Source: Candidatus Saccharimonadia bacterium (GTDB lineage Bacteria; Patescibacteriota; Saccharimonadia; UBA4664). From it: a stretch of 64,000 nucleotides of DNA. Below the pieces are notes generated by a model. It worked only from the letters and a program-made list of their open reading frames with translations, ran no database searches and was not told where the DNA came from. Shown here piece by piece: positions 1 through 64,000 of the stretch. The stretch's first letter is position 1; each line of letters begins with the position of its first letter. The stretch spans positions 1,804-65,803 of the forward strand of contig JBBRSS010000004.1 of the NCBI GenBank assembly GCA_038245115.1, in the 5' to 3' direction. Both the position numbers and the translations under genes were made by a program.

Positions 1-120
1 GCTAATCACTACCGGCGCCGGTTCAACCAACGGCCGATGGTACCTACCGCACGGCACATTCTACGCCGGCAACAACAATGCCAACATTGACCTCCAGTGG
101 CTCTACGTCAAGAATGGTCT

Positions 121-787
121 CTACGGTTTCGCCAGCGGCGTACCGGTCAACCCCCGCAACCAGTTTAGGAATCGCTTCATCACCATTACCAATGCCAATG
201 GCTCGGCAGTGACTTGGAAGGGCCCGTAGGCTTTGCCTCCAAATTGCTCAGTCCTAAGCAACGGCTCATTAGCCTCTAAACCAGCTTTTGCATCTGCCGA
301 AGTTAATCCACTCCACCACATAAAATCTTGGAGAGTTGCCGGTCCATGGCTCGTAAAGGAGCGCTTCATTAAATATTTTTCGGGATATTTGCAGTGTATT
401 ATCGTCTATCCCTAATTGCTCTCGCCTTCGTTTAGCCCCTTTTAGTAGCCGCAGCGCCGACAGCCCAACCAGCCATTTTGCATCCCGGGCGGGCACCATA
501 TGTAGCGTTCCCCGCTGCGGCCAGGTCCGGATAATCGCGCCAGTTTCAATTTCGCGTATGATCTCTTTTTGTGTTTTTCCCGTCCGCAAACCCAGCGCCC
601 ATAACGTGCCGTTATAGTCCTGGGCTTGCATCGCACCCATGTACCCAACGATTTCGCCAGGGTTCAGCTTATGGCTGCCGGCAATGTTCTGGCTGAGCAG
701 CCTCAGAGTGGTGATATCTTGAGTAGTCACTTTGTAATAATAGCAAAAACCGTACCATATTTGCGTCCACTCGCAATACATAAGCAT
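121..787 (-). pseudogene. Winged-helix DNA-binding (YcaQ/DUF1006-like) gene, frame-shifted and probably truncated. Two ORFs, 269..787 and 121..369, lie in different frames and overlap by about 100 nt.
   Basis: The 172-aa N-terminal ORF (..GAMQAQDYNGTLWALGLR..) and the 82-aa ORF (..GPATLQDFMWWSGL..) both resemble successive parts of the YcaQ winged-helix family. A frame change lies between 269 and 369, and too little C-terminus follows. Confidence 0.4.
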
Positions 788-808
788 TTAGCATAATATT
801 GCGATACT

Positions 809-1660
809 ATGTCTTGGCAACTCCTCACAGTGATAAGCGTTTTAGGGTTATCGGTATCAATCCTTCTGCAGCGGGTCTTGCTCCACAAACACAAAACCGA
901 CCCGGTCGCATATTCGGCGCTATTCCAGGCAATAACAGCTGCCATCATCGCGGTGTTCGCGGTGGCAAATGGTTTTAGCTTAGCCGGCATCGACGGCGTT
1001 TGGCTCATATCGATTGTATGCATTGTGCTATATGGATTCGGAACAGTAATTTACGCCAAAACTTTGCAATACGTCGAAGCATCAGCGTTTTCGGTCCTGT
1101 TTGCTACCCATGCTGTCTGGGTGATGGCACTTGGGATTTTGCTGTTTCACGAGCACATCACCACCCTACAGATACTTGGGACTGGCCTAATATTTTCGAG
1201 TGTTATCTTTCTCATCAAGAATATCCGTACACTGAGTCTAGATAAGGGTACGGCCTACGGCTTGCTAACGGGATTAATTTACGGTGGGGCAGTTACGAGT
1301 TGGGCCTACGTGGGCCGCGAAATCGATACCCTTAGCTGGGCGGCATTCAGTTTCGCCGGCTCAGCCCTTGTCTCTTTTATGGTCAAGCCAAGCTCGTCCA
1401 GCAAGATTTTACCCATGCTCAAGGGTGTAATTCTGCCCAAAATGCTGCTTCTCGGCCTGTTTTACGGCATAGGCAGCGTTGCTATGCTATTCGCCTATAA
1501 ATACGGTAGTCTGACCTTGGTATCCCCACTTCGGCAGACGGGTATTGTCGTCACCACCCTCCTAGCCCTGTTCTTTTTAAAGAGCGAGCGGAATCGAATT
1601 TCTCGCAAGTTAATTGCCGCCGCCGTTTGCTTCGTCGGTATCGTGTTAATTATCGTCTAA
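809..1660 (+). CDS. EamA/DMT-superfamily transporter, 10 TM
   Basis: 283 aa, ten hydrophobic segments in the duplicated 5+5 EamA arrangement; no other motifs. Confidence 0.55.
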   Translation: MSWQLLTVISVLGLSVSILLQRVLLHKHKTDPVAYSALFQAITAAIIAVFAVANGFSLAGIDGVWLISIVCIVLYGFGTVIYAKTLQYVEASAFSVLFATHAVWVMALGILLFHEHITTLQILGTGLIFSSVIFLIKNIRTLSLDKGTAYGLLTGLIYGGAVTSWAYVGREIDTLSWAAFSFAGSALVSFMVKPSSSSKILPMLKGVILPKMLLLGLFYGIGSVAMLFAYKYGSLTLVSPLRQTGIVVTTLLALFFLKSERNRISRKLIAAAVCFVGIVLIIV

Positions 1661-1671
1661 ATAAGGCCGGG

Positions 1672-3855
1672 TTATCGCCGCACACGTGAGAGCTTCGATG
1701 GCCACCAAATACTGTGGCCAATGTCGTAAGATAACGCCGGGACCAGGAGTGATCTCACGATTATTGTGTCTAACAACACCCCGAATGCAACTATAAACGC
1801 GAGCTGGGCCAAGAACAGAATCGGTATAATCGCGAGGGCCGCAAAGGTGGCTGCCAAGACCATTCCCGCCGAGGTAATAACACTGCCCGTTACTCCCAGC
1901 CCACGCAATATCCCCGGACGGGTACCAATTTTCAACGACTCCTCGCGCACTCGAGTCATGAGAAAAATATTGTAATCAACGCCGAGCGCCACCAAGAACA
2001 CAAAACCAAATAATGGCACCGTTGGATCTGCCCCAGGGAAGTTTAGTAGATGGTTAAATACCAGAGCCGACACGCCCAAGGTTGCAGCGTAGCTAATAAC
2101 CACACTCAAGATTAGCAGGATAGGCGCCAAGATAGAACGTAGCAATAGCATCAGTATCAGCAAAATTACCACCAGTACGATCGGGATTATCCTGTAGAGG
2201 TCGGCGCGAGCAGTATCGTTACTATCGATAGCGATAGCGGTCACACCGCCAACTTTCACGGTAGAGTCCGTACTCGGTAACGCCTGCCTTAGGTTACGTA
2301 CCACCAGCTCGGCCGCCGCCGAGTCAGCCTGGTCTATTAGGGTGGCATTAATGAGCGCTTTGCCATCAACAACTTTGGGTGCTGGACGATTGGAGGCCGT
2401 GGGGTCGACCGGTCCAGCGTAAATGTAGGCAGCCCCGATGCCGGCGGTGCCCCCGACCGCTTTGAGAGTATCCTGAGCCTTGGCTTCATCGGTAATAATA
2501 GCCACCGGACTGCCCGATCCGGCGTCGAAATGCTTGCCAAGCGCCTGCTGCCCGTCAACCGCCTCCGACTTTGACAGAATCAGGGCGGTTTGGGAGACGC
2601 CGCTGGCTTTGAGTTGCGGCAAGCCCAAAATACAGGCCCCTAGAACAGCCAAAGCGACCAGCCAAGTCGTCCGCGGTCGACGCGCAATTAGGCTGCCAAC
2701 TCCCCTCCAAAAGCCGGGAATGCCCTCAAGCCCAGTTGCATTGTTTGTGGTATTCGCATGCGGGTGGGCGAGATTAATTTTGGGCGTTAGCGGCCAGTAT
2801 GCCTTGCGTCCAAAGGCAAACAGTAGCGCCGGCAGCAGCGACATCGCGGCCAGGAATGAGAAGAAAATGCCGATGGCGGCAATCGGACCCAGGCTGCGGT
2901 TGGAATTGAGGTCAGAGAATAATAGGCAAAGCAGGGCCAAAATTACCGTTGCGGCTGACGCGGCTATTGGCTCTATCGAGTTTTTTATGGCATGCATAAT
3001 CGCTACCCATTTACTCTCGACTGTTTCCAGGGCTTCACGATAACGAGCGCAAAGCAACAGTGAGTAATCTGTCGCTGCGCCGATCACCAGTATGGATAGA
3101 ATGCCCTGGCTCTGCCCGTTGAGTTTAATCCAGCCCCAACTAGCCATGAAGTAGACCAGTAATATTGCAGCAGTAAGGGCGAACATGGCAGTAAACAGAA
3201 CCACAAAGGGCAGTATTATTGATCGGTAAACCAAGAGCAAAATAACAAAAACCGCCCCAATAGCTACCAGTAACAAAATACCGTCAATTCCGCCGAAGGC
3301 AGATACGAGGTCGGCGGTTAGTCCCGCCGGGCCCGTTACGTATCCAACAGTCCCATCTGGCGTATTGGCGCTCACTTGCTTACGTAGCTCCTTTACAACC
3401 ACGCCCACATTGTTGGTATCAGCCACGGGGACGATATATTCTACGGCCAAACCGTCTACCGATGGTATCGGACCCGCCACCGCTGTAGACTGTCCCGCCG
3501 GAGCTGACTGAACTCCGCTAACTGAGCCCAAATTCACGCCCAGCTTCACCAACTGAGGCAGTTGTGACGGAGTAATTTTGACGGGGGAGGTTACTACTAC
3601 AATTGCCGGAATAGATTTGGAGGCCGCAAACTTAGCTTGAACAGATTGGACTTTGGTACTCTCGGCGCTCGCTGGCAAAAACGATGCCTGATCATTGCTC
3701 GACACCGATTTGAGCTTGCCGAAAGTCGGCCCTCCTACACCTGCCGCAATAAACCACCCAACTATAACAATTGCCGGCAGCACAATTCGCACCCAACGGG
3801 CGGGTCCGTTATTGGGCATTGGTTTCACAGCTTCTCGTTTTGGTGAATGTGGCAT
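1672..3855 (-). CDS. MMPL-family (RND superfamily) membrane transporter
   Basis: 727 aa with two 6-TM bundles, each followed by a large extracytoplasmic loop. Carries the MMPL-typical GVDYNIFLMTRVREE signature. Confidence 0.8.
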   Translation of the reverse strand: MPHSPKREAVKPMPNNGPARWVRIVLPAIVIVGWFIAAGVGGPTFGKLKSVSSNDQASFLPASAESTKVQSVQAKFAASKSIPAIVVVTSPVKITPSQLPQLVKLGVNLGSVSGVQSAPAGQSTAVAGPIPSVDGLAVEYIVPVADTNNVGVVVKELRKQVSANTPDGTVGYVTGPAGLTADLVSAFGGIDGILLLVAIGAVFVILLLVYRSIILPFVVLFTAMFALTAAILLVYFMASWGWIKLNGQSQGILSILVIGAATDYSLLLCARYREALETVESKWVAIMHAIKNSIEPIAASAATVILALLCLLFSDLNSNRSLGPIAAIGIFFSFLAAMSLLPALLFAFGRKAYWPLTPKINLAHPHANTTNNATGLEGIPGFWRGVGSLIARRPRTTWLVALAVLGACILGLPQLKASGVSQTALILSKSEAVDGQQALGKHFDAGSGSPVAIITDEAKAQDTLKAVGGTAGIGAAYIYAGPVDPTASNRPAPKVVDGKALINATLIDQADSAAAELVVRNLRQALPSTDSTVKVGGVTAIAIDSNDTARADLYRIIPIVLVVILLILMLLLRSILAPILLILSVVISYAATLGVSALVFNHLLNFPGADPTVPLFGFVFLVALGVDYNIFLMTRVREESLKIGTRPGILRGLGVTGSVITSAGMVLAATFAALAIIPILFLAQLAFIVAFGVLLDTIIVRSLLVPALSYDIGHSIWWPSKLSRVRR

Positions 3856-3967
3856 AAAATTTTAACTTTCAGGCTCTTATAACTCCACAATTTTAGTCCA
3901 TGTCGTGATCTAAAGTAAAACAGGCGCAGTTGCGTGGCACTAGCTAGGTTTCGGCGAGCAAATGACC

Positions 3968-3983
3968 TGTGATCTTAATCACA
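3968..3983. promoter_or_regulatory. Perfect CRP-family palindrome TGTGATCTTAATCACA in the divergent MMPL / cytochrome-b-like intergenic region
   Basis: TGTGA-N6-TCACA read directly from the sequence. It sits 86 bp upstream of the 4069 start and about 113 bp upstream of the 3855 start. Confidence 0.45.
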
Positions 3984-4068
3984 CTGTACGGCACAGCATA
4001 AGTGGTATATTTAACAAAATAATAATGACGCCGCTCGCGAGTTTCGCTCGTCGGTCGCCAAGGAACAA

Positions 4069-5478
4069 ATGGCTAAACGCAATTCTTCTTCCAGACCAAT
4101 TCGCACTGCCCTGCAAAATCTCATGATTCGCGATGTCCCGTCCTATGCCAACAAGTTCGCCTATTCGCTGGGTTTTCTTTCGGCCGTCTCATTCTTTTTG
4201 CTAGTTGCCACCGGCATTATTATGGCTATGGCCGGGCCTCATTGGTGGATAACCAGCTCCTTAGGGCAGTATCTGCGCAGCTTCCATCTCTGGGCTACCC
4301 AAGCCTTCGTCGTATTTATCCTGCTGCATTTAACGATTGTATTTCTAACGTCAGGCTACAAAGGCTCCCGCAAATTCACCTGGGTGCTGGGCGTCTTGAT
4401 GTTCTTCTTTGCTCTAGCCGAAGCCGAATTCGGTTACGTATTGCGTGGAGATTTCTCCTCTCAATACCGCAGCCTGCAGGGTTCCGACCTCTACAACGGC
4501 AGCGGTATAGGCTGGGTTCTCAACAACCTCAACACCGGTCAAGTCATGGGCATTCACATTGCAGTATTGCCGCTGACCTTAATTGTCCTCATTCTGGCCC
4601 ATTATTTTCTTGTGCGGGTCCTTGGTATTGGCAAGCCGTCACCGGCCGCCGACGCTTACCCGATGGTCAAAGCGAATCACGGCTTACTATTTTGGCGCGG
4701 CGGTACCGTAATTGCGCTGGTGGCGGCCTTGGCCTTTGCTTACCCTTCGCCCTATTTGGCGCCGCTGACTATCAGCAAGATTGCCAGTGACGATCCGGCG
4801 CTAATTTCGCAAACCCTCGTTAAGGAATTTGACGGCACATCCGACACCGCCACCTATAAAAACAATATTGCCCCGTACACGTTTAATTCGCGGTCCGTCT
4901 ATATCGAGGCCCCCTATACGCAGCTTAAGGCTACCCAGACCACTCCTAGCCAATTGAAGCTGTTCCTGGCACAGCCAGCCGAGGTTCAAAAGACGCAGCT
5001 TGATGCCGCCACGGCGTTTTATGCTGCCGACCCAGTGAGCAAAACGCTGCCCAAGGGCAACCAGGCCATCGCCGTAGTCGACAGCCTTACGACCATGGCA
5101 AAAAGCGGCCTCTACGAAGCCGCTCTGCGCGACAGCAACGGATCCGGCTACCAAACTACTTATGTGGTCAGGTTCTTGTCTGATACTGGTGTACCCGAAG
5201 AAACCGCCACTAGTATGAATATGACCACAGATCAATACGGCATGGTTCGCGAAGAGGCCAACAGCCAAGCACCCGGCGCTTGGTGGCTGGCACCAATCGG
5301 GTTGCTCAACCACACCGTCCTGGCCAAAGATGAGGACAACGGCGACCGCGACGGTGCTATCATTATTGGCACCTCCTTGCTTCTGTTGCTGGCCTTTCCC
5401 TTTATTCCGTTCCTAAACCGGCTTCCTGAGGTGTTGCGTATACGCAAGCTGTTTTGGCGCAAACCAAGCTCCAAGTAG
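4069..5478 (+). CDS. Di-heme cytochrome b N-terminal-domain protein (b6 type) fused to a roughly 200-aa extracytoplasmic domain between two extra TM helices
   Basis: Helix B carries H-x13-H (FHLWATQAFVVFILLH) and helix D carries H-x14-H (GIHIAVLPLTLIVLILAH), which is the b6-type spacing. RKFTWVLGVLMFFFALAEAEFGYVLRGDFSSQ matches the cytochrome b TW..G....AF.GYVLPWGQMS block. The quinol-site C-terminal domain is absent, replaced by a TM, a soluble domain and a final TM. Confidence 0.65.
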   Translation: MAKRNSSSRPIRTALQNLMIRDVPSYANKFAYSLGFLSAVSFFLLVATGIIMAMAGPHWWITSSLGQYLRSFHLWATQAFVVFILLHLTIVFLTSGYKGSRKFTWVLGVLMFFFALAEAEFGYVLRGDFSSQYRSLQGSDLYNGSGIGWVLNNLNTGQVMGIHIAVLPLTLIVLILAHYFLVRVLGIGKPSPAADAYPMVKANHGLLFWRGGTVIALVAALAFAYPSPYLAPLTISKIASDDPALISQTLVKEFDGTSDTATYKNNIAPYTFNSRSVYIEAPYTQLKATQTTPSQLKLFLAQPAEVQKTQLDAATAFYAADPVSKTLPKGNQAIAVVDSLTTMAKSGLYEAALRDSNGSGYQTTYVVRFLSDTGVPEETATSMNMTTDQYGMVREEANSQAPGAWWLAPIGLLNHTVLAKDEDNGDRDGAIIIGTSLLLLLAFPFIPFLNRLPEVLRIRKLFWRKPSSK

Positions 5479-5540
5479 TTATCGCAAGGTTCTCCTGTCC
5501 TTCTCATCTAATTCTAAGCAAATCGTAGTACATTTGGCTC

Positions 5541-5993
5541 ATGAAAAAACTCTTACTAGGTGCATTTGTTGTCGGAAGCTATATCATATATAGCTTCCAT
5601 CAGCGCGGGGAGGGATCAGCGGCCGTGGTGCCGCCATCTATCCAATCCACGCCGCCCGCCTCAGGGGCTACTGCCACTCCAGGTGCTGCCTCTACGCCTG
5701 CTGTTGCCTATAAGGACGGGCAATATACCGGCCAGTCTGCCGATGCCTACTACGGCTACATTCAGGTAAAAGTGACGATCTCCGGGGGTAAACTGTCCAA
5801 CGTTGAATTCTTGCAATCTCCCAGTGATCGATCCACCTCGGTGCGAATTAACTCTCAAGCCATGCCCTACCTCAAACAGGAGGCCATACAGGCTCAGAGC
5901 GCCGGCGTAGACGGTGTTTCTGGCGCCACCGATACCAGCCAAGCTTTCATCCAGTCCCTAACATCTGCGCTCAAAGCCGCACAAGCAGCTTGA
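5541..5993 (+). CDS. Membrane-anchored FMN-binding-domain protein (FMN_bind), predicted ApbE flavinylation substrate
   Basis: N-terminal TM (LLLGAFVVGSYIIYSF), a Pro/Ala/Thr linker, the YKDGQYTG FMN_bind start, and the flavinylation motif VDGVSGAT (Thr codon at 5928-5930). Confidence 0.75.
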   Translation: MKKLLLGAFVVGSYIIYSFHQRGEGSAAVVPPSIQSTPPASGATATPGAASTPAVAYKDGQYTGQSADAYYGYIQVKVTISGGKLSNVEFLQSPSDRSTSVRINSQAMPYLKQEAIQAQSAGVDGVSGATDTSQAFIQSLTSALKAAQAA

Positions 5994-6733
5994 AACAGAC
6001 CCGACAAATAATGGGTATGCCGGTGACGCTTATTGTCGAGGATGAAACTGCCTCCGCAGACATATTTGATCAAGCCTATGCTTATTTTACGAAGGTCGAT
6101 CAAGCCTACAGCCCGTACATCGCCACCAGCGAAGTCTCGCGAATTAACTCTGGCCTGCCCGAATCTGATTGGAGCCCCCAAATTACCGAGGTCGCGCAAC
6201 TATGCCGCGACACCTCCACTGCCACCGATGGCTATTTCGACGCCTGGCATCACGGCAAATTCGATCCCTCCGGTATCGTCAAGGGCTGGGCTATCAATAA
6301 TGCCGCCAAGCTATTGAGCAGCCTTGGTTGTCAAAATTATTACGTTGAAGCGGGTGGCGACATTCAGGTGAGCGGTTTTAACGCTTCGCACGAACCTTGG
6401 CATATTGGCATTCGCAACCCGTTTGATCGCCGGCAGAACGTCAAGGTGGTCTCGCTTAGTACCCAGGGAATTGCCACCTCGGGGCTTTATATCCGCGGCG
6501 CACATATATACAACCCACACGATGATAAAGCGCAACTTTCCGAAGTCGCTTCTCTGAGCGTCATCGGGCCAAATATTTACGAAGCCGACCGCTTCGCCAC
6601 CGCTGCTTTTGCAATGGGCCCTGCCGGCATCAATTTTATCGAGTCGCTGCCGGGCCTAGAGGCTTATATGATAAATAAGTCAGGCCAGGCGACGCTCACA
6701 AGCGGCTTCGAGCAGTATGTGAGGGCTAATTGA
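5990..6733 (+). CDS. apbE: ApbE-family FAD:protein FMN transferase (short form with no signal peptide)
   Basis: MGMPVTLIV, FDPSGIVKGWA, AGGDI and NPHD blocks of ApbE. TTG start in a TTGA overlap with the upstream stop. 247 aa beginning directly at the conserved MG.P block. Paralog of 13712..14449. Confidence 0.7.
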   Translation: MKQTRQIMGMPVTLIVEDETASADIFDQAYAYFTKVDQAYSPYIATSEVSRINSGLPESDWSPQITEVAQLCRDTSTATDGYFDAWHHGKFDPSGIVKGWAINNAAKLLSSLGCQNYYVEAGGDIQVSGFNASHEPWHIGIRNPFDRRQNVKVVSLSTQGIATSGLYIRGAHIYNPHDDKAQLSEVASLSVIGPNIYEADRFATAAFAMGPAGINFIESLPGLEAYMINKSGQATLTSGFEQYVRAN

Positions 6734-8247
6734 TGAAATATCTCGATAAATTCCTCGACCGCATCACCATGTACCATTTGTTGGTCTATTACTTGTACGC
6801 GCTTCTGGGTGCTGCCATGCTATTGAGTGCAGTTGGCGCCTTGGCATATAATCCGCTGGCAATCGCTATTTCTGCCGGTTATTTAGTAGCGGTTTGCCTG
6901 GTAGCCAACCGTGTCTTTGCGGCCATCTTTAAAGCCCCAAGCAATCCTGAGTCATCCCTCATTACTGCCCTCATTTTGGCTTTAATTATTACGCCGCTAG
7001 CCTCTATCCAGAGCCTGGTATTCTTAACTGCCGCCGCCGGGCTCGCTATTGCCTCAAAGTATTTACTGACCATCCGGGGACGGCACATTTTTAACCCCGC
7101 CGCAGTGGCCGTAGCACTAACGGCGGTGGGCGCCGGCGAATCTGCCAGCTGGTGGGTGGGCAGCGCGGCTCTAGCTCCGGTGGTGATCATTGGCGGCATC
7201 ATGTTAGTACGCAAGGTCAGGCGGGTCCAGATGGTGGCGCTGTTCATTATCACTGCCGTGGTCGCTACGTCTATATTAACCATCATCAGCCAAGGCAATG
7301 TCGTCGGCGAAATCCAAAAAACCTTCCTGCAGTCATCATTGCTCTTTCTTGCATTTGTGATGCTCACTGAGCCGTTGACCTCGCCCGCACAAAGTCGTCA
7401 TCAACGCTGGTATGCCATATTGGCCGGGGTACTCTTTCCGCCCCAGATTCATTTGCTGTCGCTCTATTCCACGCCCGAACTTGTGCTGCTAATTAGTAAC
7501 ATCTATGCCTATATCGTTAATCCCAAGGTCAAGCTGTTGCCTTTGCTCCAAAAAAAGATTTCTTGGGGTCCGAATACTGCCGATTTTGTCTTTGCCCTCG
7601 ACCAGCCGATAGATTATTTGCCGGGACAATATATGGAATTTACTTTGCCGCACTCCAAACCGGACTCTCGCGGCAGCCGGCGTTACTTTACACTCGCGTC
7701 GTCACCAACTGAAAATAATCTTCGCTTGGGCGTTAAATTCTATCCCCGAGGCAGTACATTCAAACAGGCACTTCGCAACATGGGCAAGACTACGCCCTTC
7801 GCTGCGGCCCAGTTGAGTGGCGACTTTGTTCTCCCCAACGACTCTACCCGCAAACTCGCCTTCGTCGCCGGCGGTATCGGCGTGACACCATTTAGGAGTA
7901 TGATCAAATACTTGTCCGACACCGACGACCCCAGATCTGTGACCTTATTGTATTCCGAGCGGACCGCGGCCGATTTGGCGTACGTTGATGTATTCACGGC
8001 CGCCCAAGCCAAACCTGGGACCAAAATTGTCTATACCCTCACCGATGCCAACACAGCGGTACCGACAGGCATGCAGGCTGGGTTCATTACTGCCGAAATT
8101 ATTCAAGCCGAAATTCCTGACTACAAAGACCGTCTTTTCTACATTTCCGGGTCTCATTCTATGGTAAGTGCTATGCAGTCAGCCCTAGGCGAGCTCGGAG
8201 TATCTAAGCACAATATTAAGATTGATTTCTTCCCCGGCTACGTTTAA
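6733..8247 (+). CDS. Fusion of a polytopic membrane domain (NqrB/RnfD-like, HIFNPA motif) with an FNR-type FAD/NAD(P)-binding oxidoreductase domain
   Basis: N-terminal ~270 aa with about 8 TM and GRHIFNPAAV. C-terminal RRYFTLASSP (FAD RxYS/T motif) and AFVAGGIGVTPF (NAD GGxGxxP). TGATG overlap with apbE. Confidence 0.6.
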   Translation: MKYLDKFLDRITMYHLLVYYLYALLGAAMLLSAVGALAYNPLAIAISAGYLVAVCLVANRVFAAIFKAPSNPESSLITALILALIITPLASIQSLVFLTAAAGLAIASKYLLTIRGRHIFNPAAVAVALTAVGAGESASWWVGSAALAPVVIIGGIMLVRKVRRVQMVALFIITAVVATSILTIISQGNVVGEIQKTFLQSSLLFLAFVMLTEPLTSPAQSRHQRWYAILAGVLFPPQIHLLSLYSTPELVLLISNIYAYIVNPKVKLLPLLQKKISWGPNTADFVFALDQPIDYLPGQYMEFTLPHSKPDSRGSRRYFTLASSPTENNLRLGVKFYPRGSTFKQALRNMGKTTPFAAAQLSGDFVLPNDSTRKLAFVAGGIGVTPFRSMIKYLSDTDDPRSVTLLYSERTAADLAYVDVFTAAQAKPGTKIVYTLTDANTAVPTGMQAGFITAEIIQAEIPDYKDRLFYISGSHSMVSAMQSALGELGVSKHNIKIDFFPGYV

Positions 8248-8266
8248 TTGGTGGCCCACTGTAACC

Positions 8267-8665
8267 TTACTTATCGCGCCGGTGATCAATTCGCTCACCA
8301 AAAACTTGTGCATCCTGGCCAGCTGGGTAGCCACCCTGCATAGTCTTTTCTTCGGCGCCCGCAACATCTAGCGCAACTCCGCCCGAAGACCTCAGGACAA
8401 GGTTAAACACAAAGCCGTTCACGTAACCAATCAACCATCCGATGGCAAAGTAGACAACGGGTAACACAAACAGTGACAAGGCACCGATCGTCATACCCAT
8501 AAGCAACCCCTGTATCAAACTATCGGTGGCATTCGTGTACGCAATTGTCCCGCTAAACAAATACATTATTGACACTACCAGACCAATAATCGCACCAAAC
8601 ACACCCTCAAACATCGCTACTGTTGATGGCTTAATTCCTGTAACCATTACCTCTCGTTCATTCAT
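8267..8665 (-). CDS. Hypothetical small membrane protein (3-4 TM)
   Basis: ORF of 132 aa with hydrophobic helices, convergent with the upstream redox module. Confidence 0.4.
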   Translation of the reverse strand: MNEREVMVTGIKPSTVAMFEGVFGAIIGLVVSIMYLFSGTIAYTNATDSLIQGLLMGMTIGALSLFVLPVVYFAIGWLIGYVNGFVFNLVLRSSGGVALDVAGAEEKTMQGGYPAGQDAQVFGERIDHRRDK

Positions 8666-8841
8666 AATTCCGTACTCCTTATACCCAAAATTCTAAGCCT
8701 CCTCCAAGGCGCTAGACATTGGAAGATCATCCATGAATTCTGCACATCCGAAGCATTATTTTCGACAATACTAGGCTCCCGGTGGGCATTACCGGGTGCG
8801 ACCGTTTTCGTCCAGTTAGGCCTGCTAACATATATTCGCCC

Positions 8842-10884
8842 TTAGGCAGCGGCGGTCAGCGCAGGCGCCGCAAACTGGCTATTGTATAGCGAAGCGTAGA
8901 AACCGTCCCGGTATATAAGCTCCTCGTGAGTGCCCTGCTCCACAATATTGCCATCCTGCATTACCAGTATTAAGTCGGCGTTTCGGATCGTCGACAGCCG
9001 GTGCGCAATCACAAAGCTAGTCCGGCCCTTCATGAGCCGCTCCATGGCAGCCTGAATCATTATCTCCGTACGAGTGTCAACCGAGCTTGTCGCCTCGTCG
9101 AGGATCAACATGGGGGTGTCGGCTAACATGGCACGCGCAATCGTAATCAACTGCTTCTCGCCCTGAGAGATATTGTCTGCTTCCTCGTTGAGCATCATCT
9201 TATATCCGCCGGGCAGAGCGCGAATGAAGTGGTCGGCATGCGCCGCTTCTGCTGCCTCAACCACTTCCTGGTGAGTAGCCTTGGATTTACCGTAAGCAAT
9301 ATTGTCCTCGATTGTGCCATTAAATAACCAAGTGTCTTGCAGAACCATGCCAAATAGGCGTCGCACATCCGAGCGCTTCATCTCGCGGATATCAACACCA
9401 TCCATCCTGATACTGCCTTCGCTAACATCGTAAAATCGCATGAGCAGGTTTACGATTGTCGTCTTGCCGGCTCCCGTCGGGCCAACGATCGCCACCCGCT
9501 GACCCGGTCGAATAGCCGCATTCAAGCCCTTGATGACGGTTTTATCTGGGGTATAGCCAAAGACCACATTATCAAACTCAACGGCGCCCCTGACCTTGTC
9601 GATCGCGACGGGACTAGCTGCCTCCGCGACCTCTTCGTCCTCATCCAAGAATTCAAATACTCGCTCGGCCGCCGCTGCCGTAGACTGCAATACGTTAGCA
9701 ATGTTGGCAGTCTGGGCAATTGGCTGGGTGAACTGGTTCATATATTGAATAAATGCCTGAATATCACCGATGTTGACCTTGCCGTTAATTGCCAGCCATC
9801 CGCCTAACACCGCCACCGCAACATATCCTAAATTGCCCACGAATTGCATTATCGGCATCATTAACCCGGAGAGAAATTGTGACCGCCAAGCACTTCCGTA
9901 CAGCTCGGTATTAATCGAGCGAAATTTCCCAACTGAGCGCTTTTCACCGTTAAATGCCTTCATGACGGTATGGCCCGATAGCATCTCTTCCACGTGGCCG
10001 TTTATCTTGCCGAGAGACACCTGTTGGGCAACAAAATAGCCCTGTGACTTTCCGACGATCAGCTTTATTAGCACCATGCTAACCGGTAGCACCAACAGCG
10101 CGACCACCGTCATTTGCCAGCTAATCGTCAGCATAATAATCAGGATGCCGATTATGGTTGTCACCGAGGTTACGATCTGGCTCAGACTTTGGTTCAGGGT
10201 TTGGCTGACGGTATCGACATCGTTGGTCACCCGGCTCAGGACTTCGCCGTGCGTACGGTTATCAAAATATCGCAGCGGCAAGCGGCTGATTTTCTCGGAA
10301 ATATCGCGGCGTAAGTTAAAAGTTACCTTTTGTGATACGCCGGACATTATCCAGCCTTGAATGTAGCTAAAGAGGGCGCTAATGACGTAGAGTCCCACCA
10401 GCAACTCCACTAGCTTGGCGATGCCGCCAAAATCGATCGTTGGCCGTTTGGACAGGTTTAGGGTGGCAATTTTATTGAGCTCTTTGGCGGGAATTCGCTT
10501 GATATCACTTGCCGGCATCAGTTTAATCAACTGGGCCCCGGTCATACCCGGCGGAATATGCATGCCGGCAGGTAGTTTTCGCATCACTTGGTCGTAAACC
10601 ATCCCGTCTATATAACCGGTAGCAACTTTATTGGTGACGTTGCCCAATATTTTTGGACTGACTACCGCAAAAATTGTACTGGCAATCGCAAATATTAGCA
10701 CCGCCACAATCGATAATCTAAATGGCCGCAGGTATTTCAGCAGGGTTCGCATTGTTCCCTTGAAATTCTTTGGTTTCTCGGCCGGCCCGCCCATCATTGG
10801 ACCTCGTCCCATCCCCATTCCTAATGTTGCGGGAGGAGGGCTTTTGGGAGTTCGCGGTGCCGAGTTGGAGTGATTATTGCTCAT
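8842..10884 (-). CDS. ABC exporter, fused permease/ATPase (type I, MsbA-like), heterodimer partner 2
   Basis: 6-TM domain plus NBD with Walker A GPTGAGKT, signature ISQGEKQ and Walker B ILDEATS. 4-nt overlap with the upstream ABC gene. Confidence 0.85.
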   Translation of the reverse strand: MSNNHSNSAPRTPKSPPPATLGMGMGRGPMMGGPAEKPKNFKGTMRTLLKYLRPFRLSIVAVLIFAIASTIFAVVSPKILGNVTNKVATGYIDGMVYDQVMRKLPAGMHIPPGMTGAQLIKLMPASDIKRIPAKELNKIATLNLSKRPTIDFGGIAKLVELLVGLYVISALFSYIQGWIMSGVSQKVTFNLRRDISEKISRLPLRYFDNRTHGEVLSRVTNDVDTVSQTLNQSLSQIVTSVTTIIGILIIMLTISWQMTVVALLVLPVSMVLIKLIVGKSQGYFVAQQVSLGKINGHVEEMLSGHTVMKAFNGEKRSVGKFRSINTELYGSAWRSQFLSGLMMPIMQFVGNLGYVAVAVLGGWLAINGKVNIGDIQAFIQYMNQFTQPIAQTANIANVLQSTAAAAERVFEFLDEDEEVAEAASPVAIDKVRGAVEFDNVVFGYTPDKTVIKGLNAAIRPGQRVAIVGPTGAGKTTIVNLLMRFYDVSEGSIRMDGVDIREMKRSDVRRLFGMVLQDTWLFNGTIEDNIAYGKSKATHQEVVEAAEAAHADHFIRALPGGYKMMLNEEADNISQGEKQLITIARAMLADTPMLILDEATSSVDTRTEIMIQAAMERLMKGRTSFVIAHRLSTIRNADLILVMQDGNIVEQGTHEELIYRDGFYASLYNSQFAAPALTAAA

Positions 10885-12680
10885 ACGACCCCTCCGCCCG
10901 CCAGTGCGCCGCCAATATTGTCATCGTAAGACACGTCCCCCAGGGCCTTGGCTAGCTCGCCTTCAGATAATTGGGACGAGGCTATTTCGCGGTAAACCGC
11001 ACAGGTCTTAAGCAACTGGGTATGCGTTCCTTGGCCGACAATGTTACCACCATCAAGCACAATAATCTTCTCGGCCTGAATGATTGTGCTAATTCGTTGC
11101 GCCACAATTATCACGGTTTTGCCGGCCGTTTCATGCCCGAGGGCCTGCCGCAAGTTGGCATCCGTTTTAAAGTCCAACGACGAGAAGCTGTCGTCGAAGA
11201 TATATATCTCGGGCTTCTTGGCTAGTGCTCGGGCGATAGCCAATCGCTGTTTTTGACCACCCGAAACATTAGCGCCCCCCTGGGAAATCGGGCTCTGGAA
11301 CCCTTGCTCCAACTCACCAATAAATTCTGACGCTTGCGCAGTCCGAGCGGCATGCTCGACCTCAGCTTGGGTTGCCTTAGGATCGCCGTACCTAATGTTG
11401 TCCTCCACTTTACCCGAAAACAGCACGGCTTTTTGCGAAACATAGCCAATTCTGGCGCGCAGGTCCTCTTGCAGCATGTCCCGAATATTAACCTTGTCGA
11501 CCAGAATGGACCCCCCAGTAGCATCATAAAAGCGGGGGATTAGATTGATGAGGGTGGATTTGCCACTGCCGGTGCTCCCAACTAAGGCTGTTGTCTGTCC
11601 TGGTATGGCAGTAAAACTAATATGATGAAGCACAGGCTCTTCTGCCCCCGCATAACCAAAACTTACGTCCCGAAACTCGACCAGACCCTTGCCGATAGGC
11701 GTTCGTACCGGACGCTTTGGATCTTTGATGGTCGCTTCGGTATCTAGCACCTCGGCGACTCGATGGGCCGAAACCGATGCCCGCGGCACCATAATGAAGA
11801 TAATCGAAATCATCAGGAAAGCAAAAATAGCCTGCATGGCGTACTGCATAAATGCCAGCATGTCGCCGATCTGCAGGCTGCCCGTGTCTATCTGCCGCGC
11901 CCCCACCCATACAACTGCCACCGATGTTAGGTTCAAGATAAGCATCATGGCGGGCTGCATTATTACCATTAGCCGGTTCACAAAGAGGTTAACGTCGGTG
12001 AGTTCTTGGTTGGTTTTTTTAAATTTATGTTCCTCATAAGCTTCTTTGTCGAACGCCCGTACTACCCGAAGCCCAGTCAGAATCTCGCGTGTTACCAGGT
12101 TGAGCCGGTCGACCAGCTGCTGTAGCTGAGTAAATTTTGGAATTGCCGTGATAAACAATACTGTGATGATACTTATGAGGGTGAGAATCGCGATTGCCAT
12201 AATCCAGGCCATCGAAGGTGCCAGCTGGTAGGCCTTAATTATCGCGCCGATGCCCATGAACGGCGCCATCAATGCCAACCTCAACAGCATACCTAGCACC
12301 GTCTGGATCTGTTGAATATCGTTGGTGCAGCGGGTAATTAGTGAGGCGGTCGAAAAGGTGTTGAACTCGATTAGCGAAAAGCTCTCAACCTTCGTAAACA
12401 CTCTATCGCGTAGCTGCATGGCGAAGCCGGTCGCCACGCGTGAGGCCAAATACCCGACGCCAACCATACAGGCACCACCGAACAGGGCAATCAGCAGCAT
12501 TAGTAGGCCATTGCGTAAAATTAGGCTGCCGTCTTGGCCGACTATTCCCTGATTAACAATCTTGGCCATGTAGTCGGGCAGCGCCAATGTCGCGGTCGTT
12601 TGCCCATACGTTAAGATCAACATTAGGATCAGCAGCCATTTATACGGAGCGAAGTATTTGAGTAGTTTCAGGGTCTGCAT
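10881..12680 (-). CDS. ABC exporter, fused permease/ATPase, heterodimer partner 1
   Basis: Walker A GSTGSGKST, signature VSGGQKQRLAIARAL and Walker B IYIFDDSFS. Confidence 0.85.
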   Translation of the reverse strand: MQTLKLLKYFAPYKWLLILMLILTYGQTTATLALPDYMAKIVNQGIVGQDGSLILRNGLLMLLIALFGGACMVGVGYLASRVATGFAMQLRDRVFTKVESFSLIEFNTFSTASLITRCTNDIQQIQTVLGMLLRLALMAPFMGIGAIIKAYQLAPSMAWIMAIAILTLISIITVLFITAIPKFTQLQQLVDRLNLVTREILTGLRVVRAFDKEAYEEHKFKKTNQELTDVNLFVNRLMVIMQPAMMLILNLTSVAVVWVGARQIDTGSLQIGDMLAFMQYAMQAIFAFLMISIIFIMVPRASVSAHRVAEVLDTEATIKDPKRPVRTPIGKGLVEFRDVSFGYAGAEEPVLHHISFTAIPGQTTALVGSTGSGKSTLINLIPRFYDATGGSILVDKVNIRDMLQEDLRARIGYVSQKAVLFSGKVEDNIRYGDPKATQAEVEHAARTAQASEFIGELEQGFQSPISQGGANVSGGQKQRLAIARALAKKPEIYIFDDSFSSLDFKTDANLRQALGHETAGKTVIIVAQRISTIIQAEKIIVLDGGNIVGQGTHTQLLKTCAVYREIASSQLSEGELAKALGDVSYDDNIGGALAGGGVV

Positions 12681-12683
12681 ATA

Positions 12684-13106
12684 TTACTTAGAATCCTGCA
12701 GTAGTCCTAGGATACGGTCAAGTTCCTGCATATCGCTACGGTTTAATTTATCCAACATTCCCCCGGCGTGCCTCATTTTTTCCTTGAGTAACTGCACTAG
12801 CTTCTTCCCGGCTTCGGCCGACAATGCCAGGTAAATACTGCGACGGTCGTTCTCGTCCGGCGTTCGTATGAGCCAGCCGGATTCAACCAACCGATCGGCC
12901 AGCAGGGTAGCCGAGCCGGGAGAAATGAGCAACTCATCCGCCAGCTCGCGCATCCGTATCGGCTGTTCGTTCTTGATGAAGAACAGTGCCTGCATTTGGT
13001 GCATGGTGAGGTTCTCCACGCCGGTGTCTCCGGCGCTTTGTTGTCTCATCCGGCGGTTGATCTGGTACCAGTGGGTCAATATTGAACGCTTGAGATCTTC
13101 TTGCAT
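12684..13106 (-). CDS. MarR-family transcriptional regulator, first gene of the marR-abc-abc operon
   Basis: wHTH block LTMHQMQALFFIKNEQPIRMRELADELLISPGSATLLADRLVESGWLIRTPDENDRRS. Start taken at the internal Met (MQEDLK...), giving 140 aa. Confidence 0.75.
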   Translation of the reverse strand: MQEDLKRSILTHWYQINRRMRQQSAGDTGVENLTMHQMQALFFIKNEQPIRMRELADELLISPGSATLLADRLVESGWLIRTPDENDRRSIYLALSAEAGKKLVQLLKEKMRHAGGMLDKLNRSDMQELDRILGLLQDSK

Positions 13107-13109
13107 TTG

Positions 13110-13248
13110 AAACCAATATATTACGTTAGCGATACTAATAGTTCGTATATAAAAGTAATATACGCAACTAACCCTCGAATCGTCAATCAATCATTCTTAA
13201 GCCAAACTTTATTCGGTTGACTACTTCAAAATGGGACTATAATGATAA
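13110..13248. promoter_or_regulatory. AT-rich divergent promoter region with dyad repeats (CGTATATAAAAGTAATATACG; TTAGCGATACTAA), candidate MarR operators
   Basis: Inverted repeats read directly from the sequence between the divergent marR and dsbB-like starts. Confidence 0.3.
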
Positions 13249-13707
13249 ATGGTTATGAATAAACTCAACCCCAAGTCAGATAAGCCTCATCTGCCCGTCG
13301 CCGCTATAGTCGCCTGGGTTACCGCCCTGCTCGCCTCGGCCGCCAGCGTTTACTTTATCGAAATCTTGCACAACCCAGTTGCTACATTGTGTTGGGTTGA
13401 CCGAATGTTGGTCTTTTCGCTCCTGCTCGTGCTCACCGTTGGCATTATCGACCGAGACCGGCGCGTCGTGCGTTTTTGTTTCCCGTTTTTGGCCCTGGGT
13501 CTACCGCTGTCTTTCTATCAGCAGCTCGTGCATTGGGACCTCATCCACATCAATCCTCAGGTTTGCAGCATCAGCTATGTTTGTACAACCAAATATTTCA
13601 ATCTCTTCGGCATTATTACTCAAGCCACCCTCTGTTTTGCCGCTTTCGTCATTATTGCCGTGTCGATGTATATGCTGCGGGATCGTCACTTGCCAGCCAA
13701 GCCCTAG
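13249..13707 (+). CDS. DsbB/BdbC-family disulfide-oxidoreductase-like membrane protein with loop-1 CxxC replaced by TxxC
   Basis: Four TM. SVYFIEILHNPVATLCWVDRM aligns to the BdbC PCxLCWYQR block but keeps only one Cys. The second periplasmic loop keeps C-x5-C (CSISYVC) and the YFNLFG block. Confidence 0.5.
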   Translation: MVMNKLNPKSDKPHLPVAAIVAWVTALLASAASVYFIEILHNPVATLCWVDRMLVFSLLLVLTVGIIDRDRRVVRFCFPFLALGLPLSFYQQLVHWDLIHINPQVCSISYVCTTKYFNLFGIITQATLCFAAFVIIAVSMYMLRDRHLPAKP

Positions 13708-13711
13708 CTGG

Positions 13712-14449
13712 TTACGGCCGCTCAAACCTGCGAAAACCTTCGGTTAATACTACTCGGCCCTGCTTGTCGATCGACATTGCCTCGTAACCTTGTCTATGTA
13801 AAAACGGTAATGCTTGATCGCCCATGCAAAATGCCGCCGTCGCCAGAGCATCAACTTGGTCAATTGTTGGGCCGATTACGGTTAGACTCACCGGGTCCTC
13901 AACCATCTGCCCGGTTCGAGGATTGTATATATGGTTGCCGCGTTCGTAATTGCCCGAGGTAGCAACGGCCATATTTTTAAGGTAAAGCTTTTTTGCCAAC
14001 TTAGTGGGGTCAAAAGGATGGGCGATCCCGATAACCCATGGGCCTCCGGATGGTCCGTCGCCGCTAATCTGCATATCGCCCCCGGCATTAATGCAGTACC
14101 GGGTGATGTCGCGGCTGTTGAGGAGTCGTGCTGCGCGGTAAATAGCCCACCCCTTAACGTATCCGGACGGGTCGATATGCCCATCTCGTGCCACGTCAAA
14201 GTACCCTTCGGTCAATTTTTTCAAACGGGCGCATTCCTCCAGCACCGCCCGCAAATCATCACTCGATTTCGGCAACTCTAATTCGCCGCGGTTAAGCCGA
14301 CTAACCTCGCTTGTGGGCTTATAGGTACTAAACGCCTCGTCAACCTCGTGGAAATATTCAAATACATCGTCGATGGCGGCGTCCGCCGCATTGCCGTCAA
14401 GCACCTCTAGGGTGATAGGCATACCCATTATATTTTGTGAAACTTTCAT
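13712..14449 (-). CDS. apbE: ApbE-family FAD:protein FMN transferase, second paralog (no signal peptide)
   Basis: MGMPITLEV, HIDPSGYVKGWA, AGGDMQ and NPRTG blocks. Collinear with the 5990..6733 protein at about 40-50% identity. Confidence 0.7.
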   Translation of the reverse strand: MKVSQNIMGMPITLEVLDGNAADAAIDDVFEYFHEVDEAFSTYKPTSEVSRLNRGELELPKSSDDLRAVLEECARLKKLTEGYFDVARDGHIDPSGYVKGWAIYRAARLLNSRDITRYCINAGGDMQISGDGPSGGPWVIGIAHPFDPTKLAKKLYLKNMAVATSGNYERGNHIYNPRTGQMVEDPVSLTVIGPTIDQVDALATAAFCMGDQALPFLHRQGYEAMSIDKQGRVVLTEGFRRFERP

Positions 14450-14458
14450 GACTTTCTA

Positions 14459-16060
14459 TTGTACAATAACCATATGCACGATACGCCGCTAGAGAACGCG
14501 CAAAAGCTCATTTCGGAAGGAAAATCGACGGCCGAAATAAGGGCTGCTCTCAATGGCGAAAGCTTTGTGCCTTCGCCAGCTGTTGCGCCGCAGGCAAGCC
14601 TCACCCCCGCCGCCTCGAATGCAGCCTCTTCGCCCAAACCCAACGCCTCGGCTTCGCCTCAGCCGCCCGCTTCGGCCCCTCCTGCTCCCGCACCGAAGCC
14701 GATGGTCTACCCGCCGCTGCTGGATACGCCGCTACGGACGGGCGTTCAGGCCCCCAAGCTAGGCTGGCCGCTGATAGTGCTGGCCTGTTTAATACCGGCG
14801 CTCGCAATATCAGTCGATACGCCCTTTGCTGAGCGATTTGGTAGTTTATCGAATGCCCTTATTGCTTTCGGCGACATTACAGGTGTCATTGGCCTGGCGG
14901 CGTACGTTCTCAATTTGGTGCTGGCAACCCGCTTTCATTGGCTGGAAGATTTGTTTGGCGGCCTCAACCGCGCCCTGATAGCCCATCAAGTTTTGGGCGG
15001 CATAGCACTTATTATGCTGCTATTTCACCCCATCCTCACGGCAGCCTCTTACTATTCCTACGGTGTCCAGGCAGTTGCCCATTTTTTTGTGCCTTCGGTC
15101 GCCTATATTGGCACGGCTTTCGGTATTGTTGCTCTCGCGATGATCATCATCTTGTTGGTCCTGAGTTTCTATATCAAAATTGGCTACCGACTATGGCTGC
15201 AAACCCATAAATACCTTGGTCTGGCCTATCTCCTCATAATGCTGCATGTCCTATTGACGCCGAATCGCATCACGGCTGACCCGTTTGTTAAATGGTACCT
15301 GTACCTTCTTCTGGTTGTGGGGGCATTTGCCTTTATTTATCGCACGTTACTGCCAAATATATTCGTCCGCCGGTATCTGTATACCATTGCCGCTGCGCAG
15401 CCCAAAGGCATCGGCGTAGTCGAGGTTACGTTGGCGCCAGTGAACAAATCCGTCCACGTTCGAGCTGGGCAATTTATTTTTGTGACATTCAGTAGCGATG
15501 GGCTATCGTCCGAATCGCACCCTTTTAGCATCTCATCGGGCGAGAACTCCAACCAGCTGATGATCGACGTCAAGTCGCTCGGGTCGTATACGGAAACTCT
15601 CACCCGGCTTCTACCGCATATGGTTGGCATGACGGCTCAGGTTGAGGGAGCATATGGCCGATTTTCGTACCGCAACATTGGGAATTTAAACCAAGTTTGG
15701 ATTGGCGGGGGAATAGGTATAACGCCGTTTCTGAGTATGGCGCAAACTCTCGGATCCGGGCCGTATAATATCGACCTGTATTACTCGGTAAAGACGGCAA
15801 GTGAGCTAATTGACCTCGACACCCTGGCGATCCATCAATCCAACCTACCGGGCCAGGTGTTTCGGACTTTTCCGTTTATCACTGAAACTTACAAGTCGTA
15901 CTTGAGTGCCGGCATCATCAAGAAGAATAGCGGCAATCTCGATAAACGGGACTTCCTCTTGTGCGGCCCGCCCGGCATGATGCAGGAAATCAAGAAGCAG
16001 CTCATAAAGCTTGGGGTCAAAGAAACTCGGATTCACAGCGAAGAATTCTCGCTCGAATAA
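14459..16060 (+). CDS. NOX/ferric-reductase-family flavocytochrome: a 6-TM bis-heme domain plus FAD and NAD(P)H domains, with a Pro/Ala/Ser-rich N-terminal extension
   Basis: TM3 has H-x13-H (IAHQVLGGIALIMLLFH) and TM5 has H-x12-H (THKYLGLAYLLIMLH), the NOX spacing. HPFSISS is the FAD motif and GGGIGITPF the NAD motif. The first ~95 aa are low-complexity. Confidence 0.7.
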   Translation: MYNNHMHDTPLENAQKLISEGKSTAEIRAALNGESFVPSPAVAPQASLTPAASNAASSPKPNASASPQPPASAPPAPAPKPMVYPPLLDTPLRTGVQAPKLGWPLIVLACLIPALAISVDTPFAERFGSLSNALIAFGDITGVIGLAAYVLNLVLATRFHWLEDLFGGLNRALIAHQVLGGIALIMLLFHPILTAASYYSYGVQAVAHFFVPSVAYIGTAFGIVALAMIIILLVLSFYIKIGYRLWLQTHKYLGLAYLLIMLHVLLTPNRITADPFVKWYLYLLLVVGAFAFIYRTLLPNIFVRRYLYTIAAAQPKGIGVVEVTLAPVNKSVHVRAGQFIFVTFSSDGLSSESHPFSISSGENSNQLMIDVKSLGSYTETLTRLLPHMVGMTAQVEGAYGRFSYRNIGNLNQVWIGGGIGITPFLSMAQTLGSGPYNIDLYYSVKTASELIDLDTLAIHQSNLPGQVFRTFPFITETYKSYLSAGIIKKNSGNLDKRDFLLCGPPGMMQEIKKQLIKLGVKETRIHSEEFSLE

Positions 16061-16078
16061 GCAACCCGGTTTGGATTT

Positions 16079-17155
16079 CTAGCTTAGTAGATCGGCAACA
16101 AAAATTCCGATGAGGCTGACAAAGAACAGTATCAGTGAGACTCCCACCAGGGCTTTGATCGGCCTCGCGTGCCCGGAGCCAACCAACTTCAGCAGCCTTC
16201 GTCGCAAGACGTATACGGCTGCGGCGAACAGGGCGAAAACACTGCCGAATCCGATTAATATTCCCATTGGCAGAGGTTGTTTTGATGCCGCCGCCGTAAG
16301 CGAAAACTTTTCGCCCCCGGCCGTTCCTTGGACCGTCAGCTGAAACTGGCTCTTGTCGCCTTTGTATGTCACCTGCGCCAACTCTTGGCCCGCCGCAATA
16401 CCGCTAAAGAGCGCATCCCCCTTATCGTCTGTCGGCATAGTTTGGCCGCCCAGAGTCACCGTCGCGGCTACCGCTGGGCTGCCGTTTTTATCTGTGACAT
16501 GAATTAAGACCGTTCCAGGCAAAACCTCGGCCGCGGGCTGAGTCGGGTCGGTTGTTATAGGTTCGCTACTCACTACGGCTGGTGAGGGATTTGCATCTGG
16601 GGTTGCGCCGGGCGATGAGCCGGGTGATGCGTTTGTCGCCGGTGCCGGGGTGGTCGAGGGTGAGCCTGGCTTGGGAGTTGGCACGGGTGTGTGACCTGGG
16701 GCCACCGTTGGTGTCGGCGTGTGGGTTGGTAGGGGAGTTGGAGTGGGTGTGTGACCGGGGGCGGGAGTCGGCGCCGGCGTCGGTACAGGCGTCGGTTTGG
16801 GGGTCGGCACTGGCGTTGGTTTGGGCGTCGGCACCGGTGTTGGCACCGGCGTCGGTACTGGCGTCGGCTTTGGTGTCGGCACCGGCGTCGGCGTTGCGCA
16901 GGGCGTCGCGGTCGAACACGCATTAACACCAGTTGCCTTAAAGCCCCCGAGGACCTCATTTATTAATATTGTCACTCCCGACTTCGGGCCGTTCGATGCC
17001 ATACGGTCAGTATTGCCTGGTGTGCCGCTATATTTCTGAGCCGTCTGATTGATGTTGTATTGGCTTATCAATTCGTAGAGTATTGGCACAGCAAACACCC
17101 CCACCAAAATATAGGATCTGGTTAGGCGGCGCTTTAGGAGTTTTTGTCGCTTCAT
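16079..17155 (-). CDS. Cell-surface protein with a (PTPV/K)n proline-threonine repeat, an Ig-like/CarboxypepD_reg-like domain and a C-terminal LPMG-hydrophobic-RRR segment followed by another TM
   Basis: N-terminal signal anchor, roughly 100 aa of [12 protein letters not shown] repeats, then [28 protein letters not shown]. Start taken at the internal MKRQK. Confidence 0.5.
16768..16905. repeat. Tandem 12-nt repeat (GGCGTCGGCACC and variants) encoding the Pro-Thr-Pro-Val/Lys linker
   Basis: Period-12 repetition visible directly. It generates spurious ORFs on both strands. Confidence 0.7.
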
Positions 17156-17313
17156 TATGATAATACTATCACGCCTATGCTTTCCTCGATATACGCGCTG
17201 ACAAGCAACAATGAGGCTCCCGCGCCGAATAACCAGCAACGGCAGTCGGCAACTGTTTCAGCAATGATTCCAGATACGCTATACTAGTCGCGTACTTCAT
17301 CTCGGAGGCGCCC

Positions 17314-18180
17314 GTGCCCAGCGTTGTTTTGCTCTACTACAAATATGTGAATCTTCCCGACCCCGAGGCCGAGATGTTGGCGCAACGCCAACTGTGCGAA
17401 CGTTTGGGGCTCAAGGGTCGGATATTGTTAGCCAAAGAGGGGATTAACGGCACCATTGCCGGTTCGGCCGAGGCCGCGGATGCCTACGTTGCTGCTATGA
17501 ATGATCATCTATATTTCAACGACATCAGCTACAAGCGCGCCGAAAGTGAGCACCTGCCATTTCCGCGCTTGCGCATCAAGGTTCGGCCCGAAATCGTCAC
17601 TTTGGGCGTCGACATTGATCCCCGCGGAACTGCCCCCAGACTCACTCCGACCGAGTTTCATGAACTAGTAAAGGACCCATCGGTGGTTCTCTTTGATGCT
17701 CGCAACAATTATGAATCGGCCATCGGCCGGTTCCGCGGCGCCATCACCCCGGACATCAAATTGTTCAAGGATCTTCCGGCCGCCCTCAACGATTATGCTG
17801 ATCTCAAAGATAAAACAGTCGTGACCTACTGTACGGGCGGCATCCGTTGCGAAAAAGCCTCGGCTCTCCTGCGCCAGCGCGGCTTCAAGAACGTTTATCA
17901 GCTCGAGGGTGGGATCATCAAGTATGCCCAGGCCTACCCGGACGGAGCCTTTGCGGGTGAATGCTTTGTGTTCGACGACCGCATGAGTATGGCTTTCACT
18001 GATCAGCCCGAGCTGCTCGGCGCCTGCCGGTTGTGTGACGCTCCCACCAACACTTATCGCAACTGCGCCAACCCCCAATGTAACGACCTTATTCTGGTGT
18101 GCGGAAACTGCGCCGAGTCATCTAAGACACTTTGCCCAGATTGCCGGCTCATTGAAAACCCACTATACTTAGTAAAGTAA
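17314..18180 (+). CDS. trhO: tRNA uridine(34) hydroxylase TrhO (rhodanese-domain, UPF0176/YceA)
   Basis: YYKY..EGINGT start, rhodanese CTGGIRCEKA, and a Cys-rich C-terminal tail (CRLC...CGNC...CPDC). Confidence 0.75.
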   Translation: MPSVVLLYYKYVNLPDPEAEMLAQRQLCERLGLKGRILLAKEGINGTIAGSAEAADAYVAAMNDHLYFNDISYKRAESEHLPFPRLRIKVRPEIVTLGVDIDPRGTAPRLTPTEFHELVKDPSVVLFDARNNYESAIGRFRGAITPDIKLFKDLPAALNDYADLKDKTVVTYCTGGIRCEKASALLRQRGFKNVYQLEGGIIKYAQAYPDGAFAGECFVFDDRMSMAFTDQPELLGACRLCDAPTNTYRNCANPQCNDLILVCGNCAESSKTLCPDCRLIENPLYLVK

Positions 18181-18193
18181 TTGGAGAGTATAG

Positions 18194-19135
18194 ATGAAAG
18201 CAGCTCAGATCAACGAATATGGTGATGCTGGTGTCGTAAGCACGGTTGATAATGCCAGCAAGCCGGGAATTGACCCGGGCCAGGTGCTCGTGGAAGTCTA
18301 CGCCGCGGGCGTAAATCCGTTCGACTGGAAGGTCCGCGAAGGCATGGTTCGGCAGATGGCCGAGCTCACATTCCCCGGGGCTGTCCTTGGCGGCGATTTG
18401 GCCGGAGTGGTCGCCGAAGTCGGTGCGGAAGTTACCGATGTGAAGGTCGGGGATGAAGTTTACGGCCTAGCCGGCGCCCTCAGTAGCCACGGTTCTTTCG
18501 CGCAGTTTGCGCCCGCCGCCGCTGGCTCTATTGGGGCTAAGCCCAAGAATATCGACTCCACCACCGCCGCCGCCCTGCCGCTGGCCGGAGTCAGCGCATA
18601 CCAGGCTCTCGTCGAAACGCTTCATTTGTCCTCGGGGCAAAAGATTCTCGTTCACGGCGGTGCCGGCGGTATCGGTAGCCTTGCCATCCAGCTTGCCAAA
18701 CACCTCGGAGCCACCGTGGCCACGACCGTCTCGGCGGCCGGGGTCAGTTACGTCAAGAGCCTCGGCGCCGACGTCGTCATTGACTACGAACAGCAGTCAT
18801 TCAAAGATGAACTGTCCGACTACGATGCGGTCTTTGATACCATCGGTGGCGAAGTCTATGCTCAGTCTTTTGAAGTCCTCAAGGAAGGCGGGTCTATCGT
18901 GTCCATGAGCGCGGCCGTCGATGAAGCCCTCGCGTCTGGGCACAAAGTCACGGCTTACTCGCAGTTCACTCAAGCCACTACCGAGCGGCTGGCCGAGCTC
19001 ACTAAGCTTGTCGAAAGCGGCGCCATCAAAGTTAATATCGACCGTCTCTTCCCGCTCGAGCAGGCCAGTGAAGCCCTCGAATACGTCAAAACCGGCCGCC
19101 CTATCGGCAAGGTTGTCATCAAAGTCCGGGACTAA
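18194..19135 (+). CDS. Zinc-independent MDR-family NADPH:quinone oxidoreductase
   Basis: GroES-like N-terminus, GGAGGIGSLAIQLAK Rossmann motif, 313 aa. Confidence 0.7.
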   Translation: MKAAQINEYGDAGVVSTVDNASKPGIDPGQVLVEVYAAGVNPFDWKVREGMVRQMAELTFPGAVLGGDLAGVVAEVGAEVTDVKVGDEVYGLAGALSSHGSFAQFAPAAAGSIGAKPKNIDSTTAAALPLAGVSAYQALVETLHLSSGQKILVHGGAGGIGSLAIQLAKHLGATVATTVSAAGVSYVKSLGADVVIDYEQQSFKDELSDYDAVFDTIGGEVYAQSFEVLKEGGSIVSMSAAVDEALASGHKVTAYSQFTQATTERLAELTKLVESGAIKVNIDRLFPLEQASEALEYVKTGRPIGKVVIKVRD

Positions 19136-19563
19136 ACTTCTTCGATCAGCTGCTTCATGCTGCCAAGCACCATAGTCCAATTCGAGGAGGCCTGTTCGCG
19201 GGCCTCCTCGTTGTCGTTGCCATCTTGTAGAATTACCACCTCAGTCCCGCCGTCGTGCTCATTTAACAGATAGCTCACGGTAACGTAATTCTCCGGCACA
19301 TCTGCCTTGCCGCTCATGCCCGACCAATAAGTACTCACTAGCTTCATGCCCGGCTCAGCCTCCAGTACCGTACCCTTATCTTCGTAGGCTTGGCCTTTCC
19401 ATTCACCCTTATACGTAATGGGGCTTCCCACCTGCCAATCCGAGGTGGCCTCCGTTCCAAACAGATAAACCTTGATCTGCTCCGGGTCAGTCAGCGCCGC
19501 CCACACCCTATCGGTATCCGCGTTAATGATGATTTTTGATTCAGCCACCAATCCTTTTGCCAT
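19132..19563 (-). CDS. SRPBCC-superfamily protein (AHSA1/Aha1-like)
   Basis: IINADTDRVWAALTDPEQIKVY start typical of the AHSA1/SRPBCC family. 143 aa. Confidence 0.6.
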   Translation of the reverse strand: MAKGLVAESKIIINADTDRVWAALTDPEQIKVYLFGTEATSDWQVGSPITYKGEWKGQAYEDKGTVLEAEPGMKLVSTYWSGMSGKADVPENYVTVSYLLNEHDGGTEVVILQDGNDNEEAREQASSNWTMVLGSMKQLIEEV

Positions 19564-19604
19564 AACGATTCCTCCGCTGCATATATTAATCTCGTAGAAG
19601 TATT

Positions 19605-21209
19605 TTAGCGCAGTACGTCGTCGCGTTTATCGCGCAAAAATGAGTTCCACTGCTCAATAATTCTGAGGATTGTTTTGAACGGTGTTTCAATAATAATGTC
19701 CAAGATCGACGTGAAGATATTGATTCGGCTGTAGCGCTCGGCCAGCCATTGGCCCGCCCGAATGAAGGGTGTTAGCAGAAAATCGCTTAAATTCGCGATG
19801 AGGCCCGGGTCTTCCTCGATAACAGCGTACTCACGGACCGAGTAGGCGATACGGTAGGCAAAGAAGCTGACCGTCGAGAGAAATACGAAGAAAATAATTC
19901 CGCTTACTAGGTTGAATCCGACTATCTGCAACATCCACGATATTGCCGCCAAAGTTGCCAATGAGGTTAGCAAATAAAACAGGCTAAATGTGCTGCGCAT
20001 TTTTGACGTCCGCCCGCGACTGGATAGGGTGTAGCGTATTGGCTGCTGATCCGAAACATACACGATCTGCTTCAAATCGCTCAGGATTTTGGTGGTGTTG
20101 CGTTGGCCGGGGATCTTAATTGTGAGTCCGACCATTGCCATATATAGCGGCGGGAAGAGCAGATTGATTCCGAGCGGCAGGTAGTTGACCGCGCCGTAGG
20201 CGAATAGTTCATACGGAATCTCGATAATCATCCCCAAGACTACCTTGGTAATAAACAGGAATATTACCGCCTGCACCACGCTGCGTTTGAGGCGGCTCGA
20301 TACCACTTGATACTGCGTTTCGGCCACACTTCGGGCTTTTTCGATCAGTACGGATGGGGTAGTGGCGAGCTGCTCGAGGCCTTCGTGGCTGGTTTTGATA
20401 ATTTCGCGCAAAATCAGATACGGCGCAATGTGGCGACGCACTAACCGGAACATACGATGTGGGGTGGCACCCCCAGTTTGGTCATCCAGCTGAGCATTAA
20501 TTTCGACAAATTGCTTGCCGGCAGCCTCTAGTTGGGCATTATCCTCGAGCCAGCGGGGGAAGGCTCGCGAAAATACCCCGTAACGGATAGTTGCAATATC
20601 AGATTTCAATAGTGCCTTGTGTACGGCGGCGTACAGTGCCATTTGGTCTTCTCGGGCCACATCGGCGTGATCTATGAACGCCGCATACGTAAACTCGACT
20701 ATCGCGGCCTCGGTCGGGTTCGGCTGCAATGCCCGCTCGAGCTCCACCGAGAGCAAAGCGATAATATTGCTGGCAATTTCGTCGTGACTATCGTGACTTC
20801 GCGATAGCGCCGTCTGTTGTAGCGAGCCGTACCGCCGAACAATGTAATCGATATACTCAATTTCATCTTCGCGGATAGTGTCGTTATCCAAATAGCGGGT
20901 TTTGGTAAGTTCGCTTACCAATTCAAACCCGATGTCTTCCGACCCGTTGGGTTTTAATTCACGCAGTAAAAATCGTTCAATTGCGCCGCGCAAGAATAAG
21001 TGTTGTTCGCGATACTCAACGGCATTGCGAATCTGCTCATACAAAAAATATGCCCCGGCGGTAATTTCCGGAACGTGGACCTTTGTGCCTTTCCAGACCG
21101 GAGCCTGTTGCGCACGCAATAGCTGCACGAGTCCTTGCATTAGCGGTGATAACTTCGGCGCGTCCGCGGACGGGGCGGCAGTTATCTTATTCTCGAGCGG
21201 ATTATGCAT
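19605..21209 (-). CDS. Hypothetical protein, large N-terminal soluble domain plus C-terminal 4-TM region
   Basis: ORF of 534 aa with no recognised motifs; hydrophobic helices at residues ~330-450. Confidence 0.45.
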
Positions 21210-21249
21210 AGCGCAATTGTACCACTACGAGTTGGTGTACAATCGAATA

Positions 21250-22863
21250 ATGAAACTTACTACCCTCCCTGAATGGAAAAAACTTCAAGCTCATTACGAT
21301 GCCAACAAGACCGCTCATTTGCGCGATCTGTTTGCTACCGACCCGTCTCGAGCCGAGTCCTTAAGCCTCGAAGCAGGCGATATCTTTGTCGATTATTCGA
21401 AAAACCGCCTCACCCGCGAAACGCTTGAGTTGCTGCTCGATCTCGCCCGGGCCACCGGAGTCGAGCAGCTGCGTGACGGCATGTTTTCCGGGGTACACAT
21501 TAACACCACCGAAGATCGATCGGTACTTCATACCGCGCTGCGCCGTCAGTCGTCGGGCCCACTTGTAGTTGATAGTGTCGATGTCGCCGCTGACGTTCGT
21601 GCGGTGCTGGATCAAATGAGCCAATTCGCCACCGCTGTGCGGTCTGGTGCCTGGACTGGCCACACTGGTAAGCGCATCAAGACGGTCATTAATATTGGCA
21701 TTGGCGGCTCCGACCTTGGCCCGGTGATGGCAACTAGCGCGCTACGCTTTTACTCTCAGCGCGATATTACCCTCAAGTTTGTTTCCAATATCGACTCCAC
21801 TCATCTAGTGGAGGCCACCCGAGGTCTTGACCCCGCCGAAACGCTGTTTATTATTGCCTCCAAGACCTTTACTACCGACGAAACCATGACCAACGCCCAG
21901 AGCGCTCGTGAATGGCTAATTGCCGGCTTGGGCGATGAGGCCGCGGTGTCCAAGCACTTTGTGGCTCTTTCCACCAATGCCGCTGATGTCAAAAAGTTCG
22001 GTATCGATACTGCCAACATGTTTGGCTTCTGGGATTGGGTCGGCGGCCGCTACTCGCTCACCAGCGCCATCGGCCTGTCGTTGATGATATCTATTGGTCC
22101 GGATCACTTCCGCGAGCTCCTGGCCGGCTTCGACACCATGGATGAGCATTTTCGTACCGCCCCTCTCGAACAGAATTTGCCCGTAATCTTGGGTCTTATC
22201 GGCATTTGGTATACCGATTTCTTTGGCGCCGAAACCGAGGCCATCCTACCGTACGAACAGTACCTCGACCGGTTTGCGGCCTATATGCAGCAGGCCAATA
22301 TGGAATCCAATGGCAAGAGCGTTACCAAAGCCGGCCAGGCTGTGGACTACTCCACGGCGCCAGTTGTATGGGGCGAGCCGGGGACCAATGGCCAACATGC
22401 GTTCTACCAGCTGATTCACCAAGGCACGCACCTTATCCCAGCCGATTTTATTGGCTTCATGAAGCCATTGAACCCTCTAGGTGAACATCACCCCAAACTC
22501 ATCGCCAACTTGTTCGCGCAAACAGAGGCCTTGGCGTTTGGCAAAACCGCGGCCGAAGTAGCTGCTGCCGGAGTGCCCGCAGATCTGGTGGCTCACAAAA
22601 CCTTCGCCGGCAATCACCCCTCCAATACTATCCTGATGCCGTCACTCACTCCGCACGTCCTAGGCCAATTGATTGCCCTATATGAGCACAAAATATTCGT
22701 TCAGGGCGCCGTGTGGCAGATCAATTCCTTCGATCAATGGGGCGTTGAGCTTGGTAAGCAGTTGGCCAAAACCATCTATGGTGAGTTCGGGGCTGGCGAG
22801 GCTTCGCAAGTTCACGATTCTTCCACGACGCAGCTCATTAACCGTTTTTTGGCTCAACGCTAG
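21250..22863 (+). CDS. pgi: Glucose-6-phosphate isomerase
   Basis: [22 protein letters not shown] and [18 protein letters not shown]. The ORF track extends upstream only because no stop codon intervenes. Confidence 0.9.
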
Positions 22864-22920
22864 TTTCGGCCCCGTGAATAATAGCATCGGAAGGCTATTT
22901 ACTGTATAAACATAAGCAAG

Positions 22921-24588
22921 ATGAGGCTCCAAGCTAAGTTTCTGCTATTATTTATATTTCTCTTCGGAACCGTCGCAATGCTACTGGTGTTGCAACGTTC
23001 TTTTGACCTGGGCAGGTCACGGTCTGTGCTTGAAAGTGAACTCGCCCAGCGCCACAGGTATTTCCAGCAGATCACCAAGATAGAGGGCCACCCACTCGAG
23101 AGTCTGGCGGTAGATTATTCGTTTTGGGACGAGATGGTCAACTTCATCAAGAAGCGTAATCTGGAATTTGCCCGCGACAACATCGATACCGGCCTTTCTA
23201 CCTATGGCGCCGACGCTGCCTGGGTGTACCGCCCCGACAACTCGCTGGTATACTACAAATCCACCACGGATGACCTCACAATCCAAAATCTTGCCTTACC
23301 CAAAGCTTTTTTCGCCCAGCTAAATAGCAATCATTTCGCGCATTTCTACATTCAAGAACCAAACGGACTACTCGAAATCCGAGCTGCAACCGTTCACCCC
23401 GGTAACGATTCCGACCGTAAAACTCCTCCACAAGGATTTTGGGTAATCGGCAGATATCTCACTCCCGGCCTGGTTAAGAGCCTCGGTGATCTCACCCAAA
23501 GCACTATTACGATCGACCCAGTCGGTACGGCCTCCGGTGACCAGCTCGGTACGCATTCCGTTTCCTTTGGCACTACTTTGCCCGGCTGGGATTCTCGTCC
23601 GGTGGCGGTCCTGACGTCTGAGGCCGCCGTGCCAGTAGTTAGAGATCTGGAGAATCTTTATACCCGGCAGTTGACGCTACTCCTGCTATTCTCGCTAGCC
23701 TCAATAATGGTTGTTATCATCTCCATCTGGCGGCTGGTTTTGCGGCCGGTTCGCGAAATTACTGCCAGTTTAAAGAACCAAACCCCCGCTAGCCTAGACC
23801 GACTAGCCAAAGATCAATCCGAATTCGGAATCCTTGCCAATGCTGTTCAGCAGTTTTTTACATCTGAATTTATTAAAACCAAAATGATGGAGCTAAATAA
23901 CGCCAAGAGTGAATTCCTGGCTATCGCTGCCCATGAGCTAAAAGGTCCCGTTGGGAATGTGCATATTTTTGCCGAAAACCTGGCCGATCTCGTGAAGCAG
24001 GGTAATTCCAAGGTTAATCTCCTCGAAGAGGTTAAGCGTATCAGTCTGTCGGCGCACAAGGCTACAGTTCTAATCAACGACATCTATCAGGCCAGTAAGG
24101 GAGGTCAATCACTCGAGATCAAGCGAACGGAGTTCGAATTTGATACTTTCGTACGGGGTGAGGTAACTGACGCTCAGTACTCCACGACGCAGAATATAAT
24201 TATTGAAGGATCTAGCGGCAAGAAAATTGTCAGCGATATTGATCGACTCGGCCAAGTTATGGCCAACCTAATACGTAATGCCTCAAAATATTCACCGAAC
24301 TCAGATAAGATTATTATCCGTATTAAATCAGAGGGTACGAACGTTATTCTTGAGGTTCAGGACTACGGCCTAGGGATTTCAGCCGAGGACCAGCCCAAGC
24401 TGTTCGAACGATTCTTCCGTTCCAGTTCGGTCGCCACGTCATATCCCGGACTAGGTCTTGGTCTTTCGATTTGTAAAGAAATTATTGAAGCCTTAGACGG
24501 CAAAATCTGGCTTACGAGTGAGATTGGCCAAGGGTCGCATTTTTATTTCTCGTTGCCCCTTAGCTCCGAATTTACAGAGTTTTCATAA
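22921..24588 (+). CDS. Sensor histidine kinase (TM, periplasmic sensor domain, HisKA, HATPase_c); no response regulator adjacent
   Basis: H-box FLAIAAHELKGP; N-box NLIRNASKYS; G-boxes DYGLGI and GLGLGLSICKEII. Confidence 0.8.
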   Translation: MRLQAKFLLLFIFLFGTVAMLLVLQRSFDLGRSRSVLESELAQRHRYFQQITKIEGHPLESLAVDYSFWDEMVNFIKKRNLEFARDNIDTGLSTYGADAAWVYRPDNSLVYYKSTTDDLTIQNLALPKAFFAQLNSNHFAHFYIQEPNGLLEIRAATVHPGNDSDRKTPPQGFWVIGRYLTPGLVKSLGDLTQSTITIDPVGTASGDQLGTHSVSFGTTLPGWDSRPVAVLTSEAAVPVVRDLENLYTRQLTLLLLFSLASIMVVIISIWRLVLRPVREITASLKNQTPASLDRLAKDQSEFGILANAVQQFFTSEFIKTKMMELNNAKSEFLAIAAHELKGPVGNVHIFAENLADLVKQGNSKVNLLEEVKRISLSAHKATVLINDIYQASKGGQSLEIKRTEFEFDTFVRGEVTDAQYSTTQNIIIEGSSGKKIVSDIDRLGQVMANLIRNASKYSPNSDKIIIRIKSEGTNVILEVQDYGLGISAEDQPKLFERFFRSSSVATSYPGLGLGLSICKEIIEALDGKIWLTSEIGQGSHFYFSLPLSSEFTEFS

Positions 24589-24634
24589 ACCGTGGTACAT
24601 TTAGTGCCAACAATCATTACGAAAAGAGGCTCAA

Positions 24635-24709
24635 ATGGGTAAGGATAAATCTAAGGGCGGCAAAAAAGAAGTCAAGAAGCCCAAGCAGCCCAAGAAGCCC
24701 AAGCTGTAG
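24635..24709 (+). CDS. 24-aa Lys-rich basic peptide (MGKDKSKGGKKEVKKPKQPKKPKL) with a strong SD
   Basis: AAGAGG lies 8 nt upstream of the ATG. The stop sits 3 nt before the nudix start. Coding status unproven. Confidence 0.3.
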   Translation: MGKDKSKGGKKEVKKPKQPKKPKL

Positions 24710-24712
24710 CCG

Positions 24713-25237
24713 ATGAAACTGCTGGCGACCTTGCGCGACGAAGATATTATCATTGGTTCGCCCAAGATTCGGACCGACAACTTTTCTCCGCGAGTGGCTG
24801 CCCGGGCGATCGTGTTCGATGGACGCGCCGCCGTAGCGCTTTTGCACGCCACTAAGCATTCCTACCACAAGCTGCCCGGCGGGGGAGTTGAACCTGGCGA
24901 AGATCTGGCTTCCGCACTCGCGCGCGAGATTAAGGAAGAGATCGGTTGTGCCGCCGAAGTAACGGGTGAGGTTGGCCAAATTGACGAGTACCGGGGTGAG
25001 TGGAAATTATTCCAGCAGTCGTACTGCTATCTAGGCCGAGTAGTCGGCCCAAAGGGTAGTCCGGATTTTACCCAAGAAGAGCTCGGCGACGGGTTTGAAA
25101 TAGTCTGGGTAGCCTCTTTGGAGGCAGCTATCTCCTTGCTTGAGGCCGATCGGCCGGCCAATTACGACGGCAAGTTTATACATGCCCGCGATTTGCTGTT
25201 GCTTCGTGCCGCCTACGGCCAGACATCTCAGTCCTAA
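24713..25237 (+). CDS. NUDIX hydrolase
   Basis: Nudix box GGGVEPGEDLASALAREIKEEIG. Confidence 0.75.
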   Translation: MKLLATLRDEDIIIGSPKIRTDNFSPRVAARAIVFDGRAAVALLHATKHSYHKLPGGGVEPGEDLASALAREIKEEIGCAAEVTGEVGQIDEYRGEWKLFQQSYCYLGRVVGPKGSPDFTQEELGDGFEIVWVASLEAAISLLEADRPANYDGKFIHARDLLLLRAAYGQTSQS

Positions 25238-25307
25238 GCAATTTATCAGCTCATCGTGACATGCTAGTATTGTTCATTCAGTTTGAACCATTAATCAGGG
25301 GAACAAT

Positions 25308-25856
25308 ATGCAAAGTCTATCCAAAAAAGTAATCATTCCAATGGCCGCCATCGCCGTAATTGGCGCCGGCGCCTTCGGGGTCGCTCAGGTATCGGCCGCC
25401 ACCGACACCGCCAACCCTCAGGCCTCGCTTATCCAAAAACTGGCTGACACTTTCCATGTCGACAAGTCCAAGGTGCAGGCGGTGTTTGACGAGAACAAGA
25501 CTGAGCGGCAAGCAGCTCATCAGGCAACTTACGAGGCTAAACTCGCCCAAGCCGTCACCGACGGCAAGCTCACCGCTGCCCAAAAAGACCTGGTCTTAGC
25601 CGAGCACAACAAGCTAGCTGCCGAAATGAAGGCCGCCGCGACCGATACTAATGCCGACCGGCGCGCCGCAATGGAAAAAATTCGCCAGGAATCCACCGAC
25701 TGGGCGAAGGCTAACAACGTCGACGCTAAGTGGCTGATGGGCCCAGGCGGTCCCGGCGGACGCCACGGTGGCATGATGGGCGGCAAAATGATGGGACACA
25801 CTCCGGATGGCGACGCCGATGACGCCGCTGCTCCCAGCCCTTCGTCAGCCCTCTAG
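25308..25856 (+). CDS. Secreted hypothetical protein with a Gly/Met-rich C-terminus
   Basis: Signal peptide MQSLSKKVIIPMAAIAVIGAGAFGVAQVSAA, helical Ala/Lys-rich body, and a GPGGPGGRHGGMMGGKMMGH tail. Confidence 0.5.
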   Translation: MQSLSKKVIIPMAAIAVIGAGAFGVAQVSAATDTANPQASLIQKLADTFHVDKSKVQAVFDENKTERQAAHQATYEAKLAQAVTDGKLTAAQKDLVLAEHNKLAAEMKAAATDTNADRRAAMEKIRQESTDWAKANNVDAKWLMGPGGPGGRHGGMMGGKMMGHTPDGDADDAAAPSPSSAL

Positions 25857-26254
25857 CCCATCTGATCCAGTGCCAAAATATTGCCCTCGGAGTCCTTAAA
25901 CCAGGCGGCCTTGTTTTCGCCATAGGTTACTACGCCGTTATCGGTCTTGAGACCAGGCATGTCATACTCCTCAAACACTACGCCCTTGTTGCGTAGTGTT
26001 TGCATTTGAGACTCAATATTGTCGACCTTAAACGATGCGTAGGTGGCCTGTGATGTCCCGGCTCCGGCCGATTTGTAGACAAACAGCACTGTTCCTTCGC
26101 CGGCTTCATACATCACGCCCCCATCAGAGTCATTCGTTTTCAAAATTTCAAGTCCGAGCTTGTTGCTATAAAAATCCTTAGCCCGATCCATATCACTTGC
26201 TGGTATGGTCGGCATTACTGCTGAATTACTTAACATCTTGTCCTCCCGTTTCAT
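25853..26254 (-). CDS. VOC-family (glyoxalase/bleomycin-resistance fold) protein
   Basis: DMDRAKDFYSNKLGLE and the paired beta-alpha-beta-beta-beta modules. 133 aa. Confidence 0.6.
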   Translation of the reverse strand: MKREDKMLSNSAVMPTIPASDMDRAKDFYSNKLGLEILKTNDSDGGVMYEAGEGTVLFVYKSAGAGTSQATYASFKVDNIESQMQTLRNKGVVFEEYDMPGLKTDNGVVTYGENKAAWFKDSEGNILALDQMG

Positions 26255-26362
26255 TATTGGTCCACAAATTAAATCATTCTAGACTCAGCTGCCGCATTAG
26301 TAGAATTGCTAGAAGCTGTTCGGTGGGTAGCTAAATAAGCCCACTGCGATTATGCTTATGAT

Positions 26363-28021
26363 ATGAATTTAAAAGACGATATTTCTCGAATTATATCTGG
26401 TGAAGTTGAGGATGCTCCCGAGGCCCTGGAAGCTTATAGCCACGATGCCAGTCTGTTCGAAGTCAAGCCACAAATTGTGGTCTATCCCAAGAACGCCGAT
26501 GACGTGAAGGCGTTAGTAAAGTACGCCAAAGCCAACAAAACCGAGAGCTCAAACCTTTCCATTACCGCCCGTAGTGCCGGTACCGATATGTCGGGCGGCG
26601 CGGTTAACGATTCAATCATTGCCGATTTTAACCGTCATTTTAACCAGATATTTGATGTTTCACCGACCCTCGGCCACGCTCAACCAGGCGTGTTCTACCG
26701 CGATTTCGAGAAAGCTACGTTTGAGCACAAAGCCCTCATGCCCAGCTATCCCGCATCGCGCGATCTCTGCACTATTGGCGGAATGGTCAATAATAATTCC
26801 GGCGGCGAAAAGTCGCTCGAATTTGGTAAGACCGAGGATTTCGTGACGCAGCTGAAGGTGGTATTTGCCGATGGCAACGAATACACTGTTGAGCCCCTCA
26901 CGCGGGAAATGCTCGAGGTTAAGAAGCAACTCAACACCTTTGAGGGCGAAGTATACCGCAAGACTTTCGACCTGGTCGATAAGCATTACGACGCCATTAA
27001 GGCCGCCAAGCCAAATGTCACCAAGAACTCCACCGGCTATAATCTCTGGGATGTCTGGGACCGCAAGACTGGTATTTTTGACCTCACCAAGCTGATCGTT
27101 GGCGCCCAAGGTACCCTCGGCCTCACCACCGACATCAAGTTCCGATTGGTGCCGCACCGGCCGCATTCCGGGGTGCTCGTCGTATTTTTACGCGATATCG
27201 ACCGCCTAGGCGAGGTCATTAACGTAGTTCTCAAGAGCAAGCCGGCATCGTTCGAATCATTCGATGACGTCACCCTCATGCTGTCTATTAAGTTCATGCC
27301 CTACTTCCTCAAGATGCTTGGACTCAAAAAGTTCATTCATTTATTGATTGGGCTCATCCCCGAAGGCTTTTTACTTCTGCGCGGTATCCCGAAGCTGATT
27401 CTTATGATCGAATTTAACGGTGAGACTGTCGATGAAGTTCGCGAAAAGGTGAAGGCCCTCGATCGCCAGCTCTACACCAAGCATGCCTATTACGAAATCG
27501 AAGGATCGGAAGAAGACCCTACCGAGAGTAAGGCCGAAAAGTTTTGGATAATGCGCCGCCAAAGTTTTCAAATTTTGCGCAAAAAGGTCAAAGACAAGCA
27601 CACTGCGCCGTTTATTGACGATTTGGTAGTCAACCCCGAGTATTTGCCCGAGTTTTTGCCGCAAATGCGCAAGATCATCAAGAAATACAACCTCTTTGCG
27701 ACGATAGCCGGCCACATGGGCGATGGTAACTTTCACATTATTCCATTGATGAAGCTCGAAAAGCAGTCCGAGCGCGATAAGCTTCGCCCTGCCATGCAAG
27801 AAACCAACGAGCTTGTGCTCAAGTATCATGGTGTTCTCTCCGGCGAACACAACGACGGCATGATCCGCGGCCCCTGGCTGCAGCGAGCGTACGGTGACGA
27901 AATTTATGGTTATTTCAAAGACGTCAAAGATATTTTCGACCCCCAGGGCATCTTCAACCCCCACAAAAAGGCTAATGCCGACTGGGATTGGACCATGAGC
28001 CACATCCGGCAGTCATTCTAG
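26363..28021 (+). CDS. FAD-linked oxidase (PCMH-type FAD-binding; GlcD/D-lactate dehydrogenase-like)
   Basis: FAD_binding_4 block YPKNADDVKALVKYAKANK...ITARSAGTDMSGGAV plus an FAD-oxidase_C-like C-terminus. 552 aa. Confidence 0.7.
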   Translation: MNLKDDISRIISGEVEDAPEALEAYSHDASLFEVKPQIVVYPKNADDVKALVKYAKANKTESSNLSITARSAGTDMSGGAVNDSIIADFNRHFNQIFDVSPTLGHAQPGVFYRDFEKATFEHKALMPSYPASRDLCTIGGMVNNNSGGEKSLEFGKTEDFVTQLKVVFADGNEYTVEPLTREMLEVKKQLNTFEGEVYRKTFDLVDKHYDAIKAAKPNVTKNSTGYNLWDVWDRKTGIFDLTKLIVGAQGTLGLTTDIKFRLVPHRPHSGVLVVFLRDIDRLGEVINVVLKSKPASFESFDDVTLMLSIKFMPYFLKMLGLKKFIHLLIGLIPEGFLLLRGIPKLILMIEFNGETVDEVREKVKALDRQLYTKHAYYEIEGSEEDPTESKAEKFWIMRRQSFQILRKKVKDKHTAPFIDDLVVNPEYLPEFLPQMRKIIKKYNLFATIAGHMGDGNFHIIPLMKLEKQSERDKLRPAMQETNELVLKYHGVLSGEHNDGMIRGPWLQRAYGDEIYGYFKDVKDIFDPQGIFNPHKKANADWDWTMSHIRQSF

Positions 28022-28150
28022 GAGAAATCAGGCCATGAAAAAATTCATTATCGATGTCGTCGATGTCCGAGATGATTCGGAGTGGGCCGCGCATTACCTA
28101 GAAAATCCGGAGCGTTATCCGGAAATTCACGAGCCAAATATAAAATAGGC

Positions 28151-28584
28151 TTATTCCGGTGGCGTTTGCCGATCGGGCCGGTGGGTGCGGCGTCTCATTT
28201 GAGCCACGCCCAGACGGACGGTTTGGCGGTCCACCAGTTCTTGGGCACGGGCCAGCTCGTGTTTGTCGCCAGCCTTTGCCTTAAGCGCCTCGGCTTCAGC
28301 TAAAGCTATCTGAATCTCTCCCTGCACCAACGAGTCTTCGTGTTCAGCCTCGTCGGCCAAGACGCGTGTAGCGTCTGGTGTGACTTCCAGCAGGCCCCCG
28401 AACGTCGCAAAGATTGTCTGCTTGCCGCCTTTTTCGCGCACCACTACCGAACCTGGCTTCACGACGGCGGTGAGCGGTTCGTGATTCGGCAATACACCGA
28501 TTTGGCCGTTCGCCGTGGTGAGAGTAACCTCTGTCACCTCGCCACGGAATTTGGCCCCGGTTAATGTGAGCAGTTCAAACAGCA

Positions 28585-28585
<1 letters not shown>
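28151..28585 (-). CDS. atpC: F1 ATP synthase epsilon subunit
   Basis: Operon position; GQIGVLPNHEPL; C-terminal helices. Confidence 0.8.
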
Positions 28586-30856
<2,271 letters not shown>

Positions 30857-30859
30857 TGA

Positions 30860-32395
30860 TTACTCTTTCGTACCGAACGATTTAGCCACGGTACTCGCTG
30901 CGTTAACAATTTGCTCGATCTGTTTATCGTCGGGCTTGGTGCCTTTGTTCAGGCTCTCAATCAGCTCAGGGTGAGCCTTCATGACCTTAGCCAAAAGTTC
31001 TCGCACGGCTTCTTCGATGTTCTCGGACGCCAACCCATCGAAGGCACCTTTGCCTGCCGCCATCAGCATGATGACCTGCTCGGCCACGCTCAGCGGGGCG
31101 TATTGCTTTTGCTTCAATATTTCGGTGAGCAGACGGCCGCGCGCAATGCGTTTCTTGGTGTCGTCATCCAGATCGCTGGCAAACTGCGAGAAGGCCGCCA
31201 GTTCGCGGAACTGCGCCAACTCAATCCGTAGGCTACCCGCCACGCTCTTGGTGGACTTCAGCTGAGCGGCGCCACCTACGCGGCTTACGCTCAATCCCAC
31301 CGAAATAGCCGGGCGAATCCCCTGGTAGAACAGATTGGTTTCGAGGAAAATCTGGCCGTCGGTAATCGAGATAACGTTAGTCGGAATATAGGCGCTTACG
31401 TCGCCGGCCTGTGTCTCGATGATCGGCAGGGCGGTTAGTGATCCGGATCCCAGCTCCTCGCTGAGTTTGGCGCTGCGTTCGAGCAGTCGCGAGTGCAGGT
31501 AGAATACGTCGCCGGGGTAAGCCTCGCGACCCGGGGGGCGCCTCAGTAGCAGACTCATCTGGCGGTAGGCCACGGCGTGCTTACTAAGGTCATCGTAGAT
31601 CATCAGCGCGTGTTGCGAGTTGTCGCGGAAGTATTCGCCCATGGCGGTTCCTGCGTAGGGTGCCAGGTATAGTAGTGCGGCCGGGTCGGCGGGGGAGGTG
31701 GCTACCACAATGGTTTGCTCCATCACGCCTTCCGCCTTGAGCCGAGCCACCAACGCCGCTACCTTGGACAGTTTCTGGCCAATCGCGACGTACACGTTGA
31801 TAACGCCGGTATTTTGGCGCTTCTGGTTAATCATGGTGTCGATGGCGATGGCGGTTTTGCCGGTCTGCCGGTCGCCAATAATTAGTTCGCGCTGGCCGCG
31901 GCCGATCGGCACCATGGTGTCGATGGCGATGATGCCGGTTGCCAGCGGCTCGTGCACACCTTTGCGCTCCATCACGCCCGGCGCCATCCGCTCGATCATA
32001 CCTGTGGCCTTAGTCTTGATTGGGCCCAGCCCGTCCAACGGCCGACCTAGCGGGTCAACCACGCGGCCAACTAGCTCAGGGCCAACGGGTACTTGCAAGC
32101 TCTCGCCGGTGAGCTTAGCCTTGGCGCCAGCTCGCACGCCGGTTTCTTTGTCGAGCAATACGGCGCCCAATTCATCTTCGAACAGGTTGAGCACGAACGC
32201 CCGCGCCGGCACGTCGCCGTCGGTTTCAATCTCGATCACCTCACTAAAGCCAGCTTGGCGCAGGCCGTAGACCCACACCACGCCATCGCTCACGCGCGTC
32301 ACGACGCCGGTTTCGGCCAGTCCGTCGGTGCGCTTGAGGCCGCCAATGGCGTCTTCGAGCTCGCGGGTTATTCCTTTAATATTCAAATCATTCAT
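30860..32395 (-). CDS. atpA: F1 ATP synthase alpha subunit
   Basis: GDRQTGKT P-loop; [45 protein letters not shown]. Confidence 0.95.
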
Positions 32396-32775
32396 CGGCT
32401 GACTCCTTGTACAAATGTTGCGAGCTTAGTTCGAACGGTAGCATCGAGGTGCGCATCGGGGGTCTCTATTTGAGCTCCGCCGATAATTGCTGGGTCCACT
32501 GCAGTATCAAGCTCCAGCTCTTTGGCACCCGTAGCTTCTCGAATAAATTTCTCAATCCGACCTTGGGTTTCGTCGGACATCGGCCGCGCGGTGGTGACCC
32601 TGGCGCTCACGTAACCGCGGGAGGCCAATACTTTGGCGACGTCCCTCGCCAAATATCCGGCCTGGCGCTGTCGCCCGGTGCTTACCAACCAGGCCGCGGC
32701 CGACTTCATCGCGCCGTTTCGGTCGGATGTGAGGGAGCTAGCCACGTGGGCAGCTACTTGTGCGCGGCTGGCCAT
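32392..32775 (-). CDS. atpH: ATP synthase delta (OSCP) subunit, short 127-aa form
   Basis: [26 protein letters not shown] is the OSCP C-terminal block. 4-nt overlap with atpA. Confidence 0.7.
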
Positions 32776-33302
32776 TATTTCTTAATCTCCAGGCTGCGGT
32801 CAATCAGCTCGGCATCATGCTTGCTGTCGAGCTTTTCGCCCAGTACCGTCTCGGCCGCCGCCGCCACGATCCGGGCTGTCTCCACGCGCAACGTCTTGCG
32901 AGCGTCCGACACGTCGTGCGCCAGCTGCTCGCGAGCCTCGTTGATGGTCCGTGCCGCCTGAGCTTCGGTCTTAGCCCGCGCTTCGTCCAGCTGCGTCGCC
33001 GCCGCCTCTTTGGACGCTGCCAAAATTTCACCGGCCGCTGCCCGTGCTTCGGCAACTACCGCCTCGGCTTTGTTGCCTGCCTGCTCGAGCGCCTCTTTGG
33101 CTTCTCTTTCTAGGCGCACCGCTGCCTCTAGCTCGTCTTTCTTGGCGTCGAGCGCCTTGATGAGCGAAGGGTAGACGTATTTACCCAACACGGCCACAAT
33201 CACCAGAAACGCCAGCGTGTTGAGCACAAGCGATTGCAGGTTGAGGCCGAGGGCCGTAAATAACCCCCCGATACCGCCACTTTCTGCTAGTAATAACGTC
33301 AT
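32775..33302 (-). CDS. atpF: Fo ATP synthase b subunit
   Basis: Single N-terminal TM followed by a long Ala/Glu/Lys/Arg helix. Confidence 0.8.
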   Translation of the reverse strand: MTLLLAESGGIGGLFTALGLNLQSLVLNTLAFLVIVAVLGKYVYPSLIKALDAKKDELEAAVRLEREAKEALEQAGNKAEAVVAEARAAAGEILAASKEAAATQLDEARAKTEAQAARTINEAREQLAHDVSDARKTLRVETARIVAAAAETVLGEKLDSKHDAELIDRSLEIKK

Positions 33303-33309
33303 AGTTAAA

Positions 33310-33525
33310 TTACTTGAGGAACTTAATGATCAGCGCGACCACCAGGCCGATGATGGCCAAGGCGTCCACGAAACCCATGGCGAGAATCATCATGGTACGA
33401 ATCTTGCCGATGGCGTCGGGGTTACGGCCGACTGCGCCGACGGCAGCAGCGCCTACGAGCCCGAGGCCTACGGCGGCCAAGCCGCCAGCGATTGAATATG
33501 TTAGTCCGAATGCGAGGGAATCCAT
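33310..33525 (-). CDS. atpE: Fo ATP synthase c subunit (ion-binding carboxylate is Asp)
   Basis: 71-aa hairpin with GRNPD loop and ..FVDALAIIGLVVAL... Confidence 0.85.
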   Translation of the reverse strand: MDSLAFGLTYSIAGGLAAVGLGLVGAAAVGAVGRNPDAIGKIRTMMILAMGFVDALAIIGLVVALIIKFLK

Positions 33526-33594
33526 TGAGGAATGTTCCTTTATTTATTATGTACTTTGATGAAATATATCTTGACTGTTAAGAATATAAGCTCA

Positions 33595-34401
33595 TTACAC
33601 AGCTACTTCTCCAGCGAGCTTTAGGGGTTCGTCAGAAGAAGCAGTTTCATGATGGCTAGCGGTGCCAAGGGATACGAATACGACCGTGAGCATAAAGAAT
33701 ACGTAGGCCTGAATCGCGCCCACGAACAGCTCCAGGAACATGAACGGGGGCAGGGCGATGGGCGCCGCCCAAACCGTGATGAAACCCATCACCGCCAACA
33801 GCACTTCGCCGCCGAAGATATTTCCGAACAACCGCATGGCCAGTGCTATTAAACGCGAAAATTCAGCGATAATCTCTAAGAACCCGGTAAATACGCCCAC
33901 TGGGTCTTTTAGCGGATTCACGAAATAGCGACCGAGGTTGCCAAAAAAGCCATGAGTTCTAATGGCCCAAATCTGCGCCGTCACCATGGTAATAATTGCC
34001 AGTGCCGCCGTAAAGTTCAGATCGGCCGCCAACCCCCGGAACAGCGGCATGCCGTTATAGGTAATCGGGCCCACAAACGGCAGTAGCTCTAGCCAGTTGT
34101 TGATCAAAATTATGAAAAACAAGCTAATCGCCAGCGGCGCCAATTTAACGGCCATCTTGCGGCTACCCAGTACTTCCTCGGCTGTCCCGAGTAGGATATC
34201 AAACATCCACAACATGGCAATTGAAATCCGAGTATGTTTGTTGCCTTGGATCTTCGACTTCGTGTACCAAAACAGCCAGAACGTTATCGCCACGCCGATA
34301 AACCCGAGCATCATCGAGTTCGTAAAGTGGATCGGGCCCACATCAAACAGTCGTTCGGCCGGCAGGCTTACAACCGGTACTTCGCCAAGCATTAAGTTCA
34401 T
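33595..34401 (-). CDS. atpB: Fo ATP synthase a subunit
   Basis: Conserved Arg in MRLFGNIFGGEVL. Start taken at the internal Met, giving an ATGA overlap with the upstream ORF. Confidence 0.85.
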   Translation of the reverse strand: MNLMLGEVPVVSLPAERLFDVGPIHFTNSMMLGFIGVAITFWLFWYTKSKIQGNKHTRISIAMLWMFDILLGTAEEVLGSRKMAVKLAPLAISLFFIILINNWLELLPFVGPITYNGMPLFRGLAADLNFTAALAIITMVTAQIWAIRTHGFFGNLGRYFVNPLKDPVGVFTGFLEIIAEFSRLIALAMRLFGNIFGGEVLLAVMGFITVWAAPIALPPFMFLELFVGAIQAYVFFMLTVVFVSLGTASHHETASSDEPLKLAGEVAV

Positions 34402-34646
34402 TGGGCCCTCCGCAGCTGTGCTCGTACCAACAAAATAGAGCAACCCAAGCCCACTATCGTTGCTGCCGCCGTCACCCAGGGCTTGGTGCCCCAGTGCAGG
34501 TCAATCCAGAGTCCGCCTGCTACAAAAAGTGCCGGGGGAGTGAACATGCGCCAGGTTGTATCTGCCATGGAGGCGAGTAACACAAACGTCGAGGCCCCAT
34601 CCTGGGGCGCATCGCTAGCTTGCTTTTTGTCGGAATTACTCGTCAT
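34398..34646 (-). CDS. AtpZ/AtpI-like small membrane protein, first gene of the ATP synthase operon
   Basis: 82 aa, two TM, translationally coupled to atpB. Confidence 0.4.
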   Translation of the reverse strand: MTSNSDKKQASDAPQDGASTFVLLASMADTTWRMFTPPALFVAGGLWIDLHWGTKPWVTAAATIVGLGCSILLVRAQLRRAQ

Positions 34647-34746
34647 TTCGCAAGAACCTTATCAGATTTGCCCTGCGTACGCAACGCTCCTGACGCGTGA
34701 AGCATCTTCGGCGTACCTCGTACGCCCGTCGCGGGTTGTTTGCTGC

Positions 34747-34778
34747 CCAAAAAGAAAAGCGACCACAATTGTGGTCGC
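34747..34778 (-). terminator. Rho-independent terminator on the minus strand (perfect 20-nt palindrome GCGACCACAATTGTGGTCGC followed by TTTTCTTTTT)
   Basis: Read directly from the sequence. Lies downstream of the 34925..35149 ORF and upstream of the atp operon. Confidence 0.65.
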
Positions 34779-34924
34779 CCTGCGCATAGACCCGGCAGGG
34801 GGAGGTAAAACAAACTGCAAATTCAGCCAAGCGTACCGCGCTGCTGCATGCATATTCAGCACTAATTCAGGTAGTTCATCGTTCTACATCTGTGGCTGGT
34901 GTTTCGAAGGCTTCGACTTACTGG

Positions 34925-35149
34925 TTAGTAGCCCCAATCGTCGTTCATTATCCGATGCATATAGACCTGACCGGTCTTCGGGTTGAAAACTGCGGTTAAG
35001 TGTGTCGCATAGGCATGGCTACCGCCAAAGTCTGAGTCGTAACCGACTATGTTCTCGCCAGTAACGCAGAGGTTTCCTTTTTTGGAATACCGGCTGGTGG
35101 TCCAGCGCGTAATGCCGCACTGCGACATCAATTCCTGAATCGTTATCAT
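34925..35149 (-). CDS. Hypothetical 74-aa protein, no signal peptide
   Basis: AGGAG lies 7 nt upstream of the internal ATG (MITIQEL...). No recognised motif. Confidence 0.4.
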   Translation of the reverse strand: MITIQELMSQCGITRWTTSRYSKKGNLCVTGENIVGYDSDFGGSHAYATHLTAVFNPKTGQVYMHRIMNDDWGY

Positions 35150-35275
35150 GCTGGCTCCTAAGAGGAGACAAGTGCGTCTGGGCTTTCCAGATGCGAACAA
35201 TAATAGCATAAGCATAAAGAAAAGTCAAGGGTTGAATCTATGTTGGACGCTAATCCGTAGTAAACTACTAATGCT

Positions 35276-35857
35276 ATGACTGGCCGAACCCACGACACCG
35301 CCGCCCTCACCGCCCTCGGAATTACCGTCGCCCTGGTAGGAATCCCGAGCGTCACCCTTGCCACTGCCCTCGTGGCAATTTTGGCTAACCAAATCGGCGG
35401 CATCGCCCCCGACATCGATCAACCCACCGCCCCTTTCTGGCGCAACCTGCCCATCGGCGGCTTCTTCGGCCGCTTCACCGACAAGCTCCTGGGCGGCCAC
35501 CGCTTCCTCACGCACTCTCTCGTCGGTGTCGCCCTCCTAGCCTGGCTGGCCAACTGGTTGCTCATCTTTCTCCAGCCCATCATGCCCCACGTCAACATTC
35601 ATCTGGTTTGGTGGGCGTTTGTTATCGGTCTCATTTCTCACCTAATCATGGACAGCTTCACCAAAGAGGGCGTCCCGTGGCTGCTGCCCATCCCGGTTAA
35701 GCTCGGTATCCCGCCCATCAAAGCCCTGCGCGTCACCACCGGCAAAGTCCTCGAAAACTTTGTCATCTTTCCAGGGCTAATTCTCGTTAATATCGCCCTC
35801 TGTGCCTTTTATTACCCCGAAATCGTCAACTTTATCCACACCCGCCTCGGCGGCTGA
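35276..35857 (+). CDS. Membrane-bound metal-dependent hydrolase (YdjM/DUF457 family)
   Basis: Four TM with conserved His/Asp (THSL.G, SHLIMDSFTKEGVPW). Confidence 0.6.
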   Translation: MTGRTHDTAALTALGITVALVGIPSVTLATALVAILANQIGGIAPDIDQPTAPFWRNLPIGGFFGRFTDKLLGGHRFLTHSLVGVALLAWLANWLLIFLQPIMPHVNIHLVWWAFVIGLISHLIMDSFTKEGVPWLLPIPVKLGIPPIKALRVTTGKVLENFVIFPGLILVNIALCAFYYPEIVNFIHTRLGG

Positions 35858-35861
35858 ACGC

Positions 35862-35885
35862 AGAAAAACCCCAGAGCCAGGGGTT
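35862..35885. terminator. Hairpin AACCCC-agagcca-GGGGTT with an A-run on the plus strand and a T-run on the minus strand
   Basis: On the minus strand the hairpin is followed by TTTTTCTG. Probably terminates the 35953..36348 gene. Confidence 0.45.
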
Positions 35886-35952
35886 CCTGGTTGGGGTCGG
35901 TGGCGGCGGTGGCCGCACTCAGGTTCGAATGCAGCCACCGTGCCGGGTGATC

Positions 35953-36348
35953 TCACGCCTCTGTGGGCCTGGGGTTCTTCTTGTGCCGCTTGCGCTTGGG
36001 TTTGTAAGCTGGCGGTACAACAACTGGCCTAACATCACCCAAATAGTCCTTAGGTAGGATCCCCCAGGTATTGGCGCGAAGTTTGCCGGTATCAGTCTGT
36101 GCCACTACCATCGCAATCACGGTTTCATTGATAGTGATGCGGCGCATCTGGTCTTTTGGACTGTCCCCTAGGACGTATACGTCGTCGACAAGAGCGACCT
36201 CTACTTGGCCGTCCATGCGAAAGGAAATCTTGAATGCCATCCTTCCCAGTTCCGCGATGGCTATACCATGGCCTTCCCTCCCGTCGTAGAAAACGACGGT
36301 TCCAATCGTTGGTACAGGTGTAGCTGGCGGCACGGTGACATCGGTCAT
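35953..36348 (-). CDS. Hypothetical protein with a basic C-terminal tail (KPKRKRHKKNPRP)
   Basis: Start taken at the internal MTDVT, giving 131 aa. No recognised motif. Confidence 0.4.
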   Translation of the reverse strand: MTDVTVPPATPVPTIGTVVFYDGREGHGIAIAELGRMAFKISFRMDGQVEVALVDDVYVLGDSPKDQMRRITINETVIAMVVAQTDTGKLRANTWGILPKDYLGDVRPVVVPPAYKPKRKRHKKNPRPTEA

Positions 36349-36624
36349 GCCAAACCTTCCATCGAGTAGTGATCCGACATAACAACACAATTACATCATA
36401 AATATTGGTTAATTACAAATTACGTATCTGTAAGCTTGCTCCAAATGCAGTTTGGCGGCACGATGACTGCGCTCATACCTTCCTTTCGGGTCGGGGTGGG
36501 GTATGAGCAAGCGTTGCATCATATATGGCCATAAATTGTCATATTATATTGCACAAAAAGACCGTTGCATGGCTGAAGCGATTATGCGATTATGCCTCCC
36601 TATATGAACAAAGGAGTCCATGTC

Positions 36625-37038
36625 ATGAGTGAGACAACGTTAAATCCTTACCTCAATTTTAACGGCAACACCAGAGAAGCCATGGAGTTCTATCACCATG
36701 TCCTTGGCGGTGAATTGAAGCTTCAAACCTTTAGTGAAGTGCCCGATATGGACGTGCCAGCAGGGTATGAAGACAAAATAATGCATTCTCAGCTGGAAAG
36801 CGACGCCATCAACATTATGGCAACCGAAGCTCAGCCCGGTACGGTAGTGAAGTTTGGTGACAACGTGAGCCTCAGCCTCGTGGGTACAGACACCGACAAG
36901 CTCACCGAAATTTTTAATGCTCTATCCGAAGAAGGCGAAATTACTATGCCGCTGGAAAAGCAATTTTGGGGCGACGTCTTCGGTGCATTTAAGGACAAAT
37001 TTGGTATCAACTGGATGGTCAACATTTCCGCAGAGTAG
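36625..37038 (+). CDS. VOC-family protein (PhnB/YjdN-like glyoxalase fold)
   Basis: GGAG lies about 10 nt upstream of the ATG (MSETT). NPYLNFNGNTREAMEFYHHVLGGE is typical of PhnB-like VOC proteins. Confidence 0.6.
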   Translation: MSETTLNPYLNFNGNTREAMEFYHHVLGGELKLQTFSEVPDMDVPAGYEDKIMHSQLESDAINIMATEAQPGTVVKFGDNVSLSLVGTDTDKLTEIFNALSEEGEITMPLEKQFWGDVFGAFKDKFGINWMVNISAE

Positions 37039-37081
37039 GACATTTTACCAGCGCGCCGCCGCACGTGATATCGTTACAACT

Positions 37082-37747
37082 ATGAACATGACTTTTATTA
37101 CTACCACCACGCCTGATGCGGCAGGTGAGTATCTGGCCGATGTCATTGCGACCCAGTTGGCCGCCTCACGTACGGTACTCTGGCTAGTGTCGGGCGGTTC
37201 GGCCGTGGCCGTGGCCGTGGCTGCATCTCATCACCTGGCCGGCCACGACCTCAGCCGACTTACAGTTAGCCTCATTGATGAGCGCTACGGCCCGGTCGGC
37301 CATCCCGATTCGAATTGGAGCAAACTCCAAAATGCCGGGTTTGAACTCGACGGCGCAACTCGCCACCCCGTCTTGGCCGACGCTCCCCAGGCCGATACCG
37401 CCGAAGCCTTCGATGAATTCCTTCAGGCCCAGTTTGCCCGCACCGATTATCATGTGGGCTTACTTGGGATCGGCTCAGATGGCCACACCTCCGGAATCCT
37501 CCCGCACAGCCCCGCTCTCACCGCACCGGGCCTGGTGGCCTCGTATGACGGCGGAGGGTACCAACGCATTACTACCACCCCCCGCGCCATCGCACACCTT
37601 TCCGAAGCCGTCGTGTACGCCGTCGGACAAGATAAATGGCTGGTATTAGACGCCCTCGAAACCGATCTGTCTGCCGCCATTCAGCCCGCCCAGGTACTGA
37701 AAAGCGTCTCCAAGCTCACCATCTTCACCGATCGCCCGCAATCCTAA
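37082..37747 (+). CDS. pgl: 6-phosphogluconolactonase-like (NagB/RpiA/CoA-transferase-fold) protein
   Basis: GLLGIGSDGHTSGILP matches the Pgl/NagB block LLG.G.DGHTAS.FP. 221 aa. Confidence 0.6.
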   Translation: MNMTFITTTTPDAAGEYLADVIATQLAASRTVLWLVSGGSAVAVAVAASHHLAGHDLSRLTVSLIDERYGPVGHPDSNWSKLQNAGFELDGATRHPVLADAPQADTAEAFDEFLQAQFARTDYHVGLLGIGSDGHTSGILPHSPALTAPGLVASYDGGGYQRITTTPRAIAHLSEAVVYAVGQDKWLVLDALETDLSAAIQPAQVLKSVSKLTIFTDRPQS

Positions 37748-37907
37748 AATTCAAGAATAATTGCTCCTTAAACGGGAAAAACCACCTCCTAGTGGCCCGG
37801 TTCGTCTGTGGTACAGACAAACAAGTAGGGGGTGGGTTTGGTTGATCTCTTGGCAGCCTAGGCTACAAGAGGTCGGATGGGCGCGACAGCCCGGGTATTG
37901 TGAAGGC

Positions 37908-38579
37908 TTACGCCGCTATCGGCTCGGTGTACTCAGTCGTGAAGGTCTTGGGCAACCCGAAGGGCGAGAGGCCGATGTTGGTGACGAAGCACCTAACGCT
38001 GATGGGCTGAGCCGGGAATTCCTTCTTCCACCCATCGAGTACGACCTGTCGTGCATCGTGCAAAAGACGGAAAAGACCTGTTTCGGACGTCGCGTCATAG
38101 TTTGACAGCTCGCCGCCGAGAGCGGTTGCGATCTCTAGCATTCCGCACCCAAGGTGAACAAACAGGTTGACCTCTTCGAGGGGGTATCCCCGGTTCAGGC
38201 CAACGCGGTTGGCCAGGATGATCTGCCCAAGGACATAGTCCCTGTAGCCCTCCAGAAGTAGGGCAGCTGCGCCGCCGGCCAGCCTGCAGCTGAAGTCGTG
38301 AGTGAACGTCAGCTCTTTGAAGCTGTTCAGCCTCATCAGACGCCGCGCGTGATCGAGATTCAGGCGGCCATCGAAGCAGCCCATCCAGAAAGCTCGCTCG
38401 GAGTGAGGGCAGTGGTGGCGGTTCGAGTGGTTAGCCGAAACAATCCTTGCAGCCCGTGCAAGTACGGCCGCCGACGGAATGCCGGCAGCAAGAAGGAGGC
38501 CTTTGCGGGTCGAGAGGGGCACGTTAATCTCCTGTCGTAGTGATGACGTACGGACTGAAGTATGTGGGTGGTACAGCAT
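37908..38579 (-). CDS. Hypothetical protein
   Basis: ORF of 223 aa with no recognised motif. The flanking sequence is AT-rich and non-coding. Confidence 0.35.
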   Translation of the reverse strand: MLYHPHTSVRTSSLRQEINVPLSTRKGLLLAAGIPSAAVLARAARIVSANHSNRHHCPHSERAFWMGCFDGRLNLDHARRLMRLNSFKELTFTHDFSCRLAGGAAALLLEGYRDYVLGQIILANRVGLNRGYPLEEVNLFVHLGCGMLEIATALGGELSNYDATSETGLFRLLHDARQVVLDGWKKEFPAQPISVRCFVTNIGLSPFGLPKTFTTEYTEPIAA

Positions 38580-38738
38580 TGATGTTGAAAAATGCCTCAG
38601 TGAGCATAGCAGAAAATCCTTGCCATGTCGAGAAGATTATGGTCTAGTACTGATAAAAGCATCCTTAATACACCAAATCAAAGGGTTTTTGACTTGGAAT
38701 GGCTATTAGTCAGATGTGCAAAACAATCCAGAAAGAAA

Positions 38739-39326
38739 TTAGCGTGAAACCGCCATCGCCTCTTCGAACATACCGGCCGGTGCATTCTGGCGCCAGCTGT
38801 CATCCTCAAATTCAACCCGGCTCGTAACATCGGCCAGATCCATCATCTCGGTGACCGCTTTGTGCTCGCCGAACCTGGTCCAGGTTACGTACAGCCGCAT
38901 GGGGTGGCCGGTTTGGATTGCCACGTTGTCAATAAATCGTTGGGCGTGGGTTTTTACTAGCTTGGCTTGGGCCTCAAACTGGTCACCGGTGTGCTCCGGG
39001 TGTGCTCCGGAAAATCCGGCACAGTCCGAGTGGACGTCGGCAACGATGCACCAGTCGCTGGGGCCGATTACATTCGGGTTCAATGCCAAGAGGGCACCCA
39101 TGCGCGAAGGCTGGGCAATAATCTCGACCGGCCCTTCAACGCGTACAACGTGCGGGTCGATGTCTTGGTGGTTCGCCGGGTGGTCCCGTACGAAACTGAC
39201 GAGGCCATGGACTCGGCTTTCCTCTGACTCCTCTTGGCCCTTCGATCGGTCCCTGGCAAATTCTTTCGTGTATGCCCAGTCTGAGCAACACAAAACCACA
39301 AAACCACTATGCTTACGGTGCGCCAT
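38739..39326 (-). CDS. Small cytoplasmic molybdopterin-binding oxidoreductase of the sulfite-oxidase/MsrP fold
   Basis: SFVRDH (the FVRNH motif), a Mo-ligand Cys in DVHSDCAGFSG, no signal or TAT peptide. 195 aa. Confidence 0.5.
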   Translation of the reverse strand: MAHRKHSGFVVLCCSDWAYTKEFARDRSKGQEESEESRVHGLVSFVRDHPANHQDIDPHVVRVEGPVEIIAQPSRMGALLALNPNVIGPSDWCIVADVHSDCAGFSGAHPEHTGDQFEAQAKLVKTHAQRFIDNVAIQTGHPMRLYVTWTRFGEHKAVTEMMDLADVTSRVEFEDDSWRQNAPAGMFEEAMAVSR

Positions 39327-39591
39327 GAAATCTCCTTGAACGATTAGTGAGTAAATATTTCATTTAAGAAACAATATAAGAGATACTGGCACACTCCATA
39401 TGCGTTGTCGAGTAGATAATTAAAGTCGCCTATTACGCTTGCGCTATTGACTCTGCAAACCGCTAATGCTACAAACAGAACTAGATAGTTGAGGTGGAGT
39501 CACGATAAAAATTCAAAAGGGCGAGTTTGAACCTTTTGGACTGAGTACTGCAGGTATCAAATAGTCGGGACTTCTAGATACTATCTTGAAA

Positions 39592-39617
39592 CGGGTCGGG
39601 TGCGGCCCGTTTTTTTT
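39592..39617 (+). terminator. Rho-independent terminator: CGGGTCG-GGTG-CGGCCCG followed by T8
   Basis: 7-bp GC stem with a tetraloop and eight consecutive T on the plus strand. Both flanking genes are on the minus strand. Confidence 0.6.
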
Positions 39618-39643
39618 GTTTATTTGTTTCGTCCGCTCCGGTG

Positions 39644-40765
39644 CTATCTCGTGTCGATTCCGACTGCTTCGCTGACACTGTTAAAATAATCACGCTTTAG
39701 TAGCTTCACTAGGCCCAAATTTATCTCAGAAATAGATTGTGGACCCTGATATATCATCCCAGTAATAAGCTGAATCAAGCTCGCGCCCAAGCGAATTTTC
39801 CGATAAGCATCTTCGGCAGTAAATACGCCGCCGCAGCCCATAACTAAATGTGTCCGCCCTACGCGTGAGTACACCCGCCTAATTTGTTCGTCGGACATTT
39901 CCTGCTGCACTTTGCCGCTCAGCCCGCCGGTGGGCGGCACATCCGCATCGAGAATATGCGGGTTGTCGCGTGGCTTGGTCAGATTTGAGCATATAAACCC
40001 CTCAATATTGTGGGCTAGAGTCACTTCCAGTAGATGATCCAACTCGATTTCACTCAAATCGGGCGAGAATTTAATAAAAACCGGCTTGGTGTGCTTCTGG
40101 CGGTCGACCGCACTAAGGAGTTTTTCCAACCGCGACGGGTTCGTAAACGGCTGGCCGCCAAAAGTGTTGGGGCAGGAAATATTGATGGTTACATAGGCGC
40201 CCACGCCCATAGTCGCCCGGTAGGCTTTCACGTAGTCGGCCACGCCTGCATCCTCATCCACCGTTGTCTCGGAGTTCGTTTTGGCTACACTAATGCCCAC
40301 GGGAACCGCGAACTTACGCCCTTGAAGTCGCTTGGCTATTGCCTCCGCTCCGTCGTTCATGAGCCCGTAATTCACTACCAGCGATTGGCTTTTTGGCAGC
40401 CGCCATAGTCTGGGCTTGGGGTTGCCGGCGCAGGGCTCGCCCGTAACCGAGCCGATTTCCATAAAACCGAATCCCACAGTAGGGATAAAATCCACTAGGC
40501 GGGCATTTTTGTCGAATCCGGCCGACAGCCCGATGGGGTTCACAAATTTAATCCCCAGAATTGTCTGCTCCAGCATTGGGTGTCGGTACCCGAATGCAGC
40601 CCGAGTTAGGCCCCGTCCCAGACCGTTGCGCCCGATTGCCTCGCCAATTTTAGAGATATTATCATGTACAACTTCCGGATCTTGGCGAAAAAATGCCGGC
40701 TTTAATGCGTGCGTATAGACCGCCGCCTCGAGTTTGTTGCGGGTTAAAATCAAAGTATCTTTCAT
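39644..40765 (-). CDS. pyrD: Dihydroorotate dehydrogenase (quinone), class 2
   Basis: GLSAGFDKN and GFGFMEIGSVT blocks, an N-terminal membrane-association helix. Start taken at MKDTL. Confidence 0.85.
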   Translation of the reverse strand: MKDTLILTRNKLEAAVYTHALKPAFFRQDPEVVHDNISKIGEAIGRNGLGRGLTRAAFGYRHPMLEQTILGIKFVNPIGLSAGFDKNARLVDFIPTVGFGFMEIGSVTGEPCAGNPKPRLWRLPKSQSLVVNYGLMNDGAEAIAKRLQGRKFAVPVGISVAKTNSETTVDEDAGVADYVKAYRATMGVGAYVTINISCPNTFGGQPFTNPSRLEKLLSAVDRQKHTKPVFIKFSPDLSEIELDHLLEVTLAHNIEGFICSNLTKPRDNPHILDADVPPTGGLSGKVQQEMSDEQIRRVYSRVGRTHLVMGCGGVFTAEDAYRKIRLGASLIQLITGMIYQGPQSISEINLGLVKLLKRDYFNSVSEAVGIDTR

Positions 40766-40831
40766 GCATCTAGTGTATACCCGCTGATATGAGTGCGGCT
40801 TCGGTCCAATATATTTGCTACAGTAGATAAC

Positions 40832-41383
40832 ATGAAGCAACCATCTGTCGGCAGCCAGTCAATCGTTCTCGGAGGAGGGTGTTTTTGGTGCCTTGAAGCC
40901 ACCTACCAGATGGTCGAGGGGGTCGAGAGTGTTGTTTCGGGCTACGCCGGGGGCCATGTCGAAGAGCCAACCTATGAGCAGGTGAGCGGGGGTGCTACCG
41001 GCCATGCCGAGGTCGTCAAAGTCGATTTTAACCCTGAGGTGATCGACCTGGACGCAATTCTGGAGATATTTTGGGCAGTTCACGACCCCACCACGCCCAA
41101 CCGGCAAGGGTACGATATTGGCTCCCAGTATCGTTCGATTATTTTGTTCGCCGACGATGAGCAAAAGCGGCTTGCCGAAGCCTCTATGCAGGCTATAGCC
41201 AATTTGTGGCCTGGCCCAATCGTTACCGAAATTGTCCCACTCGAGCATTTTTATGAGGCCGAAAGCTACCATCAAAACTATTTCCGCAACAATCCCGAGC
41301 AGGGCTACTGCCAAGCTATAATAAATCCCAAACTCGCCAAACTCCGTCAACATTTTGCATCGCGATTAAGAAAGGCCGCATAA
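40832..41383 (+). CDS. msrA: Peptide-methionine (S)-S-oxide reductase
   Basis: Active-site GGGCFWC; HDPTT; YHQNYF. Start could alternatively be the GTG at 40793. Confidence 0.85.
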   Translation: MKQPSVGSQSIVLGGGCFWCLEATYQMVEGVESVVSGYAGGHVEEPTYEQVSGGATGHAEVVKVDFNPEVIDLDAILEIFWAVHDPTTPNRQGYDIGSQYRSIILFADDEQKRLAEASMQAIANLWPGPIVTEIVPLEHFYEAESYHQNYFRNNPEQGYCQAIINPKLAKLRQHFASRLRKAA

Positions 41384-41387
41384 ACCC

Positions 41388-42977
41388 ATGATCAATACCC
41401 TCACTGCCGTCACTCCGGAAGTTCTAGAAGATATCGCCGCCGAACAGCGCCTGCGCCAAACCACCGAGGTATTTCTACTGTTCGCTATGGGCAGTCAATT
41501 CGACCATCTTATTAAGCTCCAGCTTGACCGTTTGGGGGTATATTGCCTGGTCGCCGACCCGTCGCACGTGAACGTCGAGGACGTGAAGCGGTTGGCCCCC
41601 ACCGGCATCATCGTCTCCGGCGGACCAGCCTCAGTTCATACCGATGCGGTTCCTTTCGATTCCGGAATTTATGAGCTTGGCATCCCGGTGCTGGGAATTT
41701 GCCTCGGTTTCCAGATGTGGGCCGCCCACCATGGGGCGGTAGTGGCGCCGGCACCTCAGCGCGAGTTTGGCGTTCACTCGCTCAATGTTGCTCAGGTAGA
41801 CTCGCCATTATTTGTGGGCATACCGGGCCACACTAAAGTGCTTCAAAGCCACGGTGACCGCATTGAGCCCGGAGACCAAATGGAAGTCCTCGCCGGCACC
41901 GACAATGCGCCAGTGGCGGCCGGTCACCTAGGCCACCTCTGGGGCGTGCAGTTTCATCCCGAGGTTACCGCCAGCGAGCACGGCGGTCAGGTGTTCGAAA
42001 ATTTCTGTTTCACCATATGCGGCGCCAAAGACCGTTTTCCGGCCGAAGATGTCGCCGGCCGCAAGGTAGCTGAGGTGCGTGAACGTGTCGGCACGGGCAA
42101 GGTCTTGTTGGCCCTATCTGGGGGTAGTGACTCATCCGTAGTGGCAACTATCCTTACCGCAGCCCTCAGTCCAGACCAGATCCGAGCCGTTTATATCCGC
42201 GGCATCGATCGCCCCGACGACGAAGCGTTTGTGCATCAATACTTTGGCCATCTCGACTTGGTAGTTTGCGATGCCACGGATGATTTTCTCGTCGCTTTGG
42301 CCGGTCACACCGGTATGCACGCCAAGCGCGTGGCCATGCGCGGGGTTTATAAACAAGTGCTCGAAAACGAAGTTACCAAATTTGGTGCCGATTTTATTGC
42401 CCAGGGCACACTGTACACCGACCTCACGGAGTCGGGCGGGGGACACAGCTCCGGCGCACGCAAAGCTCAGATCAAGCTTCATCATAATACCGGCCTCGAA
42501 TTTTCCTGTGCCGAACTCACTCCGCTCGACGATATGGTCAAAGACACCGCCCGCGCCGTCGGTCGCAGCCTAGGCACCCGCGAAGAACTACTAGTACGCC
42601 ATCCCTTTCCGGGGCCGGGTTTGGTAGTGCGCATAGAGGGTGAAGTCACTGCCGACAAACTCCGCATTGCGCGCGCCGCCGATGGTATCTACCTCGAGGA
42701 GTTGCGCGCCGCCGATTTGTACAATAGCGTTTGGCAGGCCGGCGCAGTGGTGACTCACTCGGTGGCGACATATTCCAAGGGCGATGATGCCGGCACCGGT
42801 TTGGTACTGGCAATCTGGGCCGTCTGGAGCGTTAACGGCTTTACCGCCGAGTGGGCCGAGTTGCCCTATGATTTCTTGCGCGGCCTATCGCGCCGCCTAA
42901 CCAATGAAATTCCCGAGCTGGCTTCGGTGGTCTACCGCATCTCCGACAAACCACCCGCCACGATCGAATGGGGGTAA
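41388..42977 (+). CDS. guaA: GMP synthase (glutamine-hydrolysing): class I GATase domain plus a PP-loop ATP pyrophosphatase
   Basis: GICLGFQMW with the conserved Cys; PP-loop LLALSGGSDSSVVA; C-terminal dimerisation domain. Confidence 0.8.
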   Translation: MINTLTAVTPEVLEDIAAEQRLRQTTEVFLLFAMGSQFDHLIKLQLDRLGVYCLVADPSHVNVEDVKRLAPTGIIVSGGPASVHTDAVPFDSGIYELGIPVLGICLGFQMWAAHHGAVVAPAPQREFGVHSLNVAQVDSPLFVGIPGHTKVLQSHGDRIEPGDQMEVLAGTDNAPVAAGHLGHLWGVQFHPEVTASEHGGQVFENFCFTICGAKDRFPAEDVAGRKVAEVRERVGTGKVLLALSGGSDSSVVATILTAALSPDQIRAVYIRGIDRPDDEAFVHQYFGHLDLVVCDATDDFLVALAGHTGMHAKRVAMRGVYKQVLENEVTKFGADFIAQGTLYTDLTESGGGHSSGARKAQIKLHHNTGLEFSCAELTPLDDMVKDTARAVGRSLGTREELLVRHPFPGPGLVVRIEGEVTADKLRIARAADGIYLEELRAADLYNSVWQAGAVVTHSVATYSKGDDAGTGLVLAIWAVWSVNGFTAEWAELPYDFLRGLSRRLTNEIPELASVVYRISDKPPATIEWG

Positions 42978-43145
42978 TCCGCAGAATAACTTTGCAAAAT
43001 GGGTTATGATAAGGCCATAAATTCAAACCTGAAATGAAATTTACCACTCTTAAAATGTCACCAATTACCCCAGTCCGGATTGCCAATTTTGCATTTGTTT
43101 TGGCTCTGCCTGGGTATTTTTGTGATGATTGTCGTGATTAAATAA

Positions 43146-43631
43146 ATGTCCCGTATTGTCATAGGTTCAGCTTCGCCGAGTTCGCTTCCTGCCCTCAACC
43201 GTTTATTCACCGACGCTGTTGCTATTCATTTTTCGTATTTCCCGCCTGCCGTCCAAAAGCGCGTTATCGATGATCATTCCGTATTTCGGTTAATCTTGGC
43301 CACGCTTGACCCGCATCGCGTAATTTTAGTAGCTCGTACCAAGGGAAAAATTATCGGCTATGCTATCGGGGCTGCTCCCGCCAGCGGACCTGCTCAGCTA
43401 TTTTGGCTGTATGTGGACCCTGATTATCGCGGCGCCAACACCGGCCTAAGCCTGCTCTCGCGTATGCTGCGGCATCTTCAGACAAAGGGTGCCCAAGTAG
43501 TATCTATCGCCACTCATGATCACCGGGCTTACTACGAACGCCAGGGCTTTAAATTTGTTAAGAATACCCTTGTTAACGGTGTTAAAATGGACGTGCTTAG
43601 CTTCAGACTTACGCCGCCGATATCGATATGA
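43146..43631 (+). CDS. GNAT-family N-acetyltransferase
   Basis: LYVDPDYRGANTGLSLLSRML is the acetyl-CoA-binding motif A. Confidence 0.7.
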   Translation: MSRIVIGSASPSSLPALNRLFTDAVAIHFSYFPPAVQKRVIDDHSVFRLILATLDPHRVILVARTKGKIIGYAIGAAPASGPAQLFWLYVDPDYRGANTGLSLLSRMLRHLQTKGAQVVSIATHDHRAYYERQGFKFVKNTLVNGVKMDVLSFRLTPPISI

Positions 43632-44938
43632 AATTAGTCAAACCCAAACTCAAATCCCAAAACGTTCATGTGAGACCCGTCTTCGGTCTGCTATTGCTGC
43701 TCACTGTCTTTGAGGCCGGTATAGTTTATTTGGCTAACAGTACGTCCGTCCCGGTGGGCAGTTCTCCTCTGGTATCGCCGAAATCGCCCGTCCGAGCGGG
43801 TTCGGTAATCTCTGTGGCTACCGTCGAGCATTTCTCACCGGACGCCACAACGGCGCTCATCAAGCATAATTACCCGGCGGGCGTACCGGGGGAGGGTATT
43901 GGCGTTACTAAAATAACGTTTAGCTACCGCACCCAGGTGCCGAATGGTCAAATGGTTGCTATCCATGGGCGTGCCTATTTGCCGGATGACGCTCGTGCCA
44001 ATTTGCCGATATTCGCCTTCGGTCCAGGCACCACCGGTATCGGCGACCAGTGCGCCCCCAGCCTCGAGAAGCCAGCCGTGGCCAACTGGGGCAATTACGA
44101 CGCGCACATGAGCGCCTACGCCCTTCAGGGCTTCGCTGCCGTTACGACCGACTATGAGGGTATGCGTGACCCCGATCGGGTTCACCATTACATGGTGGGC
44201 GAGCTAGAAGGACGTGCCCTACTTGATGCCGTTCGGGGCTTGCGCCATCTTCCTCAGGGGCAGGGCCGCCTCAGCCCGACCAGCGTCTTTTTGGCGGGCT
44301 ACTCTCAGGGCGGCCATGCCGCATTTTGGGCCGACAAAATTGCCGATCGCTATGCGCCCGACGTTCGCCCGCTCGGCGTGATAGGCTTTGGGCCCGTCAT
44401 GAGCGTGAAGCAAACTCTGGCTGACGTCACTCACGGCGCCAACATTAACTGGTTTGGGCCCAACGTAGTGCGCAGTTTCGAGGATTATTACCAGCAAACT
44501 TACCCGGGTGTCATTCTCCCTGCGCGCGAGAATAACCTGGCGGCCAATGTTGACGCTCATTGTATTGATACCGACTTATCGTACTGGGGCCACAACCCTG
44601 CCGCTATCTACACTCCCGAGTTCATCGGGTCGGCTCTGGCCGGGGACATTTCCACTAAGTACAGCGAGTTTGGCAAAGCTCTCGACGAAAATGAGGTCGG
44701 TGCAGTCAGTACTGACAGTGCCAAGCGTATCAATCAAGGCGCTAACGATAATGTAGTTCTGCCCGCCCAGCAGGCCGTTGCCTTGCCTAAACTTTGTGCC
44801 TCCAGTGCTGGGCCAGTGCAATTAGTAGTCTATTCCGGCACCACCCATTACGACGCCATGCTCCATAGTTTTGGCGACACTATCGGCTGGATGCGTGCTC
44901 TCGAGAATCACCAGCCCGTGCCCTCAACCTGTAGTTAG
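43628..44938 (+). CDS. Secreted alpha/beta hydrolase of the secretory-lipase (LIP) family
   Basis: N-terminal signal anchor; nucleophile elbow GYSQGG; ATGA overlap with the GNAT gene. Confidence 0.55.
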   Translation: MKLVKPKLKSQNVHVRPVFGLLLLLTVFEAGIVYLANSTSVPVGSSPLVSPKSPVRAGSVISVATVEHFSPDATTALIKHNYPAGVPGEGIGVTKITFSYRTQVPNGQMVAIHGRAYLPDDARANLPIFAFGPGTTGIGDQCAPSLEKPAVANWGNYDAHMSAYALQGFAAVTTDYEGMRDPDRVHHYMVGELEGRALLDAVRGLRHLPQGQGRLSPTSVFLAGYSQGGHAAFWADKIADRYAPDVRPLGVIGFGPVMSVKQTLADVTHGANINWFGPNVVRSFEDYYQQTYPGVILPARENNLAANVDAHCIDTDLSYWGHNPAAIYTPEFIGSALAGDISTKYSEFGKALDENEVGAVSTDSAKRINQGANDNVVLPAQQAVALPKLCASSAGPVQLVVYSGTTHYDAMLHSFGDTIGWMRALENHQPVPSTCS

Positions 44939-44970
44939 CGTAAGATGTAATAAGATACGTCAACAAAACA

Positions 44971-46107
44971 ATGTCAAAATATAAGCAACAATTCGAAACC
45001 GCTACCGGCCGCCTCTCCCGTCCCGGCAATAAAATCACCGTGCTTCAAAACGGGAATGAAATATTCCCCGCTATGATGCGGGCTATTAATGGTGCGCAGA
45101 CGAGCATTGAGTTTACGACTTACGTCTTGTGGCGCAGTCATATTGCTACCGACATTGCCGATGCCCTCTGCGAGCGGGCGAGGGCGGGTGTATCGGTTCG
45201 GTTGCTCATCGACGCCGTTGGTGGTGCCATTATGAGCACCCGTACCTTCGGTAAGTTGGTGCAGGCTGGCGTTAAAGTGGCCTGGTTTAGGCCCATGGGG
45301 GTCAGGCAGCTACGTCACCTCAATCACCGCACCCATCGCAAAATCCTGTTGGTAGATGGCCTAATCGGTTTTACCGGCGGGGTTGGCATAGCCGATCAAT
45401 GGGGCGGGAATGCTCAGGGGCCAGATCATTGGCGCGAAACGCATTGCCGCATCGAGGGGCCGGCCTGTATCGATCTCCATGAGGGCTTTGCCGACAACTG
45501 GCTAGAAGCCACTTCGGAACGGCTCCCGCCGCCTGCCACACCGCCCAGCCTCGGGCCCACCGAGATTCTCACCACGCCCAGCACCGACGGGCCGCGTCCC
45601 ACCGGTATTGAGCGCCTGTTTGGAGCGGCCATCGCCACCGCGCAGAACCGACTTTGGATAGCCACCGCTTACTTTGTGCCCAGACCAGAGCAAATAGCGG
45701 CCCTCTGTGCCGCCGCGGCTCGAGGTGTGGATGTGCGCGTGCTCACCAACGGTCCGAGCACCAACCATAAGCTCACGCGGCTTGCCGGGCAGGCTAGTTA
45801 TGAGGCGTTAATTGAAAACGGTGTGCGCATTTATGAGTATCAGCGCACCGTTTTGCATGTTAAACTCATCACGGTTGATTCGCAGTGGGCCACAATTGGC
45901 TCGGCCAACTTCGATAACCGGTCCTTTGTTCTTAATGATGAGCTCAACATTTCCATCGAAGGCGCCGATTTTGCGGCCCTACTCGATAAACAGTTTATGC
46001 AGGACCTCAAGGGCTCGAAGCATATCAGCATGGCGTCTTGGCAGCATCGTGGCTGGCGCAATCGTATGCTGGAGGCAGGTTCCCGAGCATTCAGTCAACA
46101 ACTATAG
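44971..46107 (+). CDS. cls: Cardiolipin synthase / phospholipase-D family (two HKD motifs, no TM)
   Basis: HRKILLVDG and HVKLITVDSQWATIGSANFDNRS. Confidence 0.75.
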   Translation: MSKYKQQFETATGRLSRPGNKITVLQNGNEIFPAMMRAINGAQTSIEFTTYVLWRSHIATDIADALCERARAGVSVRLLIDAVGGAIMSTRTFGKLVQAGVKVAWFRPMGVRQLRHLNHRTHRKILLVDGLIGFTGGVGIADQWGGNAQGPDHWRETHCRIEGPACIDLHEGFADNWLEATSERLPPPATPPSLGPTEILTTPSTDGPRPTGIERLFGAAIATAQNRLWIATAYFVPRPEQIAALCAAAARGVDVRVLTNGPSTNHKLTRLAGQASYEALIENGVRIYEYQRTVLHVKLITVDSQWATIGSANFDNRSFVLNDELNISIEGADFAALLDKQFMQDLKGSKHISMASWQHRGWRNRMLEAGSRAFSQQL

Positions 46108-46138
46108 TAAAATACCCCTGAATTAGGAGATCATCAGT

Positions 46139-47032
46139 ATGTCCAAAAAAGTTACCAAAGCAATTATTTGCGCCGCCGGCCTCGGAACGCGTTTTTTGCC
46201 CATGACCAAAGCCATGCCCAAAGAGATGCTGCCCATCATCGATAAGCCGATTATTCAGTATGTCGTCGAAGAGGCAGTAGCGGCCGGTATTACCGACATT
46301 ATTATCGTCGGGAGCGCCAACAAGCGCACCATTGAGGACCATTTTGACCACCAGTATGAACTCGAGGCCAAATTACGCAAAGATGGCAAAGCCGAGCTCG
46401 CCGAAAGCATGGAAAAGGTCGCCGAGCTCGCCAACTTTATTTACCTGCGCCAAAAAGGCATATACGGCAATGCTACTCCCGTACTAAATGCGGCTCACCT
46501 GCTCCACGACGAACCCTTCTTGGTTCTGTTTGCCGACGACTTCTTTAACTCCCGAGTCCCGCGTTCGGTCCAGCTGGTTGAGGCGTATGAGCGCTTCCAG
46601 AAGCCAATTATTTCGCTCGTGCCCGTTGATCCGTCCCGGGCAAAGAGCTATGGCATCGCCGATATCAAGCAGACCATCGACGAACGCAACTTTGAGCTCT
46701 CCGGTTTACTCGAAAAGCCTGAGCCCAACGAAACGCCTGAGCACAATGGCCATATCTACGCGAGTGTTGCCGGTTATATCTTTACTCCCGAAATGATGGC
46801 CTACGTCGAACGGCTCGTTCCCGACAAAACCGGTGAATTGGTTCTGGCCAACGCCATTAATGCCTACTCCAAAGACGATCAAGTATACGGGCGCATCATT
46901 GAAGGCAAATGGCACGACGCGGGGAATAAAGAGAAATATCTTGAAGCCATCGTGGACGTCGCCCTAGACGATCCAGCCATCGCGCCGGCCTTCAAGAAGT
47001 TCCTCGACGAAAAACTTAAAGGATCGGCATAA
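46139..47032 (+). CDS. galU: UTP--glucose-1-phosphate uridylyltransferase
   Basis: KAIICAAGLGTRFLPMTKAMPKEMLPIIDKP. Confidence 0.85.
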   Translation: MSKKVTKAIICAAGLGTRFLPMTKAMPKEMLPIIDKPIIQYVVEEAVAAGITDIIIVGSANKRTIEDHFDHQYELEAKLRKDGKAELAESMEKVAELANFIYLRQKGIYGNATPVLNAAHLLHDEPFLVLFADDFFNSRVPRSVQLVEAYERFQKPIISLVPVDPSRAKSYGIADIKQTIDERNFELSGLLEKPEPNETPEHNGHIYASVAGYIFTPEMMAYVERLVPDKTGELVLANAINAYSKDDQVYGRIIEGKWHDAGNKEKYLEAIVDVALDDPAIAPAFKKFLDEKLKGSA

Positions 47033-47034
47033 CC

Positions 47035-48051
47035 ATGATGAAGCCAAGAGTCGCCTTTTATGATGTCCACCCAATTGATCAGGCCGTTTATCAAGATCTC
47101 ATGGCCGAAGATTTTGAGCTGATTTTTTGCGATACCGCTTTGTCCGCCGGCAACGCTAAGCTAGCCCTTGAGGCAGAGGTGCTGTCGGTGCATGTTACCA
47201 GCCCGGTTACGGCTGAGTTTATGGCGGCAATGCCCAAATTGCGTCATGTAGCTTGCCGTTCTACCGGCTATGACAATGTTGATCTGGTATATGCCAAAGC
47301 CCACGATATTTCGGTGTCAACCGTCCCTGCCTACGGTCAGGAAACGGTTGCAGAATACGCCTTTTTGATGATGCTGGCTGTCTCTCGGAAATTAATGCCG
47401 GCGGCTCATTCGGTTCAAACTCAGGAGATAATTCCCGAAAAGCTCACTGGCCATGAACTTTCCGGCAAAACCCTGGGCATTATTGGCACCGGTCGCATTG
47501 GTCAGCATGTTGCTGCGATTGGGGCTGGTTTCGGCATGAAGCTGCTGGGCTACGATCCATATCCTCAGCCCGAGGCAGCCGCTCGTCTCGGATTCACCTA
47601 TACCGATCTGCCTGAGTTGCTGGCAGCGGCCGATTATATCTCACTGCACGCGCCAGGTCGGCCGGACAATCATCACCTCATAAGCACTGAAGAATTTGAT
47701 CAGATGAAACCCGGGGTGTTTATTGTTAACACCGCTCGGGGGTCGCTCCTCGACACTGTAGCGCTCATTGACGCCCTCGAATCTGGTAAAGTTGCCGGAG
47801 CCGGCCTGGACGTCCTCGAAGGCGAAGAACTGCTCAATCTGCCGTCCGAGCTGCATCTGCTTGGCACTGCCAAATTAGGCGATGAAGCTCGTCAGGTTCT
47901 GGGCATCGAGGTTTTGCATACCATGCCCAATGTGCTGATCACTTCACACAACGCCTACAACTCGGCCGAAGCGCTTAGTCGCATTCGAACCATCACAGTA
48001 GAAAATATTATGGCTTGGCAAAAGGAAAAACCTCAAAATCTGGTCGGCTAG
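47035..48051 (+). CDS. D-isomer-specific 2-hydroxyacid dehydrogenase (D-lactate dehydrogenase-like)
   Basis: GKTLGIIGTGRIGQHVA Rossmann motif; catalytic R/E/H triad region (NTARG..., ITSHNAY). Confidence 0.75.
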   Translation: MMKPRVAFYDVHPIDQAVYQDLMAEDFELIFCDTALSAGNAKLALEAEVLSVHVTSPVTAEFMAAMPKLRHVACRSTGYDNVDLVYAKAHDISVSTVPAYGQETVAEYAFLMMLAVSRKLMPAAHSVQTQEIIPEKLTGHELSGKTLGIIGTGRIGQHVAAIGAGFGMKLLGYDPYPQPEAAARLGFTYTDLPELLAAADYISLHAPGRPDNHHLISTEEFDQMKPGVFIVNTARGSLLDTVALIDALESGKVAGAGLDVLEGEELLNLPSELHLLGTAKLGDEARQVLGIEVLHTMPNVLITSHNAYNSAEALSRIRTITVENIMAWQKEKPQNLVG

Positions 48052-48083
48052 CCAAGCCTGCCATTTTGGCGCATAATCGCCCC

Positions 48084-48251
48084 ATGAGCAACCGTAGCCT
48101 TTATCTTCTTGGCGCCACCGTGGGCGGCACACTCGGCGGTCTCCTGCCTGGAATTTGGGGCGGCAGCGACTTTTCGGGTACGGGTGTACTACTTAGCACC
48201 CTCGGCGGAATCATCGGTATTTGGGCGACCTACAAATTTATTGTCGCCTAG
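48084..48251 (+). CDS. Small Gly-rich membrane protein (Transgly_assoc/GlsB-like?)
   Basis: 55 aa with G-rich TM segments GGTLGGLLPGIWGG and GGIIGIWATY. Confidence 0.3.
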   Translation: MSNRSLYLLGATVGGTLGGLLPGIWGGSDFSGTGVLLSTLGGIIGIWATYKFIVA

Positions 48252-48320
48252 CCTGTACGCTAACCACTAAATAAACCGCCACGAAAATTGGGCGGTTTAT
48301 TTAGTGAGCAATCAATATTA

Positions 48321-48584
48321 CTAAAGCGAGTCTTTCCTAAATACCCTTACCAGCGATAGCAGAATTACGGCTCCCAGCACTGCCGTCAGTAGGCTGCCAA
48401 CGCTAAAGCTGCTAGTCGTCGACACACCCAGCATTTGCAGCGCCAACCCACCAATAAACGCGCCAATTACACCGACCGCCACATTCATCCACCCGTTAAC
48501 TTGAGCGTTCGTACCTGTCAGCATCGAGGCAATCCACCCCGCTAACGCCCCTAGTACAATCCACGTAATTATTGTCCACAACAT
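48321..48584 (-). CDS. GlsB/YeaQ/YmgE-family (transglycosylase-associated) stress membrane protein
   Basis: IVLGALAGWIASMLTG ... VGVIGAFIGGLAL matches the family signature. Confidence 0.6.
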   Translation of the reverse strand: MLWTIITWIVLGALAGWIASMLTGTNAQVNGWMNVAVGVIGAFIGGLALQMLGVSTTSSFSVGSLLTAVLGAVILLSLVRVFRKDSL

Positions 48585-48775
48585 AAGATAACTCCTCACT
48601 TAAATGCTTAACCACAATATCTTCTCGAGGTATTTGAGGGTAATAGTCATAATTCCAATACTACAAAATAATTCCAAGTTAACCTTAGAAATATCACCAA
48701 ATTGCATTTAGCCGTGGCGGCACACCCGCCATCATGATATAAATATCCTTAACGATAACCACACACAGGAGATAT

Positions 48776-49309
48776 ATGGGCTACCCCTACAATAAACTAG
48801 CATTTGGCAAAGACGGCGAATACGTGACCACGGTCATTGAGATCCCCAAGGGTTCAACCCTCAAGGTCGAATGGCGCCGTCACGAGGAATTATTTGCGCT
48901 CGACCGTGTCGAGCCCGCTATCTTCGCTAAGCCCACCAGCTATGGATTTATCCCCCAAACTCTCGATGAGGACGGCGACGAGCTCGATGTCCTCCTGGTC
49001 ACCACCGAGCCCCTCCCCATGGGCCTGGTCATCGAGCAAACTCGTGTTATCGGCATGGTCGACTTCGAAGACGACGGCGAAAACGACCACAAAGTCATCT
49101 GCGTTCCGGTGGACGACCGCCACTCCGGCACCATCACGCATGTCGACGAGCTGGGTGAGCAGTGGAAGCGCCAAGTAACACATCATTTCACCCACTACAA
49201 AGATCTCAAAAAGGGCGGTACGCTCGTTCGAGGCATCGTCGGCCCCGACGAAGCCTGGAAAGTCATCCGTGAATGCTCCGACCGCGCCCAAGCCGACAAG
49301 TGGTGGTAA
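48776..49309 (+). CDS. ppa: Inorganic pyrophosphatase, family I
   Basis: DGDELDVLLV, DDGENDHKVI and the conserved Asp cluster. Confidence 0.85.
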   Translation: MGYPYNKLAFGKDGEYVTTVIEIPKGSTLKVEWRRHEELFALDRVEPAIFAKPTSYGFIPQTLDEDGDELDVLLVTTEPLPMGLVIEQTRVIGMVDFEDDGENDHKVICVPVDDRHSGTITHVDELGEQWKRQVTHHFTHYKDLKKGGTLVRGIVGPDEAWKVIRECSDRAQADKWW

Positions 49310-49419
49310 ACCCTAGCTTTACACATGGTCTAATTATACGTAGAATAATAAAAGTTTCACCTAACTAGAACGTTAGGAGGTGGAAACTAGTCCGAAGCAC
49401 CCCTACAGAAGGGCACGAC

Positions 49420-49590
49420 ATGAAAATGGTCAAGAAGATCTTGCTGTGGACGGTGATTGCATTCATCGTCTTCGCAGTTTTCAAGTACCCCACCCAGGCG
49501 GCAGCGGATGTGCAAACCGTATGGGGATGGGTGGTGAACCTGTTCAAGAGTCTCGCAACGTTCTTCAACAGCATCCTTACCACTCACTGA
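49420..49590 (+). CDS. Small hydrophobic protein (56 aa, one TM), uncertain
   Basis: MKMVKKILLWTVIAFIVFAVF... with GAAGGG 8 nt upstream. Followed by a long imperfect hairpin at 49649..49690. Confidence 0.25.
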   Translation: MKMVKKILLWTVIAFIVFAVFKYPTQAAADVQTVWGWVVNLFKSLATFFNSILTTH

Positions 49591-49790
49591 AGCCCAACAT
49601 GGGTACCAGAAGGGGAGCGTCAACTTCCCTTCAATCTTCCCCGTGCCACAGTCAGTCGGGGGCTCCCTTCGGGGCGCCTCCGACTGACGGCTCAATGCAA
49701 TTATTCGTCTGAAGATCACGCCCCGCTTGTCACTTCCAGCTCAACCTTATATGCTGGGGTTAACATAAGCGGAAAAATATTGACACAATT

Positions 49791-50801
49791 ATGACCTACA
49801 AAGTTGCCATTAATGGTTTCGGCCGCATCGGCCGCAACGCTTTTAAAATTGCTCTTGGGCACCCCGAACTAGAAATAGTCGCTGTAAACGATATCACCAG
49901 CACCGAAACGTTGGCCTATTTACTAAAACACGACTCCAACTACGGCTCTTATCAAGAGGATGTTAGCCATGATGATCAAAATCTTATTGTTGGCGGCAAA
50001 AAAATCCGTGTCACTGCCGAAAAAGACCCGGCACTCTTGCCGTGGAAAGACATGGGCGTGGATATCGTTATTGAGTCTACCGGCCGCTTCACCAAATTCG
50101 AAGACGCCAGTAAGCACATTCAGGCCGGCGCCAAGCGCGTCGTGCTTTCCGGCCCGGGTAAGGGTGAGGGGATTGGCACGTATGTCATTGGCGTCAATGA
50201 AGGCGACCTCACGGCAGCCGACTCCGTCGTGTCCAATGCTTCCTGTACTACCAACTGCATCACTCCTGTCGCCGTCGTAATTGAAGAAAATTTCGGCATT
50301 GAAAAAGCTATGATGACCACCGTTCACAGCTACACTGCCAGCCAGTCGCTTCAGGATGCGCCTTCCAAGGATGTGCGCGAAGGCCGCAACGCCGCCGAAA
50401 ACATTGTTCCCACCACCACCGGTGCCGCCACTGCCGCCGCCAAAGCTTTTCCGGCCCTCAAAGGCAAGTTCGACGGCCTCAGCGTGCGTGTACCCACCCC
50501 CGTAGTTTCGTTGAGCGACTTCACCTTCGTGACCACCAAAGATGTCACGATTGAGCAGGTTAACGCCGCCCTCAAGGCTGCTACCAAGGAGCCACGTTTC
50601 GAAGGTGTGCTCGACGTCACCGAAGAGCCGCTAGTATCCTCGGACTTCATCGGCAACCCGCACTCCGGCATTGTCGACCTGGCCCTCACCAACGTGGTCG
50701 GCGGGAACCTGCTGAAGGTTGTTGTGTGGTACGACAATGAATGGGGTTACTCCAACCGCCTCGTCGAAAACGTCCTCAATGTCGCCAAAACCATCAGCTA
50801 G
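49791..50801 (+). CDS. gap: Glyceraldehyde-3-phosphate dehydrogenase, type I
   Basis: INGFGRIGR; ASCTTNC catalytic Cys; WYDNEWGYS. Confidence 0.95.
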   Translation: MTYKVAINGFGRIGRNAFKIALGHPELEIVAVNDITSTETLAYLLKHDSNYGSYQEDVSHDDQNLIVGGKKIRVTAEKDPALLPWKDMGVDIVIESTGRFTKFEDASKHIQAGAKRVVLSGPGKGEGIGTYVIGVNEGDLTAADSVVSNASCTTNCITPVAVVIEENFGIEKAMMTTVHSYTASQSLQDAPSKDVREGRNAAENIVPTTTGAATAAAKAFPALKGKFDGLSVRVPTPVVSLSDFTFVTTKDVTIEQVNAALKAATKEPRFEGVLDVTEEPLVSSDFIGNPHSGIVDLALTNVVGGNLLKVVVWYDNEWGYSNRLVENVLNVAKTIS

Positions 50802-50804
50802 ATA

Positions 50805-51299
50805 ATGGCATACAAGCGAAGTTCTACACTTTTCCCGCTATTAGGTATTGTAGGAGCCGTTTTAGTCGCCCTGGGTGGTTGGTTGGTCTTCCGGCAGATT
50901 GCTAGTTGGCAATTCGCCCTGTTCACCTGCTCCTATCCCGAGTATGGGAATTGCCAGGAAGCGTCTTCGATATATCGGCAAATTGTCGAAACGGCCGTGC
51001 CGATATTGCTTGGGGTAGCGCTTCTGGCTCCCCTGATTATCCGGCAGCATTGGCTGCGATATGCCACACTGATTTTCAGTGTAGGCGTAGTGTATGTCAC
51101 GTATCCGCTCGCGCTTATCTGCACAATCGAGTGCGGCTTTGCGGGCCCGAACGACCAAGGGGGCTGCCCCGTCGTGCAAATGTGCCATGTTAACCCCTCG
51201 TGGTACGCAATCTGGTTGCTCCCGTTGGCTGTACTTGCCTATATCATTCTTCGTCGGATAATTTTAGTTAGCTATAGGCTGGCCAAACAAAAAGGTTGA
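50805..51299 (+). CDS. Hypothetical Cys-rich membrane protein (4 TM)
   Basis: 164 aa with CSYPEYGNCQ and CTIECGF...GGCPVVQMC. Confidence 0.4.
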   Translation: MAYKRSSTLFPLLGIVGAVLVALGGWLVFRQIASWQFALFTCSYPEYGNCQEASSIYRQIVETAVPILLGVALLAPLIIRQHWLRYATLIFSVGVVYVTYPLALICTIECGFAGPNDQGGCPVVQMCHVNPSWYAIWLLPLAVLAYIILRRIILVSYRLAKQKG

Positions 51300-51467
51300 G
51301 CTTCGGTTGAGCAAAATACCCCGCTCCGAGAAGGGTATACCTTCTCCCGAAAATAGTCTCATTAAAAGACTAATCTAAATGAGACTAATCCGAGCAAAAA
51401 GGTGAGTTCCGCGCAAAATGGCCAGTAACCGGTTGCCCCTAAACCCATAATAGACAATACTTAAGCT

Positions 51468-51914
51468 ATGAAGATTTACCTTGCCGCTGATCACGCTGGC
51501 TATGAATTAAAAAACATCTTGAGCGAACATCTGGTTCACGCCGGGTACGATGTTGCCGATCTCGGTGCCAAAACCCTCGATCCCGTTGACGATTTTGCGC
51601 AATACGCCTACGCTACCACCGCGAAAATTCTCGGCGACGAGGGCGATTCCCGCGGCATCCTAGTCTGCGGGTCGGGGCAGGGGATGGCTATGGCCGCCAA
51701 CCGAGTGGGGGGCATTCGTGCCGCTGTGATCTGGAGCGTCGAGGGCGCCAAAGAGACCCGCAACGACAATGACTCCAACGTTCTCACCCTCCCTGCTCGC
51801 ATGATCGATACCGAAACCGCCATTGCCATCGCCGAGGCCTGGCTTACGGAGCCCTTCTCCGGCGAGGAGCGCTATCAGCGCCGTATTGACCAGATCGAGC
51901 AGCTGTATGGCTAG
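51468..51914 (+). CDS. rpiB: Ribose-5-phosphate isomerase B
   Basis: MKIYLAADHAGYELK and ILVCGSGQGMAMAANR (RpiB/LacAB fold). Confidence 0.85.
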   Translation: MKIYLAADHAGYELKNILSEHLVHAGYDVADLGAKTLDPVDDFAQYAYATTAKILGDEGDSRGILVCGSGQGMAMAANRVGGIRAAVIWSVEGAKETRNDNDSNVLTLPARMIDTETAIAIAEAWLTEPFSGEERYQRRIDQIEQLYG

Positions 51915-52545
51915 TGTCGCCCCCACAATCAACGCCACCAGCCCCGAAGATTATGCTCGGCGCATCGACAACGTCAAGTCGTTTGCTACTCGCCTCCATA
52001 TCGACGTGGGCGATGGGGTGTTTACTGACGTTAGAACCGTCGGCCTCAGTCAGGTTTACGACATCGACGGTGTACCGTTCGACCTTCACCTCATGTTAAG
52101 CCATCCCGAAAGCCAGATCGAAAACATCGTCAGTCTGCAGCCACAGCTCGTCATCGTTCACTTTGAGGTCCAATTCGACCGAGAAGCCTTTTTCAAGCAA
52201 TTACGGTCGATGGATATTAAGGTTGGCCTCGCAATCAACACCGAAACTACCATCGAGCAGGTTCGCGATATATTGCCAACAATAAATCATCTCGTCGTCT
52301 TCACAGGCCGTCTCGGCCATAATGGCGGCGAATTCCGTGGTGACTGCCTCGAGAAAATCGCTCAAGCCCGCGCCATCAACCCCGATCTGGAGATTGCCGT
52401 CGACGGGGGGCTCAATCAGGAAACCTGCCGCCTGGCCGTTGAGGCCGGCGCCAATCTGCTCGATGTTGGCAGCTTCATTCATGATGCCCCCGACCCCGAG
52501 ATTGCCTACATCGCCGTCCAGGCCATCGCCGAGGGCACAAGCTGA
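51907..52545 (+). CDS. rpe: Ribulose-phosphate 3-epimerase-family (TIM barrel) protein
   Basis: LHIDVGDGVF resembles H.D.MDG.F; the remaining TIM-barrel blocks are present. 8-nt overlap with rpiB. Confidence 0.6.
   Translation: MASVAPTINATSPEDYARRIDNVKSFATRLHIDVGDGVFTDVRTVGLSQVYDIDGVPFDLHLMLSHPESQIENIVSLQPQLVIVHFEVQFDREAFFKQLRSMDIKVGLAINTETTIEQVRDILPTINHLVVFTGRLGHNGGEFRGDCLEKIAQARAINPDLEIAVDGGLNQETCRLAVEAGANLLDVGSFIHDAPDPEIAYIAVQAIAEGTS
52510..52545 (+). repeat. Direct repeat copy 1: the last 36 nt of rpe, ATCGCCGTCCAGGCCATCGCCGAGGGCACAAGCTGA
   Basis: 30 of 36 nt identical, with a 17-nt exact core GCCATCGCCGAGGGCAC, to 53519..53554. Confidence 0.7.
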
Positions 52546-52586
52546 GCATGCCTGCTATCATTACTTCATAACCTCAAGAGGAACGT

Positions 52587-53519
52587 ATGGCTGAACAAGC
52601 AGAACAAAACGGCGATAAATCGAATTATGCCATCGGCTCATCAGGCGCCAATTTGGCTAGCGAGCACCTGGAAATTGTCGCCGTCAATCCCGAGCAAGCT
52701 GAAGCCCAACGTCCACCGCGCCTTCAGCTCAGCTTCGACCGCGAAAAAATAGCCACCTCCGAGCTGCCAGAAGAAATGAAGGATTGGTTGATGCGCTTGC
52801 CCGAAAACCTGAATTTCACCGACCCGGTCACGCTTATCGTTGGAGACAATGGCACAGGCAAGACTTCTATTGCCCGGGGAATCGTGGCCGCCCTCAGCAG
52901 GGCCCGCATGGCCGCCAACCCCGAAGGCCGTTTCAATGATCTATACCTTGAGAATGGCGAACCCGCCAATGCCATTGCGGACGCCATAAACGTGTCAGTC
53001 GAAGATGCTGCCAAGGGTAATATCATCACTACTTTTATCGAAGGATCGGAGGTCATGTTTAAATCCCGTGAATGGGCGCGCGAGCAGGCCAGGTCACAAG
53101 GAAGGCCGAATAGTACGGAAGTAGCTACATGGATGAAGGGCCATACTACCGAAGAGGAAATCGTCGCAAGAACCCCCATCCACGAGTTGTCGTCGCGCCA
53201 GTTGTTTGAGCAATCCATACAGGGCATTAAGCGCCAATCAATCGATAGTCACCGTCAGCGCGTTGGTGGAGATGTGGTAGTTATTTTCGATGAGCCAGAA
53301 CAGGGGTTGAGCCCACAACGCCAACTTGAACTCCCGGGTGTAATCGCTGGCTTTTTGGACGAACATGACACGATGCTCGTTCCTACAAACAACTTGGCTC
53401 TATATTTGTCGGATATGCCACGCATTGATGTTGATCACCCGGATCGTGGTGTGTACAAGCCCTCAGATTATGACGAAGGCGGGAAAATCGAGCTATTCCA
53501 CTCTGAAGGGCAGGAATGA
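52587..53519 (+). CDS. Solo P-loop ATPase (Walker A GDNGTGKTS, Walker B VVVIFDEPEQGLSP; ABC/AAA_21-like), carried on an insertion
   Basis: Motifs read directly. No permease or partner gene is present. Flanked by the duplicated rpe 3' end. Confidence 0.6.
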   Translation: MAEQAEQNGDKSNYAIGSSGANLASEHLEIVAVNPEQAEAQRPPRLQLSFDREKIATSELPEEMKDWLMRLPENLNFTDPVTLIVGDNGTGKTSIARGIVAALSRARMAANPEGRFNDLYLENGEPANAIADAINVSVEDAAKGNIITTFIEGSEVMFKSREWAREQARSQGRPNSTEVATWMKGHTTEEEIVARTPIHELSSRQLFEQSIQGIKRQSIDSHRQRVGGDVVVIFDEPEQGLSPQRQLELPGVIAGFLDEHDTMLVPTNNLALYLSDMPRIDVDHPDRGVYKPSDYDEGGKIELFHSEGQE

Positions 53520-53554
53520 TCGCCGTGGCTGCCATCGCCGAGGGCACGAGCTAA
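53519..53554 (+). repeat. Direct repeat copy 2 (ATCGCCGTGGCTGCCATCGCCGAGGGCACGAGCTAA), an orphan remnant encoding ..IAVAAIAEGTS*
   Basis: Begins immediately after the ATPase stop codon and is out of frame with it. Confidence 0.7.
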
Positions 53555-53591
53555 TCTCGCCAAAATCCATGAAAAAAGTTATGCTTAGCTT

Positions 53592-54464
53592 ATGACACAT
53601 AAACAGCTCGAGCTTCAGGCCGAGCAAATCCGCGAAGATATCGTCAATATGCTAGTGGAGGCCGGCAGTGGCCACAGCGCTGGGCCATTGGGTCTCGCCG
53701 ATATTTTTACTGCGCTGTATTTCGAAATCATGGATCACCGCCCGAAAGACCCGAACTGGGCCGGCCGCGACCGCTTATTCTTAAGTAACGGCCACTGCGT
53801 GCCCGTGCGCTACGCCACCATGGCCCGCGCCGGGTACTTTCCCGTCTCGGAGCTCAAAACTCTGCGCAAATTCGGCAGCCGCCTCCAAGGCCACCCCGAG
53901 CGCCTGCGCCTACCCGGCCTCGAATCCACCTCCGGCCCACTCGGCAGTGGCATCAGCCAGGCCGCCGGCCACGCTCTTGCCCTCCGCATGGACAACTCGC
54001 GCAGCCATGTTTACGTAGTCACTGGCGACGGTGAGCTCGATGAGGGCAACATTTGGGAGGCGGCCATGTTTGCCGCCAAGTACCAGCTTTCCAATCTCAC
54101 CGCCATCATCGACCGAAATTACATCCAAATCGACGGTTCCACCGAAAACGTTATGCCGCTGGGCGATGTAGGTGCAAAATTCGCCGCCTTTGGCTGGCAC
54201 GTCATCGAGATCGACGGTCACAACTTCCAGGCCATCATGGACGCGTGCCATCTCGCCAAGGCCATTGCCGATCAGCCTGTGGCCATCATTGCCCACACCA
54301 TCCCCGGCCGAGGCGTCGACTACATGGAGTACGACTATCACTGGCATGGCAACCCGCCCGGCACACTCGAAACCCCCGGCGCCCCGCCCTTGAAAGATCA
54401 GGCCCGCATCGCTCTGCATGAGCTACGAACGCTGGGCGGCCAAATTAGGGGCGAACATGAGTAA
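53592..54464 (+). CDS. tkt: Transketolase, N-terminal (TPP-binding) subunit
   Basis: GHSAGPLGLADI, VVTGDGELDEGNIWEA and NGHCVPVRYA. Confidence 0.9.
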   Translation: MTHKQLELQAEQIREDIVNMLVEAGSGHSAGPLGLADIFTALYFEIMDHRPKDPNWAGRDRLFLSNGHCVPVRYATMARAGYFPVSELKTLRKFGSRLQGHPERLRLPGLESTSGPLGSGISQAAGHALALRMDNSRSHVYVVTGDGELDEGNIWEAAMFAAKYQLSNLTAIIDRNYIQIDGSTENVMPLGDVGAKFAAFGWHVIEIDGHNFQAIMDACHLAKAIADQPVAIIAHTIPGRGVDYMEYDYHWHGNPPGTLETPGAPPLKDQARIALHELRTLGGQIRGEHE

Positions 54465-54777
54465 GGCGCGACATTTGAAGCTCATTTTTATTAGTGTATT
54501 TCTAACAGTGGTAGTTCTAAGCGTAGAATTAACTGTTCCGATATCCAAGATTAATAGGCCGTGCGCCGGGATTGGCGAATGCGGGGTAGTAGAACGACAT
54601 TATGGCTGGCCTCAAATGATACGAGCCGACCTCGTTTCTCCGCCACTAGTTATACCCAGCGATCTATCCGTGTCATTGCTGTTGGTTGACGCACTTATCA
54701 TCTTGGTGCCGGTTTCGCTAGTAGTGTACGGTATTCCACTCATCAACCGACGTCGTAACGCGAGGGCCACTCTATGA
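54457..54777 (+). CDS. Small membrane protein (106 aa, 2-3 TM) inserted between the two transketolase halves
   Basis: Overlaps both the tkt-N stop (ATGAGTAA) and the tkt-C start (ATGA). The segment is conspicuously AT-rich (54480-54560). Confidence 0.4.
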   Translation: MSKARHLKLIFISVFLTVVVLSVELTVPISKINRPCAGIGECGVVERHYGWPQMIRADLVSPPLVIPSDLSVSLLLVDALIILVPVSLVVYGIPLINRRRNARATL

Positions 54778-55760
54778 TAGAACCTCAACAACATTTAGCC
54801 CCCAATCTTTTCTCCAAAGAGGTCAAACAAGAGCCCATCCGCGTCGGTTTTGGCCGTGGCCTGCTCGAGTCCGGGCACGTCAATAAAAACATTGTGGCCC
54901 TGTGCGCCGACCTCACCGGTAGCACCAAGATGGACGAATTCGCCAAGAGCTACCCTGAGCGCTTTGTTGAAATCGGCATCGCTGAGCAAAACCTTGTCAC
55001 CGTGGCCGCCGGCATGGCACTGGCAGGGAAGATTCCGTTCGTCTCCAGCTACGCCGCGTTCTCGCCTGGCCGCAACTGGGAGCAAATCCGCACAACCATC
55101 TGCCTCAATGACACCAACGTCAAGATTGTAGGCTCACATGCTGGCCTCTACACCGGCGCCGATGGTGCCACCCACCAAATGCTCGAGGACATTGCGCTCA
55201 TGCGGGTACTACCGAATATGATCGTGGTTGTTCCTGCCGACGCCATGGAGGCCGAAAAAGCTACTATGGTCTTAGCTGCCCACCGTGGGCCTGCTTACAT
55301 CCGCCTCGCTCGCGAAAAAACACCGGTAGTCACCACCGCCAAATCACCGTTCTCACTTACCAAAGCCCAAGTGCTGCGTATCGGCCAAGACATCACCATC
55401 GTTGCCTGCGGCACCATGGTCTACCAGGCCCTCGTTGCCGCCGAAAAGCTCAGCGAAAAGGGGATTGAGGCCGAGGTCATTAATGTCGCCGTCATAAAAC
55501 CGCTCGATACCGTCACCATAATCCATAGCGCCCGCAAAACCGGCGCCGTACTTACCGTGGAAGAGGCTCAAATTATTGGCGGCCTCGGCGGCGCCGTGGC
55601 CGAAACCCTGGCCGATCATCACCCCGTGCCCATGACCCGCCTCGGCATGTTCGACCGTTTCGGCGAATCCGGCACCCCCGACGAGCTTCTCAAACATTTT
55701 GGCCTCACCGCGCCGAATATCGCCAAACAAGCCCTCGAACTCATTAAACGCAAAGGTTAA
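54774..55760 (+). CDS. tkt: Transketolase, C-terminal (pyrimidine-binding plus C-terminal domain) subunit
   Basis: EIGIAEQNLVTVAAGMALAG and the domain order. Confidence 0.9.
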   Translation: MIEPQQHLAPNLFSKEVKQEPIRVGFGRGLLESGHVNKNIVALCADLTGSTKMDEFAKSYPERFVEIGIAEQNLVTVAAGMALAGKIPFVSSYAAFSPGRNWEQIRTTICLNDTNVKIVGSHAGLYTGADGATHQMLEDIALMRVLPNMIVVVPADAMEAEKATMVLAAHRGPAYIRLAREKTPVVTTAKSPFSLTKAQVLRIGQDITIVACGTMVYQALVAAEKLSEKGIEAEVINVAVIKPLDTVTIIHSARKTGAVLTVEEAQIIGGLGGAVAETLADHHPVPMTRLGMFDRFGESGTPDELLKHFGLTAPNIAKQALELIKRKG

Positions 55761-55769
55761 ACTACAATT

Positions 55770-56657
55770 ATGTCCAATACTGCCGCCGCCCGTGCCCTCT
55801 ATACCCGTACCAAGACCGATAAATTCGCCCTCGGGGCCTTCAATATTGATAATCAAGAAACCCTCATTGCCATCGCCAAAGCCGCTCAGGCCAAGCAAAG
55901 CCCGGTACTGGTCGAAGTGAGCCAGGGCGAAGTGGAGGCTCTAGGCTTGCACAATATTCGCTGCCTGGTCGACAATTACCGCGATGAGTACGGCATCGAA
56001 ATGTACATCAACTTGGACCATTCTCCCAACGTCGATGCGGCCAAAGCGGGGATTGATGCCGGTTTTGAGTTTATTCACATAGACCTTTCCCAAGCCAAAA
56101 AAGACGCTTCCGATGAAGAAATAGTTGCCGCCACCAAAGAAGTCGTGGAGTATGCCAAGACCACCGGCGCGATAGTTGAGAGTGAGCCTCACTATTTTGG
56201 CGGTGCGTCGAACATTCACAAAGAAGCCATCGATTATGACGAAATCCGCAAGAGCTTCAGCACTCCGGACGAGGCCGTTAAATTTATTGAGGCTACCGGA
56301 ATTGATACCTTTGCCGTCGCTATTGGCAATCTCCACGGCCTGTATCCGGTTCCCAAGCAGCTCGACCTTGATCTCCTGGCCACCATCCGCGCCGCGGCCC
56401 CGGGTTTCTTGAGCCTCCACGGCGGTTCAGGCACTCCGGACGACCAGTTTATTGGCGCCGTAGAGCGCGGTATTTCCAAGATCAACATCAATTCCGAGAT
56501 GCGGCGTGCCTTCCGTGATACCCTCGAACAGGTCCTGGCTGCGCACCCCGACGAATACGCCGTAGTTAAGCTCATGCCCGAAGTGATTGCCGCGGTGCAG
56601 GTCGTAGTTGAGCACAAGATGGATGTTTTTGGCTCCGCCGGCAAAGCCGCCCACTAA
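55770..56657 (+). CDS. fba: Class II fructose-/tagatose-bisphosphate aldolase
   Basis: LGAFNI..ETL, YINLDHS, GNLHG and LHGGSG blocks. Confidence 0.85.
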   Translation: MSNTAAARALYTRTKTDKFALGAFNIDNQETLIAIAKAAQAKQSPVLVEVSQGEVEALGLHNIRCLVDNYRDEYGIEMYINLDHSPNVDAAKAGIDAGFEFIHIDLSQAKKDASDEEIVAATKEVVEYAKTTGAIVESEPHYFGGASNIHKEAIDYDEIRKSFSTPDEAVKFIEATGIDTFAVAIGNLHGLYPVPKQLDLDLLATIRAAAPGFLSLHGGSGTPDDQFIGAVERGISKININSEMRRAFRDTLEQVLAAHPDEYAVVKLMPEVIAAVQVVVEHKMDVFGSAGKAAH

Positions 56658-56710
56658 TCCCTCGGCTGTTGAGCTGTTAATTGCTAACCACAACTGGTAT
56701 TCTAGATACA

Positions 56711-57691
56711 ATGCATGAGGTGAATGTGAAAATCCTAACATTTGGAGCGGCTACTCAAGACGTGTTCTTGACCGGCAAGGCGCTCCATGCCCGCCGTGAT
56801 GTCCGTACGCGCGATTATGTGGAGCAATTTCCGCTTGGCGCCAAGATTGACGTCGAGAATGTCTATTTCGACACCGGCGGCGGTGCCACCAACGCGGCCG
56901 TTACTTTTGCTCGCCAGGGCCTTCACGTCGGATATATTGGCAAAATCGGCCATGATCCTGCCGGCGCTGAGGTGCTGCGCGTCCTGCGACGCGAGGGCAT
57001 AATGACCGATCGCGTAGTCCATGACCCCAAGCTCAATACCGGCTATTCCACGCTGCTTGTTGCCCCTACCGGCGAGCGGACTATTTTGACGCATCGCGGC
57101 GCTTCGCATGAGCTGGGAGCCAAAGATGTCGCTATCCGCACGCTCGAGGCCGACTGGTTTTATATTTCATCCCTCGCCGGCAACATCGATCTGCTAACTA
57201 AACTCCTCAAGCACGCCAATAATCATCACATTCAAGTTGCCATCGACCCCGGCGCCGCTGAACTGGCTCAAACCAAGAAATTCCGTGCCCTTTTGCCCCT
57301 CATTACCGTCCTCAAGGCCAACGCCGAGGAACTCCAGCTGTTATTCGGCGGCAACGATTTGCGCGAGACAGTAGTTCGAGCCGAGGGCGTTTGCCCGTAC
57401 GTAGTCGGCACCAACGGTCCGGCCGGATCCTATGCGGCCGTAGCGGGCAAGCTTTACCAGGCTGGTTCCTACCAGAAGGTTAAGGCTATTGACCGTACCG
57501 GCGCTGGGGACGCCTTTGGTTCGGGATTTGTCGCCGCCCTAGCCAAAGGACTTCCTGTCGAAGACGCCCTCACTCTTGGCAGCGCTAACGCCACCAGTGT
57601 TGTTGCCAAAATCGGCGCCAAGGCCGGCATTCTCAAAACTAGCCGTATCAAACGCATGAAGCTCAAAATCACCAACTTGGAGGGTAAATAA
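56711..57691 (+). CDS. PfkB-family carbohydrate kinase (candidate phosphofructokinase or ribokinase)
   Basis: GGGATNAAV (GG motif) and DRTGAGDAFGSGFVAAL (DTxGAGD). Confidence 0.7.
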   Translation: MHEVNVKILTFGAATQDVFLTGKALHARRDVRTRDYVEQFPLGAKIDVENVYFDTGGGATNAAVTFARQGLHVGYIGKIGHDPAGAEVLRVLRREGIMTDRVVHDPKLNTGYSTLLVAPTGERTILTHRGASHELGAKDVAIRTLEADWFYISSLAGNIDLLTKLLKHANNHHIQVAIDPGAAELAQTKKFRALLPLITVLKANAEELQLLFGGNDLRETVVRAEGVCPYVVGTNGPAGSYAAVAGKLYQAGSYQKVKAIDRTGAGDAFGSGFVAALAKGLPVEDALTLGSANATSVVAKIGAKAGILKTSRIKRMKLKITNLEGK

Positions 57692-58935
57692 TGTCTACTA
57701 TCGGTCGTTTTCTTCAGGCCAAGGAACCATTATTTGACCACGCCCTCCATCAGCTCGAGCTCAGGTCACACCAAAAAGGTATCGATATTAAACTTGCCGC
57801 CGAAATTGCCGAAACCGCTGCCGCGCGCATTCGCGATCTAGGCCTCACCGCCGATGCCACTGGCCCCGAGCTCTACGACGCGCTAATAAAACGGGTCGGG
57901 GAGCACGACGACCACCTCGCCCGCGCTATTGGCGGCACCGACCCTAGCGATCTGAGCCAGATGATCCCGCTCATCGTTAAGGCCGCCGAGGCCGCGCCCC
58001 TGCCGAAAGACGGCTGGTTCCTTAAGGAAGACAAAGCTAAAGACATGCTGCGCCGCACTCCTCCGATGGCTATTATGGACCGCCTTGGCTACCACCTGGT
58101 TTCGCGCCTGCTCGAGTCCGAAGACATTTACGAACTCTTCTTGGCGCTCAGGTTTGCCGAAAGCCCCGAGTGGCTCAACAATTTCGATCGCCAATACCTC
58201 GACCTCGTTGCCGCCGACTTTGAGTCCCGCCGTATCAAAGTGGTGCCGTTTGCCGCCAGCAAGTGGGGCGACATTGCCGAGCATTTCATCCAAAAGAAGC
58301 GCCACAACATTACTCATTCCAAAGAGATGGGCGCTATTGCTATCATGCCGATGCGTGAAACCCACATGACGGGCATTACGCTCAAAGTTATGCCCCTGCT
58401 CTTCCACTATTTCAACGAAATCCGCCTCTACAGCTCGTTTTTTAAGCTCATGCAGACCAAAAAGAACTTTGGCGCCATCGTTTCCGAAACGCTCATTGCC
58501 GACCCCGCTCACGTCAAGATCACCGACAATGCCCATATCCACTGGCGCGTCATTCAGCGGTATTTCGGCAAACTCACCACCGAAAAGCACCCCGAGATTT
58601 TTGAACCCCACGTGCAGCCCGAAGATTTACACTGGCGCCGCGCCGAAGAAGTACTCTACGACATCGATCCTGAGCTGCAGTTCTGGAAGAGTCTCGACTT
58701 TGTGGCTGTGCTCAAAGGCCCAGCCCACGACACCGTCACTTTTAACCTCATGGATCTTTCACTCGGCTACTCCAATAGCATCCCCTTTGCTGATCGCTAC
58801 CTGTATCACTTCCGAGAGGCCTTGTGGAATGAAGTGTTTGCCCGCTATATGGGCGAAAAAGTTCTAGAAGAGCAGCTGCTCGAAAAACTCGATAATGCCG
58901 TAATTTCGCCGGAGGTATTAACTCGCCATGAGTAA
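57691..58935 (+). CDS. Conserved hypothetical protein (414 aa), translationally coupled to the flanking genes
   Basis: TAATG overlap with the PfkB-family kinase and 8-nt overlap with the downstream gene. No recognised motif. Confidence 0.45.
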   Translation: MSTIGRFLQAKEPLFDHALHQLELRSHQKGIDIKLAAEIAETAAARIRDLGLTADATGPELYDALIKRVGEHDDHLARAIGGTDPSDLSQMIPLIVKAAEAAPLPKDGWFLKEDKAKDMLRRTPPMAIMDRLGYHLVSRLLESEDIYELFLALRFAESPEWLNNFDRQYLDLVAADFESRRIKVVPFAASKWGDIAEHFIQKKRHNITHSKEMGAIAIMPMRETHMTGITLKVMPLLFHYFNEIRLYSSFFKLMQTKKNFGAIVSETLIADPAHVKITDNAHIHWRVIQRYFGKLTTEKHPEIFEPHVQPEDLHWRRAEEVLYDIDPELQFWKSLDFVAVLKGPAHDTVTFNLMDLSLGYSNSIPFADRYLYHFREALWNEVFARYMGEKVLEEQLLEKLDNAVISPEVLTRHE

Positions 58936-59518
58936 GCACGAATTACGCTATCAGATCTGTGTATCGGGAGCTGCCCGCGGCGACAGTATAAAAGTTGGCG
59001 AAGAGTTAGCTGCTGAGGTTGCCCGCGAAATTGTTAGACGCGGGCACCTGGTGATCACGGGTGCCACTCGTGGCCTGCCGTACGCCGCCGCCAAGGCCGC
59101 CAAGATCGAAGGCGGGCGCGACATCACCTCGATTGGCTTCTCGCCGGCAGCCAGCCGCTTGGCGCACGTGAAAAAATACCAGCTGCCGCTGGATGTTTTC
59201 GACACTGTTATCTTTACCGGTTTTGAATATACCGGCCGTAACCTCCTACTGGTGCGCTCCAGCGACGCGGTTGTGATGGTCGGCGGCCGCATCGGCACCC
59301 TCAACGAGCTCACGATTGCCATTGAAGAACGCAAGCCCATTGGCGTTATGCTGGGTTCTGGTGGCATGACAGACGAAGTTGAACATGTCCTGAAGGCTGC
59401 CAAGCGCGCCCGTACCGGCATTATCTTTAGTCACGATCCAGTTGCGCTGGTCGATCAGCTTATTGATCTCATCGAAACCAAATCATCCAAACTCCCTGAT
59501 ATCCCTGACGAAGTTTAG
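58928..59518 (+). CDS. TIGR00725/LOG-like (SLOG) Rossmann-fold protein
   Basis: ICVSGAARGD...GHLVITGATRGLPYAAAKAA...VVMVGGRIGTLNEL blocks. Confidence 0.6.
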   Translation: MSKHELRYQICVSGAARGDSIKVGEELAAEVAREIVRRGHLVITGATRGLPYAAAKAAKIEGGRDITSIGFSPAASRLAHVKKYQLPLDVFDTVIFTGFEYTGRNLLLVRSSDAVVMVGGRIGTLNELTIAIEERKPIGVMLGSGGMTDEVEHVLKAAKRARTGIIFSHDPVALVDQLIDLIETKSSKLPDIPDEV

Positions 59519-59522
59519 CCCA

Positions 59523-60158
59523 ATGAAGGTGCTGAGCTATGTCCAGCAGCATCGATGGTTGCAGCTTCTGTTGGCTTTCATCGGGGCGGTCGCTCTAGCG
59601 CTGATCGTCCACGCCGGCACTACATCGCCCATCGATTCGTACGCCGCCTGCATTGAGGCTGGTAATCCGGTACTCGAAACTGAACCGCCCATTTGCCGAG
59701 ACGGCACCCATAATTTCACCGGCCCGCCGGCTCCGACCCTGAATTTGGCAGCCTCGAATACGGCCGTGCCCTTTGAGCTATTGGTTGATGGTGATACTCA
59801 CATCTCTGTCCCCGCGCACCGTCAAGACTACATCGATTCCCCAGCGCAGTGGCAGGCCTATTGGCGCCAGGTTCATGCCGGCCTTGCCTCGTTGCCGCCG
59901 ATTATCCCCGTAGATTTTGCTCAGTCCAGTGTTGTAGCGGTCAGCCTTGGCCAACAACCCACTAACGGATTTGGCCTCAAGATTACCAATATCACTACTG
60001 CCAAGGCCGGCACCACGGTTAATCTCACCGAATCCACGCCTACTATCTCTTGCACGGTTGCCCAAACGGTTACTAACCGTTATGTGATTGTGCGCACCGC
60101 TAAACTTACCGAGCCGGTGAGTTTTCGTATTACCTCTCAGAAGCGCCGCTGCCCATAG
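59523..60158 (+). CDS. Secreted protein with a PrcB_C-like beta-sandwich domain
   Basis: N-terminal signal anchor; VAVSLGQQPTNGFGLKITNI resembles the PrcB C-terminal domain. Start taken at the internal MKVLS. Confidence 0.35.
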   Translation: MKVLSYVQQHRWLQLLLAFIGAVALALIVHAGTTSPIDSYAACIEAGNPVLETEPPICRDGTHNFTGPPAPTLNLAASNTAVPFELLVDGDTHISVPAHRQDYIDSPAQWQAYWRQVHAGLASLPPIIPVDFAQSSVVAVSLGQQPTNGFGLKITNITTAKAGTTVNLTESTPTISCTVAQTVTNRYVIVRTAKLTEPVSFRITSQKRRCP

Positions 60159-60346
60159 CGATCAAGAAAACAGTCTGGGAGCTAAACATTTAAGCATATT
60201 TATGTTATAAACCTAAAATACAGAATGCACTTTTTGTGTTCTCGCATTTATTGACAACAAAGTCTCTTTGTTCTAAGCATTGTTTTAGCTCTCGGAAACA
60301 GACCCCCTTGCCAATGCATTGTTCCCCGAAAGGTGCGTGTATCTCG

Positions 60347-62125
60347 ATGATGCGTAAACTCATGTCTTCACGCCAAACCTCGTTTGCTGTTGTTGGCCTC
60401 GCTGTAATGGTGGTTGGCTTCCCGGTCCTGTACCTCTTGGTAGAGGTCGCCGGACTCAACCCTAGCTCTGCAAAGCTGGTTGAGCTGGGTGTATCAATCC
60501 AGCTTAACTACATCGGCAATCGAACCTTCACTTGGCGCGACCGCGAGTCCGGGTCGTGGCTGGGCGGCCTTGTTCGGGCCAACCTGTCGCGAGCTGGCTC
60601 GGCCATATTGTCCTGGGCCGTGTTCGTCGCCCTCAACAACCACTTCGGGGTTGGCTACCTTTTCGCCTCGGCCATCAGCGTGATCTCCGCAATGGGGATA
60701 AATTACGCTGCCAGCCATTACTGGGTCTTCCGGGACCCGAAAACAGCCCGTCGATTCAGCGTACCGGATCTGGCTATGCTCACAAGGCTGGCCCGTATCG
60801 GCGGTGGAATCGCCGCCACGATTATGATCTGGAGATTGCTCGGCACAACCGGGCTGATCTACGCCGGCGTGCTAGTGTTTGTCGCCGTTATGTTCTTCGT
60901 GGCCATCAGTTCGTTGTGGCTCAGTCTGTATGCCTGGCACTCGCCAGAGCATATGGAGTCCGTTGGGTTCGACACCCCTCAGGAGCCGCAAAACAGTTTC
61001 TCAATTGTCATACCGGTTCGGGACGAGGCTATTAATGTCCTGCGACCGACCGTCCAGGCCCTTGTCAACCAGAGCCACCCAGATTTTGAAATCATTCTGG
61101 TGGTCTCGGGTGAAGACGATGAAGATACGCGACTGGCAGCTGAATCTCTGCGCGACGACAACCCGGGGTCAATCCAGGTTGTTTATGTGACCGGTCGCAA
61201 GAATAAGCCGCTGGCACTAATAGCGGCAACGCCGTTGTGTACCAAAGATGTGTTCAGCATATTCGACGCCGAAAGCATTGCCGCGCCGGACCTGCTCATC
61301 CACGTGGATACCAAGTTCGTGACCTCCGGTGCCGACGTGGTGCAGGCGGGAGTTCAGCTGATGAACCACGACGATTCATGGTATTCCTTGCTCAACTGTC
61401 TAGAGTACTACCGCTGGTTCAAAAGCCGTCTTCACTGGCATGCGAACGAAGGGTTTATTACCCTCGGCGGCAATACTGTTTTCATAAAGCGGGAGGCCCT
61501 GCAGGCGGTCGGAGGCTACGACGGTAACATGTTGGCCGAAGATGCCGAAATTGGCGGGCGTCTGAGCGTCGCCGGGTACAAGGTGGCCGTTGCTTACGAC
61601 CCCAAACTGTCCACGCGTGAGGAAACCCCGGAGAGTGTCCCCAGCCTCGTGCGCCAACGCCGACGTTGGATGCAAGGATTCTTCCAGGCCTACAGTAAAG
61701 GAGATTGGCGTCAGTTGCCCACATTGCGGCAAAGAATGCTCGCCCGCTACACCCTGTTGATGCCGGCGTTCCAAGCTGCGTCCGGGCTTCTTATCCCGGT
61801 GTCCTTTGGCGCAGTATTCCTAGTGAAAGTACCAACCCTGTTGGCTTTGGCGACATTCTTGCCAATCATTCCGTCTCTCGCGACTATGGCCGCGGATCTT
61901 GTGGCTATGCGGGAGTTCGGAAGGGATTTCGATCTGAAGATCACATTGAAGCACCGCCTGCAGCTGGTGCTGGGGACCATGGTCTACCAGTCGCTCCTCT
62001 CGGCCGCTGCCGTTAGTGCTGCGTACCGTCACCTTCGTGGCATAAACGTGTGGGACAAGACCGCCCACTCCGGAAGCCATCACAAGTCCGAAGACACTCT
62101 CACGACTTCAGAGGAGTCAGTATGA
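60347..62125 (+). CDS. GtrA-like domain fused to a family-2 glycosyltransferase with C-terminal TM helices (processive synthase-like)
   Basis: N-terminal 4-TM GtrA block (FAVVGLAVMVVGF...NYAASHYWVF). GT2 block FSIVIPVRDEA...ILVVSGEDDED; QRRRW-type QRRRWMQGF; three C-terminal TM. Confidence 0.7.
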   Translation: MMRKLMSSRQTSFAVVGLAVMVVGFPVLYLLVEVAGLNPSSAKLVELGVSIQLNYIGNRTFTWRDRESGSWLGGLVRANLSRAGSAILSWAVFVALNNHFGVGYLFASAISVISAMGINYAASHYWVFRDPKTARRFSVPDLAMLTRLARIGGGIAATIMIWRLLGTTGLIYAGVLVFVAVMFFVAISSLWLSLYAWHSPEHMESVGFDTPQEPQNSFSIVIPVRDEAINVLRPTVQALVNQSHPDFEIILVVSGEDDEDTRLAAESLRDDNPGSIQVVYVTGRKNKPLALIAATPLCTKDVFSIFDAESIAAPDLLIHVDTKFVTSGADVVQAGVQLMNHDDSWYSLLNCLEYYRWFKSRLHWHANEGFITLGGNTVFIKREALQAVGGYDGNMLAEDAEIGGRLSVAGYKVAVAYDPKLSTREETPESVPSLVRQRRRWMQGFFQAYSKGDWRQLPTLRQRMLARYTLLMPAFQAASGLLIPVSFGAVFLVKVPTLLALATFLPIIPSLATMAADLVAMREFGRDFDLKITLKHRLQLVLGTMVYQSLLSAAAVSAAYRHLRGINVWDKTAHSGSHHKSEDTLTTSEESV

Positions 62126-63804
62126 GCAATGCAAAAACGGACGCCTCGCCAGCAAGTCAGCCCACGTCTACCGACTGGGCGGGACTCGGAGGTACTTTTA
62201 TTCGGTTCTGGCAGCGGTTCGCAAGGCGTATGTGGAGTGACCCAGTCATTATTGTTGGGTTGCTCCTTGTCGCCGGGCTGGTTCATGGTCTGCAAATGAC
62301 CGTGACTCCGTCGCTGCTAACCACCGACGACGAAGGAACCTACGTCGCACAGGCCTGGGCTATCCTCTACAAAGGAGCCCTCGCTCACTACACGTACTGG
62401 ATGGACCATCCGCCCGGGGGATGGATTCAGATGGCCGGTTGGGCCTGGTTAACCCATGCCTTCGACCGGTACGACTCGGCCATCGCCGTTGGCCGCGAGT
62501 TCATGCTAGTGGCAACCCTGGCCAGCGTGGCCTTGCTCTATCTTCTGGCTAAGCGCCTCGGGATGAACAAGTTCTTCTCAATCGGAGCAGTGGCATTGTT
62601 TGCGCTGAGCCCGTTGGCAGTTTATACCCACCGGCTAACGTTCCTGGATAACATCGCCATCCCATGGGTGCTGGCCGCGTTTCTGTTGGCTGCCTCACCG
62701 CGCAACCGGCTGGCAGCTGTCATTGGCTCGGCCGTGTGTTTCGGGGTGGCGGTTCTGACCAAAGAAACCATCCTGGTGGTTTTGCCGGCCCTCCTGTGGC
62801 AGCTCCGTCAGGGCACGCACCCTCGGACCAGACGGATGAGTTACTTTCTCTGGTCCGTATTTGCCGGGTGTGTGGGCTTTATCTACATACTGATGGCAAT
62901 CGTCAAAAACGAATTATTGCCGGGGCCCGGCCACGTCGACTTGCTGTACGCCATCCGGTGGCAGCTGTTCGATCGGGCCTCAAGCGGCAGTTTCTTCGAT
63001 CCCACAAGTGCCGCGAGTGTGATTGTTCACTCATGGGTTCGGCTCGACCCGTGGTTGATCGGCTTGGCAGTGGCTCTTGCGTTGCCGGCGATGTTGCGCC
63101 GGCAACTTCGACCTGTGGCGCTGGCGTTTGTTATCCAGATTGCAGTCATGCTGCGCCCGGGTGGCTACTTGCCTCAGCCTTATGTGATTGCCCTGATCCC
63201 GTTCGCCGCCCTCATTGTGGCGGGCGCGGTCGGGGCATTGTGGAACTCCGGGCTGCTGAACCGCTTCCATCTGTTGCGCAACCAGATACCCCGCACGGGG
63301 TTCTCGTACGCGCAGGTTCTGGTACAGGCGCCCGCTTTGGCCATTGTGGCCGTGTTTGGTCTGGTAATCGCGGTTCCCCAGTGGTCGCCGCGTCTCCACG
63401 ACCTCATGACCGATGACCGTAACGTGTCGGTTCGACAGACCATGGAGTGGGTCGAGACCCATATCCCGACCAAGAAAGGGGATGCCAGCCCTGTCCACAT
63501 CCTGGTGAGCGACGCTATGTGGGTTGATCTGAAACGGCTAGGCTATGCGCCTGACTGGTACTTCAAGGTCGACCTGGATCCCGCCGTGAAGGCCAATTAC
63601 CCGCAAGGTTGGCAAGATGTCGATTACGTGATCTTCACCAACGAGATGAACGAGATCGCCAAGTCCGACTCCAAGGCCGACATGACCACAACGCTCGCTT
63701 CACGCAAGCACGGAACCCTAGTGGCTAAGTTTGGTTCGCTCAGCGAGACAATTTGGATCTACCAGGTACACAAACCCCTCCGGACTAGTTCCGGTACCGG
63801 CTAA
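62122..63804 (+). CDS. GT-C-fold glycosyltransferase (PMT/ArnT, GT39/83-like)
   Basis: First-loop DE motif (TTDDEGTYVAQAW), about 11 TM, ATGA overlap with the upstream GT2 gene. Confidence 0.6.
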   Translation: MSNAKTDASPASQPTSTDWAGLGGTFIRFWQRFARRMWSDPVIIVGLLLVAGLVHGLQMTVTPSLLTTDDEGTYVAQAWAILYKGALAHYTYWMDHPPGGWIQMAGWAWLTHAFDRYDSAIAVGREFMLVATLASVALLYLLAKRLGMNKFFSIGAVALFALSPLAVYTHRLTFLDNIAIPWVLAAFLLAASPRNRLAAVIGSAVCFGVAVLTKETILVVLPALLWQLRQGTHPRTRRMSYFLWSVFAGCVGFIYILMAIVKNELLPGPGHVDLLYAIRWQLFDRASSGSFFDPTSAASVIVHSWVRLDPWLIGLAVALALPAMLRRQLRPVALAFVIQIAVMLRPGGYLPQPYVIALIPFAALIVAGAVGALWNSGLLNRFHLLRNQIPRTGFSYAQVLVQAPALAIVAVFGLVIAVPQWSPRLHDLMTDDRNVSVRQTMEWVETHIPTKKGDASPVHILVSDAMWVDLKRLGYAPDWYFKVDLDPAVKANYPQGWQDVDYVIFTNEMNEIAKSDSKADMTTTLASRKHGTLVAKFGSLSETIWIYQVHKPLRTSSGTG

Positions 63805-63828
63805 TCGGCCACAAACCGAAAGGCCGGC

Positions 63829-63876
63829 AGGCCTCCCCAGACGATGCAACCGCATCGTCTGGGGAGGCCTTTTTTC
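63829..63876 (+). terminator. Very strong rho-independent terminator: a perfect 19-bp stem AGGCCTCCCCAGACGATGC/GCATCGTCTGGGGAGGCCT with loop AACC, followed by T6
   Basis: Read directly from the sequence. Confidence 0.85.
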
Positions 63877-63901
63877 TGGGCCTACATCTTGGCGTTATGG
63901 A

Positions 63902-64000
63902 TTAATTTAGTTTCGATAAACTGAAGGCCGCCATAGCGCCGCCATCGTTTTCGTAATACTCGATGACAATACTGACGCTGCCGTTCGACGCAGTAGTAAA
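63902..64000 (-). CDS. 3' end of a minus-strand gene running out of the window (..NGSVSIVIEYYENDGGAMAAFSLSKLN*)
   Basis: Open frame to the window edge, stop at 63902-63904, convergent with the strong terminator. Confidence 0.3.
   Translation of the reverse strand, partial: FTTASNGSVSIVIEYYENDGGAMAAFSLSKLN

Follow-up and report, generated by a model that had tools for sequence, protein, structure and literature searches.

A probable NQR/RNF-like flavoprotein unit beside a cytochrome b6-like gene in a Saccharimonadia bacterium

Four genes at positions 4069–8247 of a 64,000-nucleotide stretch of DNA from Candidatus Saccharimonadia bacterium (GCA_038245115.1; the whole stretch is hereafter called the window) raise the question of whether they form one new transmembrane electron-transfer system, as an earlier note on this DNA had proposed, or a described system with a cytochrome b gene next to it. 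Four open reading frames were called, all on the + strand: a cytochrome b6-like di-heme membrane protein of 469 aa (4069–5478), an NqrC/RnfG-like FMN_bind protein of 150 aa (5541–5993), a short leaderless ApbE-family FAD:protein FMN transferase of 247 aa (5990–6733) and an NqrB/RnfD-like::FNR fusion protein of 505 aa (6730–8247). The earlier note had described the genes as overlapping, with the cytochrome b following the others. Overlap holds for the last three, as the FMN_bind and ApbE genes share TTGA at 5990–5993 and the ApbE and fusion genes meet in TTGATG at 6730–6735, so that the ApbE gene overlaps both of its neighbours. The cytochrome b gene, however, heads the row and is separated from the FMN_bind gene by a 62-nt spacer (5479–5540, + strand). 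Since a consensus scan of the spacer sequence found no convincing terminator or promoter in it, co-transcription of the cytochrome b gene with the triad is possible in this lineage. Across 3700–8800, counts of promoter- and terminator-like sites did not exceed those in shuffled sequence, and an Rfam search of the whole 64-kb window gave no match and hence no FMN riboswitch.

The domain composition given in the earlier note (a di-heme b6-type cytochrome b domain, a membrane-anchored FMN_bind protein with the motif DGVSGAT, an ApbE flavin transferase and an NqrB/RnfD-like::FNR fusion) was borne out by profile searches, in which every Pfam assignment lay above its curated cut-off. Residues ~1–265 of the fusion protein (6730–7524, + strand) form an NqrB/RnfD-like membrane domain that matched NQR2_RnfD_RnfE (PF03116; 2.9e-11, 43.7 bits versus a cut-off of 27.7), and residues ~266–505 (7525–8247, + strand) form an NqrF-like FAD/NAD(P)H-binding domain of the ferredoxin-NADP reductase type (FAD_binding_6, 3.8e-5; NAD_binding_1/PF00175, 1e-12), whose best match in the PDB was NqrF (3.4e-15). 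About 100 positions were invariant in an alignment of 30 fusion homologues, among them the stretch MLTEPxTSP in the NqrB/RnfD-like domain and, in the FNR part, R317, R318, T321, G381, G382, I383, G384, T386, P387 and the C-terminal Y504. From knowledge of the FNR family, we take the invariant residues of the FNR part to be FAD-binding and NAD(P)H-binding motifs.

Could this be a decaying, functionless remnant of an Rnf or Nqr operon? Only NqrB-, NqrC- and NqrF-like parts are left, and the NqrB-like domain, at ~265 aa, is short and scores far below the NCBIfam cut-offs: rnfD (TIGR01946) scored 28.2 bits (1.2e-6) against a cut-off of 207, and the RsxD model 21.5 bits against 415. But the reading frames are intact, at least 120 full-length fusion homologues exist (56–79% identical among the matches listed), and the three-gene order is kept across several phyla. 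The sequence conservation, including the invariant positions described above, already contradicts decay, and we regard this reading as barely credible.

The FMN_bind protein (Pfam FMN_bind, 3.9e-10) consists of an N-terminal hydrophobic anchor (MKKLLLGAFVVGSYIIYSF, with an N-in charge bias), a Ser/Thr/Pro/Ala-rich linker and the FMN-binding domain. DGVSGAT occupies residues 124–130 and its SGAT part residues 127–130; from the motif, Thr130 (nt 5928–5930) is the predicted flavinylated residue. The anchor was present in 59 and the motif in 62 of 64 FMN_bind homologues from GTDB loci. The ApbE protein was recognised with high significance (Pfam ApbE, 6.6e-40), and it matched ApbE structures in the PDB down to 2.9e-17.

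The neighbourhood of the fusion gene was compared in 80 GTDB loci from Saccharibacteria, other Patescibacteria, Chloroflexota/Ktedonobacteria and Actinomycetota, with ORF calls for 75 of them. FMN_bind and ApbE genes adjoined the fusion gene in ~63 of these 75 loci and lay immediately upstream of it in most. Clustering of the neighbouring ORFs yielded just three conserved families, the fusion (75 loci), FMN_bind and ApbE (63 each); the next commonest was an ABC ATPase (22 loci), and no conserved terminal reductase was found near the triad in the 75 loci.

This three-gene set, which is frequent among Saccharibacteria and their relatives, has been described before. Under the name "NQR/RNF-like systems", Méheust et al. 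2021 (PMC8238504) reported PF03116+PF00175 fusions in ApbE/FMN_bind clusters of 127 genomes, mainly of Actinobacteria and the candidate phyla radiation (CPR), and proposed a one-way electron flow from NAD(P)H to the outside. An NqrF/NqrB-like fusion had already been noted in a Saccharibacterium (Starr et al. 2018, PMC6031116), and Huang et al. 2024 (PMC10979944) presented an AlphaFold-multimer model of a two-subunit complex in which the NqrB/RnfD-like subunit has lost its flavinylated Thr, while the NqrC/RnfG-like subunit keeps the motif. The window's triad agrees with these descriptions in several respects: PF03116 and PF00175 are joined in one protein, an NqrC/RnfG-like FMN_bind protein carries the motif (SGAT), no [ST]GA[ST] motif was found in the fusion protein by a motif search, and an ApbE gene adjoins. 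The published definition places the fusion within five genes of ApbE (PF02424) or FMN_bind (PF04205), and here both lie immediately upstream. The taxa match as well (candidate phyla radiation, Ktedonobacteria, Actinobacteria). The earlier note's statement that this combination of components was not known from any described system therefore does not hold for FMN_bind, ApbE and fusion, nor does the locus represent a new kind of extracellular reductase or respiratory module. The only element that is new relative to the published NQR/RNF-like description is the cytochrome b: the published system comprises two subunits and ApbE, whereas here a cytochrome b6-like gene stands directly upstream of the triad, as it does in at least two close relatives. 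Neither Méheust et al. 2021 (PMC8238504) nor Huang et al. 2024 (PMC10979944) mentions a cytochrome b, and PF13631 and PF00033 were not found in NQR/RNF-like clusters in three supplementary files of Méheust et al. 2021.

With Na+-NQR and RNF the triad shares homologues of NqrB/RnfD, NqrC/RnfG and the NqrF FAD/NAD domain as well as the dependence on ApbE. Unlike in these complexes, its FNR part lacks an Fe-S domain (Pfam scan) and its NqrB-like domain lacks a covalent-FMN motif. Furthermore, a Pfam scan of the 59 largest non-overlapping ORFs of the window detected no NqrA, NqrD/E (RnfA/E), RnfB or RnfC, and additional NQR/RNF subunits were not conserved around the 75 loci; with these subunits missing, the locus does not encode a true NQR/RNF complex. 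Because the subunits, the Fe-S domain and the covalent-FMN motif are all missing, we presume that electron flow here is one-way and not semicircular and ion-pumping as in Na+-NQR/RNF.

From the domain calls, the triad synteny and the overlapping start and stop codons, we consider it likely that 5541–8247 is a translationally coupled NQR/RNF-like unit, and that the cytochrome b belongs to a separate family that is its neighbour in this lineage only. On the basis of homology with NQR/RNF and of the published AlphaFold-multimer model, NAD(P)H would be oxidised via FAD by the cytoplasmic NqrF-like FNR domain, electrons would cross the membrane via one or more non-covalent flavin sites of the NqrB/RnfD-like domain, and they would then reduce the FMN attached by ApbE to Thr130 of the membrane-anchored NqrC/RnfG-like protein at the outer face, from which an extracytoplasmic acceptor could be served. 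The electron direction, the cofactors of the NqrB-like domain and the acceptor of NQR/RNF-like systems are parts of this scheme that we infer. The earlier idea of NAD(P)H-driven, flavinylation-dependent transmembrane transfer thus stands as an idea for three genes, but calling the locus a "complete path" went further than the sequence does.

One feature sits uneasily with the last steps. An N-terminal hydrophobic segment is absent from the ApbE of this locus and from 63 of 63 cluster homologues, whereas the FMN_bind substrate looks Sec-exported; where flavinylation would take place is, judging from these sequences, a puzzle, and the step to an extracytosolic FMN is weakened by it. We weighed a reading without electron export: the leaderless ApbE would flavinylate its substrate in the cytoplasm, and the triad would act on the inner side of the membrane or run backwards. 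It might then be a membrane-bound NAD(P)H:flavin or iron reductase, for instance, or take in electrons that reduce NAD(P)+. Ser/Thr/Pro-rich linkers are frequent among exported surface proteins, and in our judgement that of the FMN_bind protein resembles them, which speaks against such a reading, as does the K/R bias of the FMN_bind homologues (N-in in 47 of 64 and opposite in 3; a twin-arginine motif in 1 of 64). Klebsiella's leaderless ApbE, on the other hand, serves a cytoplasmic flavoprotein (review PMC12052999), and a VIT1 iron transporter occurs in six NQR/RNF-like clusters (PMC8238504). In the multimer model, however, the NqrC/RnfG-like subunit is membrane-anchored and extracytosolic (PMC10979944), and we judge a triad without export to be very unlikely.

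The likeness to Listeria-type extracellular electron transfer (Ndh2, EetA/B, PplA, FmnB, DmkA/B) is confined to the use of an ApbE-family enzyme and an FMN_bind surface protein as an extracytosolic relay. Here, in contrast, the membrane is crossed by a flavoprotein fusion and not by a quinone. The PplA model gave E = 0.0098 and 15.1 bits against a cut-off of 325, and no members of the Ndh2, EetA/B or Dmk families were present among the window ORFs scanned. The missing components rule out this system.

The protein encoded by 4069–5478 matched Cytochrom_B_N_2 (2.6e-12) and Cytochrome_B (2.3e-9), and six transmembrane helices were predicted. Four histidines, H73, H87, H163 and H178, were invariant among 54 aligned homologues; in a comparison of the family profile with the PDB, for which cytochrome b6 was the best sequence match (1e-21), the pairs H73/H87 and H163/H178 lined up with the heme ligands of cytochrome b6. 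The profile aligned to cytochromes b of the PDB only up to about position 229, and the cytochrome b-like part comprises the N-terminal ~230 aa. The remaining ~240 aa matched no Pfam family. They include a conserved helical loop of ~200 aa (residues ~232–430) between TM5 and TM6, which is predicted to face outside and for which no fold match was found in the PDB.

The four-helix di-heme core with its Hx13H and Hx14H ligand pairs is shared with the cytochromes b of bc1, b6f and bcc complexes, and the fifth helix aligns with helix E of the long cytochromes b. The differences are considerable. In place of the CxGG heme-cn motif of b6f cytochrome b6 (as defined by Dibrova et al. 2017, PMC5600118) the protein has YSLG ("FAYSLGFLS"). 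Unlike in bc1/b6f, neither a Cytochrom_B_C or subunit IV domain nor a PEWY motif was found, and the ~200-aa ectodomain is family-specific. Before the last helix stands a conserved PGAWWLAP; we considered whether this stretch (PGAWWLAPIGLLNH) and the last helix correspond to the PEWY/ef-loop and helix F of long cytochromes b, and set the idea aside because nothing past about position 229 aligned with the PDB. The Pfam scan of window ORFs showed no Rieske or cytochrome c/f gene, nor did 13 other neighbourhoods of cytochrome b homologues contain one. The lack of subunit IV, a Rieske protein and cytochrome c rules out a bc1/b6f complex. In a literature search for described cytochromes b6 of Saccharibacteria, a phylogenetic mention was found in Dibrova et al. 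2017 (PMC5600118) alone, whose cytochrome b subfamily G includes sequences from Saccharibacteria, Patescibacteria and Ktedonobacteria.

Does the cytochrome b belong to the unit? If the four genes were one operon and one chain in this lineage, electrons would pass from NAD(P)H via FAD, the NqrB-like domain and the covalent FMN to the outer heme of the cytochrome b, and then either to its second heme and an inner-face quinone or other acceptor (an NQR-like semicircle), or via the ectodomain to an acceptor outside. In favour of this are the common strand and the lack of a terminator-like site in the 62-nt gap. No heme ligand is missing from the cytochrome b, and the exported FMN domain could dock on the domain predicted at its outer face. 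In addition, a DHO_dh protein in the window matches its Pfam family only from residue 89 onward, and its N-terminal extension, which we take to mark the membrane-bound, quinone-using class 2 type, would suggest a quinone pool. On the other side, translational coupling links the triad genes to one another but does not extend to the cytochrome b gene.

The neighbourhoods tell more. Of the 80 GTDB loci, one has a cytochrome b homologue at most 10 kb from the fusion gene and the other 79 have none; other Patescibacteria, Chloroflexota and Actinomycetota have the triad without it. When we searched from the cytochrome b homologues, the four-gene block was recovered at ≥84% cytochrome b identity only, in two relatives (87% and 84%) in which it is intact despite differing flanks. 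A homologue of 76% identity lay 5 kb from a fusion gene, while those of 78, 75, 68, 56, 56 and 55% stood alone, as did three distant full-length homologues, two of them archaeal or archaeal-looking: nine stand-alone contexts in all, including the archaeon Nanobdella aerobiophila. The cytochrome b family is real and narrowly distributed, and common to Saccharimonadia and this DPANN archaeon. Of the earlier proposal that the genes form one module, co-occurrence in other genomes supports the triad (~63 of 75 loci), but not the cytochrome b (1 of 80, and often stand-alone), for which the proposal fails. Only in this genus-level lineage did the cytochrome b come to lie beside the triad. It is not among the conserved components of the system, and the module probably does not require the gene at 4069–5478. 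A single four-gene chain is accordingly possible but rather unlikely. Still, no fewer than three separate lineages (the window's clade and two more, L088 and L028) have the two genes less than 6 kb apart, which looks above chance for genomes of ~1 Mb, so a looser functional link is possible.

The NQR/RNF-like unit that we favour is among the very few membrane redox devices of CPR bacteria, which mostly have no respiratory chains, and its leaderless ApbE, paired with an exported-looking substrate, calls the assumed site of flavinylation into question. The cytochrome b beside it, a di-heme protein with a novel ectodomain, is a candidate acceptor, and may be an acceptor or partner of the unit in this one lineage. 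Going further, the cytochrome b with its ectodomain might be a dedicated outer-face redox partner of ultra-small episymbionts that was recruited here as terminal acceptor or return path of the NQR/RNF-like unit. We hold this to be unlikely; if true, it would give a minimal chain from NAD(P)H via FMN to heme b, possibly tapping host-derived quinones or acceptors on the host surface. With its unclassified ectodomain and its occurrence in both CPR and DPANN, the cytochrome b family is a small and tractable target for studying the redox metabolism of episymbionts.

The window's four-gene block lies on the plus strand and begins with the gene for the cytochrome b6-like protein (4069-5478, 469 aa), which an earlier note had wrongly placed after the other genes. 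The Cytochrom_B_N_2 and Cytochrome_B domains of this protein are confined to its N-terminal ~230 residues. It is followed by the genes for an FMN_bind protein (5541-5993, 150 aa, Pfam FMN_bind), an ApbE (5990-6733, 247 aa, Pfam ApbE) and a fusion protein (6730-8247, 505 aa, NQR2_RnfD_RnfE, FAD_binding_6 and NAD_binding_1), together referred to here as the triad. Indeed, all matches exceeded the curated Pfam thresholds, confirming every domain call made in the earlier note for these ORFs, and the ApbE target motif DGVSGAT is present in the FMN_bind protein at residues 124-130. The reported gene overlap holds for the triad (TTGA and TTGATG junctions) but not for the cytochrome b gene, since a 62-nt spacer, in which no terminator- or promoter-like site was found, separates it from the FMN_bind gene. 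The closest homologues of both large proteins bear Saccharibacteria, Saccharimonadales or Patescibacteria names, which places the window in a Saccharimonadia (CPR) genome. A second SGAT at residues 41-44 of the FMN_bind protein (nt 5661-5672) is located outside the FMN_bind domain in a Ser/Thr/Pro/Ala-rich linker (PPASGATATPG) and is probably a coincidence.

We scanned GTDB with a 30-sequence alignment of the fusion protein, which yielded 80 loci from Saccharibacteria, other Patescibacteria classes, Chloroflexota/Ktedonobacteria, Actinomycetota and others, and used the four window proteins as tblastn queries against them. In most of these loci, the fusion gene is immediately preceded by FMN_bind and ApbE genes. 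When all neighbouring ORFs were clustered, just three families proved conserved, the fusion protein (75 loci), FMN_bind (63) and ApbE (63), the next commonest neighbour being an ABC ATPase (22 loci); no conserved terminal reductase or cytochrome near the triad appeared in this clustering. A flavinylation-associated 'NQR/RNF-like' cluster, encoding one protein with N-terminal NqrB/RnfD (PF03116) and C-terminal NqrF-like (PF00175) domains, was defined by Méheust et al. 2021 (PMC8238504), the Ktedonobacter complex was modelled as two subunits, an NqrC/RnfG-like protein and the fusion, by Huang et al. 2024 (PMC10979944), and a soil Saccharibacterium with an NqrF-like/NqrB-like fusion had already been remarked on by Starr et al. 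2018 (PMC6031116). Therefore, where three of the four genes are concerned, the claim that no described system has such a mix of components is wrong, and the interpretation in the earlier note was correct about the type of system but not about its being new. Huang et al. 2024 (PMC10979944) noted that the NQR/RNF-like fusion does not retain the Thr that is flavinylated in NqrB/RnfD, and likewise no [ST]GA[ST] motif was found in the window's fusion protein. We assign the locus to the known NQR/RNF-like system as one more member, whose cytochrome b neighbour is specific to this lineage. That this system has so far been defined purely bioinformatically is one reason for moderate interest in it.

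The proposal of a four-gene module had been tied to co-occurrence of the genes in other genomes, which was found for the triad (63-75 loci) but not for the cytochrome b: tblastn detected a homologue less than 10 kb from the fusion gene in only one of the 80 loci (L028); that homologue sits 4 kb upstream on the other strand, and the intervening genes are unrelated. Starting from the cytochrome b instead, the four-gene block is present where the cytochrome b is 87% and 84% identical, with different flanking genes; at 76% identity a Ferric_reduct/ApbE/FNR cluster intervenes and the fusion gene lies 5 kb upstream, and at 78, 75, 68, 56, 56 and 55% the cytochrome b stands alone amid unrelated genes. 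Distances below 6 kb between the cytochrome b and fusion genes occur in three or more separate lineages; with genomes of ~1 Mb this looks more frequent than chance would give, and a loosely associated 'redox island' is possible. L028 also has a tandem pair of FMN_bind genes (8955-9955) upstream of the fusion gene, with ApbE not adjacent; its cytochrome b gene adjoins an EamA transporter gene, and an EamA gene (809-1660) likewise lies upstream of the cytochrome b gene in the window.

The profile of 54 cytochrome b homologues had cytochrome b6 as its best PDB match (1e-21), followed by actinobacterial QcrB, and the alignment covers helices A-D, reaching into helix E for long cytochromes b. H73, H87, H163 and H178 are invariant in these homologues; the CxGG heme-cn motif is missing and the equivalent residues read YSLG. 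Searching 1.84 billion cluster representatives exhaustively gave 1,280 cytochrome b-type matches, of which only 28 fell below 1e-30; full-length representatives numbered only a handful. The homologue from the cultivated DPANN archaeon Nanobdella aerobiophila (WP_258393181.1) shares 30% identity over the full length, ectodomain included (E = 5e-67), and its gene (P0254, neighbourhood L094, 8001-9497, AP019769.1) stands alone, adjoining T2SS-E/F-type genes. A second distant full-length homologue with the ectodomain (P0242, neighbourhood L095, 8001-9425; 42% identity) also stands alone, on an archaeal-looking contig that carries CDC48 and pyruvate dehydrogenase (PDH) genes. This narrow family seems to occur in both CPR and DPANN episymbionts. 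Cytochromes b of Saccharibacteria, Patescibacteria and Ktedonobacteria were put in the heterogeneous subfamily G, with no functional description, by Dibrova et al. 2017 (PMC5600118). The unclassified ectodomain and the CPR/DPANN distribution keep the family moderately interesting. In the lineage with 75-76% identity, a conserved membrane protein of 125-128 aa starts 10-13 nt past the cytochrome b stop codon (8414-8800 in the neighbourhood L088, 9420-9797 in L092); the two copies are 77% identical, belong to no Pfam family, are absent from the window and may represent a lineage-specific partner.

The cluster ApbE lacks a signal peptide, a lipobox and a hydrophobic N-terminus in all 63 GTDB loci, and the window's copy likewise has no hydrophobic N-terminal segment. 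Its FMN_bind partner is anchored in 59 of 64 homologues; of these 64, 47 have a charge bias predicting N-in orientation (opposite in three) and one has a twin-arginine motif. Leaderless ApbEs known so far act on cytoplasmic substrates (review PMC12052999), and the compartment of flavinylation is therefore in doubt. Judged from these predicted features, the mismatch between ApbE and FMN_bind is the main evidence against a simple 'extracytosolic FMN' picture; this localisation paradox is directly testable, which also sustains moderate interest.

The FNR-type FAD/NAD(P)H domain of the fusion has NqrF as its closest match. In the 30-sequence alignment, R317, R318, T321, G381, G382, I383, G384, T386 and P387, which we take to be FAD- and NAD(P)H-binding motifs, are invariant, as are the C-terminal aromatic Y504 and the MLTEPxTSP motif of the NqrB/RnfD-like membrane domain. 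The window's FMN_bind sequence combines a membrane anchor with the flavinylation motif, and its ApbE is strongly similar to solved FAD:protein FMN transferases. In the proposed path, NAD(P)H would reduce the FAD of the FNR domain, the NqrB-like domain, by way of its flavin site(s), would carry the electrons across to FMN bound covalently to Thr130 on the outer side, and this FMN would pass them on to some acceptor. We consider it unlikely that in the window's lineage the cytochrome b is this acceptor or a return path to quinone. Elsewhere, the window encodes F-type ATP synthase subunits (28151-34443, minus strand), a D-lactate dehydrogenase-like FAD-linked oxidase (26363-28021), MsrA (40793-41383) and a DHO_dh protein (39644-40840, minus strand) whose ~88-residue N-terminal extension leads us to assume that it is possibly of class 2, the membrane-bound quinone-using type. 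The Pfam-scanned window ORFs included no terminal oxidase, Rieske protein or NDH-2.

The gene for a second ApbE, also leaderless (13712-14449, minus strand; Pfam 9.5e-46), diverges from that for a 533-aa protein with Ferric_reduct, FAD_binding_8 and NAD_binding_1 domains (14459-16060). This module (13712-16060) matches what Méheust et al. 2021 (PMC8238504) class as 'MsrQ-like'/NOX-like. No FMN_bind gene adjoins it; its neighbours are a membrane ORF of 152 aa that weakly matches DsbB (13249-13707; E = 0.0018) and a MarR regulator (12684-13190). A similar Ferric_reduct/ApbE/FNR cluster lies between the fusion and cytochrome b genes in L088. Just downstream of the window's fusion gene is a 132-aa hydrophobic ORF without a Pfam family (8267-8665, minus strand), 63% identical to a copy in the related neighbourhood L091 (12900-13298). 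Compared with L091 and another such neighbourhood, L081, the window has two ABC exporter genes, MarR, the second ApbE module and a rhodanese-like gene at 8267-18180, between the four-gene block and an ADH_zinc/AHSA1 pair (18194-19563); L091 has MarR, ABC and MMPL genes upstream instead. The region around the block is rearranged among the three, the block itself being intact.

Follow-up and report, generated by a model that had tools for sequence, protein, structure and literature searches.

The window, i.e. the whole 64 kb stretch of DNA analysed here, carries a compact gene cluster on its plus strand. A gene for a di-heme cytochrome b (4069–5478; 469 aa; PF13631, PF00033) lies 62 nt from the gene for an FMN_bind protein (5541–5993; 150 aa; PF04205), a predicted flavinylation substrate resembling the NqrC/RnfG subunit. 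This gene is followed by apbE1 (5990–6733), which encodes a short (247 aa), leaderless FAD:protein FMN transferase (PF02424), and by the gene for a 504-aa fusion protein (6733–8247) that joins an NqrB/RnfD-like membrane domain of ten helices to an FNR reductase. Apart from the cytochrome b, MMPL and ABC transporters are encoded in the neighbourhood of the cluster. An Rfam scan of the window returned no matches, and a promoter and terminator scan of positions 3700–8900 gave counts no higher than those of shuffled sequences.

The FMN_bind domain was assigned by Pfam to residues 70–145 (E = 3.9e-10; 40.7 bits vs. a cut-off of 22), with the match spanning positions 2–77 of the 77-position profile. 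No second FMN_bind gene was found in the 64 kb, leaving 5541–5993 as the sole one. The protein matched the solved FMN-binding domain 8p2a_A with an E value of 1.6e-14 (37 of 84 residues identical), and 2597 homologues were recovered at E ≤ 0.001. In the frame of this ORF, positions 5910–5930 read GAC GGT GTT TCT GGC GCC ACC on the plus strand and encode D124-G-V-S-G-A-T130, about 20 residues before the C-terminus. An earlier, sequence-only reading had placed a canonical ApbE flavinylation motif here, in the FMN_bind protein, and had named the codon at 5928–5930 as that of the modified threonine. Both statements hold. The heptapeptide fits the published signature D-x-x-[S/T]-G-A-[S/T], on whose last residue the FMN is carried (PMC12052999; PMC8238504), it sits in-frame within the domain at a conserved site, and its final position is the ACC codon of Thr130, the predicted acceptor of the FMN phosphoester.

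The occurrence of DGVSGAT is far from chance. Exactly one instance of the strict D..[ST]GA[ST] pattern is present in the six-frame translation of the window; mononucleotide shuffles contained a mean of 0.44 per window, and 0.003 are expected inside the 150-aa FMN_bind protein given its own composition. Column for column, the motif matches DAVSGAT of 8p2a_A, and 3o6u and 8p2b show corresponding sites (xTGAT/xSGAT) in the alignment. Among the best 120 of the 2597 homologues, every one bears the [ST]GA[ST] core at the same C-terminal site, with the acceptor position occupied by Thr in 115 and by Ser in five, and the first motif residue being Asp in 77, Asn in 35 and Ser in eight. A divergent subgroup retains the core as a Ser variant (AGAS/SGSS).

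N-terminal to the domain, residues 4–19 (LLLGAFVVGSYIIYSF; nt 5550–5597, plus strand), flanked by MKK and HQR, form the hydrophobic maximum of the protein and correspond to a predicted signal anchor. A linker rich in Ser, Thr, Ala and Pro follows and extends to about nt 5708; it contains an SGAT of its own at residues 41–44. The architecture recurs in the 120 homologues listed, all of which have an N-terminal hydrophobic maximum (mean KD17 2.04), and whose linker has a median length of 39 aa. In 109 of the 120, the N-terminal flank is more positive than the C-terminal one, indicating an N-in/C-out orientation by the positive-inside rule, and members from Spirochaetota and Alphaproteobacteria (loci L077, L080 and L062) possess a cleavable-looking signal peptide that ends in A-x-A. 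The FMN_bind domain is thus predicted to be extracytosolic, tethered by its N-terminal anchor.

That apbE immediately follows the substrate gene, and does so with a TTGA stop/start overlap, had likewise been read from the letters. The first point was confirmed by the ApbE domain (PF02424; E = 6.6e-40; 137.7 bits vs. a cut-off of 25.6) of the ORF 5990–6733. The second required more scrutiny, since the public gene call for the identical ApbE protein starts seven codons further downstream, at ATG 6011, giving 240 aa. The homologues share the N-terminus M-K-x-T-R-x-(I/L)-MGMP. At the aligned position, which precedes MGMP by seven codons (by eight or nine in six of the 43 syntenic loci), we found ATG in 38, TTG in three and GTG in two cases. 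Measured from the FMN_bind stop, these starts fall between –4 and +22 nt, apart from a single locus at 56 nt. In the window, the stretch from the in-frame stop at 5849 to position 5990 contains no alternative start codon. As judged from the conserved N-terminus, the syntenic loci and the lack of any other start from 5849 onwards, TTG 5990 is the true apbE1 start, and the overlap of its start codon (5990–5992) with the FMN_bind stop TGA (5991–5993) within the TTGA at 5990–5993 (plus strand) is real. This also speaks against a hidden N-terminal extension of ApbE1, as only a stop and no start lies upstream of the TTG. A frameshift or readthrough product that would export the enzyme as an FMN_bind–ApbE fusion was rejected as well, because the junctions occur in all three frames among the 43 loci.

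The sequence-only reading went on to conclude that substrate and enzyme are translationally coupled. We regard this as plausible in view of the overlap and the tight, conserved junction. No Shine–Dalgarno-like sequence was found upstream of TTG 5990, which fits termination–reinitiation. Reinitiation at the TTGA from a weak TTG start would yield less enzyme than substrate.

The residues of ApbE1 were assigned by alignment to the E. coli and V. cholerae enzymes. K98, GGD122–124, ATSG162–165, H172, D200 and T204 are invariant in 33 of 33 members of the ApbE family alignment; H172 occupies the position of the general base H257 of V. cholerae ApbE, and D200 and T204 those of the D-x-x-x-T metal ligands. 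Position 43, equivalent to E. coli Y60, is Tyr in 27 and Phe in six of the 33. An aromatic residue at this position marks the FAD-binding transferase class as opposed to the pyrophosphatase class (PMC4767422). The family profile matched V. cholerae ApbE (6nxi) at E = 2e-28. An AlphaFold model of ApbE1 (pLDDT 92.9) superimposed on solved ApbE, FmnB and Ftp structures (7esa, 6nxi, 4ifu) with query-normalised TM scores of 0.85–0.90 and Foldseek E values of 1e-20 to 1e-16 against the solved ApbEs, FmnB (7esa) being the best structural match (TM 0.89). Target-normalised, the TM score is only about 0.7. The family profile covers residues 33–98 and 151–297 of V. cholerae ApbE and skips 99–150, so that about 50 residues are missing; the skipped segment belongs to the helical insertion that separates the two T-folds. 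With its catalytic set intact, its fold preserved and these residues absent, ApbE1 is a shortened, apparently competent ApbE.

The ATG of the fusion gene overlaps the apbE1 stop by 1 nt. Its membrane domain is encoded at about 6733–7530 and its FAD_binding_6/NAD_binding_1 reductase at about 7540–8244 (both plus strand). Pfam assigned PF03116 (E = 2.9e-11; 43.7 bits vs. 27.7), PF00175 (E = 1e-12) and PF00970 (E = 3.8e-5). When the membrane domain was searched against the PDB, both as a single sequence and as a profile, just a weak RnfD match emerged (profile vs. 8ahx_D; E = 0.004), which covers only the part downstream of the FMN loop; the RnfD-like assignment accordingly rests on modest scores, namely the Pfam and profile E values given above. 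The predicted structure of the whole fusion protein (pLDDT 81) consists of ten helices followed by an FNR fold resembling the FAD domains of NqrF, and among its best 50 Foldseek matches were only ones to the FNR domain. In the model and the sequence alike, the positive loops of the membrane domain (IRGRH, RKVRR, SRHQR) fall on the FNR side; hence, the short conserved G-x-[ST]-A-[SN]-W-W loop (here GESASWW) is predicted to be on the outside. Within the membrane domain (first 270 aa), the pattern [ST]GA[ST] was found in none of the 120 fusion homologues listed, an independent count that agrees with the RnfD-like domain lacking a flavinylation site in Fig. 4F–G of Huang et al. Together with the presence of Asn in the conserved [ST]-A-[SN]-WW loop of some members, this led us to reject the idea that ApbE also modifies the RnfD-like domain.

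Scanning a genome collection by family alignment revealed 80 loci, 43 of them with fully resolved FMN_bind–ApbE–fusion triads, and this gene order recurs throughout the 80. The loci derive from many classes of Patescibacteria, from Ktedonobacteria (Dictyobacter, Ktedonospora) and other Chloroflexota, from Alphaproteobacteria (Kaistia, Methylocapsa) and from Spirochaetota. The cytochrome b bears b6-type His pairs (H73/H87 and H163/H178). In relatives at 85% and 71% identity, its gene likewise adjoins the FMN_bind gene on the upstream side, although the outer flanks differ. More distant loci do not have it, except for locus L019, in which it lies 3 kb off on the opposite strand. Confined as it is to this sub-lineage, the cytochrome b was rejected as a core component of the module; given its absence from the more distant loci, it represents a lineage-specific addition and, by our guess, a candidate electron acceptor. 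PMC8238504 makes no mention of such an upstream gene.

Gene clusters of this kind were described as the NQR/RNF-like class by Meheust et al. (2021, eLife; PMC8238504); a modelled example was presented by Huang et al. (2024, mSystems; PMC11334425). The class is defined by a protein with N-terminal PF03116 and C-terminal PF00175 whose gene lies no more than five genes away from one for ApbE or FMN_bind, and its 127 clusters come mainly from Actinobacteria and the candidate phyla radiation (PMC8238504). The definition also asks for a signal peptide or lipidation site in one or more of the target genes; the FMN_bind protein described here shows a hydrophobic anchor at its N-terminus. In the window, the fusion of PF03116 and PF00175 is encoded directly downstream of apbE1. 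By this domain and gene composition, the locus belongs to the already known, computationally defined NQR/RNF-like systems, here in a genome that is Saccharimonadia-like judging by the names of homologues (Saccharimonadales/Saccharibacteria). In the literature searched, we found no experimental characterisation of any NQR/RNF-like system; the class was defined computationally.

We consider it highly probable that Thr130 is a covalent FMN site, that ApbE1 is the cognate transferase and that both belong to an NQR/RNF-like triad with an outward electron path. The motif, the domains, their conservation and synteny, the residues and fold of ApbE1 and its start codon were obtained in the analysis itself. 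From these we infer the covalent FMN, the path and direction of the electrons, their acceptor, the coupling of the two genes and the place of flavinylation in the cell, with path, direction and acceptor drawn from homology to NQR/RNF and from published work (PMC8238504, PMC11334425). In the proposed mechanism, ApbE1 would use FAD and Mg2+ to link FMN by a phosphoester to Thr130, releasing AMP. Electrons from NAD(P)H would enter the FAD of the cytosolic FNR domain, cross the membrane via the RnfD-like domain and reach the covalent FMN on Thr130 of the outward-facing FMN_bind subunit, from where they would be passed to an extracytosolic acceptor. Because the RnfD-like domain has lost a flavinylated threonine of its own, the tethered FMN of its partner is thought to occupy that pocket; in an example from Ktedonobacter, whose membrane domain likewise lacks the flavinylated Thr of NqrB/RnfD, the partner's FMN has been proposed to sample the pocket (PMC11334425). 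A possible acceptor in the present lineage is the di-heme cytochrome b, whose gene immediately precedes that of the FMN_bind protein.

One feature of this scheme is at odds with the predicted topology of the substrate: ApbE1 contains no signal peptide, lipobox or transmembrane segment. The same applies to the ApbE homologues listed, all of which are equally short and leaderless (lipobox in 0 of 120; no transmembrane-like segment). The short N-terminus M-K-x-T-R-x-I-MGMP is present in about 50 loci across phyla, with MDMH or WNMP as variants in a few, and a divergent subgroup of ~290-aa ApbEs has no leader either. Enzyme and substrate are hence predicted to reside in different compartments. Term searches of the main text of PMC8238504 and PMC11334425 retrieved no discussion of a leaderless, shortened ApbE or of the mismatch. 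How FAD and ApbE are delivered to extracytosolic substrates is an unsettled part of the field (PMC12052999), and what stands out here more broadly is that a substrate predicted to be exported is consistently paired with a transferase lacking any export signal. As a general route, export of the folded domain with its flavin through Tat was rejected, since the N-terminus in this lineage reads MKK rather than RR and RR-like N-termini were seen in only a few distant members (L014, L077). This leaves four options: flavinylation in the cytoplasm, modification by a secreted ApbE whose gene lies elsewhere in the genome, export of the ApbE by an unknown route, and a substrate domain that faces inwards.

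The first of these options competes only with the where-and-when step of the main explanation. ApbE1 and cytosolic FAD would modify the FMN_bind chain prior to its export, and translocation would follow. Neither ApbE1 nor any other ApbE of the clusters carries an export signal, their catalytic residues are intact, and no FAD would have to be exported. Moreover, ApbE requires no more than the bare seven-residue motif at one end of a protein, and a truncated ApbE co-expressed with NqrC in the cytosol produced the flavinylated protein (PMC12052999); as the enzyme needs only such a terminal tag and works in the cytosol, the reaction is chemically plausible. The location of the motif, ~20 residues from the C-terminus and so in the last part to leave the ribosome, and the tight gene junction, which would place enzyme synthesis beside the nascent substrate, are in keeping with it. 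Against this, no case of a flavinylated chain passing through Sec emerged from the literature consulted, the characterised ApbEs that act on exported proteins are exported too, an S. enterica ApbE located in the cytosol did not complement, and the lineage offers no twin-arginine signal by which a folded, cofactor-loaded domain could be exported. We therefore rate cytoplasmic flavinylation as possible but doubtful. With the same reserve, we tentatively suggest that the transferase of NQR/RNF-like systems is cytoplasmic by design, the leaderless ApbE flavinylating the C-terminal motif before or during export. If true, an extracytosolic covalent flavoprotein would be made without export of either enzyme or FAD, a sequence of steps that would be new for exported proteins flavinylated by ApbE-type enzymes.

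Less probable is a scenario in which Thr130 is modified outside the cell by a signal-bearing ApbE encoded elsewhere in the genome, while ApbE1 serves another purpose in the cytosol, such as hydrolysing FAD or trafficking flavins, or acts on a different target there. It would account for the compartment mismatch, and only 64 kb of the genome are in view. In addition, a second paralogue, apbE2 (13712–14449, minus strand; PF02424, E = 9.5e-46), is encoded less than 8 kb away. ApbE2 is 45% identical to ApbE1 in the alignment and could in principle be the enzyme that modifies Thr130. However, it is short and leaderless too (an in-frame stop lies three codons upstream of its ATG), so the mismatch would persist. 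Its gene is divergently paired with that of a Ferric_reduct/FAD/NAD protein (NOX/MsrQ-like) without flavinylation motif; a metagenome scan for relatives of ApbE2 gave two contigs, which at about 1.6 kb offer no usable gene context. Further evidence speaks for ApbE1 itself as the transferase: the FMN_bind–ApbE junction (–4 to +22 nt) is conserved among 43 loci from different phyla, as is usual for a cognate pair; no further protein with an [ST]GA[ST] motif is encoded in the cluster; the aromatic residue (Tyr or Phe) aligned with E. coli Y60 indicates the transferase and not the pyrophosphatase class; and the short, leaderless form is that of all listed homologues of ApbE1.

An anchor in the N-out/C-in orientation would leave the FMN_bind domain facing the cytoplasm, in the compartment of the enzyme, and the module would then be no electron-export device. 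While this would abolish the mismatch, and while the charge difference across the anchor is modest here (KK vs. H-Q-R-G-E), we think it very unlikely, considering the N-in orientation that the positive-inside rule gives for 109 of the 120 homologues listed, the long Ser/Thr/Ala/Pro linker typical of extracytoplasmic tethers, the A-x-A signal peptides of the Spirochaetota and Alphaproteobacteria members (L077, L080, L062), and a published AlphaFold-multimer model in which the subunit is docked where NqrB has its FMN site (PMC11334425). Finally, covalent FMN on Thr130 is a prediction and the first Asp is variable (Asn or Ser in 43 of the 120 homologues listed), but a relic or chance motif, with flavin bound non-covalently or not at all, is scarcely credible next to a core kept in all 120 and as a Ser variant in the divergent subgroup, a chance expectation of 0.003 for this protein, the minor effects of Asp-to-Ala changes in experiments (PMC12052999) and a cognate apbE that always adjoins the FMN_bind gene.

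The main explanation, a flavinylated subunit serving an outward electron path, bears on the physiology of the host group. Saccharimonadia and other Patescibacteria are usually thought to be devoid of respiratory chains. The module is common among them, and through it electrons from NAD(P)H might reach either an external acceptor or a membrane cytochrome b in such organisms. Relative to the sequence-only reading, the upstream cytochrome b, the fusion gene and the combination of a leaderless ApbE with a predicted exported substrate are new.

Comparison with characterised systems helps to delimit the module. Like NqrC and RnfG of V. cholerae, the FMN_bind protein is anchored and would carry its FMN as a phosphoester on the last Thr of the motif; ApbE is encoded nearby in both cases, and the membrane partner belongs to the NqrB/RnfD family. 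NQR and RNF, however, are built from six subunits with a semicircular electron path that includes NqrD/E or RnfA/E and Fe–S centres; NqrB and RnfD bear a covalent FMN of their own, and the ApbE, at about 330 aa, is exported as a lipoprotein. The module in the window has two subunits, no Thr equivalent in its RnfD-like domain, a fused FNR domain and a leaderless ApbE of 247 aa. As no genes for NqrF/RnfB, NqrD/E or RnfA/E were found beside the FMN_bind and fusion genes, it is not NQR/RNF proper.

Extracellular electron transfer (EET) in Listeria monocytogenes likewise relies on an extracytosolic FMN_bind protein (PplA) that is flavinylated by an ApbE-family enzyme (FmnB), and exports electrons from a monoderm cell. 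It does so by way of Ndh2, a quinone and EetA/B, with FmnB being a secreted lipoprotein transferase and FAD being exported by RibU/FmnA, whereas the module in the window comprises no Ndh2, EetA/B, secreted transferase or FAD export component. Klebsiella pneumoniae ApbE resembles ApbE1 in having no signal peptide and being active in the cytoplasm; yet its substrate, a soluble NADH:fumarate reductase, is cytoplasmic as well (cited in PMC12052999), whereas the substrate described here has a signal anchor predicted to place it outside. The closest solved sequence relative of that substrate, 8p2a (BBA Adv. 2023; PMC10339131), shares nearly the same motif (DAVSGAT vs. DGVSGAT) but is one of several tandem FMN domains of a 'beads on a string' protein (PMC10339131), in contrast to the single domain found here in an operon with a membrane reductase.

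The closest counterpart remains the NQR/RNF-like class, with which the locus has in common the combination of fusion protein, ApbE and FMN_bind protein, the taxa in which it occurs, the lost Thr of the membrane domain and the proposed one-way flow from NAD(P)H to the outside. To this arrangement, the lineage represented in the window adds a di-heme cytochrome b gene directly upstream.

Sequence comparison of the flavinylation motif across FMN_bind homologues revealed the 'strictly conserved' Asp to be replaced by Asn or Ser in 43 of 120 proteins (P0001–P0120, the best 120 of 2597). A divergent subgroup, represented by five loci (L050, L051, L072, L074 and L075), carries AGAS or SGSS instead of SGAT, and its partner ApbE proteins are leaderless, ~290 aa long and start with FEAIGT at the N-terminus. 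The FMN_bind protein of the window contains a second SGAT (PPASGAT; aa 41–44; 5661–5672, + strand) within a low-complexity linker. As any additional [ST]GA[ST], the core of the ApbE motif, was seen in only three of the best 120 of 2597 homologues, this linker copy is probably a chance occurrence; ApbE can, however, do without the Asp of the motif, so that adventitious flavinylation of this copy is nonetheless conceivable.

For ApbE1, encoded directly downstream, the public gene call places the start at ATG 6011, yielding a protein of 240 aa and leaving out seven conserved N-terminal residues (MKQTRQI; 5990–6010, + strand). In the related locus L083, the JGI call takes the longer, overlapping apbE start. 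Directly 5′ of the FMN_bind gene lies the gene for a di-heme cytochrome b (4069–5478, + strand; 469 aa) with b6-type His spacing, a soluble region of ~200 aa and an additional C-terminal TM helix. This arrangement is kept only in the window's sub-lineage (also in loci L082–L085), and the cytochrome may serve as electron acceptor of the flavinylated FMN_bind subunit.

Other genes in the window encode an F1Fo ATP synthase (28151–34443, – strand), a dihydroorotate dehydrogenase (39644–40840, – strand), a D-lactate dehydrogenase-like FAD-linked oxidase (26363–28021, + strand) and a phosphoglucose isomerase ORF with an N-terminal extension of ~160 aa (20902–22863, + strand). An Rfam scan of the whole 64 kb identified neither RNA genes nor riboswitches.

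The second ApbE, ApbE2 (13712–14449, – strand), is likewise short (245 aa) and leaderless, with 45% identity to ApbE1. Its gene forms a divergent pair with that for a NOX/MsrQ-like protein of 533 aa (14459–16060, + strand), which combines Ferric_reduct, FAD_binding_8 and NAD_binding_1 domains with a Pro/Ala-rich N-terminus of ~100 aa. Within this cluster (13712–16060), no [ST]GA[ST] motif or FMN_bind gene was found. A metagenomic contig (L086), at 1.5 kb too short for interpretation, carries an ApbE2-like gene and, convergent to it, a small ORF (1266–1475, – strand) whose product has a twin-arginine signal (SRREFLGFLGAASLG).

A protein of 386 aa (16079–17239, – strand), probably located at the surface, combines a weak CarboxypepD_reg-like domain with long (P-T-P-x) repeats and has hydrophobic segments at its termini. 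Between a MarR gene and apbE2, a multi-TM, Cys-rich protein of 152 aa is encoded (13249–13707, + strand) that had no match in a Pfam search and, judged by eye only, is similar to thiol oxidoreductases of the DsbB/BdbC type.

Follow-up and report, generated by a model that had tools for sequence, protein, structure and literature searches.

Clusters in which an Nqr/Rnf-type membrane domain is fused to a reductase domain have been described twice. In the part consulted of Méheust et al. (2021; eLife 10:e66878, PMC8238504), an "NQR/RNF-like" system is defined by the fusion of PF03116 and PF00175, and 127 such clusters are listed from Actinobacteria and the candidate phyla radiation (Supplementary file 2). 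The consulted sections of Huang et al. (2024; mSystems 9:e00375-24, PMC11334425) present an AlphaFold-multimer model of the Ktedonobacter complex, the species modelled being K. racemifer, and report that the flavinylation site is missing. The same portions of both papers put forward the hypothesis that the protein serves as the entry point where NAD(P)H is oxidised (PMC8238504; PMC11334425). The fusion, the lack of a flavinylation site and the suggested mechanism have all been published before, and our finding adds a member to the family and is not a discovery. A literature search turned up no biochemical or genetic work on members of the family.

Here we analysed a window, i.e., the whole stretch of 64,000 nucleotides from a Candidatus Saccharimonadia bacterium, which encodes such a fusion protein together with the following genes:

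4069 to 5478, forward strand: di-haem cytochrome b of 469 aa (Pfam Cytochrom_B_N_2 and Cytochrome_B), 62 nt upstream of the FMN_bind gene

5541 to 5993, forward strand: NqrC/RnfG-like FMN_bind protein of 150 aa (Pfam FMN_bind, E 3.9e-10)

5990 to 6733, forward strand: ApbE FAD:protein FMN transferase of 247 aa (Pfam ApbE, E 6.6e-40)

6733 to 8247, forward strand: RnfD/NqrB-like::FNR fusion protein of 504 aa (Pfam PF03116, PF00970 and PF00175), the predicted transmembrane subunit in a system of the Nqr/Rnf-like type

The fusion protein is probably the transmembrane subunit of an NQR/RNF-like flavin-based transmembrane electron-transfer system that passes electrons from NAD(P)H to the FMN of a partner protein. 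This reading builds on what the analysis establishes directly, namely the domain architecture, the fold, the deletion of a loop, a strict gene linkage and the predicted topology. The open reading frame runs from an ATG at 6733 to a stop codon at 8245-8247, exactly as in the preliminary description, which had also proposed an NqrB/RnfD-like membrane domain fused to an FNR-type NAD(P)H/FAD domain. Pfam, a profile search of the PDB, and AlphaFold2 combined with Foldseek agree on this two-domain architecture, with matches to NQR2_RnfD_RnfE (PF03116; 43.7 bits, cut-off 27.7), FAD_binding_6 (PF00970; 24.4 bits, cut-off 21.1) and NAD_binding_1 (PF00175; residues 377-482, 49.1 bits, cut-off 22). Within the fusion gene we distinguish:

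6733 to 7521, forward strand: membrane domain, residues 1-263, with an RnfD/NqrB fold of ten helices and cytoplasmic N and C termini

7084 to 7101, forward strand: HIFNPA, residues 118-123, a conserved NPA motif where the short helix 5 starts on the cytoplasmic side

7141 to 7155, forward strand: SASWW, residues 137-141, a short extracytosolic turn between helices 5 and 6 that replaces the flavinylated loop of RnfD/NqrB

7363 to 7386, forward strand: LTEPLTSP, residues 211-218, the equivalent of the 'TDP' motif in RnfD/NqrB, from alignments and invariant columns

7522 to 8247, forward strand: FAD/NAD(P)H domain of FNR type in the cytoplasm, residues 264-504, recognised by Pfam, NCBIfam, PDB phmmer, Foldseek and motif conservation

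An assembly or frameshift error that joined two separate genes, with HIFNPA arising by chance, was considered as another explanation of the fusion. The search for homologous fusions in other genomes refuted this explanation, whose probability is practically nil, and nothing was found in its favour. More than 6600 homologues of the fusion protein were retrieved, carrying the JGI name 'ferredoxin-NADP reductase/RnfD subunit', and the fusion dominated among the architectures of 360 clusters at 50% identity (E<=1e-30). The architecture of approximately 504 aa recurs in thousands of proteins that come from independent assemblies, among them complete genomes such as AP024096, CP025011 and NZ_CP035758, and the full-length AlphaFold2 model (pLDDT 86.6, pTM 0.84) is confident across the domain junction.

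Since FNR domains dominated the Foldseek list obtained from the PDB with the full-length model, a separate model of the N-terminal domain was made. The model of residues 1-263 (pLDDT 86.7) has ten membrane helices and both termini inside, correcting the eight helices counted initially, and a positive-inside pattern can be read from the sequence. The top 15 PDB matches of this domain were all RnfD or NqrB (TM 0.53-0.75, E 1e-6 to 4e-3), the best being the RnfD chains 9eri_D, 8ahx_D and 8rbq_D (TMq 0.72-0.75), followed only by urea transporters with E>0.2. Likewise, a profile built from 41 N-terminal domain sequences retrieved only RnfD (E 1.2e-3) and NqrB (E 0.06-0.1) from the whole PDB at E<=10, and hhalign matched the domain to E. 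coli RsxD with E 2e-7 to 4e-6. The best profile and structural matches therefore speak against an unrelated transporter family, the outcome that had been named as fatal to the original proposal. Nor is HIFNPA a coincidence, as it aligns with RNFLNPA (199-205) of Vibrio cholerae NqrB and NPFNPA of E. coli RsxD, and its residues F120, N121 and P122 are invariant.

The membrane domain was thought to lack an SGAT flavinylation site, and indeed neither [ST]GA[ST] nor D-x-x-[ST]-x-A-[ST] was found in it. The same was true of 95 of the 96 family members checked, the remaining one having a flavinylation-type motif at an unrelated position. Global hhalign placed a gap of approximately 80 residues at SASWW, facing residues 142-221 of RsxD with their D-G-I-S-Q-A-T sequence, and 21 residues stand here for 69 of NqrB. 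Of the 92 family members for which NPA and WW could both be located, 91 have a spacing of 16 residues between them, and the flavinylated loop of RnfD/NqrB is deleted family-wide. The invariant 'SAS' of SASWW was considered as a cryptic flavinylation site homologous to T236 of NqrB and T187 of RnfD. This was rejected because 'SAS' aligns with the 'MTSW' of RsxD, where the preceding helix ends, and the D-G-I-S-Q-A-T loop falls in the gap of approximately 80 residues.

The retained RnfD/NqrB fold with its 10 helices also bears on the question of whether the NAD(P)H-driven electron flow could be coupled to export of Na+ or H+, as in NQR and RNF, a possibility compatible with the electron-transfer role preferred here. 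The invariant E213 of LTEPLTSP aligns with D346 of NqrB, which, from the NQR mutagenesis literature, we take to be an acidic residue implicated in Na+ handling. However, the positions of E144 and D397 of NqrB are occupied by Asn59 and by Asn263/Ser in the alignment, no NqrD/E or RnfA/E homologues are encoded nearby, and an outward crossing of electrons would move charge in the dissipative direction. We therefore regard a redox-driven pump as very unlikely.

For the C-terminal half, the matches are FNR-type reductases, the FAD domain of NqrF among them, and Foldseek relates it to FNR-type structures with E 1e-15; in NCBIfam the domain is closer to flavohaemoglobin and BenC-type reductases than to NqrF. 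As expected of the FNR superfamily, with its FAD-binding beta-barrel and NAD(P)-binding Rossmann-like domain, it has PF00970 and PF00175, GGIGVTP (residues 380-386, nt 7870-7890) and the C-terminal FFPGYV (nt 8227-8244) with the invariant aromatic Tyr503 of FFPGY, together with a variant FAD motif. The GGxGxxP motif of the preliminary description was thus recovered, whereas its R-x-Y-[ST] motif was not in the strict sense, since RRYFT (residues 316-320, nt 7678-7692) reads R-Y-F-T with Phe replacing Tyr. This variant is conserved in 50 of 55 homologues. The FAD motif of NOX-type proteins is H-P-F-T, which R-Y-F-T resembles. No Fer2 (2Fe-2S ferredoxin) domain was matched by Pfam in the fusion protein, and its C-terminal part is a generic FNR module that lacks NqrF's 2Fe-2S domain. 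The comparison with the NqrB/RnfD and NqrF C-terminal families thus yielded an RnfD/NqrB fold and an FNR fold shared with the FAD domain of NqrF.

The FMN_bind and ApbE genes lie directly upstream of the fusion gene, in the order FMN_bind, ApbE, fusion. The TGA of the ApbE gene and the ATG of the fusion gene share one base (TGATG), the start and stop codons of the FMN_bind and ApbE genes overlap as well, and the fusion gene is translationally coupled to the ApbE gene. The three-gene cassette was found in approximately 74 of 80 related loci, ApbE adjoining the fusion in about as many (74/80), and ranges over Saccharibacteria, Ktedonobacteria (including K. racemifer, locus L057) and one actinomycete MAG at 46-78% identity. 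The FMN_bind protein consists of an N-terminal membrane anchor, a Ser/Pro/Ala/Thr linker and the FMN_bind domain, which matches that of PDB 8p2a with E 1.6e-14. Its flavinylation motif DGVSGAT (nt 5910-5930) contains Thr130, and [ST]GAT is always present in the FMN_bind partner of the family. Inspection and charge statistics revealed an N-terminal KK followed by the hydrophobic anchor, and positive-inside statistics over 74 homologues predict an N-in/C-out orientation. The entry-point role proposed earlier for the fusion protein is the same as the published hypothesis, but the idea of a single subunit does not hold, because the FMN_bind partner and ApbE travel with the fusion gene.

In the electron-transfer route that we favour, the FAD of the FNR domain would be reduced by cytoplasmic NAD(P)H, and a non-covalent flavin in the membrane domain, assumed on the model of NqrB and its riboflavin, would take up the electrons. 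They would then reach the FMN that ApbE is expected to link covalently with Thr130 in the membrane-anchored partner. This partner's flavinylated loop would dock at the position of the covalent FMN in RnfD/NqrB, because the corresponding loop is deleted in the fusion protein, and from this extracytosolic FMN the electrons would move on to some extracytosolic acceptor. Such a system would resemble the RnfC-RnfD-RnfG half of RNF working as an NADH oxidiser, with RnfC exchanged for a simple FNR module. Which cofactors take part, which way the electrons flow and what accepts them are inferred from knowledge of the family and from the published AlphaFold-multimer model.

Alternatively, the electrons could end on a membrane quinone at the NqrB-like domain, making the protein a minimal NAD(P)H:quinone oxidoreductase ('mini-NQR') with FMN_bind as an intermediate or accessory carrier. 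It is established knowledge, also covered by an ApbE review, that in Na+-NQR the last cofactors before ubiquinone sit on NqrB. The window encodes a quinone-dependent dihydroorotate dehydrogenase, above its curated cut-off, and a quinone-linked DsbB/BdbC-like oxidoreductase, and the gene directly upstream of the cassette is that of a b6-type di-haem cytochrome b. However, NqrA and the N-terminal region of NqrB, which also take part in the quinone site of NQR, have no counterpart here, a strictly conserved extracytosolic FMN partner would be needless if a membrane quinone were the only destination, and the adjacency of the cytochrome b is confined to the closest relatives. We consider a quinone as the destination to be unlikely.

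The cytochrome b has a four-helix core of b6-like type, one additional helix, approximately 200 aa forming an extracytoplasmic domain and a final helix, with the histidine pairs H73-x13-H87 and H163-x14-H178. Its membership of the module is uncertain. Among the 80 loci it adjoins the cassette only in the window and in three close relatives (L001-L003, at least 75% identity), and it was accordingly rejected as a family-level component. In one further locus (L072) a cytochrome b lies 5-7 kb from the cassette, and in three loci in unrelated contexts, from two other Saccharibacteria cytochrome b clusters, it stands alone.

The ApbE of the cassette has no leader peptide. Its start codon is a TTG where relatives have Met1, and the N-termini of homologues read 'MKQTRxxMGMP'. 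A leaderless transferase and a substrate predicted to lie outside the membrane appear awkward for a simple extracytosolic flavinylation scheme. The cytochrome b with its domain of approximately 200 aa may be a third dedicated component that the published two-subunit module gained in this Saccharibacteria lineage, and the leaderless ApbE may flavinylate the exported partner before translocation; taken jointly, these two proposals are quite unlikely. The first, if true, would imply a flavin-to-haem chain connecting NAD(P)H in the cytoplasm with an acceptor in the membrane or outside the cell. The consulted parts of Méheust et al. (2021) and Huang et al. (2024) contain no mention of either idea, nor of the upstream cytochrome b, the leaderless ApbE, or a second ApbE with a NOX-like gene.

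The latter two genes are located 6 kb from the cassette in the window, where gene 14459-16060 carries Ferric_reduct (PF01794) according to Pfam. Besides the cytochrome b, FMN_bind and ApbE genes, those for ABC exporters and a small membrane protein neighbour the fusion gene. An identity as CydDC was considered for the two exporters downstream and rejected, their best matches being MsbA-like and far under the CydC and CydD cut-offs. No RnfA/E, RnfB, RnfC, NqrA or NqrD/E was seen among the neighbouring open reading frames scanned. Clustering of the open reading frames of the 80 loci revealed no conserved terminal acceptor gene beside the cassette and only lineage-specific neighbours (a two-component system, methyltransferase, DedA/VTT, MFS and ABC exporters). 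Counts of promoters and terminators in 3700-8900 were no higher than the shuffled expectation.

With three genes, the family may offer both the reduced-genome Saccharibacteria and the large-genome Ktedonobacteria a very simple means of carrying electrons from NAD(P)H over the membrane, possibly to reduce or take up iron, for envelope redox homeostasis or for host interaction. It is also a minimal form of the RnfD/NqrB electron conduit that occurs in nature, and could help to dissect how NQR and RNF work.

Compared with known systems, the plan of a membrane conduit fused to an FNR-type domain and exporting NAD(P)H electrons is shared with the NOX/ferric-reductase (FRE) family, e.g., Streptococcus pneumoniae NOX (8qt6) and window gene 14459-16060. 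The NOX/FRE conduit is a six-helix di-haem Ferric_reduct domain, whereas that of the fusion protein is a flavin-type RnfD fold to which Pfam assigned no PF01794 match. With Na+-NQR, the protein shares the membrane fold of NqrB (7xk3, 8a1t; TMq 0.53-0.65) and the FNR fold of the NqrF FAD/NADH domain (TMt approximately 0.72), but it lacks the T236 flavinylation loop and N-terminal extension of NqrB as well as the 2Fe-2S ferredoxin domain of NqrF. NCBIfam nqrF (TIGR01941) accordingly scored 36.2 bits against a cut-off of 295, covering the NAD domain only.

The best structural match is RnfD (9eri_D, 8ahx_D, 7zc6_D; TMq 0.68-0.75), with which the NPA and T(D/E)P motifs are common, although the covalent-FMN loop of RnfD is deleted and NCBIfam rnfD reached 28.6 bits against a cut-off of 207. 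RNF, with RnfC and RnfG, follows the same logic of a cytoplasmic NAD(H) module, a membrane subunit and an extracytosolic covalent-FMN subunit. Its NAD(H) module is the FMN/Fe-S protein RnfC, in contrast to the fused FNR domain found here without RnfA, RnfB or RnfE, and the fusion gene is not part of a six-gene rnfABCDGE or nqrABCDEF operon.

Closest is the NQR/RNF-like system itself, for which the consulted parts of Méheust et al. (2021; PMC8238504) describe the same protein with N-terminal PF03116 and C-terminal PF00175 clustered with ApbE and FMN_bind, and those of Huang et al. (2024; PMC11334425) a membrane domain without the flavinylated Thr, as in our protein. The taxa agree (candidate phyla radiation and Ktedonobacter), sequence identity between the window protein and those of K. 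racemifer (L057 and L067) is 49%, and the family is much larger in current databases, with 360 clusters against the 127 listed in 2021 (PMC8238504). As far as these sources go there is no essential difference, the lineage of the window adding the upstream di-haem cytochrome b, and the fusion gene is an ordinary member of a family known as "NQR/RNF-like" since the 2021 and 2024 descriptions.

The fusion gene runs from an ATG at 6733 to a stop at 8245-8247. Its start codon shares one base with the TGA of the ApbE gene (TGATG), and the ApbE gene also overlaps the stop of the preceding FMN_bind gene, indicating a tight coupling of the three genes:

5541-5993, plus strand: FMN_bind protein of 150 aa (KK and a hydrophobic N-terminal anchor, low-complexity linker)
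5990-6733, plus strand: ApbE flavin transferase of 247 aa
6733-8247, plus strand: fusion protein of 504 aa

The following were located in the fusion, the three domains all scoring above the curated Pfam cut-offs:

NQR2_RnfD_RnfE (PF03116): 43.7 bits against a cut-off of 27.7
Residues 118-123: HIFNPA
Residues 272-342: FAD_binding_6 (PF00970)
Residues 316-320: RRYFT, the FAD motif
Residues 377-482: NAD_binding_1 (PF00175)
Residues 380-386: GGIGVTP

A preliminary description had placed a membrane domain and an FNR-type domain in one polypeptide, and this was borne out by Pfam, by profile searches and by AlphaFold2 modelling with Foldseek (full-length model, pLDDT 86.6, pTM 0.84). Its motifs HIFNPA and GGxGxxP were recovered, but the strict R-x-Y-[ST] is absent from the fusion, which carries an R-Y-F-T variant kept in 50 of 55 homologues. 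The protein ends in FFPGY(V/A) with an invariant Tyr503, and FNR enzymes usually have a stacking aromatic residue at the matching position. The C-terminal domain is a generic FNR module; in NCBIfam it most resembles flavohaemoprotein, BenC and related reductases (E 1e-24 to 1e-15), while the nqrF model scored only 36 bits (cut-off 295), covering the NAD part alone. Foldseek with the full-length model returned structures of the FNR type, the NqrF FAD domain among them (E ~1e-15). Unlike NqrF, the fusion has no 2Fe-2S domain.

Judged from sequences and models, four concurring lines of evidence identify the N-terminal domain as RnfD/NqrB-like. A 41-sequence profile of residues 1-262, run against every PDB sequence (E<=10), matched only Azotobacter vinelandii RnfD (E 1.2e-3) and Vibrio cholerae NqrB (E 0.06-0.1), and hhalign with RsxD, the Escherichia coli counterpart of RnfD, gave E 4e-6 (local) and 2e-7 (global). 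With an AlphaFold2 model of residues 1-263 (pLDDT 86.7, pTM 0.84), the best 15 Foldseek matches in the PDB (E 1e-6 to 4e-3) were all RnfD (TMq 0.68-0.75) or NqrB (TMq 0.53-0.65). HMM searches and structure prediction, both proposed in the preliminary description, thus point to RnfD/NqrB rather than to an unrelated transporter carrying HIFNPA by chance, urea transporters following only at E>0.2. HIFNPA aligned with RNFLNPA of NqrB (199-205) and NPFNPA of RsxD, and LTEPLTSP (residues 211-218) with the RnfD/NqrB "TDP" motif. Here the invariant E213 lies opposite NqrB D346, a correspondence favouring the rival reading of the protein as an ion pump, whereas Asn or Ser at the positions equivalent to NqrB E144 and D397, as well as the absence of NqrD/E nearby, argue against it. 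The modelled membrane domain has ten helices, so the eight counted previously were too few, and the charge distribution would make both termini cytoplasmic, along with the loops at 112-121 (R115, R117) and 160-166 (RKVRRVQ).

In 95 of the 96 family members the membrane domain contains neither [ST]GA[ST] nor D-x-x-[ST]-x-A-[ST], and the lone SGAS of the exception lies at an unrelated position, in agreement with the earlier observation that an SGAT flavinylation site is lacking. The site is missing because a loop has been deleted: in the global alignment about 80 residues of RsxD (142-221, including D-G-I-S-Q-A-T) face a gap between W140 and W141, and 21 fusion residues (124-144) stand for 69 of NqrB (206-274, T236 included). 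The spacing from NPA to WW is 16 residues in all but one of the 92 members where both motifs were found. Together with the gap, this indicates that the conserved SASWW turn is what remains of the loop. SASWW was also considered as a cryptic flavinylation site and rejected on the global alignment with RsxD.

The FMN_bind protein has DGVSGAT, the canonical motif, in which Thr130 is the predicted attachment residue, and [ST]GAT is present in every real FMN_bind partner of the related loci. In the ApbE motif D-x-x-[ST]-G-A-T the Asp, regarded as "strictly conserved", gives way to Gln, Asn or Ser in about 26 of 75 partners (loci L005-L080), for example in VQIISGAT and VNIVTGAT. In the partners the N-side flank has a mean charge of +2.3 and the C-side flank one of +0.7 (N > C in 59, N < C in 8), and from this positive-inside bias the domain is predicted to lie outside the membrane. 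The cassette ApbE has no leader peptide, in the window or across the related loci. Both ApbE proteins of the window (5990-6733 and 13712-14449) begin at the conserved core (MKQTRxxMGMP and MKVSQNIMGMP), leaving no space for a signal peptide or lipobox, whereas the FMN_bind protein, the window's sole canonical substrate, is predicted to face outwards. Flavinylation before export, or non-classical export of ApbE, could account for a leaderless enzyme.

Homologous fusions were found in other genomes, as the preliminary description had proposed to look for, and 80 loci from species-representative genomes were compared. The order FMN_bind-ApbE-fusion is kept in about 74 of them, distributed over Saccharibacteria/Patescibacteria, Ktedonobacteria (Ktedonobacter racemifer, Dictyobacter, Ktedonosporobacter) and one actinomycete MAG, with fusion relatives 46-78% identical to the window protein. 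Clustering at 50% identity leaves 360 representatives of the N-terminal domain (E<=1e-30), and most of the best 150 are about 500 aa long, thus carrying the fusion architecture. This recurrence among homologues, related loci and representatives refutes the idea that the fusion is an assembly artefact.

No conserved acceptor gene was found beside the cassette among the 80 loci. In one Saccharibacteria subclade (L010, L013, L015, L017, L025, L043, L060, L061, L069, L072, L077, L079 and L080) three genes of the same strand come after the cassette, encoding a class-I methyltransferase, a ~331-aa protein without annotation and a DedA/VTT membrane protein; a histidine kinase and response regulator lie upstream in L010, L013, L015, L017, L025 and L034, and also in L005. 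Cassette, methyltransferase/DedA genes and two-component genes may form an extended, regulated operon. In the window, the order beyond the fusion is as follows:

8267-12680, minus strand: small membrane protein (132 aa; no Pfam match), convergent with the fusion gene, then two MsbA-like half-transporter ABC exporter genes
12684-13190, minus strand: MarR regulator

About a dozen of the other loci also have such ABC exporters close to the cassette. Further genes of the window are:

4069-5478, plus strand: di-haem cytochrome b of 469 aa (b6-like core, extra helix, ~200-aa extracytoplasmic domain, final helix)
13249-13707, plus strand: DsbB/BdbC-like four-helix disulfide oxidoreductase (score below cut-off)
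13712-14449, minus strand: second ApbE, 245 aa, leaderless
14459-16060, plus strand: NOX/"MsrQ-like" protein of 533 aa (Ferric_reduct, PF01794; FAD_binding_8; NAD_binding_1)
39644-40840, minus strand: class 2 quinone-dependent dihydroorotate dehydrogenase (TIGR01036, 282 against a cut-off of 200 bits)
16079-17239 (minus), 19605-21209 (minus), 57691-58935 (plus) and 62050-63804 (plus): four long ORFs (386-584 aa) without a Pfam match at E<=1e-5

ORF 19605-21209, which overlaps the phosphoglucose isomerase ORF in its 5' extension, may not be genuine. The cytochrome b gene (histidine pairs H73-x13-H87 and H163-x14-H178) ends 62 nt upstream of the cassette and is probably in one operon with it. 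Only the window and three close relatives show this adjacency; in other Saccharibacteria the cytochrome family stands alone. Throughout Saccharibacteria the family is conserved (55-87% identity), and neither a Rieske nor a cytochrome c partner was seen near 4069-5478. The second ApbE gene and the NOX-like gene are divergent, back to back, with no adjoining FMN_bind gene, and the first ~100 aa of the NOX-like protein are rich in Pro, Ala and Ser. By its domains, the latter is a putative bacterial NOX-like or "MsrQ-like" NAD(P)H-driven di-haem conduit, so that the window holds two different predicted NAD(P)H-to-outside conduits within 10 kb. The dehydrogenase, the DsbB/BdbC-like protein and the cytochrome b together suggest quinone use in the membrane of this Saccharibacterium, which is worth noting since Saccharibacteria have been described as having no quinone biosynthesis. 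The same three genes would suit a reading of the fusion as a quinone-reducing "mini-NQR", which is nevertheless unlikely because the external FMN partner is obligatory.

In the best-supported mechanism, which we hold with moderate confidence as a complete chain, NAD(P)H would reduce the FAD of the FNR domain, from which electrons would pass to a non-covalent flavin in the RnfD-like domain, to the covalent FMN on Thr130 of the partner and on to an extracytosolic acceptor. A literature search found no experimental characterisation of NQR/RNF-like family members.

The cassette is the published "NQR/RNF-like" system, and the fusion gene almost certainly belongs to that family. Méheust et al. (2021; eLife 10:e66878, PMC8238504) define it by this fusion of PF03116 with PF00175, report 127 such clusters, chiefly in Actinobacteria and the candidate phyla radiation, and propose one-way electron transfer from NAD(P)H to extracytosolic FMN. 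Huang et al. (2024; mSystems 9:e00375-24, PMC11334425) describe a two-subunit K. racemifer complex modelled with AlphaFold-multimer, whose transmembrane domain lacks the flavinylation site that NqrB and RnfD share, and propose that the partner's covalent FMN reaches the site in the membrane domain where a flavin is bound non-covalently. The earlier reading of the fusion as an NAD(P)H-oxidising entry point is supported and matches the hypothesis in these papers; observation and interpretation were thus right but already published. What remains of interest is the biochemistry of the family, together with three features that go beyond the points made in the available text of both papers: the adjacent upstream cytochrome b, the leaderless ApbE with a predicted exported substrate, and the second ApbE/NOX-like locus.

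What the first reader, a model, noticed from the sequence alone, without database searches (positions are those of the whole stretch)
13249..16060. Module B: DsbB/BdbC-like (TxxC), second ApbE and NOX-type flavocytochrome, 5 kb from module A
A second ApbE paralog is sandwiched between two divergently transcribed genes. One is a DsbB-family membrane protein. The other is a bona fide NOX/FRE-family enzyme with H-x13-H and H-x12-H bis-heme spacing, HPFSISS and GGGIGITPF. Their start codons are only 9 bp apart. The two ApbE-centred redox modules flank a marR-ABC exporter operon. This suggests a dedicated island for extracytoplasmic redox chemistry, for example metal, quinone or sulfoxide reduction or ROS generation. 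No flavinylation motif is evident in the NOX-like or DsbB-like proteins, so the substrate of ApbE2 is unclear.
Basis: partly seen in the sequence, partly recalled or inferred. Interest (0 to 1): 0.72.

Follow-up and report, generated by a model that had tools for sequence, protein, structure and literature searches.

The report
NOX-type electron exporter with dedicated ApbE
In this Saccharimonadia (CPR) bacterium, a bacterial NADPH-oxidase-like membrane enzyme sits back-to-back with its own flavin-attaching enzyme and next to a tethered surface protein with a possible flavin-attachment site, which gives a testable candidate for the unknown natural electron acceptor of bacterial NOX enzymes; the DsbB-like gene is only a neighbour.

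Summary
The three genes exist and their domain calls hold. They are a BdbC/DsbB-like protein, a short ApbE with no signal peptide, and an SpNOX-type flavocytochrome with H-x13-H, H-x12-H, HPFSI and GIGITP.

- The DsbB-like loop motif is A-T-L-C, not TxxC.
- DsbB and NOX lie on the same strand.
- The better-supported NOX start is ATG 14474, which is 24 bp from the ApbE2 start, not 9 bp.

The window comes from a Saccharimonadia genome. In related genomes only the divergent ApbE2|NOX pair is conserved (7 of 10 close loci). The pair shares an invariant palindrome, ATTGTACAAT, which reads as two back-to-back -10 boxes for leaderless mRNAs. DsbB, MarR and the ABC genes do not co-occur with it.

NOX-adjacent ApbE2 orthologs form their own clade. 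ApbE1 belongs to the FMN_bind/RnfD-FNR operon, the published "Nqr/Rnf-like" class. Module B is therefore a variant of the published "MsrQ-like" flavinylation-associated system that lacks its own FMN_bind gene.

In other CPR and DPANN genomes, NOX is followed by a tethered cytochrome b5 (31 of 78 loci). Here the conserved neighbour is instead a PT-rich membrane protein with a conserved [DN]-A-x-[ST]-x-A-[ST] site. This site is a candidate, unproven, ApbE2 substrate. I rate the finding a new variant of a known kind, of moderate interest.

The parts
13249..13707 (+). BdbC/DsbB-like 4-TM protein. Its first-loop CxxC is degenerate (A-T-L-C) and its second Cys pair is kept. It is a neighbour and not part of the conserved unit.
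   Evidence: Only three close homologs share AxxC. It is absent from other NOX loci and is not next to ApbE or NOX in L091.
13712..14449 (-). ApbE2, a short (245 aa) FAD:protein FMN transferase homolog with no signal peptide
   Evidence: Pfam ApbE at 156.9 bits. About 50 aa are deleted relative to solved ApbEs. Catalytic residues are invariant. The AlphaFold2 model has pLDDT 94.8 and query-normalised TM-score up to 0.91 to ApbE, FmnB and Ftp structures. The reading frame opens only 2 codons upstream of the ATG. NOX-adjacent orthologs are monophyletic.
14458..14467 (.). Perfect palindrome ATTGTACAAT between the two start codons. It reads as two overlapping TACAAT -10 boxes, 6 nt from the NOX ATG at 14474 and 8 nt from the ApbE2 ATG at 14449. 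This geometry implies a compact bidirectional promoter for leaderless mRNAs; an operator is also possible.
   Evidence: The sequence is identical in L081, L082, L084, L085, L086, L088 and L099, while the flanking intergenic bases vary. There is only one exact copy in the window. A -10-like hexamer lies 5-8 nt before the ATG of about ten other genes in the window.
14474..16060 (+). SpNOX-type flavocytochrome b. It has a small N-terminal helical domain, a Pro/Ala-rich linker, 6 TM helices with two bis-His heme sites, and an FAD/NAD(P)H dehydrogenase domain. An alternative TTG start lies at 14459.
   Evidence: The best match among solved structures is SpNOX (E = 4e-26). The AlphaFold2 model matches SpNOX 8qt6 at target-normalised TM-score 0.84.
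16079..17155 (-). PT-rich membrane protein, convergent with NOX. It has an N-terminal TM anchor, a juxtamembrane segment with a Cys-x5-Cys loop, a Pro/Thr linker, an Ig-like CarboxypepD_reg-type domain, and a C-terminal TM hairpin (GHARP loop). It is the candidate tethered acceptor of NOX. The longest ORF extends to the TTG at 17239.
   Evidence: Homologs lie directly downstream of NOX in L082, L084, L085, L086, L088 and L099, and next to FMN_bind/RnfD-FNR in L081. The CarboxypepD_reg match is weak. A -10-like hexamer precedes the ATG at 17155.
16904..16924 (-). Candidate ApbE flavinylation site N-A-C-S-T-A-T in the PT-rich protein. It fits a relaxed form, [DN]-A-x-[ST]-x-A-[ST], of the published motif D-x-x-[ST]-G-A-[ST].
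   Evidence: The site falls in the same alignment columns in all six ApbE-linked orthologs: NACSTAT, NACTSAT, DASSCAT (twice), DACSGAS and DACSTAS. L084, which lacks ApbE, lacks the site. The chance of a match in a shuffled juxtamembrane segment is 2-6%. This is unproven.
5541..5993 (+). FMN_bind protein of module A, carrying the only canonical flavinylation site (D-G-V-S-G-A-T) in the window. It is the alternative substrate for ApbE2.
   Evidence: It is conserved in an operon with ApbE1 and RnfD-FNR in L094-L098.
5990..6733 (+). ApbE1, a paralog 46% identical to ApbE2 that belongs to the FMN_bind operon
6730..8247 (+). RnfD/NqrB-like membrane domain fused to an FNR-type NAD(P)H domain (the Nqr/Rnf-like class)
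   Evidence: PMC8238504; PMC11334425
4069..5478 (+). Cytochrome b-like membrane protein upstream of module A
   Evidence: The same neighbour is found in L093.

Best explanation
The functional unit is ApbE2 | NOX | PT-rich membrane protein (13712-17155), not DsbB-ApbE2-NOX.

Shown: NOX is an SpNOX-type enzyme with every sequence and fold feature needed to carry electrons from cytoplasmic NAD(P)H through FAD and two b hemes to the outer face of the membrane. ApbE2 is an intact FMN transferase homolog. ApbE2 and NOX are transcribed divergently from one conserved palindrome. The -10 reading and the leaderless mRNAs are inferred from its geometry.

Inferred: ApbE2 attaches FMN covalently to the protein that takes electrons from the outer heme of NOX. 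The most likely target is the convergent, membrane-tethered PT-rich protein, at the threonine of its conserved N-A-C-S-T-A-T site. In this clade that protein would take the place of the tethered cytochrome b5 that follows NOX in other CPR genomes, a flavin-for-heme swap. The flavinylated tether would then pass electrons to an unknown external acceptor such as oxygen, iron, or a host-surface or cell-wall substrate.

Neither ApbE has an export signal, so flavinylation would have to happen in the cytoplasm before the target segment is translocated.

Module A (cytochrome b, FMN_bind, ApbE1, RnfD-FNR) is a separate Nqr/Rnf-like system with its own ApbE.
For: NOX identity:
- Pfam domains.
- Invariant bis-His pairs, HPFS and GGIGITPF motifs.
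- SpNOX is the top hit by sequence and by fold.

ApbE2 is intact:
-.

Pairing of ApbE2 and NOX:
- A divergent ApbE|NOX pair with an 18-27 bp gap is found in L081, L082, L085, L086, L088 and L099, at 51-72% NOX identity. Genes beyond ApbE differ between loci.
- The palindrome ATTGTACAAT is invariant.
- NOX-adjacent ApbE2 orthologs are monophyletic and distinct from FMN_bind-adjacent ApbE1. FMN_bind stays with ApbE1 and RnfD-FNR.

Partner logic:
- In 31 of 78 more distant NOX loci, a gene for a TM anchor, linker and Cyt-b5 domain lies directly downstream. b5-like proteins follow NOX in further Saccharibacteria loci.
- The window clade has no Cyt-b5. It has the PT-rich protein instead.
- The motif is conserved in register in six ApbE-linked orthologs and is fully canonical (D-A-C-S-G-A-S) in L086 and L099. 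It is absent in L084, which also lacks ApbE.

Literature:
- A 7-residue linear motif suffices for ApbE. D-to-A has a minor effect and G-to-A keeps about 50% flavinylation (PMC12052999).
- The SpNOX authors suggest an unknown protein acceptor (PMC11564096).

Electron donor:
- G6PD, an NADPH source, lies beside ApbE in L086, L088 and L099.
Against: - The motif's glycine position is T, S or C in most orthologs. The window copy has N instead of the conserved D.
- The relaxed pattern also occurs in four unrelated real proteins in the window, and by chance in 2-6% of shuffled juxtamembrane segments.
- The site sits in a Cys-x5-Cys loop that resembles the loop preceding the b5 domain in other NOX partners. 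Its conservation may therefore be structural rather than due to flavinylation.
- Profile comparison finds no homology to FMN_bind.
- The independent sample is small: about four lineages with ApbE and one informative lineage without.
- ApbE2 has no signal peptide, while the site is predicted to lie outside the cell.
- DPANN ApbE-NOX operons have no motif-bearing neighbour.
- In L081 the PT-rich ortholog sits beside module A rather than beside NOX.
- The database search for more orthologs returned only 4 proteins.
Confidence: 0.4

Rival explanations
1. ApbE2 flavinylates the module-A FMN_bind protein (5541-5993) in trans. NOX and RnfD-FNR would then be two alternative NAD(P)H-driven inputs to the same extracytoplasmic flavoprotein, as in the actinobacterial MsrQ-like operon. 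The PT-rich protein would be an unrelated surface protein.
For: - FMN_bind carries the only canonical D-x-x-S-G-A-T site in the window.
- The Actinoplanes archetype is an operon of NOX-like, FMN_bind and short ApbE genes. Its ApbE groups with the ApbE2 clade.
- Saccharibacteria loci L002, L003 and L005 have an FMN_bind-like gene and ApbE next to two NOX paralogs.
- In L081 both ApbE genes flank NOX, and FMN_bind is 5 kb away.
Against: - FMN_bind is consistently adjacent to ApbE1 and RnfD-FNR.
- L082, L085, L086, L088 and L099 have ApbE2 and NOX with no FMN_bind within the sequence held for each locus (up to 10 kb on each side) (for L082-L088; for L099, by the listed Pfam domains only).
- Two distinct ApbE paralog lineages are maintained. 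That is hard to explain if both serve a single substrate.
Confidence: 0.25
2. ApbE2 works in the cytoplasm on NOX itself or on its flavin supply. It could tether FMN to the dehydrogenase domain or act as an FAD-handling or pyrophosphatase factor. No extracytoplasmic flavoprotein would be involved.
For: - ApbE2 has no signal peptide.
- Cytosolic ApbEs are known (PMC12052999).
- ApbE-NOX two-gene operons without FMN_bind or a motif-bearing neighbour occur in DPANN archaea, at L025 and L039.
Against: - NOX has no [ST]GA[ST]-like site.
- No Ser or Thr is specific to ApbE-linked NOX proteins and shared between the Saccharimonadia and DPANN cases.
- The flavin-contacting residues (HPFS, G375/T378) are common to all NOX homologs, with or without an ApbE neighbour.
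Confidence: 0.12
3. There is no functional coupling. NOX acts alone, for example reducing O2 to superoxide or reducing iron as SpNOX does in vitro. ApbE2 serves targets elsewhere in the genome, and the adjacency is inherited synteny within one family-level clade.
For: - Most CPR NOX loci have no ApbE within 10 kb (74 of 80).
- L084, L087 and L100 in the same clade lack ApbE.
- L084 keeps the palindrome without ApbE.
- SpNOX is active on its own in vitro (PMC5676040; PMC11564096).
Against: - The pair and its shared promoter persist down to 51% NOX identity while the other flanking genes turn over.
- The ApbE2 clade is defined by its NOX adjacency.
- A tethered redox partner gene directly after NOX is the rule elsewhere.
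Confidence: 0.15
4. One reading: DsbB-like, ApbE2 and NOX, together with module A and the MarR/ABC operon, form one dedicated extracytoplasmic redox island.
For: The genes are physically close in this window. Both modules also lie within 7 kb of each other in L081.
Against: - The DsbB-like gene is absent from all 88 NOX loci tested with it and from the context of its own close homolog.
- MarR and ABC are generic, score below every specific family cut-off, and are not conserved neighbours.
- The DsbB-like protein lacks the first Cys of its CxxC.
Confidence: 0.05

Closest known systems
'MsrQ-like' flavinylation-associated transmembrane electron-transfer system (Meheust et al. 2021, eLife, PMC8238504)
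   Same: A PF01794 bis-heme membrane domain is fused to a C-terminal PF00175 NAD(P)H domain and is encoded next to apbE. The proposed flow runs from NAD(P)H across the membrane to a flavinylated extracytoplasmic acceptor. The Actinoplanes example has the same short ApbE with no signal peptide.
   Different: - Module B has no FMN_bind gene.
- The NOX here is SpNOX-like and only 25% identical to the actinobacterial partner.
- ApbE is divergent from NOX rather than co-directional, and shares a palindromic promoter with it.
- The class was reported mainly in Actinobacteria, with flavinylation components described as strikingly under-represented in CPR.
SpNOX, the Streptococcus pneumoniae NADPH oxidase (PDB 8qq7, 8qt6; PMC5676040, PMC11564096)
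   Same: It is the best match by sequence and by fold over both the TM and dehydrogenase domains. It has the same heme-ligand spacing and the same FAD and NADPH motifs.
   Different: The window protein has an extra N-terminal helical domain plus a roughly 60-residue Pro/Ala linker, and clade-specific Tyr-rich outer loops. It is paired with ApbE and a tethered partner gene. The physiological acceptor of SpNOX is unknown.
CPR 'pFre'-cytochrome b5 gene clusters (bioRxiv 10.1101/2021.11.17.468889)
   Same: The same family of PF01794 ferric-reductase-like genes occurs in CPR genomes, each with a membrane-anchored redox partner encoded alongside.
   Different: This window has no cytochrome b5 or b5-like gene. 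ApbE plus a PT-rich protein occupy the partner positions.
'Nqr/Rnf-like' system (PMC8238504; PMC11334425)
   Same: Module A (FMN_bind, ApbE1, RnfD-FNR fusion) fits the published definition. The class was reported in Actinobacteria and CPR.
   Different: This is the neighbouring module and not the finding itself. Here it also has a cytochrome b gene upstream.
BdbC/DsbB disulfide oxidoreductases
   Same: Four-TM layout by alignment, the conserved W and R after the first-loop motif, and the second Cys pair.
   Different: The first Cys of CxxC is replaced by Ala in this protein and its three closest homologs. Scores fall below curated thresholds. There is no conserved link to ApbE or NOX.

Membership tests
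NOX/FRE family (computational filters of Hajjar et al. 2017, PMC5676040) | FAD-binding motif H[PSA]F[TS][LIMV] | tested here: met
   HPFSI is present. H354, P355 and F356 are invariant in 22 homologs.
NOX/FRE family | [quoted passage not shown] | tested here: met
   GIGITP lies within GGGIGITPF and is invariant.
NOX/FRE family | Two bis-histidyl heme motifs (H-x12/14-H) in separate TM helices | tested here: met
   H176-x13-H190 and H250-x12-H263. All four histidines are invariant and fall in predicted helices 169-196 and 243-266.
NOX/FRE family | Six-TM domain followed by a C-terminal FNR-type dehydrogenase domain; overall NOX fold | tested here: met
   The AlphaFold2 model has pLDDT 80.8, with the low-confidence residues confined to the N-terminal linker. 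Foldseek gives target-normalised TM-score 0.84 to SpNOX 8qt6, followed by DUOX1, NOX5 and NOX2.
NOX/FRE family | NAD(P)H-dependent reduction of O2 or another outer acceptor | not testable with these tools
   This needs an enzyme assay.
ApbE (FAD:protein FMN transferase) | ApbE domain and fold | tested here: met
   PF02424 at 156.9 bits against a cut-off of 25.6. Query-normalised TM-score is 0.83-0.91 to 1vrm, 6nxi, 7esa and 4ifu. The protein is a compact form with about 50 aa deleted.
ApbE | Catalytic and Mg/FAD residues (V. cholerae Ser241, His257, Asp285 equivalents) | tested here: met
   S165, H173, D200 and T204 are invariant across 45 short ApbEs.
ApbE | N-terminal signal peptide or lipobox (typical extracytoplasmic ApbE) | tested here: not met
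   The protein starts 7 residues before the conserved MGMP core. The reading frame is open for only 2 codons upstream. Cytosolic ApbEs are known.
ApbE | FMN transfer to a protein Thr or Ser | not testable with these tools
   This needs co-expression and mass spectrometry.
MsrQ-like flavinylation-associated system (PMC8238504) | [quoted passage not shown] | tested here: met
   ApbE2 is 24 bp from the PF01794 gene.
MsrQ-like flavinylation-associated system | An FMN-binding-domain gene in the cluster (described as typical) | tested here: not met
   There is none in module B. The nearest is 8.5 kb away, inside the ApbE1/RnfD-FNR operon.
MsrQ-like flavinylation-associated system | [quoted passage not shown] | tested here: not met
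   ApbE2 has none. The module-A FMN_bind protein has an N-terminal hydrophobic anchor.
DsbB/BdbC | Family profile match above the curated threshold | tested here: inconclusive
   Pfam DsbB scores 19.1 against 22.1. NCBIfam PRK03113 gives E = 6e-21 but 75 bits against a cut-off of 124. Alignment with B. subtilis BdbC and homologs is convincing.
DsbB/BdbC | CxxC in the first extracytoplasmic loop | tested here: not met
   The sequence is A-T-L-C. More distant homologs all have C-x-L-C.
DsbB/BdbC | Second Cys pair in loop 2 | tested here: met
   C106 and C112 are nearly invariant.
CPR pFre-cytochrome b5 cluster (bioRxiv 10.1101/2021.11.17.468889) | A cytochrome b5-domain gene within 10 kb of the PF01794 gene | tested here: not met
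   No real ORF in the window carries HPGG or a Cyt-b5 domain. The feature is present in 31 of 78 other loci.
ApbE substrate (for the PT-rich protein) | Flavinylation motif D-x-x-[ST]-G-A-[ST] | tested here: inconclusive
   The window copy is N-A-C-S-T-A-T, so D is N and G is T. L086 and L099 are canonical (D-A-C-S-G-A-S). Positions 1, 4, 6 and 7 are conserved within the allowed residue sets. There is no homology to FMN_bind.

The most novel reading that the evidence does not exclude
The PT-rich, largely disordered membrane protein would be a new class of ApbE substrate. A bare linear flavinylation site, flanked by two cysteines and held at the membrane surface, would be modified by a dedicated cytoplasmic ApbE before export. 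It would serve as the physiological outer-face electron acceptor of a bacterial NOX, replacing the tethered cytochrome b5 used by other CPR and DPANN lineages. This would give the first natural protein acceptor for an SpNOX-type enzyme and a natural counterpart of the engineered 'flavin-tag'.
Probability: 0.3. Interest if true: 0.75.

Novelty: new variant of a known kind. Interest (0 to 1): 0.55.

Why it matters
Bacterial NOX homologs such as SpNOX are well characterised structurally, but their physiological electron acceptor is unknown. The authors of the SpNOX structure explicitly suspect a protein partner.

CPR bacteria lack respiratory chains, yet they widely keep this enzyme next to a tethered redox protein. 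The clade in this window swaps the heme partner for a dedicated ApbE plus a motif-bearing tether.

If the swap is confirmed, it would name a natural acceptor and extend the list of ApbE substrates beyond folded domains. It would also raise the question of how ApbEs without a signal peptide, a very large clade that includes Actinobacteria, modify proteins destined for the outside of the cell.

If it is not confirmed, the locus is still a clean CPR example of two already-described flavinylation-associated system classes.

Tried and rejected
1. DsbB-like as a module member. jackhmmer against ORFs of the 88 NOX loci then in hand found none. The only contexts of close homologs (L090, a 728-bp contig with no neighbouring gene, and L091) show no ApbE or NOX. 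Rejected.
2. A flavinylation site in NOX. There is no [ST]GA[ST]. A comparison of ApbE-linked and unlinked NOX proteins found only clade-specific residues, none shared with the DPANN cases.
3. Homology of the PT-rich juxtamembrane segment to FMN_bind. hhalign probability was 1.4%. Rejected.
4. More PT-rich orthologs. A profile search returned only 4 proteins, 3 of them already known. Gene callers truncate this gene; P0393 is 164 aa.
5. A metagenome scan with FMN_bind returned only 6 short loci. These were useful only to show the FMN_bind-ApbE1-RnfD-FNR linkage.
6. A motif-bearing neighbour in the DPANN ApbE-NOX operons. None found.
7. A redox-specific identity (CydDC-like) for the ABC pair. 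Their best matches are generic MsbA/Smd-type families, and every match is below its cut-off.
8. A consensus sigma-70 scan found no full -35/-10 promoter in the ApbE2-NOX gap.
9. The second near-copy of the palindrome, at 42716, lies inside an ORF and is within chance expectation.

Full report
**What is there.** The region holds three real ORFs.
- 13249-13707 (+) encodes a 152-aa BdbC/DsbB-like membrane protein.
- 13712-14449 (-) encodes a 245-aa ApbE.
- 14459/14474-16060 (+) encodes a 533/528-aa protein with Ferric_reduct, FAD_binding_8 and NAD_binding_1 domains.

In an alignment of 22 homologs, H176, H190, H250 and H263 are invariant, giving H-x13-H and H-x12-H spacing. The HPFS and GGIGITPF motifs are also invariant. 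The best match among solved structures is the Streptococcus pneumoniae NADPH oxidase SpNOX, across both the membrane and dehydrogenase domains (E = 4e-26). An AlphaFold2 model matches SpNOX at target-normalised TM-score 0.84, ahead of DUOX1, NOX5 and NOX2. All computational filters used to define bacterial NOX (PMC5676040) are met. Best hits place the window in Candidatus Saccharimonadia, within Patescibacteria/CPR.

**Corrections to the observation.**
- The DsbB-like first-loop motif is A-T-L-C. The first Cys of CxxC is Ala in this protein and its three closest homologs, whereas more distant homologs all have C-x-L-C. The second Cys pair is kept.
- The DsbB-like profile scores fall below curated cut-offs.
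- DsbB and NOX are co-directional. DsbB and ApbE2 are convergent. Only ApbE2 and NOX are divergent.
- The 9-bp start-to-start distance depends on a TTG that lies inside a conserved palindrome. Orthologs and the identical database protein (528 aa) start at the ATG at 14474, which gives 24 bp.

**ApbE2 is intact.**
- It lacks about 50 residues present in solved ApbEs and has no signal peptide. Its reading frame opens only 2 codons upstream of the ATG.
- It belongs to a very large clade of 237-293-aa ApbEs that includes Actinobacteria and Chloroflexota.
- The equivalents of V. cholerae Ser241, His257 and Asp285 (here S165, H173 and D200), plus T204, are invariant in 45 members.
- Its model has pLDDT 94.8 and superposes on ApbE, FmnB and Ftp structures at query-normalised TM-score 0.83-0.91.
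- ApbE1 and ApbE2 are 46% identical.

**What co-occurs.** I examined ten loci carrying the closest NOX relatives (48-72% identity).
- Seven have ApbE divergent from NOX: the window, L081, L082, L085, L086, L088 and L099. The gap is 18-27 bp at the published gene starts, or at the re-read starts for L081 and L099. Genes beyond ApbE differ between loci: DsbB-like, NmrA, an unknown gene, Big_13, or G6PD in three loci.
- Three lack ApbE: L084, L087 and L100.
- Among 80 more distant NOX loci from Patescibacteria, DPANN and Actinomycetota, ApbE lies within 10 kb in only six.
- The DsbB-like gene is found in none of the 88 NOX loci tested with it. The only close homolog with usable context is not near ApbE or NOX.
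- The MarR and ABC genes are generic and are not conserved neighbours.
- In a tree of ApbEs, the NOX-adjacent proteins form one clade and the FMN_bind-adjacent proteins form another.
- FMN_bind relatives recovered from metagenomes are always followed by ApbE1, and by RnfD-FNR where the contig extends far enough. A cytochrome b gene lies upstream in one of them.

Module A therefore matches the published Nqr/Rnf-like class. Module B falls under the published MsrQ-like class (PMC8238504; PMC11334425). An Actinoplanes operon shows the archetype of that class: NOX-like, FMN_bind and short ApbE. Module B differs from the archetype in two ways. It has no FMN_bind gene, and its NOX is only 25% identical to the actinobacterial one.

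**The shared promoter.** The palindrome ATTGTACAAT lies between the two start codons at 14458-14467. It is identical in L081, L082, L084, L085, L086, L088 and L099, while the surrounding intergenic bases vary.
- It reads as two overlapping TACAAT -10 hexamers. One ends 6 nt before the NOX ATG. The other ends 8 nt before the ApbE2 ATG.
- About ten other genes in the window, including the DsbB-like and PT-rich genes, have a -10-like hexamer 5-8 nt before their ATG.
- This points to leaderless mRNAs and a compact bidirectional promoter.
- L084 keeps the palindrome without ApbE, so it may also act as an operator. That part is inference.

**The partner of NOX.** In 31 of 78 evaluable distant loci, the gene immediately after NOX encodes an N-terminal TM anchor, a low-complexity linker and a Cyt-b5 domain (PF00173, E = 1e-12 to 1e-22). 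In other Saccharibacteria loci the same position holds a b5-like protein. A preprint already reported that ferric-reductase-like genes and cytochrome b5 genes colocalise in CPR genomes (10.1101/2021.11.17.468889).

The window has no b5 gene. The gene convergent with NOX (16079-17155) instead encodes a protein with this layout:
- an N-terminal TM anchor;
- a short juxtamembrane segment;
- a Pro/Thr linker;
- an Ig-like domain;
- a C-terminal TM hairpin.

Homologs occupy the same position in L082, L084, L085, L086, L088 and L099. In L081 the homolog lies beside module A.

**The candidate flavinylation site.** The juxtamembrane segment carries, in the same alignment columns, NACSTAT (window), NACTSAT, DASSCAT (twice), DACSGAS and DACSTAS. 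These fit a relaxed form of the ApbE motif D-x-x-[ST]-G-A-[ST]. Published work shows that 7 residues are sufficient, that D-to-A has little effect, and that G-to-A keeps about half the flavinylation (PMC12052999). L084 has lost ApbE, and its homolog lacks the site.

Four observations together suggest that ApbE2 flavinylates this tether and that it replaces cytochrome b5 as the outer acceptor:
- a dedicated ApbE clade;
- a partner without a heme domain;
- a motif conserved in register;
- loss of ApbE and motif together in L084.

G6PD beside ApbE in three loci fits NADPH as the electron donor.

**Why this remains a hypothesis.**
- The window copy has N where the motif has D, and T where it has G.
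- The relaxed pattern occurs by chance in 2-6% of shuffled segments and in four unrelated real proteins in the window.
- The site lies in a Cys-x5-Cys loop like the one before the b5 domain of other NOX partners. Its conservation could therefore be structural.
- hhalign finds no relation to FMN_bind.
- The number of independent lineages is small.
- ApbE2 is predicted to be cytoplasmic, while the site is predicted to lie outside the cell.
- The DPANN ApbE-NOX operons have no motif-bearing neighbour.

The main rival is that ApbE2 modifies the module-A FMN_bind protein in trans. Lesser rivals are a cytoplasmic role in flavin handling, or no functional coupling at all.

**Verdict.** The 'island' interpretation is partly right. 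The conserved unit is ApbE2 | NOX | PT-rich protein, with a shared palindromic promoter. DsbB, MarR and ABC are bystanders. The system is a new variant of the known MsrQ-like, flavinylation-associated, SpNOX-type kind. It yields a specific, testable and potentially novel candidate for the acceptor.

Noticed in passing
window 14458-14467; also window 13249, 17155, 21209, 26363, 40765/40832, 53592: Many first genes of transcription units have a -10-like hexamer (TAnnnT) 5-8 nt before the ATG and no Shine-Dalgarno sequence. This suggests that leaderless mRNAs are common in this genome. The genes at 40765(-) and 40832(+) form a second divergent pair of this kind.
   Followed up: partly
L012, L015, L016, L018, L020-L023, L030, L034-L036, L041-L044, L048-L051, L057, L059, L064-L066, L068, L070, L072, L075, L077, L078 (gene directly after NOX): In 31 of 78 NOX loci across Patescibacteria and DPANN, the next gene encodes a TM anchor, a linker and a cytochrome b5 domain. 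Other Saccharibacteria loci (L001-L014, L062) have a b5 or b5-like domain (GNCWGW...) preceded by a Cys-x5-Cys loop. This colocalisation was reported in a 2021 preprint, but its function is unknown.
   Followed up: partly
window 4069-8247; L093-L098: Module A is a conserved operon of FMN_bind, ApbE1 and an RnfD-FNR fusion. Here and in L093 it has a cytochrome b-like gene upstream, with weak ExtP and DUF4405 similarity. The ApbE1 reading frame is open for 46 codons upstream of its TTG, overlapping the end of FMN_bind.
   Followed up: partly
L086 7768-9234, L088 5503-6786, L099 2842-4308: Glucose-6-phosphate dehydrogenase lies immediately beside the NOX-linked ApbE and convergent with it. This hints at a local NADPH supply.
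   Followed up: no
window 13249-13707; P0241, P0242, P0244: A small subclade of BdbC-like proteins has AxxC instead of CxxC in loop 1 but keeps the second Cys pair. This is unusual for a quinone-dependent disulfide oxidoreductase.
   Followed up: partly
window 14474-14780 (NOX residues 1-100): NOX in this clade has an N-terminal domain of about 30 residues that the model predicts as two helices. Relatives give sub-threshold matches to the three-helix RecX_HTH Pfam families. A roughly 60-residue Pro/Ala-rich disordered linker follows. P0031 carries the domain twice.
   Followed up: partly
L087 11626-11814; L100 8052-8249: In the NOX lineage without ApbE, a conserved 62-65-aa single-TM protein (...NGLFDP.xPPI) overlaps the NOX stop codon. 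It may be a small subunit.
   Followed up: no
window 16079-17239 (database protein P0393, 164 aa): The public annotation of this same contig calls only the C-terminal 164 residues of the PT-rich protein. The N-terminal anchor and the candidate flavinylation site are therefore invisible in protein databases. The L086 homolog is truncated in the same way (P0394).
   Followed up: yes
L025 5432-8029; L039 4684-7128: DPANN archaeal contigs carry ApbE and NOX as a co-directional, overlapping pair. A small protein with an N-terminal TM helix and a low-complexity region follows, ending in ...TRAS. No FMN_bind gene and no flavinylation motif are nearby.
   Followed up: partly
window 5990-6733 and 13712-14449; L089 6001-6750: The whole clade of short ApbEs, including the Actinoplanes example, lacks signal peptides, while its FMN_bind partners have N-terminal anchors. 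The Actinoplanes partner starts MRRST..., which may be Tat-like. How these ApbEs reach their substrates is unexplained.
   Followed up: no
L002 7005-9856, L003, L005: These Saccharibacteria loci have an FMN_bind-like protein whose site is V-G-G-A-S rather than SGAT. It lies next to a long ApbE and two divergent NOX paralogs.
   Followed up: no
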